A stretch of DNA of 64,000 bases from Styela clava (Eukaryota): assembly GCF_964204865.1 (NCBI RefSeq), contig NC_135264.1, positions 4,960,001 to 5,024,000 on the forward strand, given 5' to 3'. Below the pieces are notes generated by a model. That model was not told the origin of the DNA, made no database searches, and was given only the letters and a program-made list of their open reading frames with translations. This document shows positions 1 through 64,000 of this stretch, piece by piece. The translations under genes were made by a program, and so were the position numbers. Position 1 is the first letter of the stretch. Every line of letters begins with the position of its first letter.

Positions 1-3000
1 TTTCATGTGACAATACGGAAATAATAGTTTGTCCAAATTCCAAATCCGTGTTAGATCAGTTACGTCAATACTTGCTGCTATAAAATCATTTCCTCCTCGT
101 TTTTTTCTTCGCTTCGCAGTCGGGTCTGTGCTAGAAACCTTATTTAAAATAGACAAAGGACTGTAATGCCGTATAATTTGGAACTGTGAACCCGGGATTC
201 TGAAATGTTAGATATTTTGGACACGAATTTGGCTAATGGGTGGTTTTGCTAGATTGTTGCAGTTAAAAATCTCTTTCATGTCTTTCTGGGACAATTGCTT
301 CCACAGCAATAAAAAATAAAAATAAAATATCTTGAATTTTATCCGTCAACTTCAGATTCCGTCCTGATCTATATTTCAAACCCAAAATCTAGCTGTTCTA
401 CTTAAGTTAACAATTTATATATCATTGGTCTTCGTTTCAATTTAATTCGGCATTGATCTTTCATTTGTTTCATAATATATCGCTCACTTCATGTATTATT
501 ATATATCTAAATTTATTTTTATTGAATATTTATAAACTAACTTCTTTTTGTTTCTGTTAATGGGCTCACTACTTAGAATTAGATCATTCATACGACACCG
601 CCCTATTTACTGGGATCTTCAAAATGGCTTCATCGCATGCAAACTAAGCAGGATATGATTGGGTTAGTTTTCCGTAATTGTATTATTTGTCCAGTCTTTT
701 ACTGTTATTCATCGTGTTTTATGTGTTATTCACTCACCGACATTGTTGGCCCTTGTTCCCAAAAACCTGTGGCATCGTTTAAACTCCACAAACTCAAACC
801 CTGTGTTTGACCCAAGGTCAGACTGTTTGTTCTCAAATATATTTCAACCTGACAAAGTGAGCAATAAATAGAATGTTAAAATAAAATTAATTCATTTTCT
901 TCATCCTTAACATTTTTGGACTCATGCCATACAATTTTTTTCTGATTAAACAATGGAAACCTGTGTTTTGACAATAAAACCTGTGTAACAATGACATGCA
1001 CTTTTTTTAAATAATTGATTTGAGGTCGATTGAAAAATTAACATTTATTCAGGCCGTTCAAATAATCTGCTTTTGAAACTGTTGCTAATTGCTTATTTTA
1101 AAATTGATATATTACGGACTTAGACTAATTCAGTGCAAAAATTTATTTTATTTTGTGAATTCAGTGATACGAATTTTTGTACATACTTGACGTGCAGTCA
1201 GTGGATTTCCAGCGTCGTCCGTCAAATCAAACAACAACATTCCAAATGATGATAAAAAACCTGGTAACTGCTCTCCTTCTGTCAAAAGTTCTCCTGGGAT
1301 TGAATTTTCGCTGTCAGTTTGCGTGGGATCAATGAATTTCAATGCAAGATGTACCTTCAGAATGAATTTTTCAAAAATAAAAACAGAAAGATTCGATGGA
1401 AATGTACTCAATATTATTTATAACTCGTTATGCTTATGATATATAATATATATCAGGAATAAAGATTTTTCATTTCAGTATCAAATCCTATTACTTATCG
1501 ATCTTTAGATCCTCGCTTTCGTGAGATATCGCGTGTATCTAACAGACAGACAAACAAACAAACGAGAATATCAGTCGGAAACCGAAGACTTATCGATCGA
1601 AACTGCGGTTTCGATTTATGACTGTATAGTGACACCGCGTGTCCCATCACTAATTAATTAATAACTCGCTAATTATACGACATAAATCATCCAAAATCGA
1701 TAGGCTTCTGGTCCGATATGATATGATGAATGCACATGCAAAATTTGGAGCAGATTCAACCACGCCTTCGTGAGATATCGCGTGCATCTAACAGACAAAC
1801 AGACAGACAAACAGACAAATACCTATCAACATACTTACCGATCTTAAGATCGATAAGTAATTATGCGCAATGTTTTGTCCCATAAAACTCCTTATTCCTG
1901 GAATGTGATATAGTAACTGGTAATACTGGTAATGTGATAGTAACTGGTGTTATTAGTTGCAGCAGTATTATGGTACATGGAAAGTGCGGAAATCTGCAAA
2001 TTTATTCACAACTGTTTATCGGGAAATGAGTATACATCATACCGGATATAGAGACTACCGAACAAACTAGTATGAACCACTCGTATAAAATACAATACAA
2101 TCGTTTGTGAAGAATTGCCATTTTACTAAGGGATGGAGAGGGATTTCACAATGTACTAGATGAAAGTAATAAATTGTGTCCAGTATACTCAAGTTCTACT
2201 TATAATTACATCCTATAGCAAAGTATTCGGTATTTAAAATATCTCAATATTTTACTTACGTTTCCAGTGTACGGGGTCACACCGTCTTCCATAAAAAATG
2301 AGTTTGCGGGGAAAACAACTGACACGTCTTGATTGGTTCCTATTGATGGCACGGTGTGTCCGTCAGTTGAGATGAACATTATGGCATTAGGCTTCTTAAT
2401 GGCGTCGATTGTCACAAAGTATACATTCGTTTCACTTACTGTATTAACAACCTGTCAAGAAAAATTCACCTGGTCATTGCACTGCATAATGATTACATGG
2501 TATATGCTTGCTATTGTTAGACTTTAACGATTACATGTTATAACCACACGTAACAATAACTAAATATTGTTTTTACCTTAACTTGTCTGTAAAACTTATG
2601 GATGTCATCCACCGCAGAAAATACTATCCGATCGCTGGACTGAGGTGTGCCAGTTTCGAATTGAAATTTTCCTTCAATATCTGCCCTTGCTACTTCAATA
2701 TTGTTCATCTCTACTGCGAAATTACTACACATGGAACCAGTTGTGTCACAATTATTTATTCTGTAAATATTAGCAATGGATGAAACCAATATTCGAGATT
2801 TTCAATTTGTGACTTATTGAAGTATATATTTCGAATCAATTTGTATTTTCTACAAAATCATTTTTCAGTTCAAAGTTTAATATTCAGTATAAATTAAAAT
2901 TATCATCCGGGAGTATATATATATTGAATACTTAAAGATAAAATAAAATATATTTCGTAGTCTAGTTGAAAAATTCAAAAATTCTCTTGTTTTAGATTCA

Positions 3001-4439
3001 TTCGTTGTTATTAAATTTTTTTTCAACTTATTTTACATGCTTACGTTCCAGAAATAACAGTGATTGGCTCTTGGCAGGGCAAGCAAGTACATTTATCCAC
3101 GACTGTAACTTCGATAGTTTGACCTAAATTGATTAAAAAAATGATCAAAAAAGAACGAAATTCAAACTAATCAATAAACTTTACAGCAACAGATGCCGAA
3201 GTTTGCATTTAGACTATGATTTACATGTTCTTTCTTACGACGGTTATGGACGCTCTAGTCTGGGTCAAATATAGTAGACGGATCAATCCTGTTATAAAAC
3301 AATTATCATTTGGCATATCCCAAAATAACAGGTCGGAGTCGTGGTACACAACACAAAATTTGTTTTGGATACATTCTTGGAGCATCTTCGCTTTGAAACA
3401 TAAATGTAGGAATATCGCCCAAAAATAGCCGAATCCATAATTCCATTCAAAAATATCTTTTGACTTTATGGAATTTGTTTCATAGGTAACAAAAATTGAA
3501 AATAGCGTGTCGTGGTTCCGTGATCACATCTCAGTGATCTGGTGGCCAGACTACCGGAACTGTAAAATATTTGATACAACTCCGTATTGGCATCTATTGC
3601 CATATATTTGAGCAAAGATTTTGGAGCAATAACAAACAAACAATCAAAATTGTTAAAGAGTGTAATAATTCTTCATGTTTTCGTTTTATTTCGGTTGCTT
3701 TCTATTAAAACAATTGGTTAGATCAAGTTGTACTATTGATAAATGAAGTAAAAGTGTTTGAATGATGAACAAAAATATGCTCTAACCTCCGCACGTGACA
3801 TCTTTTTGTTTATGTACTGGTCCACAACATTTTCTCTCGTTACTGTAGCACGATATGCATTCCTGCAATGAGCATGAACCGTAATCAGTAGTGCAGCCAG
3901 CCTGTACTTCTCGTATATCTGGCGATGGTTGAACTGTGCATCCTTAAACATGGTTTTGTATATTATATCCGATTAGAACAAAGTTCTCTTGCTTTTACCA
4001 TAAATGAAAATGAAATGGAAAAATATTTTGTAAAAAAATCTGTTTGATGAGTTGAATACGGGCTTGTTGCCAAATTTCAATCAAAACATATAGTTTTTCA
4101 AACAATTCATCTGCGGTGCAGCGGTCTGGATCAAATTCAATTTATATATTATATATTTATTTATTTAAATTTTATTTTCATTGTGACATAAGGTAAGGTC
4201 GACGGATTACTTTTAAATATTCAATATGATTAAGTCTAAACGATTGTCAAATAGCTTGAACCTTATAAAATATGAATTTGAGAGATTAGCAATGTTCAAT
4301 GAAACTGTTGTAATCTAGTGTGCCGGAATTTATATTTAGCCGGCCATGTCTATTCCTATTTTTTACAGGGATATTCCTTACCCGTTCCGTAAACAATTTT
4401 CACCAAAAAGCTCAATAATACACAAAATATGATATTCAT
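1..4439 (-). CDS. CILP: CILP (cartilage intermediate layer protein)-like secreted protein, multi-exon, 3' part runs off the left edge
   Basis: Phase-compatible GT-AG exons 3123-3045, 2760-2577, 2451-2260, 1354-1187, 848-738 and 138-1. They translate to ...VVDKCTCLPCQE...FPANSFFMEDGVTPYTGN/VHLALKFIDP...LSSFGMLLFDLTD.../LSLWSLNDATGFWEQ/...KRRKKR...IWNLDKLLFPYCHMK. These match CILP motifs ECSCQRC, TFLDP, LRTYGMF, LWSLNPDTGLWEE, the furin site RRNKR and FNLD. Candidate signal-peptide exon 4439-4382 (MNIIFCVLLSFLVKIVYGT) is less certain. Confidence 0.85.
1491..1860. mobile_element. Helentron-associated/DINE-1-like non-autonomous element in a CILP intron
   Basis: About 20-bp inverted ends (ttacttatcgatctttagat / atcttaagatcgataagtaa), an internal duplication (cgtgagatatcgcgtg..tctaacagaca), an (AGAC)n microsatellite and a terminal hairpin. 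Confidence 0.6.
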
Positions 4440-6438
4440 TCTTCTTCGGGGCGTAACTCAGTTTTCTCAAATTGTTTGCTCTTTCCTTTTTCCATCGGTT
4501 GATGGCGTACCTGTAGTATGAAGACAATATGCCTCTTCTGTATTTTTTATAGCTGCAAATGATCGTTAAAAGGAAAAGGAAATTCTTTCAGGATGTGATT
4601 CGCCATTCTATGAAAATTGTTAAATGCGTCGGAAAACATCCATTGGTTTTTGTTGTATGGCGGTTGCTTTATTTGCTGAAAGCATACCGTTGTATTTTTC
4701 CTTAGATCCTTGAATTTGTCGACACTTTTTACAGCATCTGCACATAACGAGCTGATATAACCGCTCTCCCTCCTCCTCGAAAAAGTAAGGACCGCCCAAC
4801 TTCAAAAACTGCAACTTCAACCACATTGGTACACTCTCGCTTTGCACAGGACTTTCCTTCAGCCCTCTGGGCTTATTGACAAAACCAGATAACTTAAAAT
4901 GAGCTTCGTCGCGGGTAATCAGAATATCAATAGTAATAGTATCCACATTTTCAGTTACAGATCTTCTATTAGTGATAAAATAAAGTAATTCACTTGTTGT
5001 TGAATTTTCCAGTAAACTTGAGGGCAAAATGACAGTTCATTGAAAACATAAATTTACTGCAACAGCATTGTCATAGTAGCCTCGCACAAACTATGAGACA
5101 AATTCTTTAAAAATGATCATATGCAGAGTAGAAGATATAATTGAAAGCAACAGAAGTCCCCTCTTTTATTACAAACCACTGTATTCGTAATAAGATAGTC
5201 TCGATTCAAAGTTCAAAAATTTTATTTTCTGTAAGGAAATAAATCGTGTAATTTTTACACTGTGTAATAATGATATGAAGCTTTTTTTTCACTCGTGCGA
5301 AATATCGAAAACGCATCTAATATACAGTCGTCTTAAAGCAATGAATACTAAACCAAACAACTTTTTATGTTCAAATTCATGTTTCCATTACCACAAATCA
5401 TTTGCAGAAAAATCAACATAATATTTATGACAGGTTGTCCATTCCATACAGAAACTGAACGGATAGTAGCCTATACCTTGTGAAGATCAACGTTATTGAA
5501 GCCTAATGCTTAACTAACAGATACACGCGCCACAACAAGGAAACAAGCTGAACGTGTCAGTTGTGTTCCCTGTAAATTCAATATTTTAATGGATATGGAG
5601 TGTGAGTTGCATATACTTATCGCGTACCACAAATACTTTGTTGTAAGTCTCCAGTTATCAGTAGCAAAAAGCGTATACTGGTCATCATTTATTACTTAGA
5701 AGTGTTAAAAGTGTTATAAAGTTTAAAAAAAAAGCGCTGGATGCAAAAATAAAATTCAGATATGCACACCTTCTATTTTATATGCCAATGCCCATACTAA
5801 TTTCCATGTGTCCGCTGTGCATGGCCGTTATAGAAACAAACAATTCTTAGAAGCATTCTTGTCAACGGTTCGTAGTAGCAAAACAATTGTCTTAGTATGG
5901 ACTCATTTCCGATGAACAGTTATGAATAAATTTCCGATTTCCGCACAATTTCTTTGTACCGTGATATCGTTCTGACTACGAGCAATATATTACTCACCAC
6001 TCGGTACTAATTCGTATTCAAACGTTTTGTCAATATATTCATTTAATGTAACAATCTTAAAAGAAACAGTCCATCGATTGGTTTCGCAACGTAACTCAAA
6101 GTATGAAATCTTTATTTAGACCAAAAACAATTGCCATCTACGTATCATAGGCTACTAGTCTAAAGCCGTATTTGGATAGAAAGTGCTTACCACGTAAAAA
6201 TAAGTTCGCATCTCCTCACAGAGCTACGCGTTTAAAATTCAATGCAAGCTTTGTGTAGCTCACATTCATTATTATTTATCTTTCTGTTTTTTGGCTAGCC
6301 TTTGTTTAGTTTTCGTTAATACCGTTAGGATTTTTTAACCTTTGTTCAACCTTTTCTTCAAATTTTCAACCTCTTTATGACGATCCAAGGAATGACTAAT
6401 TCATATGACCAAACATTTTTTAAATAAATTTCATAAAA

Positions 6439-6944
6439 CCGTAGTTCCCAAAGTGGGCGTCGTTTCAATTTTCCTAGGGCGTCGCAAAATTTTTCTTTAT
6501 TTGCGGAATTGTACCGGAATTGTCAAAATTCTCGTTATTTTCGTTTGAATCGCACTTGAGAACTAGAGATGACAATATATTAATTATTGTAACAATCAAC
6601 CTTATCTATACTTGACGTCTCTAACGTCACGGGTCATTTAATGCTGTTTCAATTATGACATCACACACACTGGGTCAGCTTGAGCCTTGCATGTCATTAA
6701 ATTCTAATTCTTTCATGAACATGGGCATATCGGGCGTCGTTGAGCGACGTTCAGCCTTTCGTCTACGCGTTGATTCGAAGGATTCAATATTGAAACCACG
6801 GTATTCTCTTCAGGCATAATTTAAATGACTCATTGCAAAAGAGGTCTTTCATTGAGACGTTCATAAGACGTTTTTCTCGGAGAGTCGCATTTTGTTCACA
6901 TTTTTCGGAGGGCGTCACAATACCAAGAAGTTCGAGAACCACTG
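6439..6944. mobile_element. degenerate hAT-type MITE
   Basis: Ends ccgtagttcccaaa / ttcgagaaccactg; flanks tcataaaa / ccgtaaaa (6/8). The right part resembles 42481-42561. Confidence 0.45.
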
Positions 6945-7029
6945 CCGTAAAAGGAAGTAGATGGCACACATTCATGCTCTTTTAAGGAGCATAATAAGAT
7001 AAAATATGGAATATTGGAAGATAAAATGT

Positions 7030-7740
7030 ACATAATTAAGAAATTTTATCAAAAGCTGTACAAAACGGGAGAAATGACTGCCGTATTATTTTGAATAGAA
7101 CAGGGGTGTGCAACCTCTATTACAAGAGGGCCAGATACAAATAACTGGATGAAGCCGCGGGCCGCACCTTTATTTAAGATAGCCTTTATAGTAGTTGCAG
7201 ACACAAAAAATTCTTTCTTGTTGTTATTAATCTTACGGCATTGTAAGGGTCCTAGCAGAAATGGTTGGTTAAAACGCATACATTTCTAAAGAAAACTGCT
7301 ATTCAAATTTATTGTCACGCCGACTTTAAACGAATTCAGTGAGAAACACGTTTTTATAGCATTGTGTATTTTGCAACAGGATTTTGCCAACTAATTTTAC
7401 TAATATGACAGTGGCACTCAGGTACTGGTATAGGCTTTGCGGCGCAATGAGATTGGAATTGCTCGCACGTAAATTAAAATCTAGTTTTGCGGACACACCA
7501 TTCAAAATTGGCACTTCATCGCGAGCCGAACATTATTTTCTTGCGGGCCGCAGTTTGCACACCCCTGGAATAGAATACTAGAAGAAACGATAAAAGATGA
7601 AAGGGTGGTTGGTAATAAAAAAAGACAAATAAACGTCGAAGAAATCTGGGAAACGCTCAGATCATTCAAAGTAAACATGACAACAGGACTGGATAGACTT
7701 AATATTGAATCTTACAAAAAATTAAATGGAATATCATAAA
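7030..7740 (+). mobile_element. L1/Tx1-like LINE ORF2 remnant (pre-RT and RT domain 0), interrupted by a hAT MITE
   Basis: NFYQKLYK before the MITE. After it, QINVEEIWETLRSFKVNMTTGLDRLNIESYKK..WNIIK resembles the L1/Tx1 consensus I..EE+..A+..+...KSPG.DG+..EFYK.FW. Confidence 0.6.
7101..7567. mobile_element. hAT (Charlie/Buster-like) MITE
   Basis: TIRs caggggtgtgcaa / ttgcacacccctg with a perfect 8-bp TSD gaatagaa (7093-7100 and 7568-7575). Confidence 0.9.
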
Positions 7741-10700
7741 GCAGTGATGTGCAAACTGCGACCCGTGTGCCAAATGAGGCCCGCAAGGAAAAATTGTGAG
7801 GCCCGCGAAATGAAGTTTAAATTTAGTTTGATCTGTTACATGCGAAGTTCAATCCAATCCCTTTTGCTTCGCAAATACTACTATACCTGAGTCCAATTTG
7901 TTATCTATACCTATGATGTTGCAATGTCCTATCAGCTAGCTTCTGTGAAGCAACATCGAGATTCGCAAAGCTATCACTTGCTAAGCAGCGAGCAAAAGAA
8001 AGTGTGGAACAGGAGCTAATAACAGTCAATTGAAGTTAGTTAACTTTCTCCGGGCCCCTTTATCTTTTAGCAGTGGGAAAAATCTGATATTTAGTGAAAG
8101 CAATACTTTTAGGTCATATATGATAAATTTTTAAAAATTTTCGACCTCCGACTCCCTGGGGGGATTTACCGGATGTTGCACTAGTGCAACTTGTGCCCGG
8201 AAGGGACTAATTGTAAGATATCACATGTATGTTTTTTTAATCTGCAATACTTTGTAACATGGCCAGTATATATACTACGATGGTTGAAAATATTAATGGG
8301 AGTGTCAAACTTATTCATGGCTCAATTCAAAACTCCAATAATGAATAAAAGGCGCATTAAAATGTAAACAAATCTTAATATAGATCATGTTTTTGCACTC
8401 TAGGTAGTTTCGCAAGTCAAAATATTTAGAAAATGCATATGAGTTGTCCCTTGACACTTTCGTTTACCTATTTCTGTAAAATTATTTTGAAACTTTGAAT
8501 TTTCATATATATTAAAATGCAAGAATATAGAAAATCTATCTTTTACATCGAAATAATTTTGCATTTACCTACTGTTACGTATTTTATCAGATAACGACTT
8601 TTTAGCGTGAAAGTCATTTTGATTACGCTGCGATGCGAAAAACTTGGAAACCAAGTTTTTTGGTAGCAGAAAAATCTTTGGCAATTTGTGTGTTTATTTA
8701 CATTTTCACGATTTCGATATTTTTTGGACTGAATGTCTTCTCTTTCCACTTCAGACTTTCGTATGAATTTATCGATCGACTTTGCCCCCACTCTGGAAGA
8801 CGCTATAAAAAAACACGGCCAGCGGTAGTTTTCTGCAGCATTTGTGTTCAGGCAAATTCCGTTTTTGTGTATACATTTATTGTTTTGCTCCACAATTAGT
8901 ATAGATTGGTTTATGAGTGGATTGCAATATCTTTATGGTGTTGTCAAAAATTCGGAGCAAGAGAAAAACTGTGCTCCCTCGAACGTTGAATTAGGTTTCT
9001 GTTTGTCTGGGTGAACGGCGCCGCCCTCGGACTTTCAAAACACGACTAAGTTTCAACTTTGGATTTGTTTTTAGATTGCTATTGTCTGTCCATATAAATT
9101 CCAACAGTCAAAATGCTGAAATGGTCTGATTTTTTAGGCTCAAAATCTTAGCTAAATAAATATCGTTCTGGAAATTACGTGTTTTATCAAGATCAGCCTC
9201 ATCATATTCATAATTGTAAGTCTCAATTGCCTCTTTATCTGAAAGTGTGTCATTAGAAATATGCGCTAATTCAACGCAATTTCTGCAAATATTTCACCCG
9301 TCGGCATATTTACAATCGTTCTGCTAGATCGGTGAGAATACAAATAGAAAATCTGAATCAATCTGAGACACTTCTCTATTATTTTAACCCCGTATTTATG
9401 GCTAAAATATTTGGATTTTATTTGGTTTCAAATCTGAAACATATCACTCGTGCATAATTATTTTATTTCACGCTTTCTAAATCTTCTGTTTACAACAAAA
9501 TTATCTGAAGCCAAATTTCCCCTAATCGGCAAATTCTCATAATACTGCATCCTAATAAACCTGATTCTACCTTATATGACATAGGAAACTCATAAATTAC
9601 GTTATCTGCTCAATAAGCCAACATAAATGACAAAACTAAACAGAAGAATATTAGCTAATTTAACAACCGAAATCCACTTCTGAGGGAAGATGTTGCACCT
9701 ATGCAACATCAATTTTAAACCACCCCCTCGTGAAACCACATAAATCGTTCGAGGTTGCAATCAGTTTGTAAAGCTTGTGTATACACTATTCTTTTGCCCC
9801 GTGCAGAGATATGACGAATTCGGTGTATAAGAATTGGTATAGTTGCTTAAAATATGACCATGGTTCATCAGCCTTACACGAGCACCGGAGACCGCATCTT
9901 GCAAGAGACGCTTGCAGCGTCATCAGGCGGCGGCAATGCAAAATAGCAGTTGCATCGAACCAACGAAGTACTGCAGTAGTACACTGAGTAGAAAAAAGCA
10001 TTCTACGGCAGAAAATGTGGGTGATAGCTAGTTTACAATATGTTGTTGCATACGTGTTACGCATTCCCGGAGAGGGTTTTAAACAACTGGCAAGCAGTTT
10101 GAGGTATTTTACTATTAAGAGATACAGAAGCTAAATGAGTTTTGGTTTCAGTGTATCAATCGATTTCATATAAATCTAGTCTAGTCTAGAATAAGACAGA
10201 TTTGACAGCAAAGTATTTGAAATGAATGTTGGCGATTTTTACTAAAAACATCTTTACTAAGATAACTTTCCACTTTCAAAAATGGCACTTTATGACTCAA
10301 ACATATTTGTGCGAACAATTTTGATCATGAAATATCCCTATCGATCGGTTCTGACAGACTAACATATGACAATGAACTTGGAATTGCTAGCACTTCCATT
10401 AATTAGTGCAAATTTGGTAATCGGGAAAGACAGCCAGCTGCAAATTTCTCAGTGATCTCGTTTAAAGTCGGAGTGATAATAAATTGGAATAACAGTTTTC
10501 TCCAGAAATTTGAGTATTGAGGAAATGTATGTTTGCGCAGTGCACCATTACAAAAATAAAAATGGGATACACAACATTTATACATCAAAAAGGAGAAAAC
10601 AGGCCAATATTTCTACTGAGCAGCGATTACAAAATATTGACAAAATAAATATCCAGGAGATGTCGTACCTGTGGCGCTACCCTCATAGATTAACGTGAGG

Positions 10701-11068
10701 AAATGTTTTGAGTAAAGTTAAAACGGGCGCTTGTTAGGGAGTCGATTGATGCACAGGGTCGTTGCTATGCCCCCGACCGACTTAGTACACTGAGTGGTTA
10801 GAATAACACATCGTGCACCGTTCATTCCTAGTGCAAGTCGTGTTTATTGAATTCAGCGTTCGTGATTGCTCAACTGTGACAAATTTTTTTTTTATGTGGA
10901 TTTAAATAACTATTTCAGCCGTGCCCATGCCTTTAAATTATTAATAAGGTCCGTCAGAGCCCGGTAACTATCTAAAATCACTGAACCTAGAATAATAAGG
11001 AAAATATTTTCCGGTTTCTAATAAGACCTCTCACATGCCTTCTTTTCCACCCCGTTTTTAAAATATAT

Positions 11069-11300
11069 TTATCATTAGATGTTAATAAAGCCTTTGATAC
11101 TATTGGTCAGGATTTTCTGTATGGAAATCTTGAGCAATTCGGTATAAAGAAAAAATGTTTTAGTATATATACTCAAATTTATATACAGCTCGTCAGAAAC
11201 GCCAATAATGCTGAATGTATACCTCAGTGAAGCAATTCAACTTGAACATAAAACAAGGAGATCCATTGAGCATGTATATGTTTATAATAACTACATAATT
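11069..11300 (+). mobile_element. L1/Tx1-like LINE reverse transcriptase remnant
   Basis: LSLDVNKAFDTIGQDFLYGNLEQFGIK (D..KAFD motif) followed by KQGDPLSMYMF (QG.PLS motif), disrupted. Confidence 0.75.
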
Positions 11301-14300
11301 TATAATAATGTATATAAAATCAGATCTTCGAAGGATATAAATATGTTGTAAATGTTGTATATGCTCATTAATAAGACTCAACTTGAAGGAAAAAAAATAC
11401 TATATGTTGAATTATGGGGAAATGCAATTTTTGATAATCTAGGAAATTTATATTTTATTATATTCGCAGTAAGTCGCAATAATTATGTGCAAATGCGACC
11501 TTGATGAGAGCATACTTGTGTACGAATATGAAATAATAGATTTAATAGATGAGTTAGTAGATATAGTTATAGAAACGGGAAGCAAATATTTGGACAAAAA
11601 GATAGCGAACGCGGAACCTCCACTAGGTGCGCAATTATTGATAGCCTTCTACCTACAACAACAATATTTAACCACTGCAAATTTCAAATATACAATTATT
11701 CCCGTTTTAAAAAGGAAAGCGAGTTTTCATAAAAAAAAAGAAGACCACGGCCAATAGCAACATAATAACAAAACGATGTACGGGGGCATGTTGTGTCCAA
11801 TGAAATAATAAAGCTGAGGTACAAGACAGACCTAGATCTAAAACAGAAAGCAGGCAGTAGGATGGCGGATTGGATTGGAATACGATCACTCTATTAACCT
11901 AATTTTTGCAATGACATTATTTTATCAGTTACATTTGAAACCAGTTATGTTAATGAAGACGCATATAATGCGTAGATTATTTTACTATATTTTTAGTTAC
12001 ATTTTTGATCACCTGATTTCCTATAAACTTGTCATCCATCTTCAGTAATGTAAATATCATTTTACCGTTGAACTGTAGTTTGTATATTTAATTCACATTG
12101 GTTATGTTGTCAGAGACTGAAATATTCTTCATCATTTCAATTAATTGCATGTTTTAATATTTTGAAAAACTACCAGCTGATAGATAGATGTTAGAATATC
12201 ATAATGTTATACACCAACTTTGACTGTGGTATTATCATCTGTGACAGACTGAAAACTTTCGAAAGATGCCTTCACATCAGTGACGTATCCTATCTACGTA
12301 ATCTTGGGCCTATGGCAAATTTCAATAATGTGCTCTGCAATCATTGACTGACGACTTTGAAAGATTGTGGTTGACTTGAGACTTGTACGTTATCCTTTAT
12401 GTGAAAATGCGAGTTTCAGGTGTTTTCGATATGAAACCTTTTACGATTAAAACATTTACCCCCCTTTGTCTTTATCGTAATTTTGCATTTTTCGTTCCTA
12501 TCCTACCTTCGTCTTAGGCCTTGCTGCAAGTTATTGTTGCATATCCTGAATAGGCCGCCGACTCACGTATCCACTTAAATGCATACTAATCCATGAAAAA
12601 AATCTGCGATTGTTCAGGTATCGCGCAGATATTTTTAGATTTGGAGAATTTCCTAATAACGCAAAAAGGGTAAAACAACGTATTTTCAAGACAATTGTTC
12701 TGTATTAACCAAACTGCAACACAAAAACAGAAAATTCACCTTGATATGTTCTGTCTTATTCTCATTTCATATTTTGAAAAATTGTTTTATATATCTGCAT
12801 GTAAAATTAGGAATGAATAATTCCCCGGTAACTATAATTGGTAATTCGCTATTCGCCCTGAATACAAATAGTCGTTTTACTCCCATAAATACGCAACTCA
12901 GAGTCAATCGTGACCTCGTGTAACTTCTGATATCGCATAGGTAGGATAAGATCCTGACGTGACGTGACAATGGCTAGAAAATGAAAGAATGGCGATTAAG
13001 GCAAGAGATGCTTTTTACAATCGTATTGAATATTGATAGTAGTTGTAGTAACTAACCGGTTGAAATAAATTTGCGCATATTTTTCGTTCAACATGTATAC
13101 TAAACTTCTCTGTGAATTTTTGTAGGTACGAGAACTATTTAAAAAAAATCATGCATAACTTGGCACTAAATTGATTGTAAATGGATGTTTCCCCGACCCT
13201 TGACACCAGGAAATTTCTCATTATACTCTAAATTTCATGCTTTTTAATGCAATTTTAAGAGTTTTTTCGAGATTGGGCACTCAAAATCTGGTTTACATGT
13301 TTAAAAACATCATTTTTAATAAATAAAACATTTGACCACCTGCCGTTTACAGGTTGGCCTAGTATAGTCAGTCACATTGTTTGCGGGACTAATTCTGGAT
13401 TTTTGTAACTGAACTATAGCTTCTCGAAACACATAATAACTACTAATTTGTTTAAATTTTAGAACCGTTTTTCGAAAACACAATTAAAAACTGACAAAAA
13501 AACACGAAAAATAACGAAAACGAACTAATGTTTACAACGATGGACAAATTGCAATTGTTTCGCCATTGCTGATTGATCATTGTTACGGAAATAAACAAAG
13601 AAATCTCGTGGAAACATTCATACTGTAACTTACGTATCCAGTTTCAAATAGTAATATAGAACACTGGTTTCACTATCATTATTGCCCATCATATATATGG
13701 CACCAAAGTCTCAGGTTCTGAATAGCATGATCCGATTCTGGCTGCGAAATAGATATTCAATTGTTAGTGATTGACCGTCACTCAGATCAGCGAACCGCAA
13801 GTATGGATAAAAACTAGCGCCCGGTAAAGTCAACAATCATATTCGTGTTCTTTTATGAAAAAACGACTGTTTTGTCATTGGTAACAAACTGACGACGAAG
13901 TAATCGAATTAAAGTTTAATCCCAACTGTCATTACTCGTTTGACATTGACAAAAACATTAGTGATAAGCGGATCAGCCGCAGCGAGACATCGTGACATCA
14001 TAGATTGCAACCTACTGCACGTATATTTATGTACCACGAGAGGCTGATTATGCTTGTATAATGAAATTTTAATAAATCTAATTTACACTTGTTAAACGTC
14101 ATTTCTGATATTTCAATCAATAGATATTTTAGAGTTTCTGTACATGTAAGAGAACTACCCCATCAGCGAGCTCAGTTTCATCCCACGAAAATAATATAGA
14201 AGTGCATTTGAATTATGCAAAATGTGAGTAAATAGTTTTCATAAAATTTTAATTTGATTAGTTCACCCGGCAGTCGACAGTTCACTACGAACAGTCCAAC

Positions 14301-17300
14301 AGTAGTTGATTTAGGAGCGAATTTTAATTTCGTTGTTATCATCAGCGCATTACTCATATGGTGAAAGAAGAGCTGCTGTGGAGCATAATGGCATCACAGA
14401 TTGCAGCCCTGTGTACGTATTCATCCAATACATTATGTATCGTAATGCGCATATAATATGTAGAGGCAATCGCATTGTTACGGCAAGTAAATAGAGTACG
14501 TGCTCATAAAATATAATAAGCGTATATGTACATTAGTCCGTATGAATTGCTGTGTATTTCATCTGGCTGTATTTGCTGCATATGTATATATATACTACTT
14601 AAATGGCTGTATATGTATATTAAGTAGACTATATGTGCATATTTTTGGCTGTATATGATTAACACATCACCAACACCACTCGTGTCTGATAGTTTCGAAT
14701 TTTAAATGCAAGCAGAAGGGCCATTGCTATCCATAGCTTGCGTTCTCAAAAACTCTGTGAACTAACAGAAGCCATAGCAGAAATCGTTTTTTGAATTGCA
14801 AAAATCCCGTTTTTCGAAAAATAGGAATTTCGTAAATAATTGTAAAATTAGCTCGATGGTTTTTGCCCTGTAATCGTTTTGCGGCGTTTTAAAATCTAAT
14901 AACCGTCCATTTGTATGAATTATTTTGACGTAGATTGAAGTACAGCCTAACGTGACAATAAATGACTTACGTATTTAGGCACAAACTGCTGCTTTCACGT
15001 TTGGGTAGGCTTTGCAGTAACCATTTGGGTGGGTTTCTCAGAAAACATAGATCAAGAAATCGCAAGTTTTAATGCAATTGTTCAAAAACGTACTCTATTC
15101 AAACGTGTTAGAGACTACAACGTTAAATTATAACAATTGGCTATGCAAGATGTCGTACTCTACATCTGTCGAAAATGTCGAATGAACTTCCTGGAAATCC
15201 ATTCTAGCGAATGAAAAGTGCAACCAAGCGTTAAATCGAAAATAGCGTTGTGGTTCGAGTTATATAGACTACGAGGTTATTGCTAATTAAAAATGCAAAT
15301 GAACTGACGTTCAGGGAAACGGAGAAATTTTCAGGTGACCATTTATAACCAACGGTAAAAAAATTATCAACTTTTTTGGTTTGCGGCGGAAAGATATTTG
15401 GTATGAATGAGGCCCATTTTATTCTTTTCCACGAAACCTTTTTATTCAATGCTTTTGCAAATAATAAATGCAATGGAACACGAGGAGGGCTCGTGATATA
15501 AGTGAGGATGAAATATATATGTGCTTGGCTGCTTGCGCATTGTCAACGCATGGCTGGAACATCACTAAAGTCATGTATGTTATGCGCCAATCACTACTTG
15601 CACTGTCAAGCTGATTGACAACGATGCCTTTCTCCTTGCAAACGAAGTTTTTTTTTATTGTTATCGTAGCTTCTTAGTCCATGAAATTAATTTTCAACTT
15701 GCAATATTTGCCAATGAAATACTTTAAATATAAGTAGGACGACAGTTTTTCTATTTTTTTTTTTTTTGCGGTGCTCGGATATTGAATTAATGACCTTCTC
15801 GTGTCCCCTCAGTTCCATTCCATGTTTTTTAGCACATGAAGAAGAAGAAAAAACTACCATTTGAAGACAAGTTCTCCGGGCCCAGCTTATATAATATCAA
15901 AATTTTTCCAGTTTAAATTGAACGTCGTTAGTCATTTAGATTGCGATTTTAATTTTTTAAATTTTCCTCATAATGCATTTTTCTGAATCAAATTCAGTTT
16001 ATTTGTTTGAATTATATTGAAATTTTGAATCAACTATGAGATATAATTTTGAGGAGGAACGAAAATCAAAAGTGTTGAAATGTTAGCTGTCGATATAAAC
16101 AACTCCATGAAAACTTAAAATTTATAAACTTTTTTTAGCTTAATAAATCTTGCATTGATAGCTGATATTGTGAATTCTAAAAACGTAACGATCAATTACT
16201 GTTATGTTCTAAAAATACATTGATAAATTCACGGGTATACAAATGTCATTCATATTTGAACATTCATATTTTACAAGAACGCCTGGTCCGCCCCGCGCCT
16301 GCAATACACTGGAATGCTCGTAATTGGTCGATTTATATCAAATAATGATTGTAAAATGCGTACATTTTTAATAAAATAAAGGTCATGTGATCTGTACTAT
16401 TCATCAGGATCATAAAATAGGGAGAAACTTTATGGGGTTCATCGGAAGGTTTACCTTTGTTGTCGGAACGTTCATTAATGCGACTGATATTTTACACTAT
16501 ATTTTCATTATTTCACAACTTGGTCAATAGGCTGTAGTCTCTATTACATATTTCTTTATTCTAATCAATGAGTAAAAATGTCAATTTTTTTGATAAAACA
16601 ATAGCTTAATGTCTGTGAATGAAATTATTTTGATAGGATGCCAATAATAACGCGACTTATCAAAAATACAAATTTACTGCTTTATACATCATTGTTTCAT
16701 ACATGGCTAGATAAAACATAATTTAGTTACAATCGAGCAATATAAGCACAATCGTTTCCGATTACGAATCTTTAAAGCAGATATATGAACTTGGTGATAA
16801 CTTTGCACAAGGCTTCTTTTGTTTCAGTAATAACGAATCAACAGGCTTGTCTATAGGAATTCCCTGGGAAATATCTCATGCGATGGAACAGCGCACATTT
16901 GTATTTTCCAAGGCACATGTGAGACAAGTGGACTCATGGGACAAGTTAGACACGTGGGGCAATTGAAACAAGAGGGATACGTAAGACGAATGGGACAATT
17001 TTATATAAGATTACGTTTTGTGCGTCAAAAAATTTACATTTTCCTTACCGGCGAGATTTTAACATGATGGTGAGGTAACGTAGTAGCACGTTAGAACGTA
17101 CATAGTCAGAGTCAGAAATCGATATATAAGATCAGATATCGTAAATATAAGCTGGTGATAATTAATCACGGTATAGCGTAAGCGATATAGATAATAATAA
17201 TGCATTCTAGAGCGCGAACATTCTGCATTCGAAATTTAAATCTCTTACCCTAGTAATCGAAATGTGCAAATTAGAAGGCGTTTGAGAGTTCGCGAACTGC

Positions 17301-18984
17301 AAATTTCTCTCACTTTAAAAATGGAGAGAGAAACGAGAAATGTCATTATTCTCATTATCAAATGCTAGCGAAAAAAGGCTATTTTTGCAATATTTTGTGG
17401 TGAACGGCCTGTTTAAAAAGGAAGCACTTCCGAGAAACTACCATTCCGTGAGTCATATGACGACAAGCTTCAGATATGGAAAAGAAATCCGTGGTAAGTT
17501 TATGAGATTCAGTATAGAATGAATATTTACCGTAAAAATTTGGGCTTTTATCTTTAACTATTACTGTTCAACTTGGTCGTGTAGCTTGTGAACCTGCACC
17601 ATTATTTGAAAATAGGAAAGAGCATATTCAAGCCCTAGTAATTGTCACAGGCCCTGTTTTATACTGTCGTTATATTTTATTGGCTGAGCGCTAGTGACTT
17701 TCCTGCAATGAAAACTGTATTTAAAACCATACCAAAAGTTCAATGGTATAATCCGAAGATCGTAAACACGAAATCATTGCAAGATGATAACTAACAACAC
17801 CATAAAATTATATTAAAAAACCTTTTGGCACTGTGTAGTGTACATTTCACTCTAAGTTTTAAAAATTGTTAGCCAGAAATATTGTGCAAAAAAATTTAAA
17901 TTTTGCAAAGTTTTTTCGTTAACTTTTAAATTTCAATTTCGTTCAAGACAATTTTAGGATGTCGTTATTGTATTTTTAGAGTGACAAACTCGTCAAGTTA
18001 AAATAAGCAAAGTATCAATTATCTCTCTTTGCACTTACTATCTCTGCCAATTCTTAAAACAAATAACATGTCTTAAGTGTAGTAATTATCTGCTATCGAG
18101 CGCCGAATATCTTTTGTGCGTGTTTTTAAAATAAACTAAACCAACAAACAATTTAATTCGCTTAAGGCCACAGGGAACCATTTGTAAGCCGTGATATATA
18201 TAATTAAATAATAACAAAACAGACTCTAACCTAATTAGCAGCTTATTACACGAAATTACACAACTTCGAGGAAATGTCTGATTTTCTGATTATTGTGTTA
18301 GGTTTAATTCTCTTCGCATACGCGATAGCCGGATATGTACGTTAAGTGCTAGTTTCAGCATTGACTCATATGCGGTAAATTACATACCTCGTTGAAAAGT
18401 TATCGAAAATGAAGAAATGCAATATGGTAGCTGTAAATGATGATGAAAATCATAATGTATTCCACTCGAATATATTAAGTTGCGCATTGCGGAATGAATA
18501 ATATTGGTATGACTCACAATATTCAATTTCGAGTAAACTAAGAAAGTTTGTTCCAGTTTACGATGGAAACTTACGTGTTTATCAAACTTTACTTAGTCAT
18601 TGCAAATTTTTCGATACCGCTTGCATGTTAGCACTTTCCGCTTTAACACGGGCAACTACACTTACGGAATGCCTTCGTTGTCTTAAATCACATAATAAGT
18701 GAGTGTGCATATATCAATGCACCTAACATTACCGTTTGAAGCAATTGAGTTGTTTCAAAAGTATGCTGACTCTGCGTCAGTGAATTTGTCACAATCGCAA
18801 TATCAGTTAGCAAATTGTAACTTGAATTTCGGTGATCGCGGCAAGCCATGTTATTGCCAACTGCATTATGATAATTTGGCAATTGTATGTTTATACATTT
18901 ACTGCCTGAAGGAAGTGCTCATGTTCCACATTTATAATAATTGTACCTATGAAACGAATTCTTTAATAGCTTAGAATTATATAC

Positions 18985-19120
18985 ATTTTTGGATCTCCGC
19001 TCTATAGGAGACACTTATTATCAGTCGTTCTGTCTGTCTGTGTATCTGTTGGATCTCCGCTCTATAGGAGACCCTTATTATCAGTCGTTCTGTCTGTCTG
19101 TCTGTCTGTCTGTCTGTGTA

Positions 19121-19157
<37 letters not shown>

Positions 19158-19430
19158 TTAGATGTAGCGTCTTAATGGCTGGACCAATCTGGATGAAATT
19201 TTTCACATGGGTTATCCTGTCACCCTAGTAATGTGCGTTTTATAGAAAGTCCAGATAAATGTTTCGTTTCCATGGTATCAACGAAAAACGCTCCGATCGT
19301 TATGAAATTTATATTTTTTTCACAGTTTATCGCCGTTTTCTCGCCAACCAAGTCGAAAATTAAAATTCCAAGAGCGCTTCCTTCCGCATGGCAAAGTACT
19401 CTTTCCAATAAGTCGTCTTTGGTCTCGATA
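18985..19430. mobile_element. Helentron-associated/DINE-1-like element with (TCTG)n microsatellite
   Basis: T-run plus hairpin TCTCC-gctctata-GGAGA, duplicated as a 60-bp tandem (18989-19108). This is followed by a long (TCTG)n tract and the core ggaccaatctggatgaaattttt. Right boundary approximate. Confidence 0.6.
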
Positions 19431-19447
19431 CTTCATAAACTGGAGAA

Positions 19448-19987
19448 GCCTTAGGGATTTCAGTGAACATAATTTCCCCATTTAGTCACAGTATATCAGT
19501 CACGTGAGTATGTCAACGGAACGCGCAGCGTTTGAAATGAACTCAACGGAACTGATGAGCCGGTGCAGGTGCTCTTAATAACGGAATTATTATTTGCTTG
19601 AGATTTGATGTACTTCTCGCTGTTAGTGGGTGGTTCACCTAAACGCTGGCTACAGTTTCTTTAACTATTTAAGTCTATAAATTAGGATTGCTATATCCGA
19701 ATCAAACTGGTAAGCAGACATCGTTGTATAAATATGATAAATAAATAATCCTATTAAACCGTAAAGTACCGGGAAAATGTTGAGTCTTGCATGTATATAT
19801 GTTCCTTCAGCTTAAGTTGTAATCATAATGCCTAGGGGATTTCAGTGAACATCATTTTCTCATTCAGTCACAGTATATCAGTCACGTGAGTATGTCAACG
19901 GAACGCGCAGCGTTCAAAATGAACTCAACGGAACTGGTGAGCCGGTGCAGGTGTTCTTGATATACGGAATTATTATTTGCTTGAGAT
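19448..19987. repeat. imperfect direct duplication of about 157 bp (19448-19604 and 19830-19987)
   Basis: Near-identical blocks gggatttcagtgaacat...gtcacgtgagtatgtcaacggaacgcgcagcg...tatttgcttgagat; the block includes the 3' end of the 85-aa ORF. Confidence 0.9.
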
Positions 19988-20139
19988 GCAATACGAGCTG
20001 CAGACGCTGATACTTGTTGTGTTGCTAAAATAGCGTACTGGCTGTCGTACCCTTTTTTACGAAGGTGGTCGGCAAGTGCTTCTACGGAATCTTTTATGAA
20101 TTCGGCATCACGTTTACAATCTTTGAAATACGCCGTCAT
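19882..20139 (-). CDS. 85-aa predicted all-helical protein, weak resemblance to the GIT1/2 C-terminal FAT-like domain
   Basis: True ATG, protein-like composition, locally higher GC, and amphipathic helices (AEFIKDSVEALADHL, QQVSASAARIASQA, HRLTSSVEFILNAARSV). Confidence 0.4.
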   Translation of the reverse strand: MTAYFKDCKRDAEFIKDSVEALADHLRKKGYDSQYAILATQQVSASAARIASQANNNSVYQEHLHRLTSSVEFILNAARSVDILT

Positions 20140-20607
20140 TGCCCCGCAACAAATAATCGTCAGCTAGTGCAAAACCTACTCGCCTCTCGCCTATTTCTTG
20201 CGAGGAAATTTTCATGAATTCACTTCCAAGCGCACAAATTAAAGAGATTTAAATCTGAACGAAGTTAGGCCGACCACTAAAGTGCTACAGAGACTAAAAT
20301 GAATTGGATCCTCGCGATATACTGTATGCCGCGGGCCTGGGTGTCAGCGGAGATCCTGGACGCCCACCGGCTTGTTAAGTTTTACAACTACCCAAATCTG
20401 TATTCATTTCGTGTATATTTTGAAACTTCAGCACGCCCTATACGTGAAATAGGTTTCGCTATAACCTGCTCTGATGATGAGTATGTGCTGTGTAGGCCGA
20501 GAAATGCTTTATATTTTGTTTGAAAACTATGAGCTACCAATATTTTGGAGGGATTTTAGCAATCAGAGCGTAATTATTAATAATATCTACCAAAATTATT
20601 TTTTCAG

Positions 20608-23600
20608 CAAAACTCCTGGTACTGCGCATTTGTTCTACATGTATCAATACATCCAATAGCGATTATGGTTCCATATGCACTGACGTGTATGAACCCGATG
20701 ATACCTGTCATTGAACGCCTATATAATGAAACCTATATGGTGAGTGAAAACAAAACAATGTTCGTTACGCATGCAACTGATTGCGTCATTCAAACATTTA
20801 TAGTGCAACTGATATTCCTATGCAAAGGGTCTGCACCGTTTAAAGTCAATCGTAGAATACTGTATAAGGTACATTGAATAACATTGAAAAAACAAGCCTG
20901 ACCAATTTGTTGCGCAATCCTTTATTCGCGTTGCAAAAATCGAAGGACACAAAACTGTCGAGAAAAAATTAACCACGTAAGAATTTGTTGTTCACAGAAT
21001 CGCCATGGAGAAGAGTTGCCTGAAAACACTTGGACATTACTTTTATCAATGACAATGTCCATGGTTCTGATTGGGGCGTTTGTTGGTTCTTTGTCCTTTA
21101 AACTTCTTCTTAATTGTCTGACCAGAAAACAAGTGATGATTACATTGCATGTATTAAATGCAAGTGGGTATGTTATAATAGCAATTGGAGGTGGAATTTG
21201 GGGAGCCTATGAAGCATTTGTGTTGGGGAAATTTGTAACCGGATTAGGACTTGGCCTTGGATTGAGTAAGTTCCATTTTATTGCCTACATGTCCTCTCAT
21301 TCATACTCAAGTAGTAGACAATACTTTTGATTCATTAAAAAGCCCTCCCAGAATTTTTTTTATATTTTTGAATTTGTAAATGTCATTTCGTTTTCAGGCA
21401 CATTTATTATATATATTCCAAACTGGAAGGACGAAGGAATGAGTAGAGAATATAAATTTACCTTTAATAAATTTGGAGGGAATTGAACATATTTTTAATG
21501 TCAAAAATATTTTTGAATAACATTCAGTTTGTATGGCAAATACCATTTTTATCAGTGTCACCTATCTAACAGGTATAATACCTCTGATCATCAACGAGAC
21601 AAGTGTACCACACCGACGCGAGTTCTATAGCGCCGTATTTGGTACAAGCATGTCTTCAGGATCAGTAATTGGCGTATTTGTTGGCTGGTCGAAGGTATAT
21701 ATTTAGTTCGTCTTATAACATTTTCTAAATTTGACAGTTCCTTGCAACAAACATTATTTGTCTATTTTTGTAACTGAACTCATTCACGACAATGATCTGC
21801 AATTGAAGGGGTGTTTTCACAGGTTGTGGACTAAAGCCAATTCAATATTATGACAATTACTTTCTCAAGTCTAATTTTACAGGTACTAGGAACCGACGAA
21901 ACGTGGGTAGGAGTTATGCTTTTTGGAATGATTACATCTGCAGTATATTTGGGTGGAGTTTATTGGATAGAAGAAACACCATATCAAGCAAAGCTAAAGT
22001 ACGGAAACCAACAGGCTAAAAGAATTTTGGAAAAACTTAGAAGTGGCGGAAGATTCAGTGTAAGATTTATTATTTTTTGCAAATTTCTCTGAAAATATTT
22101 CGAAAGACAGCGAAATTTATGAACCAAATTTCAAATTAGTATGTATTATAAAATATGTTTAAATGTTTCAGTCAGATCTCGAAATGGAAATGAAGTCACT
22201 TTTAGGAGAAACCAGTGATGGATCTACCGAGGGTGGTGTAGCAACACTTTCCGAGGTCTTGACGACACCCCAGTACAGGTATGCTCGTCAACAACAAAAA
22301 AACAAGAGAAATTATAAATAATTTGAAGAGACGTTCAGGAAAAAACATTCTTTGAATGCAAGAGCTTTGTGTTGAAAACTGCAGGATACTATATATACCA
22401 AATTTTTAACATAAAATCTTCTAAAATCCCTGCAAATGACATTGCTGCGACACAAAAAGTCATTTCTACAATTTAGCAAAGAATATTTTTAAAAAAAAAT
22501 CTTTTTTCGTCTTTCTTCATAAATCATAGTTTACTCTAATTACTGCGAGAGCATAAACTGCTAATTTGTTCCTAAAAACCATAAAGACTGTTACTGGAGT
22601 TGCCAGTTTGAATTTATTATTTCTGCATCATTGACTGCGGATGAAGCGGTTACTAAGAAACGCATGTGTGAGCTTGTTTTGGAAAAGACGCAGTTCATGT
22701 TGTAGTACAGTCATCCCTCATTGAAATTTATTTCAAATTTTATTTTAATTTTCGCAGACGACATTTCATTGGTTCCATAGTTCTGTTCTCTTATATGATG
22801 ATCTGTGGACTGAACAACATTCTCTTCTTCTCGGATCAAATATTTTTAAGCGCCAACGTTGATCCAGAAGTTGTGACACCGGCAACCCTGGGAGTTCTTT
22901 CAATGGGCCCGATCGTTTCAGTCGGAGGGGTAACTTATGTTATACTATGTAATATATTAATAAGAGCGTAACTTTGATAATTTTAGTTCTCATATAAACT
23001 CATAACAGAAATCACAACAAAAATACGTATTATCCCGCTGTAGTTGAAACATCTGATTTTAACGTGTAACCTTAATTAATAAAAATCCGAACCATAACAA
23101 GAACGGTAGAAGATAATTATTTTCATGTTTTGGTTTGATCTTTTTATTTTACTTATTTAACTTTGGGAAATTACTATTCATGTCAAAATATAATTTTTAG
23201 ATGTTTCTCCTGAAGTTTATTGAACCAAAAAAGCTTCTGCTGTTTGGAAGTGTTGTCATGATATTAGGAGATATATTCATGACAACAAGTCAGGCGACAT
23301 ACGAACAGATTCCAGCTATGACCTATGGAGCTATTGCTGCAGTTTTTGTATTTTATTTTGGGTAAGCAAAAATACCATAGAATACTCCACATGTTAGATA
23401 TGTGATATTTGATTTAATGAAATTTATTATTTATAAAATTATGTAGTATGTTTGGTCAACGGCTACTTATAATTGAACGTATCTGCATGGACTGACGGTT
23501 TCGTTTAAAAGAAGTTTTTTGAACTGTTGATAACATTATGAGTTACATGAGTGTTTTTGCCTAATTGCCTTGTATATTTTATTTAGCTATATGTTTTTAA

Positions 23601-24392
23601 ATCTGCTTGCTCTCATGATAGTTGGATCTATCACAATAGACAGAACACGTCCTGTATGTACAAACATAGGTGGAGCTGCCTTATGGTTTTCAGCTTGGCT
23701 TGTTGGATTTTTAGCCACATATTTGAAGGTAATATTATTATGCTCTCTGCTGTGATACATAATGATGAATTTGAAAAAAAAAACTTTTTTAGAGGAATTA
23801 AATTAATATTGATATCGGTCTAAGTTTTGATCGGCGATTTCATGCCCATGCCGAACAAGTATCCACTTATTCACAGTTTCAAAACGTGCATATGACGCAA
23901 ACAAACATTTTGCACAAACGAGTTTGAAAATAATTAATTAACTGATTCAAAATTTAGTCCAAAATTTTACAAGAAACACATATTTCAATCCGTATTAAAA
24001 AATCAAGATAAATCGGACGAAACGTTTTTGGTCCACCCTGAATTACATCTTCGAGGTAAACAGGTTTACCATCAGCAAGAAAGCCGAGACGTTGTTAGTT
24101 TCAGCCAGGTGGCATTACAAATTTTCTTGATGAATTTTAGTTCAGCAAATTTGTCAAAATGTAGTAGGTACGCGGAAATGTATAATATTTGCATTGAAAT
24201 CCAATTTTTATTCAAATATTTTTTCATCGTTCTGAAATTTACTGTTCGTTTTTTCAGATCTGGATTGGTCCGTTTGCTTTTCTTGTCTGGATGGGGTTCA
24301 CTATCATAATAACCGTTTACATCATATTTTATCTACCCAATACAAAAGGAAAAACATCTGAGGAAATTCAAGAATTTTATAAAAACAATTGA
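20608..24392 (+). CDS. facilitated sugar transporter, SLC2A/GLUT class II-like (SLC2A5/7/9/11-related), divergent; first exon not located
   Basis: In-phase exons 20608-20739, 20998-21265, 21573-21694, 21883-22059, 22172-22278, 22758-22929, 23201-23361, 23587-23728, 24258-24392. Motifs: LYNETYMNRHGE, IGAFVGSL, EETPY (PESPR-like), CGLNNI, TRP, LPNTKGKTSEEI (PETKG-like); 12-TM hydrophobic pattern. Confidence 0.9.
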
Positions 24393-25222
24393 TGTGAAAA
24401 ACTTGACTGAAACAACGTAAATATGGCTGCTTTTCAGTCTCAATTAAAAAACATCTGTGTGCAGATGAATTAATTTGTTCATATCTTGACGAAAGTTGTC
24501 AATCAGAATTAAGTCAACGTAAAAATGTGATTTTCGTTCGCATTATTCATATTCAGGTATTTTTTTACATAACGAATGCAGTTGCAAATGCAATTACTTG
24601 AATTTTCTACGAATAATTTTTACGGCGACAAGAGCAGCGACTCAGCGAGCATATCCTCTATTGTTGGTTCGTAGCCCATGGCTACCTATAAACATTGATG
24701 GGTGCGTGATGGGCACACAGCAAGGGCGAATTTTTTAGTAGAACCCTGAATATTGTGGTTTTTGTATGATTGTGATTGCTGCCAGAAGCAAAATGATTTA
24801 TTTGATGTTATAATATTTGACAACGTTACATTATCGCATGTATTGTGTGTGTATGCTTTCTCAGTACTATTAACTGCTCTACGTCTCCTGAGGTAGATAA
24901 ATGGGCAGAATATATATATTGTTTATAACCATATGTATATAGCCTACGTATCTTAAAAAAGTTTGTAATATATAATGATGCCATTATTTTTGGAAGCTTT
25001 ATCTGAAAACTAAAAATGCTTCTGCGGGGCACATCTAGGTACTAACACGCAAAAGTCGTTTAAAAATCCCGCAGACTTTTTTGTAACTTAAAACAATTGG
25101 CTCAAATTTCAAATGATATGAGATTCTTTTACAAATATTCTTATATCCTTGATCAGGCAAAGAATACTAGAAGAGAATTCTCCTAAACACAACACTGCTA
25201 TTGCAAAAGTGAATATGTTAGA

Positions 25223-28200
25223 CTAAGCCGAGGAACAGTATTTTATATAGTTCTCCCTTTCTATGGCTGTGGGATTTATTTGAAGCGAAGCATGTATAGT
25301 ATTTTTATCTAGTTCTCCAAATATAAATCTCCCACGTGAATCTCGCTTTAACTTCTCTTTGAATTCTGCATCTTCAACAACAAGCAGAACAACGAAATAG
25401 TGTTTCTTTGTGATGGAAATTCCCATCTTCGATACAATAGACAAGCTCGAGATGTTGACTATCATATATATATGCCGAAAGCGCTGCTCATTTTTTAAAA
25501 TTCGTGTTCAGCTGAAAATGATTTGAATAATTGCAGCCATGAAATAAGAGTCTACTAATTTTCTCTCCACAACATTGTACTGATAAGTATGACGGAGTCA
25601 ATTTGATCCTATCGAAAGCATTAAATCATCGATTCGGTTTTGAATTTTTTTTCAATCATCTACCATTTCGATTTAAAAAAGTTACGCATTTTTGGATAGT
25701 CATTCATTGTGGTTATTGGACACATAGTAGGCATATATATGGATCCCTTTGTTATTGGACACGTTCAGTGGACATAACGATCGTTTCAATATTTTGTTGT
25801 TGTTCTTGTTGTTATTATATTTCGTCATCATTATAAAATCGCTTTTCTCTTCGAATATTGAACCAATTGCTTTAAGCAATTGCTTGCTTTTCAGTGAGTA
25901 AAGATCATATTTTTCGCTAGAAGGCTATTACTTTCATTTATCAATGTATTGTGCGCTATTACGCCATCATAATTTGCCACTATGTGGCGCAACGTGTTCA
26001 TATATTTGAGCATAGCTCTCTTGTTATGTTTTTGTTAGAATTTTTCTTCCTGCCACTTTTTAAAAAATCGCTTCTCTCTCTTTTATTACTGGACCAATTG
26101 TTTTGAAATTTTCAGTGGTCAAGGTTGATTTTTTTGCTAGAAGGCTATTACTTTTTCTTATTACAAACACAAAATATTTTGTGAGCTCTAAGAGATTTTT
26201 TTGATGACGTCATCAAAATAAATTTAATCCGCCAAGCGTGACGGCGGTCGTGAACTTTTATTTTTGCAAAATCTTGCTACGATGAGGTCCGAAGTTTCTC
26301 GACACCCGCGAGGGACGCCAACAATACGGTAAATTACTGTGAATGATAAAGTACTTTAAATCAATTAATACTTCAGTTGTTAGTTGGATAATATCGCAAT
26401 TTCAATTCACGCTGGCACAAGAGAGGAACTGGTAAAGTTAGGGCAGTTCGGGCACCATTACTGCTAAGTTACGCTACGGTACCGTCCCGTATCTGCTTCA
26501 CTGTTCAGCTTTGGTCAGGATACGGTGTAAATTGATGGTAAAATATTTTGTTTTGTTCTACATAAGAAAGAATGGATCATCTTCACAGGACCGGGACAAG
26601 CTACAGTTATTCATGGATACGATGGGTACCTTGGTGACGTGGTGTGATTCGGATCAGTTGGTATTCAAATTCACATTGAAGCCAAATCATGAGGGAAGGA
26701 TCATCGTCACGGGACCTGGAAAGGTTAGGGCAGTCCGTGTACTGTAACCCTGATAGGCCCGCAGAGTAGTAAGCAACTCGCCACAGAGGCTATCTCATGA
26801 TGGGCCCGCCATTCCGCTGCGATTATTGGACTATTTTGTCTTCGTCGGAAGGGATAGGATTCACTTAAAATTTCAATAGTGATATTGAATTATATGTGTT
26901 TTGATTTGAATGAGTGCAAGCGATAACAAAGTGACCGGACATTGTGCTGCTGAGATACCTTACCATATTGCATATGTTTTTCGGAGGAATTGATGGTAAG
27001 ATATTTTGTTTTGCCAGCCGTGTCCATATATTTGAGCATAGCTCTCTTGTTTTTAAAACAGAATAAAATTCACAGAAGATATGTAATATTCAATCGGCAT
27101 TATTGCGAATATAAACCAAAGATTTAAAGTATAAAGTTGCCAAAAAATAATAAAAGCAAAAAGAAATATGTGGAAAACGTTTTTGCTACATAGTTGTTGT
27201 TCCTGTTTGAAATGGGGATCTTCCTCCAGATTTTACTGAAAATAAATATTCAACCGTTAATTTGAAAGTTTCATTTGTTGCCAAATGAAATTGTTAACAA
27301 AGCTTTTAGGTGTATGTTTGTATTTCCACCCCTGTGTGGAAACTTTTCCATAGCAAGAGCGACATTGTTGGTAATGATGTTTTATTTACAGGTGTGTCAG
27401 ATCAAAAAACGTTATTCTTAGATCCAAACATGGAACCTGGTTGTAAAGATTTTTTTTCAGCCAATCATATATCGTAGACTTGATTCGTGTTTTATAAATC
27501 ATAACTTACGAAAGTTTGAAATACTTTTCATTGTTCGTCTATATTTTGTGCGTAGTTTGACTGAAGAGGCTTGAAAATATATTTTTTTTTTATCATTTTG
27601 AAAATATACTATCTTCACCTTTATTATGGCTCAATGATGAACGGATCCTGTTCCCTATGCCTCTCAACCATACATCACGAACTTCCTTCCTCCATACGCA
27701 GAATATAAAGAAGATGAAAGTTCCCTGAAAAATGAATTTCTTGCATTTCTAACATTGAGCTGTATTTCTTATATATATGTAAACCGCTGAATAGGTGCTA
27801 CTTTGCTCAATGGAATTTCAAATGATTGCCTACAAACTGAATTCAATATTTAATGATTTAAAAGAGGAAGTATTGAAATGTCAATCCAAGCTCAATAAGT
27901 ATACTTCTATCTATACTAACAATACTCTCAAATATTAAATACCGGAAAGTTATTCATTGATTTGCATAAACAAAACATTTTCGTACCTGGAATGCATTGA
28001 ACAATGAAAACAGCCAATCGAACACTAAGTTCACATGTTGATTATCGGTCGTTGTTAAAGGTATAGCAAAAGCCCATGTCAAGCCAAGAACAGCAGAAAG
28101 TGTTGCAACTCGAAAAACATGATCTTTTAGTTGTAAATTTACGGATCTCTGCCCAAGCTATAAATAAATGATATATACGTGTAAGCATTGATGCTGCAAA

Positions 28201-31200
28201 AATAATCTTTTTTTTCTGGCAGTTAAAAAAAGGGAATTTATTTTACTTTTAGGTATATGCTACACCAACATTGTGTTTTATTATAATTAATATATTTTTT
28301 TTAATCTTGTGGCAGTTGTGCATTGAGACAGTTTGAGCCGTCTAAATGCATCATAATATGGTGTAATAATATTGTAAGTATGGTCAAATCAAATGTGTCC
28401 ATTTTTCATGATCGTTTTGATCGCTCTGTACTTACATCAGGCGGATGGCGGCAGATTTTTCTCAGTAACAGAAAGAATCCTAAAACATTAATACATAAAA
28501 CAATTCCAGCTGGAACAAGAAATCCAAAATAGAGTGAATACGAATGAAGCCAACATAGTCTATCGCTGATATAATGAGAGTCGAGAGAACGAACATGCGA
28601 ATCTGAAAATAGAAGAAAATGAACTTAATATGTTTTTACGGGAAAGTAAAATCTTAATTAGTAATGAGTTGTGTTCTTTGAAATAAAATAGTTTGTAAAC
28701 AAACATTTGAAGAGATATGTCATATTTCGTAAAGATTTCCACGCACCTCAATCAATCTACTTGCTGATATTTTGTATAGAAACTTATCTAGAAATTTATC
28801 TACGCATCTCCTAATGTAAGAATGTAGTACTGGTGTGATTCAAATTTGACTGGATATTTTATTAGCATATTATGCAAGTGACGCAGTCAGTCAAGGCTTT
28901 ACTTGAAGTTTAAACTGCTTTGATGAAATGCCTGCTGTTAGAATTTTGGGTGTAAGTCACTAACTATCATTATAAAAATCGATACATCCGTTAGGGAATT
29001 ACCTGAAGCCCTTAAAAATGCTTAACATCTTAAATCTCATGCTCAAAATCTTAGACTGCAACTATCAAAAAAATTATGTTTACAAAATGTGTAAAATAAT
29101 ATGAAACTTTTAGTTTCTGCATTGTCTTACAATCTTCACTTTCAGTATTATGACGAATTTTCCAGTTCAAATTTTGCACGGAATCTTCGGATATAGTTGT
29201 GTGTGCAACAATTATAGTTACTCCAGAAATACTTGTTGATATTGAATAAACTAAGATTGCACATTTCAACACATATTTTTCCCCGATTGACATGACGACG
29301 GTGACCAGTTTTCTAAAACAACATGTTATTTCAAAATAAAGATGATATTAGAGAAATATTCATAGCAAATATGTTAATCGATGATTACCTTTATAGTGAA
29401 GTTCGATAGTACTACAAAAATATCATTTTGCCACAACGTCACAATCAATCATCACGTGGCATATAAAACAATCGAACAGTGAATATAAAATTCGAACTGC
29501 ATTACCATGAAAGTTACGACAGAGTCTTTTTGAATGCTTAACATCAGTGAATTCACAGTTATACATTTGCTATTCATTCAACTTTATTCTACATTTTAAC
29601 ACATCCCATTGTTATTTTTTCCTAAAATACTCAAAATTGCTGCACGTATATTTTAAAATGTTTTGTCAAGCTGTTATAAATGTATTACTATTAGCACCAA
29701 TCGGTTTTATTGATGCCTTTACATACAAAAACTTAAATCTAGAAATGTAAATTAAAATTCCATACCTGTATATTGTAATGAATTCTACAAGCATCCATCC
29801 CCATGCACATAGCAACGATAATTGTAAAATAAATCCAACTGCTGCACATGCAATGTAGTTATCATTTGATCTCTCAACTCCACCAATGAATGTAATATAG
29901 GCTAGTAACAAGCAAACACTCAGATGAATGTGAATTTGGTTCAAGTCATTTGTTCGTAGTGTCCTATGGTAAAAAGGAGATCAGTGAGATAACAAATCAT
30001 ATGAATGAAGTTTTTGAATACCGAAAAATTGAAAAAAGAAAAAGGTTATCTGAAAAACAGATGATAGTTGATACAAATCAGACATACAGCTTCTAGGATT
30101 GTTTTTAATCTTTTCTTTTTGTTCATTTATTCCCACCGAGTCAATCAAAATTCAGATTCTGATGAAGCATAAAGTCTAAGTTAAAATTTACAAGTCATCT
30201 ACATAACAAAGCATTTTCTCCCTGAGCTTCATCTAAGTATGTCCTTTCTACATTTTTGCTCTTCTTTCTATTAAATGCCAAGACCTGTTGAATTATGATT
30301 CATTCTTAGTGCAGAATTTTGTGTTTTCACACAACATTCAATAAAAAAATGAAATAAATATTTAAAAACGAATATTAAAAGCATTTAAACCAAATACAAA
30401 TTAGCATTGAAATAACTTGGAGGATATTTTCGTATGATCGTGAAAATACCTGGAAGAAATATAGATAGTCAGAAGTAGAGACAATCCGATAATTGAGCTG
30501 ATGCACCCAATTTTTCCAATAACATCCAATGCAAAATTTCTTTTTACGCAATAGGTTTGCTGTAAACAAAAACAATGGATCGCATTTTACTTTTCAGAAT
30601 TAGTTCTTATTTTGTGTTATAAAATACCTACAATTTGCATAAAAAATCCCGAAAAGTTAATTTGGAAATGAAGATATTTGTGGGATAAATATTAAGTAAA
30701 ATCTCAACCTCATATCCAAAAAGAACACATAGAAAAGAGAACGTGAAGTGTTATAGAATCATTAGAACATAGAAAGGTTTAAGATTGAATATAGTCTTTA
30801 AAATTCTAATTTAAAAAATAGATAAGAATTTTCAGAAATCGAAAATAAAACTATTCACCACCAAAATCGCAAAATTAGTTGTGTGATTGCAGGAACATAT
30901 TGTCAAATTATTTGATTGGTCAATATCTGTAATGCATCCATCAAATTTCCACTTCGAATTGGGAATGCTTAAATATGCACATCTTTCTAATGGAATAGTC
31001 TGACTACAGGCCTGTAGAAAAATTTAAAAGCGAAGAAGTGAAAAATAGCACAAAAAGTATTATTTATATCTTTCTGTGGCTGAGAATTCGGTAACTCATA
31101 GAAGGGTATCTTAAACAAGACTGTCATCAGATATCATTCTTGGGAGATTGCTATACAACGCAAGTTAATTTAGAAACAACTCAATTAGACCTTCGTAGAT

Positions 31201-34200
31201 TAGATTATAAGTAAGTTAGATATGTTCAGTGGGTAAGCTGTACCCGGAACGCACCAGGTTGTTAAATATTTTACGGCATTTGCGTTTCTGTTGTTGAAAT
31301 AGAATTATGTCATAGAAAGTTTAGTTTTTTTGTAAACCTGGTTATGAACTGTACGCTTTGTAACATCATAATTGTTTTTACATCGCAGCAGACGAATAAT
31401 TAGTACAGCCATAACGTGTGTAAGAGATGTTTCTCTGACCTTTGACCCCAGAAAAATTAAACAAATAATTAATACAGCCATTAATAAGAACATGACAGGT
31501 ATTTTTGACTTAATAATAACATTTGTATTGAATTGCCAAAAAATATACTTGTCATTTTAGAGTCTAAAATTTAGACGAACATATTTCGGATAATTTCTTG
31601 TATCTCTCTGCTCTATTTTAGGACACTTCACTTTAGGATCACTTAATTTGTTCAACATCTATGTGTAATTTTATTATTACTATATCAGAATACTTGTACT
31701 AGAGATTATCATTCTTACATTTTCATCCTTCCTGTCCTTGTCTGTATGAGGAAATGAATGTTTGATAGGATCTGATAAATCTTTTAATTTTGTGCTGGAT
31801 ATCTGAGTGCTGACAATCTTAATATTCAATATGTAAATATGAAAGTTGTCACTGATATATCTTTCACAACTAAATAAGTGAGAGATCAACGGTATTGAAT
31901 TGTGACTGAGATTTCAACTGTGTTTAGTAATTTACTGTAGCATAAACTATCAAAGCCTATATTTGACAAATTGCTTACCTGTCCGACATGGATCGTTGGA
32001 TTATGTGGTTTCGGAAACAGAATTCCATTTTTATGAAAATAAAATATTGCTTTTGATGAATTTTTTATCGCAGTTACCGGAACGGCAGATGCTGGAATAA
32101 TTGATTTCACAAGTTGTGCGCCATCAGATCTGAGGTCAACTGTGGAATTATGAATACGCCCAAAAAACACGATTGGATTTGCAGATGGCAATTCACTCTC
32201 TAGCATTCGTGCCTGTATAAAGTTTTCGTTTGATTTATACACTTAAAAATATTAAACACAAGGAATTCCAATGGTTTACTCATTTGTAAATGAAAAATAA
32301 TGAAAAAAAAGGCAAATACTTCCAATATTTAGCATAAAGTTATAACATATTAAACTTCACAGAAATAAAATGCTAAATTTGTACCACTGTAGCGCAACAG
32401 TGAGAATAAACCAGTGAACAGCCATGAACTTACCATTTCATCCAATTAAATGCAAGATAAAGTGCCTGAATGATGAAATAAAAAACGCTGCAACAAACGG
32501 GAATACTACTCGTGTATACGTTTTTAGGATCCTTATATGAAAAAGCAATAATACTCTCGAAGTAGCGGAATAGAGTAAATGACTAATTGAAAATGCAATG
32601 AAAAACATCTTAGAGTCGTGGTTAGTTTTTGTTGTAAATTTGTACTAAACTCATACTGACAGCTGTTGTAACAAAGGCACAAATGTAATAATATATGACC
32701 TATCATATAATTTAAGTAACTACATCCGGTCCAGTGAAGATTTGTGACAATATACATGCCCAGTTTCTAAGACGAAACGCAGGAATTATTAGGCTGAGAC
32801 GTTTTATTTTTGTTTGTCTTTTCTATTCTTTTATAAAAACAAATGGACAAGAATATTATTATTTCTGAGATTTATTGCTGGTATTTTTATATTTAATGAA
32901 AAAAATAAATCTATTTAACTTGCGTTTGTTAGACCTATAATACTAAACCTCAAATCCAGTTCGCTGACCACTAATGGTCAATTTATCCCGCATCATAATT
33001 ACGTTAGACGGAAAAAATTCTAATGATTCTGCAAATAGAACTTTGTCTCTTTCTGTCAGATTTGTGGTGTTGCTATTCATCGCGGCAATAATAATGTTGT
33101 CTGTTGTCCAGATGAGATAATACATTGTAGTATCTGTGACCTGGAAAAAATTGTTGTTGTGGAAACACGAAATAACCTATACCCGACAAATAATAATTCT
33201 AATCGGCAATATTAACCAGAAAACTTTCTTCAATTAGTCACATACAGCAAACAAAAAAGTTTGTTTTTCATTGAAGCAAGAGTAAACTTCGCCCCAGATC
33301 ATAGGAGCTTGTGAATGTAATGAAATTATTGTATCACAGAAGTATATTCTTTTTCGTGTATTAGTAAAATGTGTGCCAATCTTGAGTTTTGAAGATGAAC
33401 GAGTTTTTATAAGCATGACTGCAAGGTGTGATATGCATTTTTAGTACTGCATGAGCAACTGGCAAACAACGCTTTGAGACCCAATTCTCGGAATTACCTC
33501 AAACTGTATTTTGGAAGTAATCCGTTATCAATTGTGTCTGATTCAGTTCTGATTAAATGCTTAGTTACAAAAGGTCGTATTTATAAAGTTCATTTCCTTG
33601 TTCCTGGTTATTCTAAAACAAACTAACTGTTCTGCTTATTTCCGCGTGTGACTTATCTCACGTTTCCTATATTTGATAGATATTTCCTAATTTATTTAAA
33701 ATAAGTATACAAACTGGCTTTTCCTATTGTCTGCCATTCTCGTTCTACGCCAGAAATATGAGTAATACTGTACTAGGTAACTTTTTGTTACGTAGACCTC
33801 TGAATAAGCATTAAGCACGCAAAGGTCAAATCAGGTCCGTGCTAATACAAGTATTACAATGGTACAAGATTTACAAATGGTTGATGTGGTAAAAGGGATG
33901 CGAGTAGTATATAAGAGGTACAGAACATTTTTATAAAACCGAATCAATTGGTAACCATTCATATTGATCTATATTCTATAAGATATATTTCTAAATTAAA
34001 ATGAAAATAGATTTGACTCGGACTGTTAGCCCGTGTTATATTTTCCTGTATTACGTTTAACATAGGCATATATAAATATACAGGGCGTCCTAAAATAAAT
34101 AAACCCACAAAATTGCTATTACATAGGTTGATTTCAACTCTATATGTATTTCAACTTTATCCCATAGCTTTGAATTTAGAAGAAAAGCTTTTTTTGTGAG

Positions 34201-37200
34201 CTCTGAAAATATAAATTATAGAGTTGAATCAACCTATTTTATTAGCAATTTTGTGGGTTTCGTTCATTTTAGAACGTCCTTTATATATAATGTAGTATTC
34301 ATACCTCAATTTCTAACTTTTTGATTTTAATGCCCAGTACATTAACCACTTTAACTACATTTGTAACATCTTCTTTGACATGACCTCGCTGAGAAGAAAA
34401 TTTTTGAGAGATGGCATTTGCAGAAGCAATGCAACGTTCAACAGACGAAGTATTTGCACGTTTAGTCTTTACCTGAAAATAAAAAGCGGTCATTGAAGTG
34501 AAAAAAAAACGCTTTTGCATTAAAATACCTCACAAACGTACCATTTTTTACCATGTCTGTAGTAGGCATAACGATGCAAATCAGACTTTTATTTTACACG
34601 ACAATGATATTCATTATTAGTATAGCATTCATATATGCTGTAAAAATACCGTTTGCATATCTACCTCAATTAACAAATCATAGGAACTAATGTTGCAAAG
34701 TACTTCCATCAGGGTTGTTTTATCAAAATATGCATAAACACTCCCGTCTAAATTCTTTTTCTCCACACATCGTATCGATGCGGTGTACTTGACGTCTAAA
34801 ATAGGAACAAAAAGATTACTCCGACGCTTTAGTTTTGATGCACCCAGCATTGCAGTAGGTGGTTGAAATTTATTATTTTATGTGAAATATGGATGCAAAT
34901 TAACCAAATATAATCAACTATAAAGTATAAATAATATTTCAATAAATCTACCTGGATTTGCGCATGTTTCTTTTGAAGGAACCAATGTGTTCACGATCGC
35001 TTGTTTGAAAATATAGAAATCAGTATGCTTTGATCGTACTTTCGATTCACGACAGATATCTTTTGCTGTGAAATTTTCTACAAAATTAGAGGACATATCA
35101 TGCATTGAGGCGTTATACTAGACACAAAACAAAATGTAATGGCGAAGTACAATAATATTTATAGACTAGAACTGTTCTAGAAAAAGCAAATCCGGATCTT
35201 TTATTGCTTGAAAACTCTTGACCAAATGTTATTCAAGCAATCTTGTGGCACAAGCCAAAATATTTTTTACATGAAACATGACATAAACACAAAAACTCAA
35301 ATAAATATTAAGATGACCGAACATGCACCTCTGATCATCATCATGCGCAAACTTCCCCTAGGTTTACCTTCACAGAAGTCTTCTACCAGCGACAATGAGA
35401 TATCAGATAGGAAAATGTTTTCATTTGTAAACACATTTTTTTCACTAACGCCGCCATTGGCAATAATTTTCAGTTCCGTCAAGTTATATTGACCAATTCC
35501 AATTGCATATGACGTTACATTACGCTCAACCGATTCGTGATACCTGATGGCAAAAAATATTCAATATGATGTATCTGTACAGTAGATCTGGTATTCAAAC
35601 AATTCAGTTTAAAATAATCTCTACAAATTTCAAGCGAAAATTGAGGGGCCAAAAACTAAGGAATCAAATAAGTACATTGGATAAAATAAAATCAAAACAC
35701 AATGAACATCAATTCATTCCAAGCACAGTTTTTGAGAAATTGGAATCCACTGTGGATAAATGTTCGGTGTAAAAAGTGAACATCTTCTGAAATTATGGTT
35801 GGAAATCGCTCCCAGTGACTTTCGCTTGTGTAATATCATCATTACCAATATGCGTAGATAAGAAAATGTTGTGCCAAACCTGGTACGAGTCTATTGAAAA
35901 GCGTTCTCACCTATGGCCTTCGATGATATAATAAATATCATAAAATAATATGAACCCAAAAATGTTCACGATGTAGCAAAAAAAGTTCATCAGCGCCATG
36001 TACTTCATACGTGATGTGCTTATAATTCCATTTATATTTTTCAACTTAGTATCGGTCTTTATTAATAGAACTGAATCATTTCCCTTTTTGCACGTAGCAA
36101 TCTTATACAAACCAGTCCAGTAAATATGTGCCATCGTTTGAATGTCCATCTGTTATTAAAACAAGACTCTTCGAAGAGAAATTTGCTCTAGGAGAATGGG
36201 GATATTCGACCTAAACAAAATTGGGAGACAATCATGTGACTCTACCCATGTATACAATTCATACCGTAATTGTAGCAAGATAATTTTCAAAAACAAAGGT
36301 TCAGTCACACTGTCTTTTTATTATTATTTTTGTTGCGTCACTTATTATCGAATGATGTTTCATATGAAATAAACGATATCACATCAATATAATTTAATTA
36401 ACGTTTTCTAGTTTCGTATCACCTCTTGGATGGTCTAAAATATCAAAGTAAGTTAGCACAAAAAAATTCGCACTTCGACAATTCGTTTGAGCGCGGAGTA
36501 AGTGTACGTCCCATGGCGTATTTGCGTCATATTGATTATTTTTTTTTCCATGCAATTTTTTGATAAGCAATCTCCCAATCTGAATGGAATTTCAAATTCG
36601 TTTCTCCTGAAAGAACTGTAACTGTAAATAGAAAATAAGGTAATTTCATCCGAAAAGAGTCATTTGTTCTCTGTGTCCATCAGATGGAGCATTGCTCTCT
36701 TGTTTGAATTTTTCAATATATTAATTTTAAACTTTTTGCTACGTTTTGTGATAATCTTTTTCATTTGTACTGTATTTTTTAACGTAACATGCTGTCGTGG
36801 TCGATCAGTATATAAAAATTTATTATATATTCTATACTGGACTTCCAGTTACAAATACTGCTTATAATATTCTCTTTTTAGCCAGTCATGTATCATTCAC
36901 GCCAAACAAACATCATAATCCCTAACCCGGAATACTGCAATATCCCGATTTGAACCTTCGAATCAAGTTTGTCATAGATGCTGGATGTCATTAATGTTAG
37001 CCATTGTCGTATGGTTTCAAATGTTTCACCAAAAATAGAACCCGATCCATCAACGACAAAAACAACGTCAACGTAATTACAATAATATGCTGAAAATAAG
37101 GTTTTGTATTTAAAATAGTTAAAGGAATAGGACGATGCATTTTAATTTTAAGCAACTTCATATATATGCCTATCACCAAATAGTACACTCGTTTATTTGC

Positions 37201-37581
37201 CAACTCAAAATAACGCAACTTTGCCGCTTTTGTAGCATTAGTACATACATATATGGTATACAAATCAAAACTATCTTTGAAAATAATTAGGCACAACATC
37301 GCTAAATAAAGTGATACTTGAGGCATTCTATTTGGAGAAACCATGCCTCATAATTTAAAAATAATATTATAGCTATGAAACATTAATCGAGCGCCTCATT
37401 CCAACAGAGGCAAGTGCGTTTGTATATAAATTGAATTATGTATTGATATTGCTTACTACCTTCATTTTTATCGCGTTTGGCTAATTAAAATGCACTTACG
37501 TGAAATAGTTGTATTTTTTCCTCCTGTTACCGATGCATTCACTATGAGAATTACCAAAACCTCTTTAATGCACCAGAACAT
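25223..37581 (-). CDS. adhesion GPCR with N-terminal VWA (MIDAS) domain, GAIN/GPS and 7TM
   Basis: Signal exon 37581-37500. VWA exons 37089-36927 (DVVFVVDGSGSI...QIGILQYS), 36621-36474 (GTYTYSAL), 36210-36113 (LVLITDGHSND), 35543-~35367 (SYAIGIG). Further exons 35117-34952, 34795-34665, 34472-34305, 33140-32949, 32212-31979, 31817-31719. GPS exon 31011-30859 (WKFDGC...CSCNHTTNFAILV). TM exons 30449-?, 29963-29766 (WMLVE), 29312-29131, 28602-28436 (CWL), 28157-27987 (LGLTWAF, FNAFQ), 27724-27619 (GTFIFFIFCVWRKEVR). Probable last exon 25371-25223, alternatively a stop at 27593. The TM1 exon and one junction are unresolved. Confidence 0.85.
25700..27051. repeat. interspersed repeat cluster (Helentron/DINE-1-like ends), homologous to 38220-38800
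   Basis: Two copies of the terminus catatatttgagcatagctctcttgtt (near 26000-26024 and 27025-27051; a related copy at about 36672-36705). Internal duplications are present, and 26649-26755 aligns with 38668-38774. Confidence 0.55.
34081..34281. mobile_element. Tc1/mariner-like MITE (long imperfect palindrome, TA flanks)
   Basis: cagggcgtcctaaaat..aaacccacaaaattgcta..ataggttgatt..caactctata is mirrored at 34217-34281; flanked by TA. Confidence 0.7.
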
Positions 37582-38219
37582 TTTCAATACTTTTCTGGTT
37601 TATCGTGCTGCTCAGATTTCAGAAAAAAAAACTTTGATGAAAAACTTTCAATTGTTGAATAAGTTACACACCCCTGTTTGCAAATAAATCAAGATTAGTT
37701 ATCAATTCTTTTCATATTCTTATTTTTCTTAACTTTATTTAAGATTAATCTCTAGCATATACGTTGTCTCCAATCGTTCAATTTTTTCAGCTGCTGTCGT
37801 TAGTTTAGCGTCCGCCGTACAGTGATGAAAATTCATTTAATGGGACCTCGACTCATTGTAGGCCACTGCCACGAAGTGTGATTACACGAGTGACTGGCCA
37901 CAGCGTCAGCGTGTGTGCGTTTTCAGTTTGTCGATATATACTAAGTTTATATCAGTGCATTTCATGTTAAAAATTGTGAGCTAGCTTTATGCTTCCTACT
38001 TTTTGTTATTGAATGGAAATTTAATACTTACAAAGCAGTCAAATATTAATAAAAAAAATTTACCACGACTTCGACTAGATCGATAGATTATCCATAGAAA
38101 TCAATATATATTAATATATTATAATCCCTGCTGTGGCAAGCAGCCTTGCATTATAGTATACGCATACGGATCCACTAGCGCAAAAGTATTGAGGGAAGGA
38201 CTGGGAGTTAGTCTCGTTT

Positions 38220-38800
38220 ACCCTCTGCTCATATTTATTGGGCACGGAACGGACCTATGGACCGTTTGTTGTTTTGTTATTATGTTGTTGTTTTTGTTCT
38301 TGTTGTAAAAAAAGTTCTTCCTAACGTCATGAAAAAATCGCCTTCTTTTTAATCCCTGGAACAATTGCTTGAGACTTTCAATGATTAGGGATTGTATTTT
38401 TTGGTAAAAATTCATTACTTTTTTATTTCAAAAATGTCTGTGGGCTTTATGGGATTCGTTTCCTGTGAGCTATGAGGTCATTTCTTTCTTGTTGTAAAAA
38501 ATCGTCTTTCTCTTCAATAATGACGTCAATAAAAACTGTCCACCTTGTGGCGGTTTCGTGAACGCACATCAGCGGATGTAGTGCTCAGCGAACGTCGGCG
38601 TTATTCGTACTTAGCAGAAGTGGGACGTTTTTGCCCGGGAAACGGTAGACTGTGGTACAGTAATAACTCGGATCAGTTGCTATTTCAATTCACGTTGAAA
38701 CTGAATCATGAATAATGGATCATCGTCACAGGACCTAGAAAAGCTGGGGCGATTCCTGTAACAGAACCCTGATATGGAGGCGGGCAACTCGACTGCACAG
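38220..38800. repeat. second copy of the repeat family at 25700-27051
   Basis: Shared blocks aaaatcg..ttct, atgacgtca, and tcggatcagttg..ttcaattcac..ggatcatcgtcac.ggacct..aaccctgata. Confidence 0.6.
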
Positions 38801-38839
38801 ACCATTGCATTCCAGTTACCTATTTATATTGCTATATAA

Positions 38840-40700
38840 ACCGGTGCAAAGGGAAAAATACCTCGTGCACGGACCGTGTGTCCCATTTGCTCACTCGATT
38901 TCAATTCTCTAGTACAGGGTAAGTCACATTTTAGACGTGTACATAATGGAAAAGCTGTTCCCTTGATGGCGAGTTTCTTGTGGAGATTTCGATTACCACG
39001 GCTAAAACTTCCGTTCCACTTTTGGACACCTGCACAAACACACCCCTTTTCTTTGCCTATTGCCTGGGTGTCGTCAGAGAGCACACCGGTACAGCGAATT
39101 AAGAGCGCTGTATACTCGTACACTGGCTTCCACAAGCAAAACTTTCGCTGGTTCCGGTGTGCGGCAGGTGTTCTATGTAAAATGCAAGAATCAAAAATCC
39201 CACTGGGTTGCCTGCCACCCGATGTACTCCGAACTCTCCGATTGTCGCCTGTTCCAATCTTAGGTTTGTCGTCGGGCCCTCCTGCTACCCCCCCCCCCCC
39301 CCCCCTCCCCTCCTATTTTTCCTGCTTCCTCATTTTTATCTACTCCCATGATTCCTTTTTGTTCACATTCTGAAAACACCGTCCCAAAAACTTATTCTAC
39401 CTCCAAATTTGAAAAGATAGAAAAAAAACTGTCACTTTCTATGCTTCTTATTCCTCTCCATCTTCGCCCGGTTCGCCCCGACAAAACCCATTGGACGGAC
39501 GCCGGCCCCCAAACCGTTATTCACGTTCAGCCCAGAAACAGGCTAAATCAAACCAATTGAACGGCGAACGTGGGTGTCGGCCAGGGTTCAGTCTTCAGTT
39601 GAGGGCGGCTTTTTGGAGAAATCAGAAAAGCACGGTTAGGTCGATCATCGAAGATTCACTTGGTGAACTGCAGTGACGAAGATTCACTTGGTGAACTGGT
39701 GACTTGGCGATGCCTTCGTGGATAAGGTAAAGCTTTGCCGGACGTCGGTTACCAGTTACGATGTGGGCCGGACGTGATCGCCAAGGGCCAGGGCTACGCA
39801 GACGATTCTGCCCTGTGTGTGCCGTCGCGGCAACAGTTGGAGGCGCAACTTTCAATATGTGAAGAGGCACAATGGTCGCGGACAATGAGTCTTCCCATCT
39901 CTGGTCCGCGTGGTTGCTCGTGCTCGGCTGGGCGAGGTTTTATCGAGGCCAGGAGGCGACACAGGCCCCGATAATCGACTTTCTCAATCGTGATAACTCC
40001 TCTGAGCCAAACGGACGGCGCATCGGTCCGTATGGTGATATCTGTAGGGCCAACTGCGCTCTATGGGTTGCCGTATCGGTCTCTGCTGGGCTGTCTCCTC
40101 AGAGCGGAACTTTACCACTAACAATCTCCTGGGCGAGAGCGGCAAGAAGATAACTCGGGTGTTTCAGGGGAAGACAGTTGACTGTCACTCCCCGTTCGGT
40201 TTGGTCAAACCACTCTCTCTCCACGTCTGTCTCTTTCGCTCAAACCACTCTCTCTCCACGTCTGTCTCTCTCGCTCAATTTCAGATTTCGTGGGTTTTGA
40301 AATCTCGATTAATTTTTTTGCCGCTGCAATCCGTTTGTAGACGGTTTACGGCAAATGGGGAACTGATTCGATTCTCGAGGAAATCGATGTGATGTGCCCA
40401 TTCGACAACGGCCAGGCCACCATAGATGACGCGGCTCGTCGGAAACACTCACAAAATATGAGAAGTTAGGTCGCTCTATTGCTCTTGCCTCTAGCAAAGT
40501 GGTGGGGTTCTACGCTTTTATTGTTAGTTCTCTCGGCAGTTATGTCGTTGAAACCAGACTGCTCTTCGTGCTTTGGGTGTGACCGGAAGGGTCGCTACGG
40601 CAGTCTCCCATAACTGCGTCAGGAACTCCATCCGGGGTTCCCGCCTCTGGCGGGCTTAGTGCGGACTTCCTGGAAGTTTCGACTAATCTGACTTCACCCT
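38840..40700 (+). mobile_element. internally deleted RLE-type non-LTR retrotransposon (NeSL/Utopia-like), degenerate
   Basis: Motifs in the expected order: C2H2 finger CPICSLDFNSLVQGKSHFRRVH (38879-38944); RT GYADDSAL...QQLEAQL (YADD 39795-39806); restriction-like endonuclease IDVMCPFDNG...ARRK..KY (40383-) and AFIVSSLGSY (about 40514-40543). Frameshifts and stops; GC-rich relative to flanks. Confidence 0.8.
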
Positions 40701-41824
40701 CTTTTCTGACACTGCATTTTACTCTTTCTTTAATTTCTTCTCCTTTCTCAGTGTGTGTATGAGGTGTGTTGGTGATCTTGAGTGATTTTTTTATAATTTG
40801 TTAGGTCATATCACCCAGTTGACTAGCTGTTCCCAAGGTAGTTTGATCCGTTTTCTCACTGAAATAACTCAATTGATCCAGTGGCTCAATTTGTTTAGTT
40901 GTATTTTTATCGCTCTCCCCATCACTTATCTTCACAGATTCACGGCAATAGGCATGGACCACCATATATATATTTGTTTATTCCGCTCGCCTCCATTATC
41001 TCAATATTAATTCTCAGATTTATCATACGTAATCAAATTATAATTTTGATCAATTGTCTTTAGATTTTTTTCTTTCTGCGACCACTTCACACTTTTCTTC
41101 ACTTTAATTCGGTCGATAGTAGAAGGCGAGCGGTATTTATTATACAGTCGTTTTCATCTTTAGAACCCATTTCCGAGTTGGCCAGCCCTTCGCAGCAAGA
41201 TTATTTTACGGTATTTTTTCAGTGTGGTTTTTGCTCGGTGGGTTGGCCGCGACTGGCGTTGATTCAAATGTCATACACTTTAATTATATATCCGCTAGAT
41301 CACGAACCACTCGAAAAGCATCCGACATTTATTTCATATATCTTTGGGGGGCTGGCCTAGTTAGATGAGCCGCATCATTTACTTTTATATTGACATGTGT
41401 TATTTTCATTACATGCTCAATTCATTTCTTATTTAGGATGAATATAATTTGTATTTACTTGTATAAATACTGTTCCAGCCCTCCTGCGTGGGGGAGGCCA
41501 GGTTTACTGGCGATGTACCGCAATAAAAGAAAAGCAGATCGTGATTTGATGTGTCGAAGCTGAACGTTACAAGTTGAGTGGGCGGGAAACAATTATTTGG
41601 AGAAACAAAGAAGAACGCTTCCCCCGACCGGAACAAAACCAAACGCAGACGATCCATTATGCGGGACAGAACTATTGTTACGTCACAACTTTGCTTATAG
41701 TTGTTCAAGCTCCTGGGGGTCGCGAAAAAAATTGTGCCAAGTGGGACGTGATCAAAAAAGTTATCTGAAAGCTACTTGGAATTTGAATTCACTTCCGTTC
41801 CACGAAATGGTGAAGAAAAGCCGC

Positions 41825-42305
41825 CATGGCGCAGCCAAGGGATTACCCCCTGCCCCCTTTTGAAATTTTTAGAAGACTGAAAAAATCGCTTATAACGCGT
41901 GCGATTGCAGTTAGTAAATCGTCCATTGTTTTTGTCATGGTAACGCATTATTTAAGCGTAAACACCTTCGCGGCGGTGTTTATTCTCCCCAAATCACAAA
42001 TTTTGTCTTGTGCCTCGACAATGATGATAATTACGTTTTGTCGTGGTATTTTAGAATTGCGATGCATTTTCGTTGTAATCAATTAAATTGTACTCGATAG
42101 GATTTTATATCACATCTTGAGGTTTTTGGAATGGTGATAACAAATTCGCAAGATCCTAAAAATTCATATCAAAATTAAATATTTCAACCGGTAGAAAAGT
42201 AATTATACGCTGAAAAAATCGACTATTTTAACGAGTGACTGTTTCAGAAGGGAATGGGAATTTTCGATTTTAAACCCTCCTTTGCAAATCCTAACTGCGC
42301 GCATG
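41825..42305. mobile_element. non-autonomous DNA element with imperfect TIRs and 6-bp flanking direct repeat
   Basis: Ends catggcgcagcc / ctaactgcgcgcatg; agccgc at 41819-41824 and 42306-42311. Confidence 0.5.
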
Positions 42306-43829
42306 AGCCGCAATGTGTTGCTTGTAGCAAGATTTTTTGACAGTGAAAGCATGTAACCAATACCAAATAGGCTTAAACGGCATTTAGTAACATCGCATCC
42401 CCAGTTGCAACAAAAACCACGTGGCTTTTTTTTCTTGAAAATTAAACTTAATTGTCAAATATGCCGTATATTAAAAGATATCGAGACGTTTTTCACGGGG
42501 AGTCGCAACTTGAGCATATTATTGGATGGCGTCACAATACAAAGGAGTTTGAGAAACACAGCAGGTCAACGGAGTCGTGAGCACGCAACGTTGTGTGACG
42601 TCATATTACCTCAAATGTACCGAGCACCTCATTGTGCCTCAAAACCTCTCACTGTCTCATCGTCGCCAGAGCTGTTTACATTTTCGTATTTGGGTTATGA
42701 ATGAATTAACTTGGCATCGAACACATTCGGCACTGTTGTTTTCTATCTCCGAGAGGAAATCTGAGTAGTTATTGCATGGGATGTTTTTCCTTTAATATAC
42801 TAACCAGGTTATTATTCTGAAATATCTCTGTGAATACAGCAAAATAAAACGGTTCAACATTCTTTTTTATTGTGGTTATAAATTTATAACATGTACCTCA
42901 AGCAATATATAATTTCTTCTAATCTAATACTTTGTAAAAAAAAAGTTATATAAAGCATTAATTGTGTATTCGAATAAACAAATTTAAAATTAAAGGGAAT
43001 CCTATAAGTCAAAGACAACCATTGTCGGGTATATCAATGTGACTACGCAGTTCAGTTTTCAATCTGCCTATAAATATACAAAAATTTGAATAAAACAAAC
43101 ATGTTATAAGAATAATCAAGCTAACCGTTTTCAAAAATACATTTTGTAAGATATTTTTTAATCCAAATTTAAAAGTCATGATAAAATCAACAAAACCATC
43201 CAAGTCCATTCTTAAAAAGTAGTGCAACGGAAATTTTGTCTTAAACTTCGACGCTTCCATAGGTCTATTATTTCTCCGGTAATATAAATTGATAAAAAAA
43301 ATGCGAAATTATGCTTTTTTTAACATTTTTACAAGTTCCACGTCTTACGGCCCACCTGTACTTGCTGAAATTACGATTATATATAGTTTGTTTTCATGGA
43401 AATAAATTTCTATTGTAAGAAATACCTATAGCTTTACATTAATGGATCGGGGCAGACAGGAGATTGTTATCGACGCAAGTTATTTGTGAATGAACTGTTT
43501 TTCATTCATAGTTTCATATTGAGTTTTGAACCCACAGCCCAGTAACTAAGTCTATTATCTGTAAGTGGCCCACTTCGGAAAGTAATTGCCCACCCCTGAG
43601 CTAAATCATCCAGATTCTTGTAATTTTATCAGTGTCGGAGCAAATTTACAATAAAATCTGTCTCCGGTCCGAAAGAAATTTTGGCTCGAACTAACGGTTA
43701 CGAATTTTTTTTAGCCACCTCCGAAACCTTAATCTGGAGTAAACTAGGCTATATTGCTGCTATAATAAAATTTGTTTCAATTGAAATAATCATATGCTTG
43801 ATGTGAAATTCGTCATCGATCATATATTC

Positions 43830-46800
43830 TCATTTTTGTCTACCAATTGTCGGTGTATCATTCTTACGATACAGATGGAACTCAGCAACACCTGGAAACA
43901 AAATGTTGTTGGTCAGTTGAAAAGTCAAGCATATCATGTTTGCGGCGCTATTGATGAGTGCAATTCTGCAGTTCAGAGATGAATTCATTTATACACAGAT
44001 TCAGTATAAATAATAAGCATTAATAATTCAAAAAATATGGCTTTTTTGTGATAATGATTTTTGTCAATTTACGGCACTGTACCACTACATGAAGTATTAT
44101 GCCTAAAATTATTATATATATCTCTACTATAAAATTTGAAAAAATTCTTACCATACGCCAGAACCGAAATTACGAGCAAGGCAATGTGAATGTAGATTTT
44201 TGAACCTACGCATAGAAATGGACTCCAGAAATATCCAATTGTTATACCAATTGTAATGCAAACATTCCGCACACTGAAAGAAATCTCGCGATTTTCTGGG
44301 AAATATTGTGCAACGATAGCTGAAATAGGAATTTTATATAAGTTCAGCTTTCTCTACCGATTTTGTAGAAAGTATTCAATGCTTTCACGCATACATAGTT
44401 TTATTAATACTAAATAACTGTATTATTGTTTCATATTAGATTTTACTATCAATAAAACGCCTAATTTGAAATTTTACCAGGATTACCCTGTAGTGCGTTC
44501 AGTTGAGAGTTCTGATATTTCGAACAAATCGTTTCATTGTATGTTAACTGTTAAGCCTTACAGAACGGGCATTCAAACCATTACCAAACGGAAGTTTGTG
44601 TAATAGTTACTATCTACTAAGAATTTGAACTTGTCCGCTAATTTGCCTTACCTACTGTGGAATTTTTCCATAGTGCGTCAGTCACTCCAAATCCCACAGA
44701 TAAAAAGTAGACAAGGAATGTAGTGCTGGTAGTAGGTTTCCAAAATTCACAGAGCAAATAGTTGGCCAATGTCAATGTAGCAATGGTTGCTACGGTTGCG
44801 TTCTTGCCAAAAAATCCTATGATTTTGCCAATCAAAAGCGATGCTCCAATGTGAAAAACATCATACAATACCAATACAGGTCCAACCTTGTGATAATAAA
44901 ATGAGCTAAGAATTTCATGTTGGAAAGAAGCAATATGATAACATACCATCAAAAAGTTCCTTTCATGGATAAAATGATTCGGTTTTCAAAGAACATGGTA
45001 TATAATATATATATATCAGGGGTGGCCAACCTGCTTTCAACCGGATCGACTAAAATCTTCAAAATAGATCGCGATCGGCTGATCAGTAATAAGGTCCTAC
45101 ACAAAAACGAATGGGCGCTGATTTATTTAAATCATACAATTCAGATAAAGGGCGTGCCTAATTTTTAGTCGTAACAATTGAAAATTCTTTGAGAAACCTT
45201 GCAAAGTTTTCATGTATTATCCAAACAGCGAAAAATTAATATTCTCAATCTATGAATGTTACAAGACTACTCAAACTTCAGTATGTAATTTACAATTTCC
45301 TCCAAAAGCGATTCTTCGCTTGCTTAGAATTAGAACAAATTGGGCATTTTGATGCCACTGCTACCATTGCGAATAAAATTTATCACATTACTCTTGGAGT
45401 GAGACAATAACTTTCGCATACTGTGGAAGTTGTTGTAGGATCGTTTGTCAGTCTAGACACGCGATATTCGGCACTTCATTTTTGAACCTTGGCAGCGGAA
45501 AAACCTACATTTGTTAGGGAACAATATGCTTTACCGGGCTTGCCCAGACTTAAATACCGTATGTGTATATTGTATTGTGCGCATGTAAAGAACTGTATTC
45601 TTTCTGTTGTTAAACACACAACTGGTTCGAGGCAATTTTTGGGGGTATTTCAATAAAATTCACTCAACATCAGACGCGATCGACGTGTTGGCCACCCCTG
45701 GTATATATGTATAATCACTTGTAAACTTTGATTCATTTCTATTACCTGGTTACTTTCTGTCGTGTCCACTTAGTTTTTCATGTTTCTTTATTTGAAATTT
45801 GTATGCTGTAGCGTGTGTTTGGTTAGCAAAGTTGTAAGCTTACAGAAAGGATAGTCAATTTGGCTATATCAAATATTCAATAGTTAATTGTAAGTGTACT
45901 TCTGTCATTTCGGTAATTTCTCACCATTTCTACTCCCAATATACACGATGAAAAAGCTCTGTTCATTTCTGAGTAAACGAATGCCAAGAATAATCCATAA
46001 TGCAGCAACATTGGAAATAGCAAAATTTGCTTTAAAGAGATTGTATGCTTCATGGTCGCCTTCAAAGTCGCCAATAAGGAAACGTCTATTTTCTGTTTGT
46101 TTACAAAGAATAAATTAAATTAGCCTCATACTTACTTAACTAAATGGTTAGATCCCGTTGTGAACATGAATCACGGGCAAAAACAAAAACTTCGTTCAGT
46201 GCAAATAGCTGGGGGATCATTGTTAGTTTTAAGTGCAAAGATATTACATAGCACATCATCGGCTTTGCAGTTTTGTGCTATTGAACAAACTATATCAACC
46301 ATTGCACCATTGACCACCAAATTTGTTCCTGCCCATTTTGGAATGATATTCAAAAATGATGATATTGAGATACTCACTTTTGTTGTTTTGTCAACGGAAA
46401 CGTCTTCGCTTTCATCAATTTCGGTTGGTTTTGTGACATTTTTTACTTCTGAATTTACTAAAAACTTCGCGTGTAAACCAATAGCACAAAGCGCTACCAG
46501 AATAAAAGCTCCCATAAGACTATAAACAGAAATTGCATTAGGAGGGACGTAGTTATTGAGAAATTTTTTAGTAACGTTAGGATTTTGGCAGTCGTTCGCT
46601 CCACAGTGTTCGTAGTTATTCATCATGGTAGTACCGTTGAATAGACCTACTGTAGAGTTTGTTGTTGTATTTTCTATATCGCTCCTTGTACTGTATAATA
46701 TTGCGTAACTGAGAATGCTGGTAAATATCTGAATTCAACAAAATACTCGTTATGAATGGAGAATGATGTAGCCTACGGCGCCAATTCTCATCTCAGCTAT

Positions 46801-49012
46801 TTCACATGATTCGTTTTTGTTCATAATAATTAGGTATCTACGGACTAAATCGAAAATTGTTGACATGGGCTGACGCGAAACATATTAAAATGATGTACAT
46901 TGTCATGAAGTCTATTCGCCTGTCAGCTGAATGTGTGCTGATGTGAGTTTCAAATGTTGAAAGCACTAGGGAGGTTAAAAGACGGGGTGATAATATAGCA
47001 ATAATCCTCATGATTTTACCCCAATTTCGGAGTTTTACTCCCATTTCAGTTAAAATTACGAAAAAGACAAGCGACAATCAGATGTGAACTTACAGTACGA
47101 ACTAAACTAATGCGACTATATCTGCTATTAACACAAGAGTTGAGTAATTGTGTAATGCGAGAGAAAATATATAAGTCATATATTACCCTCCCAGATCGTA
47201 GGATAGCAAAGAATTGTCCCGTATATTTTCTTTCATAATCATCGGATTCTTTACTTCCGTATAATCCATGCATTTGACCAAATACAATGTTATATATTGG
47301 CATTGTTGTCCAAACCAGGGAGCTTCCTATTCCTTCCAAAATTCCAACCGGGATCATAATATATGGTGCTGAAAATATGGTAAATGAATATTGCTAATAG
47401 TGTTATTTTAATGCTTTGTGGTTTGAAACTGATACAAATTTTTACCTGGATAAAAATTTCCAGCGACGAAAAGAATGGCTGCAGTTTCTCCTAAAACTAG
47501 AGACCATTTGTAGCCAATCCTAAATATAAATCAGTGCATGACTAAAATGTCTGCCTTGTTTAACAAAAAAATACATCATGGCTCGGTAACAAGAGCCATA
47601 AGAGCTAGAGTGTTTAGAGCAGCGGTTCTCAACCGGAGGCCCTCGGCCCCCTAAGGGGCGCCACAGAGGAGTTGGAGGGGGGCCACAAGGATGGGCTGAA
47701 ATCTGAATTTACTTTTCACTTTAAAAGAAATCTCACAGTTTTTCCTAGTTTGCTGCTCAACAAGGTTATTTCGCAGGGTGTTTTCGCTCTCTTTTGTGCA
47801 AGTTGTTTTAACATAATGGGATTTGGAATCTATCAATGAAAATAACCCTATTAATACCTCTGGAATATTAAAGTGGGGGCCATGAGTGCTAAAAGCCTCC
47901 GAAAGGGGGCCACGAGTCATAAAAGGTTGAGAACCACTGGTTCAGAGTTTCTAATCAAAATAGATGGGATGATGCAGATGAAAAAAGAACAAAAGCATAA
48001 ACTCAAAGAATTTTAACGATTGAAATCCTTCCCGTTTCACAGAAAAGATTTGAGTTGTCCGTTTAGGCTCTATGTCCATCACATCAGCTATGATGTAATG
48101 AATGAGGTGACTTATTGCGTACCGGGAAGATTGCTGTGAGGCCAGGAAACATATTGATCCACACATCCACTTGCAGTAATTGCTTCTCACTATAAGCAGC
48201 GGAGAAGTGGTATAAAATAACTAAGTAAACCGTGTTTATGTAATTATCCAGTTTTGTAATAGGAGTACTTGTAATCATAGCTTCTAGCAGTTTTTTAAAA
48301 CAAAGATACTAATGTTTATACTTTCGTATGATCAGTGGGGTGCAGAACAGTCCAGCCAAAGTTGAAGTCAATTTAGAAGTTCCCAAAGTCTTTGTGCCTG
48401 TCAAACAAAGTACGCAGAAAATGAAATTTGTTTGTCAATCAAAGTTTTGGTGATATTTATTTTTCATTACATAAATAAAGTCAATTTATCTCGGACATGC
48501 TTTATAATATAATAACTTAAAATTTGCTATAACTTGAACTTTGCTACTATACCGATAAGGGAAAAGGATACGAGATGAAATTTCAAAAACATTGACTGAA
48601 GTGTCACTGTTAACTGAGAGTCACATCCAACACGTCAAGTCGATAGTTGCACAATTTGAGATACTTGTACATTTTTTACAGATGAGTTGCAATATTTTCA
48701 CATATCACACTCGTTGTAGTTCTGAGTGTGAAGTGGCATATGCTTTTGATAGGAAAAACTTATTATTCTGCTTTCCGTGGTTCAGTTTGTTTTTATTTAA
48801 ATTTTCCACAAAGTGTGGTACTTACCAATGTTCTTTTTAATATTTATGCTGCTCTGTAGACTGCTAACTGACATGATTGTGCCTTGGAGAAGTAAACATC
48901 CCAAGGCAAAGATATAAAAATTAATCGTAACTTTTCTGATATTTTTCCGTTTTGATAGATTTCCGTACACTTTGCGTGGAACATCTGTAACGTCGTTTCT
49001 CGCCATTCTCAT
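43830..49012 (-). CDS. UNC93A: protein unc-93 homolog A-like MFS membrane protein, 9 coding exons
   Basis: In-phase exons 49012-48826, 48397-48322, 47519-47446, 47368-47187, 46728-46378, 46092-45925, 44886-44652, 44319-44152, 43891-43830. UNC-93 hallmarks: SLQSSIN, IGYKWSLV, GNFYP, GIGSSLVWT, CGANDC, RAFSSCILGVEMVG, GVTDALW. Confidence 0.9.
45017..45700. mobile_element. hAT MITE in an UNC93A-like intron
   Basis: TIRs caggggtggccaac / gttggccacccctg; TSD atatatat / gtatatat (7/8). Confidence 0.85.
47620..47939. mobile_element. hAT (Charlie-like) MITE in an UNC93A-like intron
   Basis: TIRs cagcggttctcaacc / ggttgagaaccactg; TSD gtttagag / gttcagag (7/8). Confidence 0.85.
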
Positions 49013-49383
49013 TTCTTGCTTAGGGGGTATTTTGTTTAACGCAAGACCTAAAATGTAACTGAATATTCCAGTACTGTGTTCAACTATAAAAGGTATTAAA
49101 TAATTTAACTTAAATTTATTGATCTATAAGCTGTTTATTGCTAAATGCGTAAAATTATAAAGAAAAATTGTGTTGAGCGCTTATACAAAACAATTGACTC
49201 ATTTCTCGCTTTTTGGTATTTTTTTCAACGCAAAACCTAAAATTTAACTGAGTACTATGTTCAACTATATAAGGTATTAAATAATTTAAGGTAAAATTTA
49301 TTGATCTATATAAACTGTTTATTGCTGAATGCGTAAAATTATAAAGAAAAGTTATGTTGAGCGCTTATACAAAACAATTGACA
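49008..49383. repeat. tandem duplication (about 190 bp x2) spanning the UNC93A-like start codon and upstream acceptor
   Basis: ctcatttct..ggtatttt..aacgcaa.acctaaaat...gagcgcttatacaaaacaattgac occurs twice, head-to-tail. Confidence 0.9.
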
Positions 49384-52300
49384 GCATCTAAAATGTCTTC
49401 GCTTTTATCAGACAAAATTTAGGCTCACGATTTCGTGGCACGAAAATTTGACTCTACTTTCTGAAATTGGAATGTTTTGTTTTTGTTTTGATTTGAACTC
49501 ATCAGCCGCAAAACGAACACTTATTTATTTATGCTGTTTCATTTATATTCTGATTTAAAATTCGATTCAATCGGCTTCTTGTAAAAGAAACCCAATGTAA
49601 GTCTTCATAAACACGAGAAAAACTGACTGAAATGAAATGACTGACTGACTGAAATGGACGACAAATATTCGTCTGATATCTTCTCGGCGTTGCTAGGAAA
49701 GTGAAATGAATACATACAGGCTACAGCTTGTCTCACAATTATATACATATCTTATGAGAGCTTTCTCTGTGAGTGCATCAGTGCCGTAAACTACATACAG
49801 CATCAAGTTCTCATCTCTGCTTTCACTTTTTCCGCGTGATAGTTTTGTTGCGCGTGCTCAATTCGAAATATAAATCGCAATATCTCTCAAAATGGCTGTC
49901 ATTGGATCCGGCTGTAAGCTAGTTTTTCATTTCTCAGTGGCATATGGAATTGTTTACGCTATCTACACGCATCATGCTGATCAATTGGTTCATTTTCTTC
50001 AATATTTTGTTATATTGCAACCGGGTCATCTCGACCCTTCAGCTGATACCCATTTAGTCCACATTGATATCAAATCATGCTTGCTACATCTGTAAAATAG
50101 TTTAACCCCATTTGATACAATCCATCAACTACAATGCATGTTAATTGTTAAGTTGGGCATATAGTCAAGAAAGGACATATGACCTCAATCTCCATTATTA
50201 CTGCGTCCTTCACGGGGGCTATTGCATTCATTCGTTTAGGTTTAGACTGATGATCCTGCGTTCATGGTTTTTTGCTATATCCGACAATGCGCAAACTTAT
50301 AGAATTTCGAATAGAAATTCTTGACACCCTGTCTGCTCACTGCCAGTGTACCTCCTGGCGAACGAATTTTGTCATTCACCCAGGGTTATAACTATTAAAC
50401 TACTTTCCTCAAACTACTTAAATACTTACTCAAATTTGCTGAAACCATAGTACATCGCATTGCGCCAGTAGGCATTTGATGGCGCATAAATATATATGTA
50501 GGACCAACATTTTGCATAAATTCTAAGCTCTTGGACTTTCAATATTATTTCAATGCAAATACTTTCGTTTGCCATTAAAACCCATCCCTTGGGTAATGAT
50601 AACGAAAATAAACAATAATGACCTCCATATATACGCAAAAAATATGGGCACATATATCGCAAAAAAACAAACTATAAATATATATATATATATACGGAAA
50701 ATTACTAACATAACTTAGAAACCGTCTGTGACTATACGCGCACCATACCGTACTCTCGTGGACAATTTTATTCGAGCGCATTCGTGTTGTGAATTTGAAA
50801 AGTTTACAGTTCCTGCTTTAGCGTATTGATATTGACATTTCAATTAAATTAGCTAATGACAGTTGTGATCTCTGTGAAATGTTGCTGCAATTCGAATCTA
50901 CTTGAAGCCAGGTAATACCTCTTGTGACATAGCGAACCCGGTCATCCACCTTAATTATTTGAATAAATGACCAACTGGTAAATTGAAAATTTTATGTTAA
51001 TTGATACGTATCAAACCAAACCTAATACTATGAAAAGAAATAAAATAACACTTGTCAGTCTTTACAGTAAACTGTTTTTTACTTCCTGCTGTAAATAAAA
51101 GACGCGTTCATGCGAGTTGATCAATTGAAATTAATTTATCTGCAACCACTTTCAGCCACTTTTGTATAAATATATATTTATAAAAATAAATAACCGATGA
51201 ATTCAAGTCATCGATGATACTATAGATTTATTCTTCTTTCTTTCTCTGATTTCTGCCACGCCCGACAGATGAAAATTACTGGTGAGTTTTGGTAAAACAA
51301 ACGACTGGCCTAGACTAATTGATTGATCTGCATGAGACAGTGACAGGGTATATATATGTTCATTTTTCGACTTTTTTTAATTCCCGCTGAGATACTCAGA
51401 GTAGTCCAAGGCTGCGAGACGGACGGGCCACGGAAACGTTTGAACAGGACTTGCGGGCCGCAGTCGGAAAACCCCAACGTGATCGAAATACTGCGAGTTT
51501 AGTTAGTTTGAATATAATAAAGAAAGAGAGTTCGCCCTTCTAATCAGCCTATTGATAAGTTGCCTGGGTGGCGTTTTTTTCAAAATTGCTTCTCGAGAAG
51601 TACCGTGGTATTTCCGTATTTCTTTTCGTGTCTTGTGTTGTAATGTCGTATCGTATTATACTCTTTCGCAGTGGCGTAGCCAGGAGGGGGGGGTTGGGGG
51701 TCAGTTCCAATAAAAGCATTTTTCTGTATCATAAATAGCAATTTTTCGAAGGTTGAGACAAACCCTCAAGACTCACGAAAACACCCGCTAGCTAGTTCGA
51801 TCTAACTTAGCAAACACAAATTTCTGAATTTGTATAAATGAATGGAAAACAAACATGAATTACCATGCCAAAAGTTAAGCAAACAGAAATGGTAGTCTGG
51901 TAGTCATCGATTTGAACAAATTTTTCATTAATTTTTTTTTCCGAATCATTTGTGAAGGGTACGTTAAATCCATGAAAACGATGCGATTATTTTACTTGGT
52001 CACGTTGAGAACGAATGAAATCAAAATTCGTGTCATTTGGTGAATAGCATGAATGGATTATGTACGTTGTCCCGGACGCAGGCGTACAAATTTTATTTGC
52101 CTTTCGTGTATCACAATTAAAATAATGCAAATACAATACAACAAATCTCAATATTTTTTCCAAATAATTTTATAAATTATTGGTCTTATAGAAAACTAAA
52201 GAACCGTATGACATATGGGCATAGAAAATGTTAGAAAAATGACACATATATACACGGTCACTGCGGGACTCTCTTCGGGGGTGTGCACCAGTAAATATTA

Positions 52301-52551
52301 TTGTTTCCATTGGCATGTCATGAGAGCAGAAAGTGCGCGTCAGCAGAAAACCAGGTGAGTGATTGACAACTTTGCGCAACAAAAGCAAGTCTGTCCGTGA
52401 TAGAAAAGAAGTAATTTGAAACATATTATAGAGAGAACATAGCTTTTGTACAAAGCGTCCTTGATTTCTGACACTTTTGAGTATGCAAGCATACGCTCAC
52501 AGAAGGTCAAGCACGGACAAAATAAAAGTTTTTTTTTTCATTTCCGTAGAA

Positions 52552-52819
52552 CAACGGTTCCCAAACTCTTTGTTCGTGCGGTGCCAAATTATCAGGGGAA
52601 ATAAACGAAAAAGACACTTCGTATTAGACAACTACGTAGAGCTATAAAATGAATTTATTGATTCACATACAAAACATTTGATATAACAAACAATGAAACA
52701 TTTATAATAAAAACAATATGTAAAATATTCAATCATATATCAATTATGTTCAACACAATTCTGCTAATTTTCGACGCGCACATAGCAAATCGACGCGGCG
52801 CATCTTTTGGGAACCGCTG
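52552..52819. mobile_element. hAT MITE
   Basis: TIRs caacggttcccaaa / tttgggaaccgctg; TSD ccgtagaa / ccgtaaaa (7/8). Confidence 0.8.
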
Positions 52820-53463
52820 CCGTAAAAGTAATAAGGAAATTTATGGGTTCCTGTTTTGGGACACCTTGTATATATACTTTTTAGAAGACGCCATGCGGCA
52901 AAACTAGTTTAGAAGAGTAGTTTCATATTTGCTTTGGTGAATATTATGTCCACAGAAAGAGTCGTCACAACTAATGAATTTCTGTGAATTTTTTATGAAT
53001 TTATGAAAATAATGAATTTTTACTTAGCATTACATCAAGTGGATAATTTTGTACAATCTACCATATTCAAAAAACAGTTCAATTAACAGCATGACAATTT
53101 ACACCTAGTCTCTACCATAAGGCTACGCTTTCAATCGAGCAGAGATTACATGGGACGCGGAATTAAAAAATGCCATTATTAGAATGACATGAATATCCTG
53201 ATAGGAACCAGAAAAATAAAACGTAACAAAAGGTCAGTAAGTATTAAGTTCATAACGGGTATAACAGTAATTAAATATATTAGTTGATGATTACGTTTCA
53301 CCAACAGTAAATTTACAAGAATAATGAAGTTGCATCAGTTATGAAATTGAAAATTTCATAGCATAAACATAAAAAGTTGGAAGTATGTCAAGCTACGATT
53401 TAAATTTTCTAAGCAGAGCAGTAGGCTACGCGAGCAAGAGCAATAGGTGTTAGGACAATTTTA

Positions 53464-54854
53464 CTACACTGGAGGTAAGTCGGAATCTTCCCTTTTATTT
53501 TCCCTCTTGCGTACCACAGAAACATTGTCAGTTCCAACCTGTCAATATAGAACACAATATAGAACCTGTCAATATAGAAGCGCTAAGTCATAACAAAGTC
53601 ATCTTCGGTTAGGATATCGGTAAATTCCCAAAGGAGTTTTTTCTGACATCTAGGACCAAGTCTCATGCGTCAAATGAATTTTGCGTATAAATATTATAAT
53701 TGGGGAATCCACACGAATAAAGAAAATGTGTGACCACTCCAATTTGCATTTTTTTTTAATATTTTTGTATAAAGGATATATTTAATTATTGCTAGAGATA
53801 TTCGGCGTCGTTAGTCAGTTGGTTGATGTGCCTTACTTAAATAGTTGCCTCGGAACTGCAGATCAGCTTAGTTTATATCATTAATCATCATTTTTATAAA
53901 ACCTCTGACTTATATGGATTTGTACTTTATAGTTTTTAAACAGATAGCTTCTAAAGTAACGTTTTATATAATTAGTTACCTGTACGTTTGAGTTATCACC
54001 ATGAATATGTACAATGTGCATTGCCTGAATGGATACTTTTTGGCCAGACGTACCTTCACCAACTAACGATTTATTATCTGGAGTCGCACATAGGTTTGTA
54101 TTACCAGAACATGACGAAACCAAGCCAGGTTCAGCAATCAAATCGTCAGAATTTGGTGGTAAATTTCTCAATTCGTTAACTCCGGTATCTACAGTTGCAT
54201 TAGGAGTTGCTGTCGAATTCTCGCGAGCGTAATCTCCCCTTGCTCTTTTCTGAACGCTAGCTATTGTCTTGGAGAGACGCATCTCAAAGAACAGATCCTC
54301 ACGTAGTGTGGTATAAGCATCAAGAGTCAGAGGAAGCCTTGAATGAAGATATTCCCTCGGTTGCACAGTAACAAATCGGATACCAAGATCACGTCTAGTT
54401 ATGGATGCATATTGGGCAATATGCCTAGCTGACTGCAGGATGCCTTTATCGTTTAACGAAGTCCTCGTAGCCAGCCATAGTACCATTTGTTGTTCACTCA
54501 CGAAAGACTCTATAGCCTCAAACACAGCTAGACCAGCGTCATAAAAATCACACATTTGTGCTTTACAACCATTCCTATTTAAGGCATCACATATGCGATT
54601 GGCAATTTGAATATCAGCATCTGCGTAGAAAAGTCCTGCTTTCAATTCATGTTCCTGCCAACAAAGATATGTTTAGAACAGGCTTATATATACACATTTA
54701 TCGCCACTGTCTCACTAAACGGTAAACCTATACAATATATTTAATTGCTGCTACAACTCACTTGATTATGTACTGTAAGCTGGTCGATTGATTGGTTGAC
54801 CGCTGGCTGACTTGAATTAGAGACTGACGCATCGTGGCTAATACCACTTGCCAT
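53464..54854 (-). CDS. TICAM/TRIF-like TIR-domain adaptor with C-terminal RHIM, 280 aa, 3 exons
   Basis: Phase-0 exons 54854-54762 (ATG preceded by in-frame TAA), 54654-53980 and 53538-53464. The TIR reads GLFYADADIQIANRICDAL..MCDFYDAGLAVFEAIESFV..MVLWLATRTS..IRFVTVQP..LDAYTTL..FFEMRLSKTI, following the TICAM pattern. The exon 2/3 junction gives IVHIHGDNSNVQ|VGTDNVSVV. Confidence 0.8.
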
Positions 54855-55261
54855 CACAAATTACGACCCAAACGTGAAGATTTCAGCAATGTATATACTT
54901 TCTGATAGATAAACTCTTGTCTGATTTTCATCGACAAGCTCGTTACGCATCGATAGTAAAGCAGAACTCTGTATTAACTCGTATCACGTGAATCATTACG
55001 TAACGCGTACTGACGTTCGGGACAGTTTTTTTTTTAAATCAATAAACCTTGTGTTTGACTCTTTTAGGGGCATATTCACTTTGCTGACACAGACAGTCCC
55101 CGAACTCGTAATAGACCTAAAATAAGGAAATTCAGAATAAACATATGGTCTAACCCTAACCTGGTATACAGACAACAGGAGCCCTTTTAGGACTTGATTT
55201 ATCTGAGTCGATAGCTTGTTTATATTATTCATTCTACATATTACGAAAAATTCCCTATACT

Positions 55262-55552
55262 CAGATTAGATTGTTACGAGACGACGAGACGCCTTAATCA
55301 CATGACAAACCACGGTCTATCGTCCGGTTACCAGTTCATGTCGGGTTCAGAATTAGTCAATCAATTATTTGTTTCATATGCACGGACTTGATGATATAGA
55401 AATCCGTAACCGAACAGCGGTTATGTAAACCACCCTACGGCGGGAGCAATCCGCTCACACATAATTATATCCGCGGGATTCAAGACCGCTAACCCACGTA
55501 GAGCAGTCTGATGTGCGGTTGCGAACGTGATCCTAACCCTTAGCGCGGTGCC
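55262..55552 (-). mobile_element. probable tRNA-derived SINE
   Basis: The minus strand begins with degenerate A-box (cgcgctaagggttagg) and B-box-like (ggtcttgaatccc) motifs, has a GC-richer body and ends in a short aatct repeat. Confidence 0.4.
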
Positions 55553-56652
55553 TAATTTCATTGAACAAAGGGGCAAGATACCTAATAAAAACTGGTACCA
55601 ATTTGACTATGAACTCTACCCAGCACCTTGCACGTTTCCTGTGTGAAAGAAACCTTCAATTACATATTGGATTTAAAAATCTGTTTTAAGTAACAAAAAA
55701 TATCAAATATATATATATCATTTTTTACTGGCATTGTTCATTGTATTCGTTATATATATTCCTAAGCTACTCTCTTACTAAATAATATTAACAGCAAGAA
55801 AGTAACAATCACCCACACACACACACACACACATATATATATTTTTATTTTAAATTTATTTGTACATTCACACATTTTTGAAGAATTAACAAATATTTCA
55901 TTCTGCAAAACTGCATAGACTTGACATAACAACGAAAGAACGGTAGGCTCGAAAGAAAATTTCCTGCACTGAAGTAAGAATATTCAAATTTATCGAGAAC
56001 TTGAGATAACGTTCAAATCAGTCTGTGGTAAAATTAGTGTAAAAAAATATGTTATTCATTTTAGATATTGTTGAGCTGCTTTTTATTTAGCGACACATGT
56101 CCATGCTAACTTCCATTTATTCGTTGATTTTCAACAGGCGTCTTTTTGACACTCACGTTTCGACGTTTGCTGGATAATGAAAAACCTATAACATGAGATG
56201 GTGATATTCGGCATAAATGTCTAAATGCCTGCTAAGGTTGTTAAAATAAATCTCGATAAGCGTTGAAAACACTATTATCAACGTTATTCTATCTTTATTG
56301 AGACTTGAAAAGATAGATTTAAAACACAGTCATTATACAATTTAAATATGAGGTGTTACACCACTTAATTAATAACCCACTTTAAAAAAAAATTATTTGA
56401 ATATTCAGAATGTGGCATATATACCAGTGCAGCTGGTATCGCTAACAACAATATCTATATAATCTCATCGATTTGAGACCCCACCCCTAAAATATAAAGG
56501 CTGGGAGGCATACTTCCCCACAACTTATATACGGAGCTGTTAATAGGCATACTTGAAACTATTGTATGTACCGGCAACCTTTCATGATTTCATTGAGAAA
56601 ATCTTATATAAAGGTGAGTGAAGAGGGTGTTGAATTAACTTATTTTACTCAC

Positions 56653-58793
56653 GACTTGGCTTCTTTTTGATGGTGGTTGGATCAAAAATATCCTTTGCGT
56701 CCGTACTCTCAACTTCGTCGTCGACGGCCTCGGCTTGAAAAAAGGATCCTCGTATCCTTGGATGACGAGTTAGGAACAAATCTTTTTTTCTGTTGAGAAA
56801 TAAAACAAACTCAAAAATTTTCTATTGTATACAGTCAATGTTTCACACTGGGATATCTTGTCTGGTAGATGATTGTTAGATTGAACTTCAAGGCCAAAAT
56901 TTACACATCGGATGAAATCGTTGCCAGTACTGTAAACAGATAGTGAATTAATTTGCTGGCGCTCAATTTAAAATTTACATCAATCATGTGAGCTTGATTG
57001 TACTGATTTCCAAATTTGCGTTTAGGACATTGGGAATGACTACTAGTATGTTCGTGTTCATTGTGATTTCACTTCACATATAGTGATAGTAACATTTGGA
57101 AGGTTGAGCTTCAACCTTCAACCTCAAGGGAAAGGACTAAATAAAATCCTAAAAATAGTCTCGGAATATCTAGTGAAGAATATTACCTGTATACGAAAAG
57201 TGCAAAAATTACTACCGTTGCCACTAGCAGAAGAATAATCAAGGTGACTGCAATGTGATATCCAGTACATGCACAGTATCTCTCGTTTGAATATGTCACT
57301 TCGGTATTGTTATCGTCTTTGTATATGTCAGTAGTTTTTGAGAACGTTGACACTCGAATTGTACTTTTTGTGTTTGCAACATTTAGGGTTGAAGTCTGAG
57401 TAGCTGAATTTGTGGCTGAGTAACAAAATGAAATAAGTCATTCGTTCGATTATATTATATATATAGTCAAAATAACGGTAGCAATCGTAAAAAAGATAAC
57501 GAATTCGCATTTCTATCCAATCTTAAAATTCAGTATTTAATTAACTTTAATACCTTAACGTAATTCACTCTGAACAAGAATTTACACAAGCAGCCACGGA
57601 TAGGAGCTAAAGAGCTTCCTTTTTGTGAAGAACCGTAATACTTCTGTAACTTTTTTAATTACATGTTCTATAAATTGATTCACACAACATATACGTCCAT
57701 TAGAACTAAGAAAAAATACTCTGAGCAATACTTACTAGGGTATGGTGGTGGTATACTTTGGTATGTAATATTTATTTCATTTCCGTTGAATTTACTGAAC
57801 TTCCTAAACGTAATTGTATTCAGAGAAGTCTCTTCAATTCTCCAGATTGCACAGCGACGAGGTTTTATCTTCTGCTTCAAATGTGCAAAATTTATAGACG
57901 ATATTGAGCGTTTAAAGATATGACACACGGGTTCATCGGATTTGCACGGTAATAGTCTGTTATCTGAAAATGAAAATCGAGTATAATGAATGCATAGATT
58001 TTATGTTATTAATTTCGAAGGTAATGCGTCTTTGCAATTAATTAACATTTCCATCGACTGCGCACAGTATGCCTGATTATATCGTTTTTGGTTCGGTTAA
58101 TAAAACCAAGATGTGCCATTGAGTAGCTTATTGGATAAATGCTAGACGGTTTATTTAAATTATTGTTATTGAACCAATACTCGTTTTCAGTATTTAAAAA
58201 AGTAAAATGATCAAAAATTTACCAGAGTTTATGTAAATATCAGCAGTACATGTGATATTGTTGTAAAAATTATATGACGGGATGTAGACAACGTGAAGAC
58301 ACTCAGGATTTGAAATTGCAGGAATCTTCCATCGACATCTTCCTCTCACCATGATTTTGGTGGTGTCTATCACTCCAGAAACAGTATCTGCGATGTCTGT
58401 TGGTATGTTACAGCTGTCAACACCACAAATTGAAAAATATCCTAGAAAACAAATATTTAATTATTTTTCATGCTTCATATTTGGTAATTCGAATGTGGCC
58501 CCATTTTCACAAATATTATTTTAAAAATTTCAAACGTTCCTATGATGTTGATATCAATTTGTTTGATAACGTTCATTTACCCACCTGTTATCTGAAGAAG
58601 TAGCGTTCTGAGAATTTTCATTTTTAATTCTGACTTCTAATTATAAATACATTAAATATTAATTAACTAAAATAGAAGTTATAATTATTAATCGTGGTAA
58701 TCACTTTTTTCAAGCTCACTCCAATTTGATTCTTTTTTAATGTACCAACAGAAGTAGAATTATATAAATAGGCCGGGTTGAGGTTGACGACAT
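56653..58793 (-). CDS. single-pass membrane protein with divergent CUB-like ectodomain (ends uncertain)
   Basis: Exons 58441-58223 (C..TVSGVI..GRCRWKI..C), 57963-57736 (..EINITY..), 57316-57187 (TM IAVTLIILLLVATVVIFALFVYR) and 56789-56653 (basic tail). Candidate signal exon starts at ATG 58793 (MSSTSTRPIYIILLLL). Confidence 0.6.
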
Positions 58794-60027
58794 GGCATGT
58801 CTACTCTCATCTTGGTATATGAACAGAAAGTAACTTTCGTTTTTCCTATTGTCATGAACAAACGTTTGATAAATTCGCTCATGAATTCCTCTGTACTATC
58901 AATCCACGGCATATATTATTCACACCTGATCTCACCTAACATCATTGCAATTCCAAACTATTTATGCAACGGAATTTTTATTGATCGACCAATGTAATTT
59001 TCCAAGTGTGACGTAATACTATTGATGACGAAAGTTTAGTTTGTCATAGTCGTTGGGTTTTTCCCAAATTTAATCGTCGAAATCGGGAAAATGGTTAAAA
59101 AATCGCAAACTAAGGTAAAGTTTTTTTCGTTTCGTAATATGAGGAAAATATCTACCGTACAATCACAACCCGGACTCTCGGTATCACATATTTTTATAAT
59201 AACATGAATCTTCAACGTGAACATCTTTTGCAATTTTCTACAATGAAAAATCCATTCGACCATTTTATTAAGACTGTCAAATTACGAAACGATCTCCACC
59301 AAAACTGTGGAACTTAAAATAATTTAAGCTGATACTTGAATCTAAAGAAAGCTGTCGCATCCTGTCTCCCATTCTAAAGTTATGAAAGTGAAATTCCTTC
59401 AGGTATTTTTTATTATACTACCGACTTCATTGTTGAATACGTTTGTCTTGATTCACTCAAATGTGCTTCAGTGGCAACTTTTATTAACATAATGAATTTC
59501 TATTTCCCTGACTCTCGAGCATATGCATTCTGAGTTGCATTTTTACAAGCGCTCCTGAAAACTTATTTATTATAGTTTGTCCCAAGTCAGTTTTTCGATG
59601 ATATATACATATAGTAAATTATTATCAATAGCCCACACGTAATATTCGATAAGATTTACGTATGACGTCATCGTATGTTCCAAAACTTAGTGTATGACAA
59701 TAGTAGGCGAAAACATGAGTAATTTCACGTTCCTTAGCGATTTCCAAACACTGTGTAAATAATATGGTATGACCGACTTCGACTTTATCAGCATTGGAAT
59801 ATTTTTAATGGTAAGAATAATGAGTAATAGGAGTTGTTCAATTCCACAGTATGCTCATCCCTGCCCCCTCACATTCTATGATGACTGCTTGGTTAAGTTT
59901 TTCGCATATAAAACCAACGTATATGTATGCAGTTTAATCGTAATATAAAAACGTTTAAAACTGTAAAGAAAAGCAATTATTACGATTTTTAAATTTTCAC
60001 GATGTGATAAATGTAGATGTCCATTTT

Positions 60028-61672
60028 TCAAAATTCACAGACAACACCATCACGCGCATTGTTTGGATCATAATTCCACATATTTTGAGGGGATGTGCTG
60101 GGATCTGGTCGAACTTGAAGGTTGATTTGAGTGTATGCCGCGTTTGCTGATGGGTAACCAGGGTACCATATCATGTACGGTGCTGATGTACCACCTCTCA
60201 GATAAACTTCACCGTCCTGAAACAAATATTAAATTGGTTTTTAAAAATAGGGGGGGCGCATGAAGATTTCAGAAACGAATACTTTTATTCGAATCGAAAT
60301 TAATCACGAGTCTTTTTTTCGCAATAGACATCCAATCACACAAGTAATCGAAAACATAGAATCCATCACTCAAACGGTTCACTGAGTGTTCATACCAAAT
60401 AAAATACCATGTTTAATCAAAACCTCATTAGGAAGAGAAGAGTCCTATGTCAGAATTGCATTTTGTGGCTCCAGTAAAAAAAATGACGAATTCACCTCGA
60501 CCTTTGGCGAACAATAAAAAAAAAGATGGAGGCAATTCGAAATTTTTGTCTAGACCGATTCCAATAATTTACTATTCGATTCCAAATGCCAGCCATAGTC
60601 GAAACGAATGCACGGCATTTCAAACAAATAGAAACTTGAACTAGTCATAATTATATTTCATAATACAGAGTTAAACAATGCTACAATTCTGCCTTAGATG
60701 TTTTAAAATTGGTCATAAATTTCCAAACGAAGTTATGCATTTACCGTTTTTTTGTATGTCATTCCAAGCCATGGTTCAATGTAGTATCTACCATCTGGAA
60801 ATACAGATCTAATGTATGAAGTTAATTTATCGTATTGTTCTTTGCTGTATATATTAGCGGGTTCGGCGCCAATTTTTTTGCATTCTTGTTTTGCTCTCAC
60901 ATAGTTCATCTTTTCAAAGGTCACAAAGAAACATATGTTATCATGTTTCACATGACACCAAGCTAAATAAAAAACAAATTGATCACAGTTAAAAAACGAT
61001 TCAATTCCACGAATAATTGCGATTTGAAATGTGGGAAATACCTTTCTCAAAACGATCCTCCAAATATTCCAGTCTTGGTAACAACTTCTGGAATTCTGTC
61101 AATTTAAAAAATAACACAATTCAAATATACGATACGATTTTTAACGTATTTTCACTATTTGAATACATTGAAATTATTATCTAGGATTTCGATGCTACTA
61201 GAATTGGAACTGAAACGCGAAGATGTCCAAGTCTCCTATCAATGGAAATACATATCATGTATAATTGAGCTTATAAAAGATAGATGACACCATGTCATAT
61301 ATGTATAAAACTCTTTATTTCAATTCTTAGAAGTAATAATGATTTTAAGTAGTTTAACACGGTGAATTTGTTAGACTCACCTGTTACGACTTTGTTCTGG
61401 ATTATCAACTCAATTCTGTCGTAATCTACGACTGCTGTTTCACCAGGTAGACCCTGTGGTCCAACGTCACCTTTGTTGCCTCGCGAGCCTTTTGCACCTC
61501 TTTTTCCAGGTCTACCCTGTGTTTTTGCTGTTTGGTTGTGTGTTAGAGACGTTTGGGATTCAGTCGTAAACACATCTTGAACGTCTTTACAAATCATATG
61601 ACGATCTATTGCTTGTGACGTGCGCCAACAAATAAGACACACCAAACTTTGTAACAAGTACAACTTCAACAT
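60028..61672 (-). CDS. collectin-like protein (signal peptide, short collagen, neck, C-type lectin domain), 3 exons
   Basis: Exons 61672-61381 (signal, 9 Gly-X-Y triplets GRPGKRGAKGSRGNKGDVGPQGLPGET, neck), 60962-60745 (C..ICFF..AKQECKKIGAEPANI..WLGM) and 60216-60028 (WYPGYPS..MWNY..VVCEF*). Confidence 0.9.
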
Positions 61673-64000
61673 ATTTACAATTTCTATGCTGTTTTTGAAA
61701 AAAAAATTCCTTATTCGATATTTTCTGTAATTGATGATGAGGTAAGCATTGTTCTCTTTCCCATTTTGTCAAATCTACTTTGCCACGATATTTTCCTGCT
61801 TAAGCATGTTTTATGACGAAATGACTGGAATTCTAAACACGTTTTATGAAAATTCACCATGACGAAAATTTGAGATCATTTAACAAAAGTTTTATTTCGA
61901 AAATCCACCCTAAACAGGTTAAGTATCTTATACAATGAAGACAATATTTTATAATAGCAGTATTAATTGTGTCTCGTGACATGTTCTTAATTCTTGCAAT
62001 CATCTTACCAAAAGCAACGATAATCTGCGCTGTTTGTCAATTTCATCTGATAAGATGGAGTCACAATATTTCTTCTATAGTCATACAATGAAACCTTTCT
62101 ATCCCATAATTTAGAAAAGCGAAAGTCTCAGTTACATTAGAAATAATACGACGTGAGATAAAACAATAAAAAGCTGATATATCTCCGAATACTAAACTCA
62201 AAAATTGGATTTTGCTTGAAATAGTATACCATCTAGTTGTGCGACACTAGTTGTGGTAATGATTGAAATAAAGTTACCCAAATGCGTGAATTCAAACTTA
62301 CAAAAATCTACACAAGATTGTCAAATATCATTGCAAACCCTATAACTGAAATTACTTCGGACATTTCATAGACTTTTAAAATCTTTTTTGCCTTGCCAAT
62401 GCAAACATATTAATACAAAAATCTACTTATTTAACTATTAGATCAACTACTGATGTGGCAACAACTACCAGCCTCGAAATATAACGATTTTAGCGATGTT
62501 CGGTTTAAAAACGTGTTCGCAGGCGAACGTGCTTCCGAAAACTGATGCTCGTTTAACGTAAGTTTTTTAAGTAACGACTTGTTCAGATACATAACTTTCA
62601 GTATGTCATCGCTCTGTAAATTTATGGGATATATTTGCAATTCGTTGGGTAACGAATATGATGAGAGTGTGGCTAAGATCAAGTGTAGCACAAGAGCGAT
62701 CACTTCTCAAACAAGCCCAGCCGAATAAAGAGAACCATATATTTTTACTTATTTCAGTTGGGAAAAAAAGAAAGCAGCCATCATCGAAGAAAAACACCAA
62801 TCACTCCGATTTGGTGACGTTATTGACAAAGCACATTCGACTTTTAACTGACGTCGAGCAAAGGAAAACACGCGTTTCGAGATGCCGAACTACAAGGCGG
62901 CGTTGAGCTGCAACATAATCTACGACCTCTAACTAAACCGTCATTGAGAATAAGGAAGTTTCTTTGACTGTCGTTGTGTTTTTGTCAATTTAGTTAAGCA
63001 ACACCCTCATATCGATAGGTATGCCAAAGTAAATGTATTTTGCAAAATCCCAAACATGTGTTTGAAATGTAGAAGTCGGTCAAAAGTTCGATTTTGTTGA
63101 CTGACTACAAGCCAAATAGCACACTCGTGCTCTCGTAACCAATTTATTCTCGGTCATTTGCAAAGATGATCCAAACACGAATCCATCCAATCTGATTGCA
63201 CCGTATTTCATACCTTTTTAATGGCCACTCAGTCAGTAGAAGATTTTAATTTACAAATGGAACCGATTTACATTCTACAGTGTGCAAACGCACTCTCGTA
63301 TTTAGGGGAGAAATGTGGAGAAATATCAAAGGCCGGGTGAGTTTCACATGTGGCGATCGAGGACCGGATAGGAGAGCTCTGTTGCAGTCTGTGTAATGTC
63401 GTTGACTGAATATTGAACAAGGCAATATATTAGTTAACTCAATGAAACGATCTATTTATTCTATTAGTTTAAAAAATATGAGGTAAGATTCAAATTTTGA
63501 TGTCATCAATGTTTGTCATCAACACCGGAATTGGAAAGCAAAACGCTTTAGGTGGGTATCCGCCAGTGAAATGTGGGTTCGATGTTAATACCTCCAAAAT
63601 TTCATTTTTCAAATGGAAATCATACACATACGTCAGTTATGCCATACCAAAATTTACTAATATTTTCAGCCACGTATTTATAATTTTGAAGCGTTTTCTG
63701 TAACGTTTTCCACGTGAGATCTCTTTAATTCCTTGAGTTGTGTTTCATTGAATGCTATTTTTAATACAGTAATTTCTGCGAAATTTTTCCATATTCAAAT
63801 AATTGCTTGATACAATTTTAGCCTTTCAAAAAATCAGGAATCTTTAAGCTTTGTCGTTGTTCTGGTATATATTATATTAATTTTGTTAATGCAGTCTAAG
63901 ACCACCGATACTACTTTATAAAACTGCATATACTTTAGACAAAGGCTCTTTTTTTGAATAATACAATAGCAAGATACCGTTTGGCATTCATTTCATTTTT

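What the first reader, a model, noticed from the sequence alone, without database searches (positions are those of the whole stretch)
35367..37581. Adhesion GPCR carrying an integrin-I-like VWA domain with a complete MIDAS
Directly after the signal peptide is a VWA domain with DGSGS, the Thr loop (GTYT) and TDG, which is a full metal-ion-dependent adhesion site. It lies on the same strand upstream of a GAIN/GPS with a cleavable-looking HT|TNFAILV tethered agonist. To my knowledge no human adhesion GPCR has a VWA domain, so this may couple integrin-style Mg2+-dependent ligand binding (collagen or complement-like) to G-protein signalling. The ORF track misses it because the domain is split over four exons.
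Basis: partly seen in the sequence, partly recalled or inferred. Interest (0 to 1): 0.7.

Follow-up and report, generated by a model that had tools for sequence, protein, structure and literature searches.

The report
Adhesion GPCR with borrowed VWA tip
A sea-squirt gene splices a collagen-type, likely metal-binding VWA domain onto the outer tip of an adhesion G-protein-coupled receptor, which would let gripping another protein switch on signalling; the same module sits on a second, distantly related receptor in this genome and was likely gained separately in lancelets.

Summary
Confirmed. The window holds one 19-exon gene with an open frame of 911-917 aa: signal peptide, VWA, HormR-like segment, GAIN/GPS, 7TM. 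It matches RefSeq models labelled Styela clava. All five MIDAS residues are present. The doubted junction uses acceptor 35077 or 35059, not 35117; 35368→35059 is seen in a spliced contig. 13 of 18 introns are seen, but no record spans VWA to GPS.

The domain is collagen-type VWA, not an integrin I domain. It is a phase 1-1 four-exon cassette from a local VWA-EGF family. The same cassette (64% identical) sits on a second aGPCR whose GPS-7TM is 26% identical. Close paralogues carry mucin/EGF/SEA or SRCR instead. Lancelet gene models have VWA+GPS+7TM of separate origin (AU p=6e-5).

A second version differs at 10 VWA residues, 9 in metal-face loops (post hoc). Nine literature searches found no description; aGPCR domain shuffling is known. 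The scan noted a VWA on a different GPCR class in another genome. Ligand, cleavage and signalling are untested. New variant of a known kind.

The parts
37500..37581 (-). Exon 1: start codon and signal peptide; ends in phase 1
   Evidence: no RNA junction seen
36927..37089 (-). Exon 2: VWA part 1, Cys31 and DxSxS (D41, S43, S45); phase 1-2
   Evidence: Pfam VWA E=7.9e-8 on the exon frame alone
36474..36621 (-). Exon 3: VWA part 2 with MIDAS Thr120; alternative acceptor at 36606 in RefSeq isoform X2; phase 2-0
36113..36210 (-). Exon 4: VWA part 3 with MIDAS Asp152; phase 0-2
   Evidence: joint to exon 5 in contig X7 with only 21 bases on this side
35368..35543 (-). Exon 5: VWA part 4, last helix and Cys221; phase 2-1; the polymorphic exon
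34665..35077 (-). Exons 6-7 (35077 or 35059-34952; 34795-34665): Cys-containing beta-rich segment, HormR/GPR128_N-like (inferred); first exons shared with VWA-less paralogues
   Evidence: relatives, not this protein, hit PF22257
31719..34472 (-). Exons 8-11: GAIN subdomain A helices and most of subdomain B
   Evidence: model; Foldseek hits 4DLO, 8OEK, 4DLQ, 6V55; junctions except intron 9
30859..31011 (-). Exon 12: GPS motif; His582-Thr583 | Thr584, Stachel-like stretch follows
   Evidence: Pfam GPS E=5.1e-11
27619..30559 (-). Exons 13-18: seven transmembrane helices
   Evidence: junctions except intron 14
27186..27235 (-). Exon 19 coding part and stop; UTR reaches at least 27063

Best explanation
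This is a single expressed adhesion GPCR gene whose outer tip is a collagen-type VWA domain with all five MIDAS residues, likely gained by exon shuffling, and it would signal when the VWA grips a protein ligand through a bound Mg2+ and pull on that grip frees or repositions the tethered agonist. Shown: exon structure, open frame, domain order, MIDAS residues, VWA and GAIN folds (predicted models), shared cassette phases, tree positions. Inferred: the cassette was copied from a local VWA-EGF gene family and entered through phase-1 introns between the signal exon and the HormR-like exon, replacing a mucin/EGF/SEA-type tip. Inferred from family knowledge: GAIN self-cleaves at His-Thr|Thr in the ER and the halves stay together. 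An acidic ligand residue would complete the metal site, and the Stachel would then enter the 7TM pocket and activate a G protein. Coupling would run through GAIN as a tether, not through the integrin internal-ligand route. The ligand is likely a variable surface protein (matrix, tunic, other cell or microbe).
For: Open 19-exon frame, identical to RefSeq P0001/P0003. 13 of 18 introns are seen as joints in contigs of 8 laid runs, 2 of them with under 31 bases on one side. The VWA-to-next-exon joint is among them. VWA model pLDDT about 90, Z 25.0, rmsd 2.0, 177 aligned to 1IDO; MIDAS alignment (definition in PMC4237329). Cassette phases 1-2-0-2-1 are the same in P0004, whose VWA is 64% and GPS-7TM 26% identical, with a different exon skeleton. 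The nearest 7TM paralogue P0154 (63%) has the same exon skeleton from exon 6 on, preceded by 1-1 mucin, EGF and SEA exons. In the VWA tree both receptors nest among Styela non-GPCR VWA rows (100/100). The Stachel fits TxFxxL (PMC13197933).
Against: No record spans VWA to GPS. Introns 1, 2, 3, 9 and 14 were not seen. The runs are RNA by guess only and at low depth. The one contig with the key junction carries the second VWA version, whose older RefSeq model (P0002, 346 aa) ends before the GPS. P-1 is Thr, against the usual Leu/Ile; H-T|T occurs in 19 of 109 GPS/7TM hits, with cleavage unknown. An intact MIDAS shows no binding. The full-length model is poor in the VWA part (pTM 0.50), so domain contacts are unknown.
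Confidence: 0.6

Rival explanations
1. The VWA exons mainly make a short secreted VWA protein, and the 7TM part is a separate or broken product.
For: The older RefSeq model P0002 is 346 aa. Its tail is encoded at 28911 in intron 15, which fits loss of about 5.4 kb between two copies of a 4-base word. Contig X7 matches that version in exon 5 and in acceptor choice. Another X7 contig ends at 34349, near the left break.
Against: This assembly has all 19 exons in frame. Contig X5 reads through exon 8 into exon 9. Exon 6 has no start or signal peptide and needs a phase-1 exon upstream. The X7 run also has sequence inside the supposedly lost stretch. P0004 and two lancelet models show the fusion type. 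A deletion allele or an older assembly error may exist beside the full receptor.
Confidence: 0.1
2. The receptor is full length, but the MIDAS is only inherited from the donor family; the VWA binds without metal or oligomerises, and/or the GPS is not cleaved, so activation does not need Stachel release.
For: Nearly all tree rows, receptor or not, keep the motif, so conservation is not specific to receptors. PMC12422189 reports oligomers for an ancestral collagen-derived I domain. P-1 is non-canonical.
Against: All five residues are kept in both receptors and in both versions of this one while neighbouring loops change. His and Thr of the cleavage site are kept across the subfamily.
Confidence: 0.22
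3. The receptor is an orphan by-product of frequent exon shuffling in an expanded family and has little function.
For: Low depth in all runs; at least 150 VWA and 55 GPS matches in the genome offer many chances; one version may be truncated.
Against: Intact 911-917 aa frame. Receptor VWAs differ from their paralogue more in loops (25 of 49) than elsewhere (43 of 140; Fisher p=0.015). The fusion type occurs on three separate 7TM branches.
Confidence: 0.08

Closest known systems
Adhesion GPCRs (class B2); best PDB sequence hits human ADGRG6, ADGRL3, ADGRG2; RefSeq label 'ADGRG6-like'
   Same: GAIN/GPS plus 7tm_2, HormR-like segment, Stachel-like stretch
   Different: The tip is VWA. No CUB or pentraxin hit. 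It sits in a clade of 8 rows, the named ones Styela and Ciona (99*). Orthology to a vertebrate gene was not tested.
Lancelet aGPCR models P0113 (KAI8510944.1) and P0176 (RefSeq, hybrid Branchiostoma)
   Same: VWA with DxSxS, T and D upstream of GAIN-7TM
   Different: Long sushi/EGF/SEA stalk; P0176 has two VWAs. Their VWA nests among lancelet VWA-sushi proteins, and one clade with the Styela domains is rejected. They are gene models only; I saw no transcript for them.
Second Styela receptor P0004 (XP_039257095.2)
   Same: Same four-exon VWA cassette, 64% identical, full MIDAS
   Different: VWA-EGF-EGF-GAIN-7TM; 13 exons, 26% identical GPS-7TM, far apart on the 7TM tree
Integrin alpha-I domains (alphaM, alphaX, alpha2)
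   Same: Fold and five MIDAS residues; also a VWA borrowed by a signalling receptor in chordates (PMC12422189)
   Different: No beta-propeller host, no I/LEGT internal ligand, C-terminal Cys kept; about 25% identity
Collagen VI / matrix-type VWA domains and the Styela VWA-EGF family (e.g. G000:C2:20.86 Mb, P0092)
   Same: Flanking Cys, MIDAS, same exon breaks
   Different: No GPS match downstream; P0092 is VWA-EGF with one hydrophobic stretch near its end

Membership tests
Adhesion GPCR | Secretin-class 7TM (7tm_2) | tested here: met
   Pfam E=1.4e-23, profile 3-250 of 250; model shows the helices
Adhesion GPCR | GAIN domain with GPS motif before TM1 | tested here: met
   GPS E=3e-9; Foldseek hits to GAIN/HormR structures 4DLO E=5.5e-13, 6V55, 8OEK
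Adhesion GPCR | Cleavage tripeptide His-Leu/Ile|Ser/Thr | tested here: inconclusive
   His and Thr present, P-1 is Thr
Adhesion GPCR | Tethered agonist TxFxxLM | tested here: met
   T584, F586, L589 match; last position is Val
Adhesion GPCR | One transcript joining ectodomain and 7TM | tested here: inconclusive
   13 of 18 junctions seen in separate contigs, none spanning; RefSeq models join them
Adhesion GPCR | G-protein coupling | not testable with these tools
   needs a cell assay
VWA domain with MIDAS | VWA fold | tested here: met
   Pfam E=4.6e-24; model Z 25.0, rmsd 2.0, 177 aligned
VWA domain with MIDAS | DxSxS, T and D at the alphaM-equivalent positions | tested here: met
   alignment to alphaM I domain; all invariant in alignment A2 of 12 rows
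VWA domain with MIDAS | Metal-dependent ligand binding | not testable with these tools
   needs purified protein
Integrin alpha-I domain | I/LEGT internal ligand after the last helix | tested here: not met
   no match in the protein (feature from PMC12422189)
Integrin alpha-I domain | No C-terminal cysteine | tested here: not met
   Cys221 present
Integrin alpha-I domain | Inserted in an alpha-subunit beta-propeller | tested here: not met
   flanked by signal exon and HormR-like exon
ADGRG6/GPR126 orthologue | CUB and pentraxin domains at the N-terminus | tested here: not met
   the only N-terminal Pfam hit is VWA, which fills aa 31-221 (CUB/PTX named)
ADGRG6/GPR126 orthologue | 7TM orthology with the vertebrate gene | not tested
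   the tree held no named vertebrate rows

The most novel reading that the evidence does not exclude
Invertebrate chordates have repeatedly built MIDAS-tipped adhesion GPCRs (three separate 7TM lineages, two separate VWA origins), a GPCR parallel to the integrin I-domain insertion. This one is a polymorphic recognition receptor whose metal-face loops are under diversifying or balancing selection, used for self/non-self or microbe sensing, possibly with a deletion allele that releases a soluble decoy.
Probability: 0.25. Interest if true: 0.75.

Novelty: new variant of a known kind. Interest (0 to 1): 0.5.

Why it matters
It would give a short (about 915 aa) adhesion GPCR whose adhesion can be switched with a chelator or one point mutation. 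That makes it a direct test of whether ligand grip plus force, rather than binding alone, activates the tethered agonist. It also shows exon shuffling with matched intron phases: one cassette on two distant receptor cores, and different cassettes on one core. The excess of changes on the ligand face points to a variable partner. Against this, domain shuffling in invertebrate aGPCRs is already in print (PMC2246102), and the gene is annotated, so the surprise is moderate.

Tried and rejected
Acceptors 35176, 35171, 35165 and 35117 for exon 6: all give early stops. No RNA holder is on record. Runs X1-X3 did not cover the VWA exons. ESM Atlas did not hold P0001. With P0174 it gave only EGF-type aGPCR clusters at scores of 0.82 or less, none listing VWA, which shows neither novelty nor absence. 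The homologue search with the VWA-HormR region gave 3 hits of 1463 candidates, none an aGPCR outside Styela; its sensitivity is limited. Single origin of Styela and lancelet receptor VWAs was rejected. A VWA match 52 kb upstream of the GPS at C13:2214957 was set aside, since that GPS matches P0010, which begins with SRCR domains. The VWA in the Halichondria figure legend belongs to SRCR and CTLD rows in the stored, cut supplement, not to GPCRs. Excess amino-acid change in VWA versus the next 122 aa is not significant (10/195 vs 1/122, p=0.056), nor is 8 of 8 nonsynonymous alone (p=0.14). The first full-length model had low confidence in the VWA and was replaced by a second model. No complex prediction was run because no ligand candidate exists. 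A direct comparison of exon 6 with P0113 was not completed.

Full report
Observation. I read the minus strand, listed splice sites by coordinate and built a 19-exon model. All 18 introns are GT-AG and the frame stays open for 911-917 aa, depending on acceptor choice. The MIDAS residues D41, S43, S45, T120 and D152 (P0003 numbering) align with those of the integrin alphaM I domain. Single exon frames already hit VWA, GPS and 7tm_2; the whole protein hits them at 4.6e-24, 3e-9 and 1.4e-23.

Transcript evidence. I laid 8 of the 9 runs guessed to be RNA; all are contigs at low depth. Thirteen of 18 introns appear as joints (4-8, 10-13, 15-18); introns 4 and 13 have under 31 bases on one side. The joint 35368→35059 has 47 bases on the short side. 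Introns 1, 2, 3, 9 and 14 were not seen, and no record spans VWA to GPS. RefSeq holds two isoforms (XP_077976642.1 and XP_077976643.1, labelled Styela clava 'ADGRG6-like'). They map to the same exons, with acceptor 35077 and two acceptors for exon 3. The gene is therefore annotated already, with the VWA visible in its precomputed Pfam list.

Anatomy. Signal peptide 1-20; VWA 31-221, with Cys at both ends; a beta-rich Cys segment about 229-298 (HormR-like, inferred); GAIN about 302-590; 7TM about 599-876; short tail. The full model (pLDDT 67, pTM 0.50) matches GAIN/HormR and aGPCR 7TM structures. A second model of the VWA, built on P0002, has pLDDT about 90 over residues 31-190. It matches alphaM I at Z 25.0, rmsd 2.0 over 177 residues, with collagen VI and vWF A domains within 1-2 Z units. 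PMC12422189 (passages) says integrin I domains carry an I/LEGT internal ligand and lack the C-terminal Cys kept in collagen VWAs. This domain has the Cys and no such motif. It is a matrix-type VWA that could work like an I domain at the metal site, but it is not one.

Origin. The VWA lies on four exons with phases 1-2-0-2-1. A second receptor on the same contig (P0004, C19:11.67-11.69 Mb) has the same cassette, 64% identical, followed by two EGF exons and a different 13-exon core whose GPS-7TM is 26% identical. The closest 7TM paralogue (P0154, 63%) shares the exon skeleton from exon 6 onward but has 1-1 mucin, EGF and SEA exons upstream. Other relatives carry SRCR x4, EGF or C-type lectin. 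Non-GPCR VWA genes on C2, C4 and C5 break at the same places. In a tree of 38 VWA rows the receptor domains nest among them. Two of 55 GPS matches have one of 150 listed VWA matches within 15 kb upstream on the same strand (both lists are lower bounds). Exon shuffling through phase-1 introns is the inference; which receptor got the cassette first is not settled.

Elsewhere. Among 153 stored proteins, 87 had a GPS/7TM match and 4 of these also a VWA: two isoforms of this gene, P0004, and lancelet P0113. A follow-up search found a RefSeq lancelet model, P0176, 1 further such architecture among 111 hits. The lancelet VWAs nest among lancelet VWA-sushi proteins. Holding them in one clade with the Styela domains is rejected (p-AU 5.6e-5). 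On a quick 7TM tree of 80 rows the VWA label needs 3 changes, forced by starred branches. That tree left out 29 of 109 hits (isoforms, near-copies, spans outside 260-480 aa), and P0004 is a long branch. These searches are not a census.

A second version. The older model P0002 (XP_039258031.1) differs at 10 VWA residues and 1 of the next 122. Contig X7 carries the same 7 changes in exon 5, with all 8 listed base differences nonsynonymous, and the same acceptor. The genome searches show one near-identical copy only, so an allele is likely. Nine of the 10 changes lie in loops that I assign to the metal face (49 of 189 residues, p=2e-5). I drew those loops after seeing the data, from the model's secondary structure and recalled I-domain topology, so this is a lead. 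G44R lies inside the motif but spares the ligands. P0002 ends early; its tail is encoded at 28911, which fits loss of 5.4 kb between 34345 and 28913, as an allele or an assembly error. I could not test this.

Mechanism. By family knowledge (PMC13197933, section 10 and passages), GAIN cleaves at His-Leu/Ile|Ser/Thr and a TxFxxLM agonist activates the 7TM. Here the site is His-Thr|Thr and the agonist matches except for the last residue. By MIDAS chemistry (PMC4237329, passages) a ligand glutamate completes the metal site. I put about 0.9 on the full-length receptor and 0.6 on the whole chain of metal-dependent grip, tether pull and Stachel activation. The ligand is unknown.

Literature. Nine searches returned no paper that I found to describe a VWA-bearing aGPCR; most hits I saw only as listings. 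Term look-ups gave no VWA/Willebrand in PMC2396169 (Ciona GPCRs), PMC12716839 and its preprint (section 11 part 2 read; one small supplement), PMC4302439, PMC2246102 or the first 300,000 characters of PMC13197933. PMC6208332, PMC8242945 and PMC11797021 mention it in other contexts. Figures, most supplements and subscription papers were not visible; domain figures there could show this architecture. PMC2246102 already reports many new aGPCR domains in amphioxus and suggests domain shuffling. An unreviewed scan note (e1-7883474) reports a VWA on an LGR-like GPCR in another genome; I did not test it.

Verdict. Real, annotated, apparently undescribed architecture; new variant of a known kind; interest 0.5.

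Noticed in passing
G000:C19:11693775-11672000 (L001-L003): Second VWA-bearing adhesion GPCR (VWA-EGF-EGF-GAIN-7TM), 13 exons; another GPS/7TM gene lies just downstream near 11.66 Mb.
   Followed up: yes
window 34345-28913: The older RefSeq model fits loss of this 5.4 kb between two copies of a 4-base word: deletion allele or assembly error.
   Followed up: partly
window 26500-30200: Runs X1-X3 give unspliced contigs over the 3' half of the gene, and X3 shows a GT-AG joint 26994-27391 on the + strand, which suggests an overlapping antisense transcript.
   Followed up: no
window 31817 and 35059: Two used acceptors are AAG sites lying downstream of other AG sites.
   Followed up: partly
G000:C13:14484001-14503093 (L004, L005): A paralogue with nine small Thr-rich 1-1 exons whose RefSeq model stops within the 7TM, although the later 7TM exons are present.
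   Followed up: no
G000:C4:19.36-19.58 Mb and C5:10.5-10.8 Mb: Large tandem arrays of VWA exons, part of an expanded VWA family.
   Followed up: partly
window 60031-61768, minus strand: Collagen repeat plus C-type lectin exons, collectin-like (weak Pfam hits).
   Followed up: no
   Followed up: no
window 44072-49123, minus strand: Multi-pass membrane protein exons, UNC-93-like by eye (recalled); no Pfam hit at E 0.1 for the four frames scanned.
   Followed up: no
window 38000-42000; 27019-27054; 31500-31536; 38157-38194: A GC-rich stretch (44-46%) upstream of the gene and short high-depth repeats.
   Followed up: no
window 1151-2801, minus strand: Exons with a weak CILP-like hit (E=0.005).
   Followed up: no

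Follow-up and report, generated by a model that had tools for sequence, protein, structure and literature searches.

In the ascidian Styela clava we identified a gene whose most likely product is a TICAM-like TIR adaptor. As its one output module this protein would have a RHIM-like stacking tail that can be removed by alternative splicing, and its partner would be something other than RIPK1. We place the probability of this reading at about one half. It draws directly on the structure of the gene, the fold of the TIR domain, the conservation of both the tail motif and the position of the intron that divides it, and the narrow range of the family. The gene lies on the minus strand of the stretch of DNA that we analysed (64,000 nucleotides of contig NC_135264.1, hereafter the window), from 54854 down to 53464. 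The minus strand was read from 53200 to 55200 and the exons were translated separately, giving a three-exon model of 280 aa in which all junctions are in phase 0. Its features, in window coordinates, are the following.

54762 to 54854, minus strand: exon 1, with the ATG at 54854; 31 codons of poorly conserved residues that are predicted to be disordered.
54655 to 54761, minus strand: intron 1, phase 0, with the donor GT at 54761-54760 and the acceptor AG at 54656-54655.
53980 to 54654, minus strand: exon 2, 225 codons covering the TIR domain, the linker and the first 14 residues of the tail motif; ends in ...NVQ.
54235 to 54648, minus strand: predicted TIR domain, residues 34-171, modelled at pLDDT >90.
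54052 to 54053, minus strand: alternative donor GT, giving an exon end at 54054; used in the annotated isoform X2.
53980 to 54021, minus strand: first half of the RHIM-like motif, residues 243-256; a hydrophobic strand, Asn/Ser and the V-Q of the tetrad.
53539 to 53979, minus strand: intron 2, GT...AG, phase 0; separates the Q of the tetrad from its V-G, at a position matched in the paralogue.
53536 to 53577, minus strand: duplicated 15-base acceptor unit, with copies at 53577-53563 and 53550-53536.
53518 to 53538, minus strand: second half of the RHIM-like motif, residues 257-263; the V-G of the tetrad, then T-D-N-V-S.
53464 to 53538, minus strand: exon 3, 24 codons and the stop codon TAG.

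The donor of intron 2 (GT at 53979-53978) directly follows ...AAC GTA CAG, and the acceptor is the AG at 53540-53539. Reading through this donor gives NVQ-VTNY, whereas splicing gives ...IVHIHGDNSNVQ / VGTDNVSVV, where the slash marks the junction. The original prediction, that joining 53980 to 53538 produces a tail bearing VQVG, is correct to the base. Moreover, the joined 280-aa product matches the public protein P0001 at every residue. P0001 is XP_039257670, annotated as isoform X1 of Styela clava LOC120334261 and labelled "uncharacterized"; the match confirms the suspicion that the DNA came from a tunicate. P0001 was found by a search with exon 2 alone, and the P0001 record was used for all full-length analyses. 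The prediction had further described the motif as hidden across an intron. The tetrad is indeed split by an intron, but the spliced isoform X1 is already part of the NCBI annotation, where no domain or function has been assigned to it.

A tail-less product could arise by two predicted routes. The first is annotated by NCBI as isoform X2 (P0002, 234 aa), which ends in ...GEGWN because the donor after 54054 joins the acceptor at 53538, shifting the frame and dropping the whole tail motif. The second is unannotated and involves the upstream copy of the duplicated acceptor. Use of its AG at 53567-53566, 27 bases before the acceptor in our model, is predicted to yield NVQ followed by VLYCVLY and a stop codon, with loss of the tetrad glycine. 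Rfam gave no match within 50-58 kb of the window. Some 6 kb from the adaptor gene, at 60733-61672 on the minus strand, two open frames encode a collagen-like Gly-X-Y stretch and then a C-type-lectin-like segment; judged by eye from the translated sequence, this looks like a collectin-type (MBL-like) gene.

The annotation of an isoform without the tail would suit a different reading, in which the gene encodes a decoy or negative regulator. Here a TIR-only-like protein would cap TIR assemblies, as has been described for bbtTIRA and bbtTIRC of amphioxus, and the tail would serve turnover or localisation. The small size of the protein and its lack of any known output motif fit such a role, and amphioxus is reported to have inhibitory TIR adaptors (PMC6043800). 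However, conservation is as strong in the tail as in the TIR domain, which argues for a working module, and we give the decoy a low probability. It is in any case compatible with the preferred reading of an adaptor with a removable RHIM-like tail, as X2 could inhibit X1.

The evidence for a RHIM-like tail comes from the motif and its conservation. By the published definition, a RHIM comprises ~18-22 residues that contain the core tetrad (V/I)-Q-(V/I/L/C)-G, and in human RIPK3 the tetrad VQVG is the centre of three short strands (PMC9444067). A longer pattern has also been given, [IV]Q[ILV]GxxNx[MLI] (PMC9440496). The VQVG of the Styela clava adaptor, which is present only after splicing, falls within the core definition. 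The tail blocks of four members are given below, with a slash at the splice junction where one is placed.

Styela clava adaptor: MHIVHIHGDNSNVQ / VGTDNV
Orthologue P0003: NVLHIHGANSVIQIGSDSV
S. clava paralogue P0005: VYNIHITGANSTVQ / IGSGNQ
P0010: IYNINITGSNNNIQVGSGNQM

Relatives carry the tetrads IQIG, VQIG and IQVG (the last as IQVGSGNQM), and P0010 matches the longer pattern [IV]Q[ILV]GxxNx[MLI] exactly. The block follows one grammar, in which an alternating hydrophobic strand is followed by Asn/Ser, the tetrad and then G-x-x-N. The two S. clava paralogues are 44% identical over the TIR domain and 20% over the linker; identity rises again to 43% over the ungapped 21-residue motif. The motif is therefore a conserved island in a disordered tail. 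Within the open frames of this genome, [IV]Q[IVLC]G occurs only 5 times in 163,465 residues (~3 per 100,000), and ~0.003 tetrads are expected by chance in a tail of 110 residues. Because the tetrad is this rare, yet is found at the matching aligned place in several genes, we set a chance origin aside.

Profile and PDB sequence searches gave no RHIM match. Pfam RHIM (PF12721) had no match at E up to 10 in four members or at E up to 1 in 17 members, and searches of PDB sequences with family members recovered no solved RHIM chain. The proposed fit to the RHIM consensus thus stands as regards the tetrad definition and the conserved island, and does not extend to a match with Pfam RHIM or with solved RHIM sequences. 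Moreover, the tetrad is degenerate in some relatives, being replaced by ISIG in Clavelina and by IQQV in another relative. The tail is modelled at low pLDDT in both paralogues; three short strands that AlphaFold2 places at 246-263 in the adaptor have a pLDDT of ~50 and were given no weight. A complex prediction with two copies each of both paralogues' tails scored 0.02, which speaks neither for nor against assembly, and a protein atlas queried with the paralogue tail returned nothing usable.

The missing profile and PDB sequence matches, the replaced tetrads and the low-confidence tail models would all be in keeping with a lineage-specific TIR protein, whose tail would belong to a different class of short linear motif, such as a docking strand, a degron or a SUMO-interaction-like site, with a coincidental likeness to RHIMs and no amyloid. 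Against this, the block has the full RHIM grammar, down to the exact longer pattern in one relative, and it sits in a disordered tail, where a relative carries a Death domain. We consider this other-motif explanation unlikely, although it carries more weight than the decoy. We consider it quite probable that the tail forms a functional motif under selection. That it behaves as a true RHIM is a proposition on which we are evenly divided.

The second S. clava gene shares the position of the intron.

G000:C19:12447951-12449100 (locus L004, 1486-2621), plus strand: paralogue LOC120333959 (P0005, 247 aa), 7.4 Mb off on the same chromosome.

The TIR domain stands at the very start of P0005, whose tail has the sequence ...NIHITGANSTVQ / IGSGNQQIFDGNQQ. 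Exon 1 ends in ...ACG GTT CAG / GTGAGA and the coding sequence resumes after ...CACAG with ATT GGT TCT GGT AAT. This junction creates VQ / IG, as is found in the public protein P0005. A phase-0 intron between Q and the third residue of the tetrad is common to these two genes, which are 37% identical. In four predicted relatives (P0004, P0013, P0014 and P0019) the likeness to the family ends right after Q and the next residue is Val. As a Val at this place in all four is what reading through a GT donor would give, the tetrad intron probably predates the duplication in S. clava. The contig that carries the orthologue P0003 is 953 bases long, of which 870 code for its 289 aa, and the coding span of the S. 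clava gene is 1,391 bases with two introns. Since the P0003 contig leaves no space for introns, the simplest reading is that it represents a spliced mRNA with IQIG intact; so taken, it provides the sole transcript-level support for the spliced tetrad.

Upstream of the tail, AlphaFold2 modelled residues 34-171 with TIR topology at pLDDT >90 from an alignment of 17 relatives, and on the strength of this model we are close to certain of the predicted TIR fold. Pfam TIR_2 gave 18-19 bits with the adaptor (E 0.002-0.003), below its cut-off of 28, and reached E up to 1 in 6 of the 17 family members. Three family members were also searched singly against the PDB sequences, and neither a TIR nor a RHIM chain was recovered. 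Searching 177,635 PDB sequences with the family profile gave one match, the TIR domain of TRIF (2m1x), which at E 0.41 is not significant; the alignment covers the first strand-helix-strand and, in collinear order, the last helix.

Structural comparison pointed in the same direction. With Foldseek against the PDB, human TRAM (9dlg, E 1e-5) and TRIF (8rlm) took ranks 1-2, and ranks 8-10 were again TRIF/TRAM. With VIA-align, the adaptor matched TRIF 9dk8 at Z 15.0 (rmsd 3.2, 134 aligned), TRAM 9dki at Z 14.9 and TRAM 9dlg at Z 14.3. These were followed by SPARTA TIRs (13.8), MyD88 (12.8) and SARM1 (~12.3), with dozens of TIRs at Z >12. The model of the paralogue gave the same order at the top, with TRIF at Z 16.7 (rmsd 2.6, 133 aligned) and TRAM at 16.1, followed by Hydra TRR-2 (15.0), MAL (14.9) and MyD88 (14.2). 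Three measures agree and are consistent with a TICAM affinity of the TIR domain, by thin margins. The predicted TRIF-type TIR is in keeping with the fold and with TRIF/TRAM as the top matches of two paralogues, with the reservations that the lead over other TIRs is ~1-1.7 Z and that TIR_2 stays below its cut-off. Orthology of the adaptor family to TICAM is, in our view, rather less likely than not. When queried with the TIR part, the protein atlas returned bacterial TIR-named clusters at 0.91, which we treat as a lead only. An NADase-type TIR was also considered and was dropped; the alignment lacks the invariant Glu and the best matches are adaptor TIRs.

The family to which the adaptor belongs is small. 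Among 1.84 billion representative proteins, an exhaustive profile search recovered 17 relatives in total, and a word-indexed homologue search with the family alignment found no further relatives. All named members are ascidian, coming from S. clava and Clavelina lepadiformis. Searched against the S. clava genome, the family profile identified two loci; at least 15 ordinary TIR_2 exons are found elsewhere in the genome. As had been predicted, the adaptor is minimal. Pattern scans of 11 family members found no TRAF6 site, pLxIS motif or myristoylation glycine (residue 2 of the Styela clava adaptor is Ala), and Pfam found no TRIF N-terminal domain in the adaptor. The linker has a second conserved patch, N-L-P-P-N-S-D-D at residues 195-202 of P0001 and A-P-V/L-S-D in relatives, which matches no TRAF6, TRAF2 or pLxIS pattern.

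One Clavelina lepadiformis member (LOC143446390, P0012 / P0020) differs in having a Death domain ahead of the TICAM-like TIR (P0012, Pfam E 2e-9) and no RHIM-like tail. LOC143446392 and LOC143446397, whose gene numbers are close to that of LOC143446390, are further family members, and a tandem cluster is suggested. For amphioxus it has been stated that RHIMs are placed where death-fold modules usually sit (PMC4262963). The Clavelina member with a Death domain fits this rule, in support of the view that the tail is the output module.

Lastly, we searched for a partner of the tail. A TIR domain with a C-terminal RHIM-like tail is the layout of TRIF and of amphioxus bbtTICAM, and by structure no solved protein matches better than TRIF and TRAM. 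The adaptor might then be a true TICAM/TRIF orthologue, linking a RIP kinase to TLRs by way of RHIM-RHIM amyloid. Such a TLR-to-RIPK arm was also the weakest part of the original prediction. Fay et al. 2025 report no homologue of RIPK1 (kinase, RHIM tetrad and death domain) in tunicates (PMC12119088), and in our genome scans, whose reach stops short of mini-exons and long genes, no RHIM-bearing partner was convincing. Across 16 death-domain loci of S. clava there are 5 tetrads, none of them in a RHIM-like context. Pfam RHIM gave two chance-level matches against the S. clava genome, neither of which was convincing, and Pfam UPA gave no match in the partner hunt. The pattern N-x-x-[VIM]Q[VIM]G-x-x-N had 32 matches in the genome against 17 for the reversed control, with none in a clear coding context. 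Moreover, the adaptor is without the N-terminal domain, TRAF6 site and pLxIS motif of TRIF, and the TIR survey of Toshchakov and Neuwald 2020 reports that TRIF-like TIRs are absent in lancelet, lamprey and Ciona (PMC7075850). Coupling to a RIP kinase by a true orthologue of TRIF is thus improbable, and we continue with an adaptor whose tail would have another partner.

Two observations from the genome scans are recorded here. A stretch at G000:C14:4570399-4570431 on the minus strand (locus L001, 1342-1728) reads NISTNIQLGHNNTMSI and scores 16.6 bits with Pfam RHIM (genome E 4.3). It lies in an AT-rich, non-coding-looking frame of 128 aa with no clear splice sites and is probably a product of chance; it could be a mini-exon. 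The genome is also rich in NACHT exons, with at least 97 scored among 194 candidates, many of which are arrayed in tandem on contig 2. Dozens of near-identical NACHT open frames of 467 aa are spaced out over ~0-9 Mb of that contig (G000:C2), and others are found on other contigs.

Taken together, these data suggest a small cytosolic adaptor that would consist of a TIR domain, an unconserved disordered linker and a 21-residue RHIM-like tail. For receptor coupling, amyloid-type assembly and output, we infer the following sequence of events. The TIR domain would first join a TIR receptor or adaptor that has been activated, and would then polymerise as the TIRs of TRIF and TRAM do, concentrating the tails. 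A beta assembly of RHIM type would form as the tails stack, whether on one another, on those of the paralogue or on some other RHIM-like protein, and this assembly would relay the signal to a partner other than a RIPK1-type kinase. Splicing to isoform X2 would remove the tail and leave a TIR-only form, which would probably be inhibitory.

A broader hypothesis, which we find rather unlikely but worth stating, is that ascidians possess a RHIM-type amyloid branch without a RIP kinase, composed of minimal TIR-RHIM adaptors that signal by prion-like stacking and are switched on and off by splicing of the tetrad. Such a branch might be nucleated by the TIR domains of TLRs, or templated by RHIM-tailed members of the greatly expanded NLR set. 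If it exists, the TIR and RHIM core of TRIF would be older than vertebrates, and RHIMs would have come to TLR adaptors at a time when the lineage had as yet no RIPK1/RIPK3 necrosome.

Tunicates are the closest living relatives of vertebrates. A conserved ascidian family of adaptors with a TIR domain and a RHIM-like tail would bridge the step from TICAM of amphioxus to TRIF of vertebrates, and would call for a revision of the published statement of Kajava et al. that tunicates are without RHIM motifs (PMC4262963). A review of tunicate immunity mentions neither TRIF nor TICAM, and a literature search for RHIMs in tunicates found no further paper. The remark in the original prediction that TICAM is scarcely documented in tunicates is thus borne out, as the literature searched records neither RHIMs nor TRIF-like TIRs there. 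Moreover, a protein of 280 aa would be a very small and tractable system in which to study RHIM function without a RIP kinase.

Among known systems, MyD88 resembles the family through the Clavelina lepadiformis member, which has a Death domain and a TIR domain in MyD88 order. The Styela clava adaptor, however, is without a Death domain, and MyD88 TIRs rank below those of TRIF/TRAM (Z 12.8 for the adaptor and 14.2 for the paralogue). TRAM/TICAM-2 of vertebrates is likewise a small adaptor that is almost entirely a TICAM-type TIR, and it ties with TRIF structurally. It differs in carrying an N-terminal myristoylation glycine and no RHIM, whereas the Styela clava adaptor has a RHIM-like tail and no such glycine. 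The Drosophila IMD pathway (PGRP-LC, PGRP-LE and IMD) and the RHIM proteins of amphioxus offer a precedent for RHIM-type motifs outside the RIPK1/RIPK3 necrosome, located on innate-immune receptors or adaptors at the usual sites of death folds (PMC4262963). None of these joins a TIR domain to a RHIM in a tunicate.

Two further comparisons are with proteins that combine both modules. Amphioxus bbtTICAM is, like the ascidian protein, a TIR adaptor of an invertebrate chordate, and it is reported to activate NF-kB through its RHIM, independently of MyD88 and with no induction of interferon (summarised in PMC6043800). It is also reported to act through amphioxus RIP1, a kinase with no known counterpart in tunicates. 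TRIF/TICAM-1 of vertebrates is larger in its repertoire, with an N-terminal helical domain and pLxIS and TRAF6 sites that are missing from the 280-aa adaptor, which also has no Pfam RHIM match and shares just 14-19% identity with it in the TIR domain. The partners of TRIF in vertebrates are RIPK1 and RIPK3, which tunicates are reported to lack (PMC12119088). Nevertheless, both proteins join a TIR domain through a long disordered stretch to a C-terminal RHIM or RHIM-like motif with the tetrad (V/I)Q(V/I/L)G, and the TIR domain of TRIF is the best solved structural match to that of the adaptor (Z 15.0) and of its paralogue (16.7).
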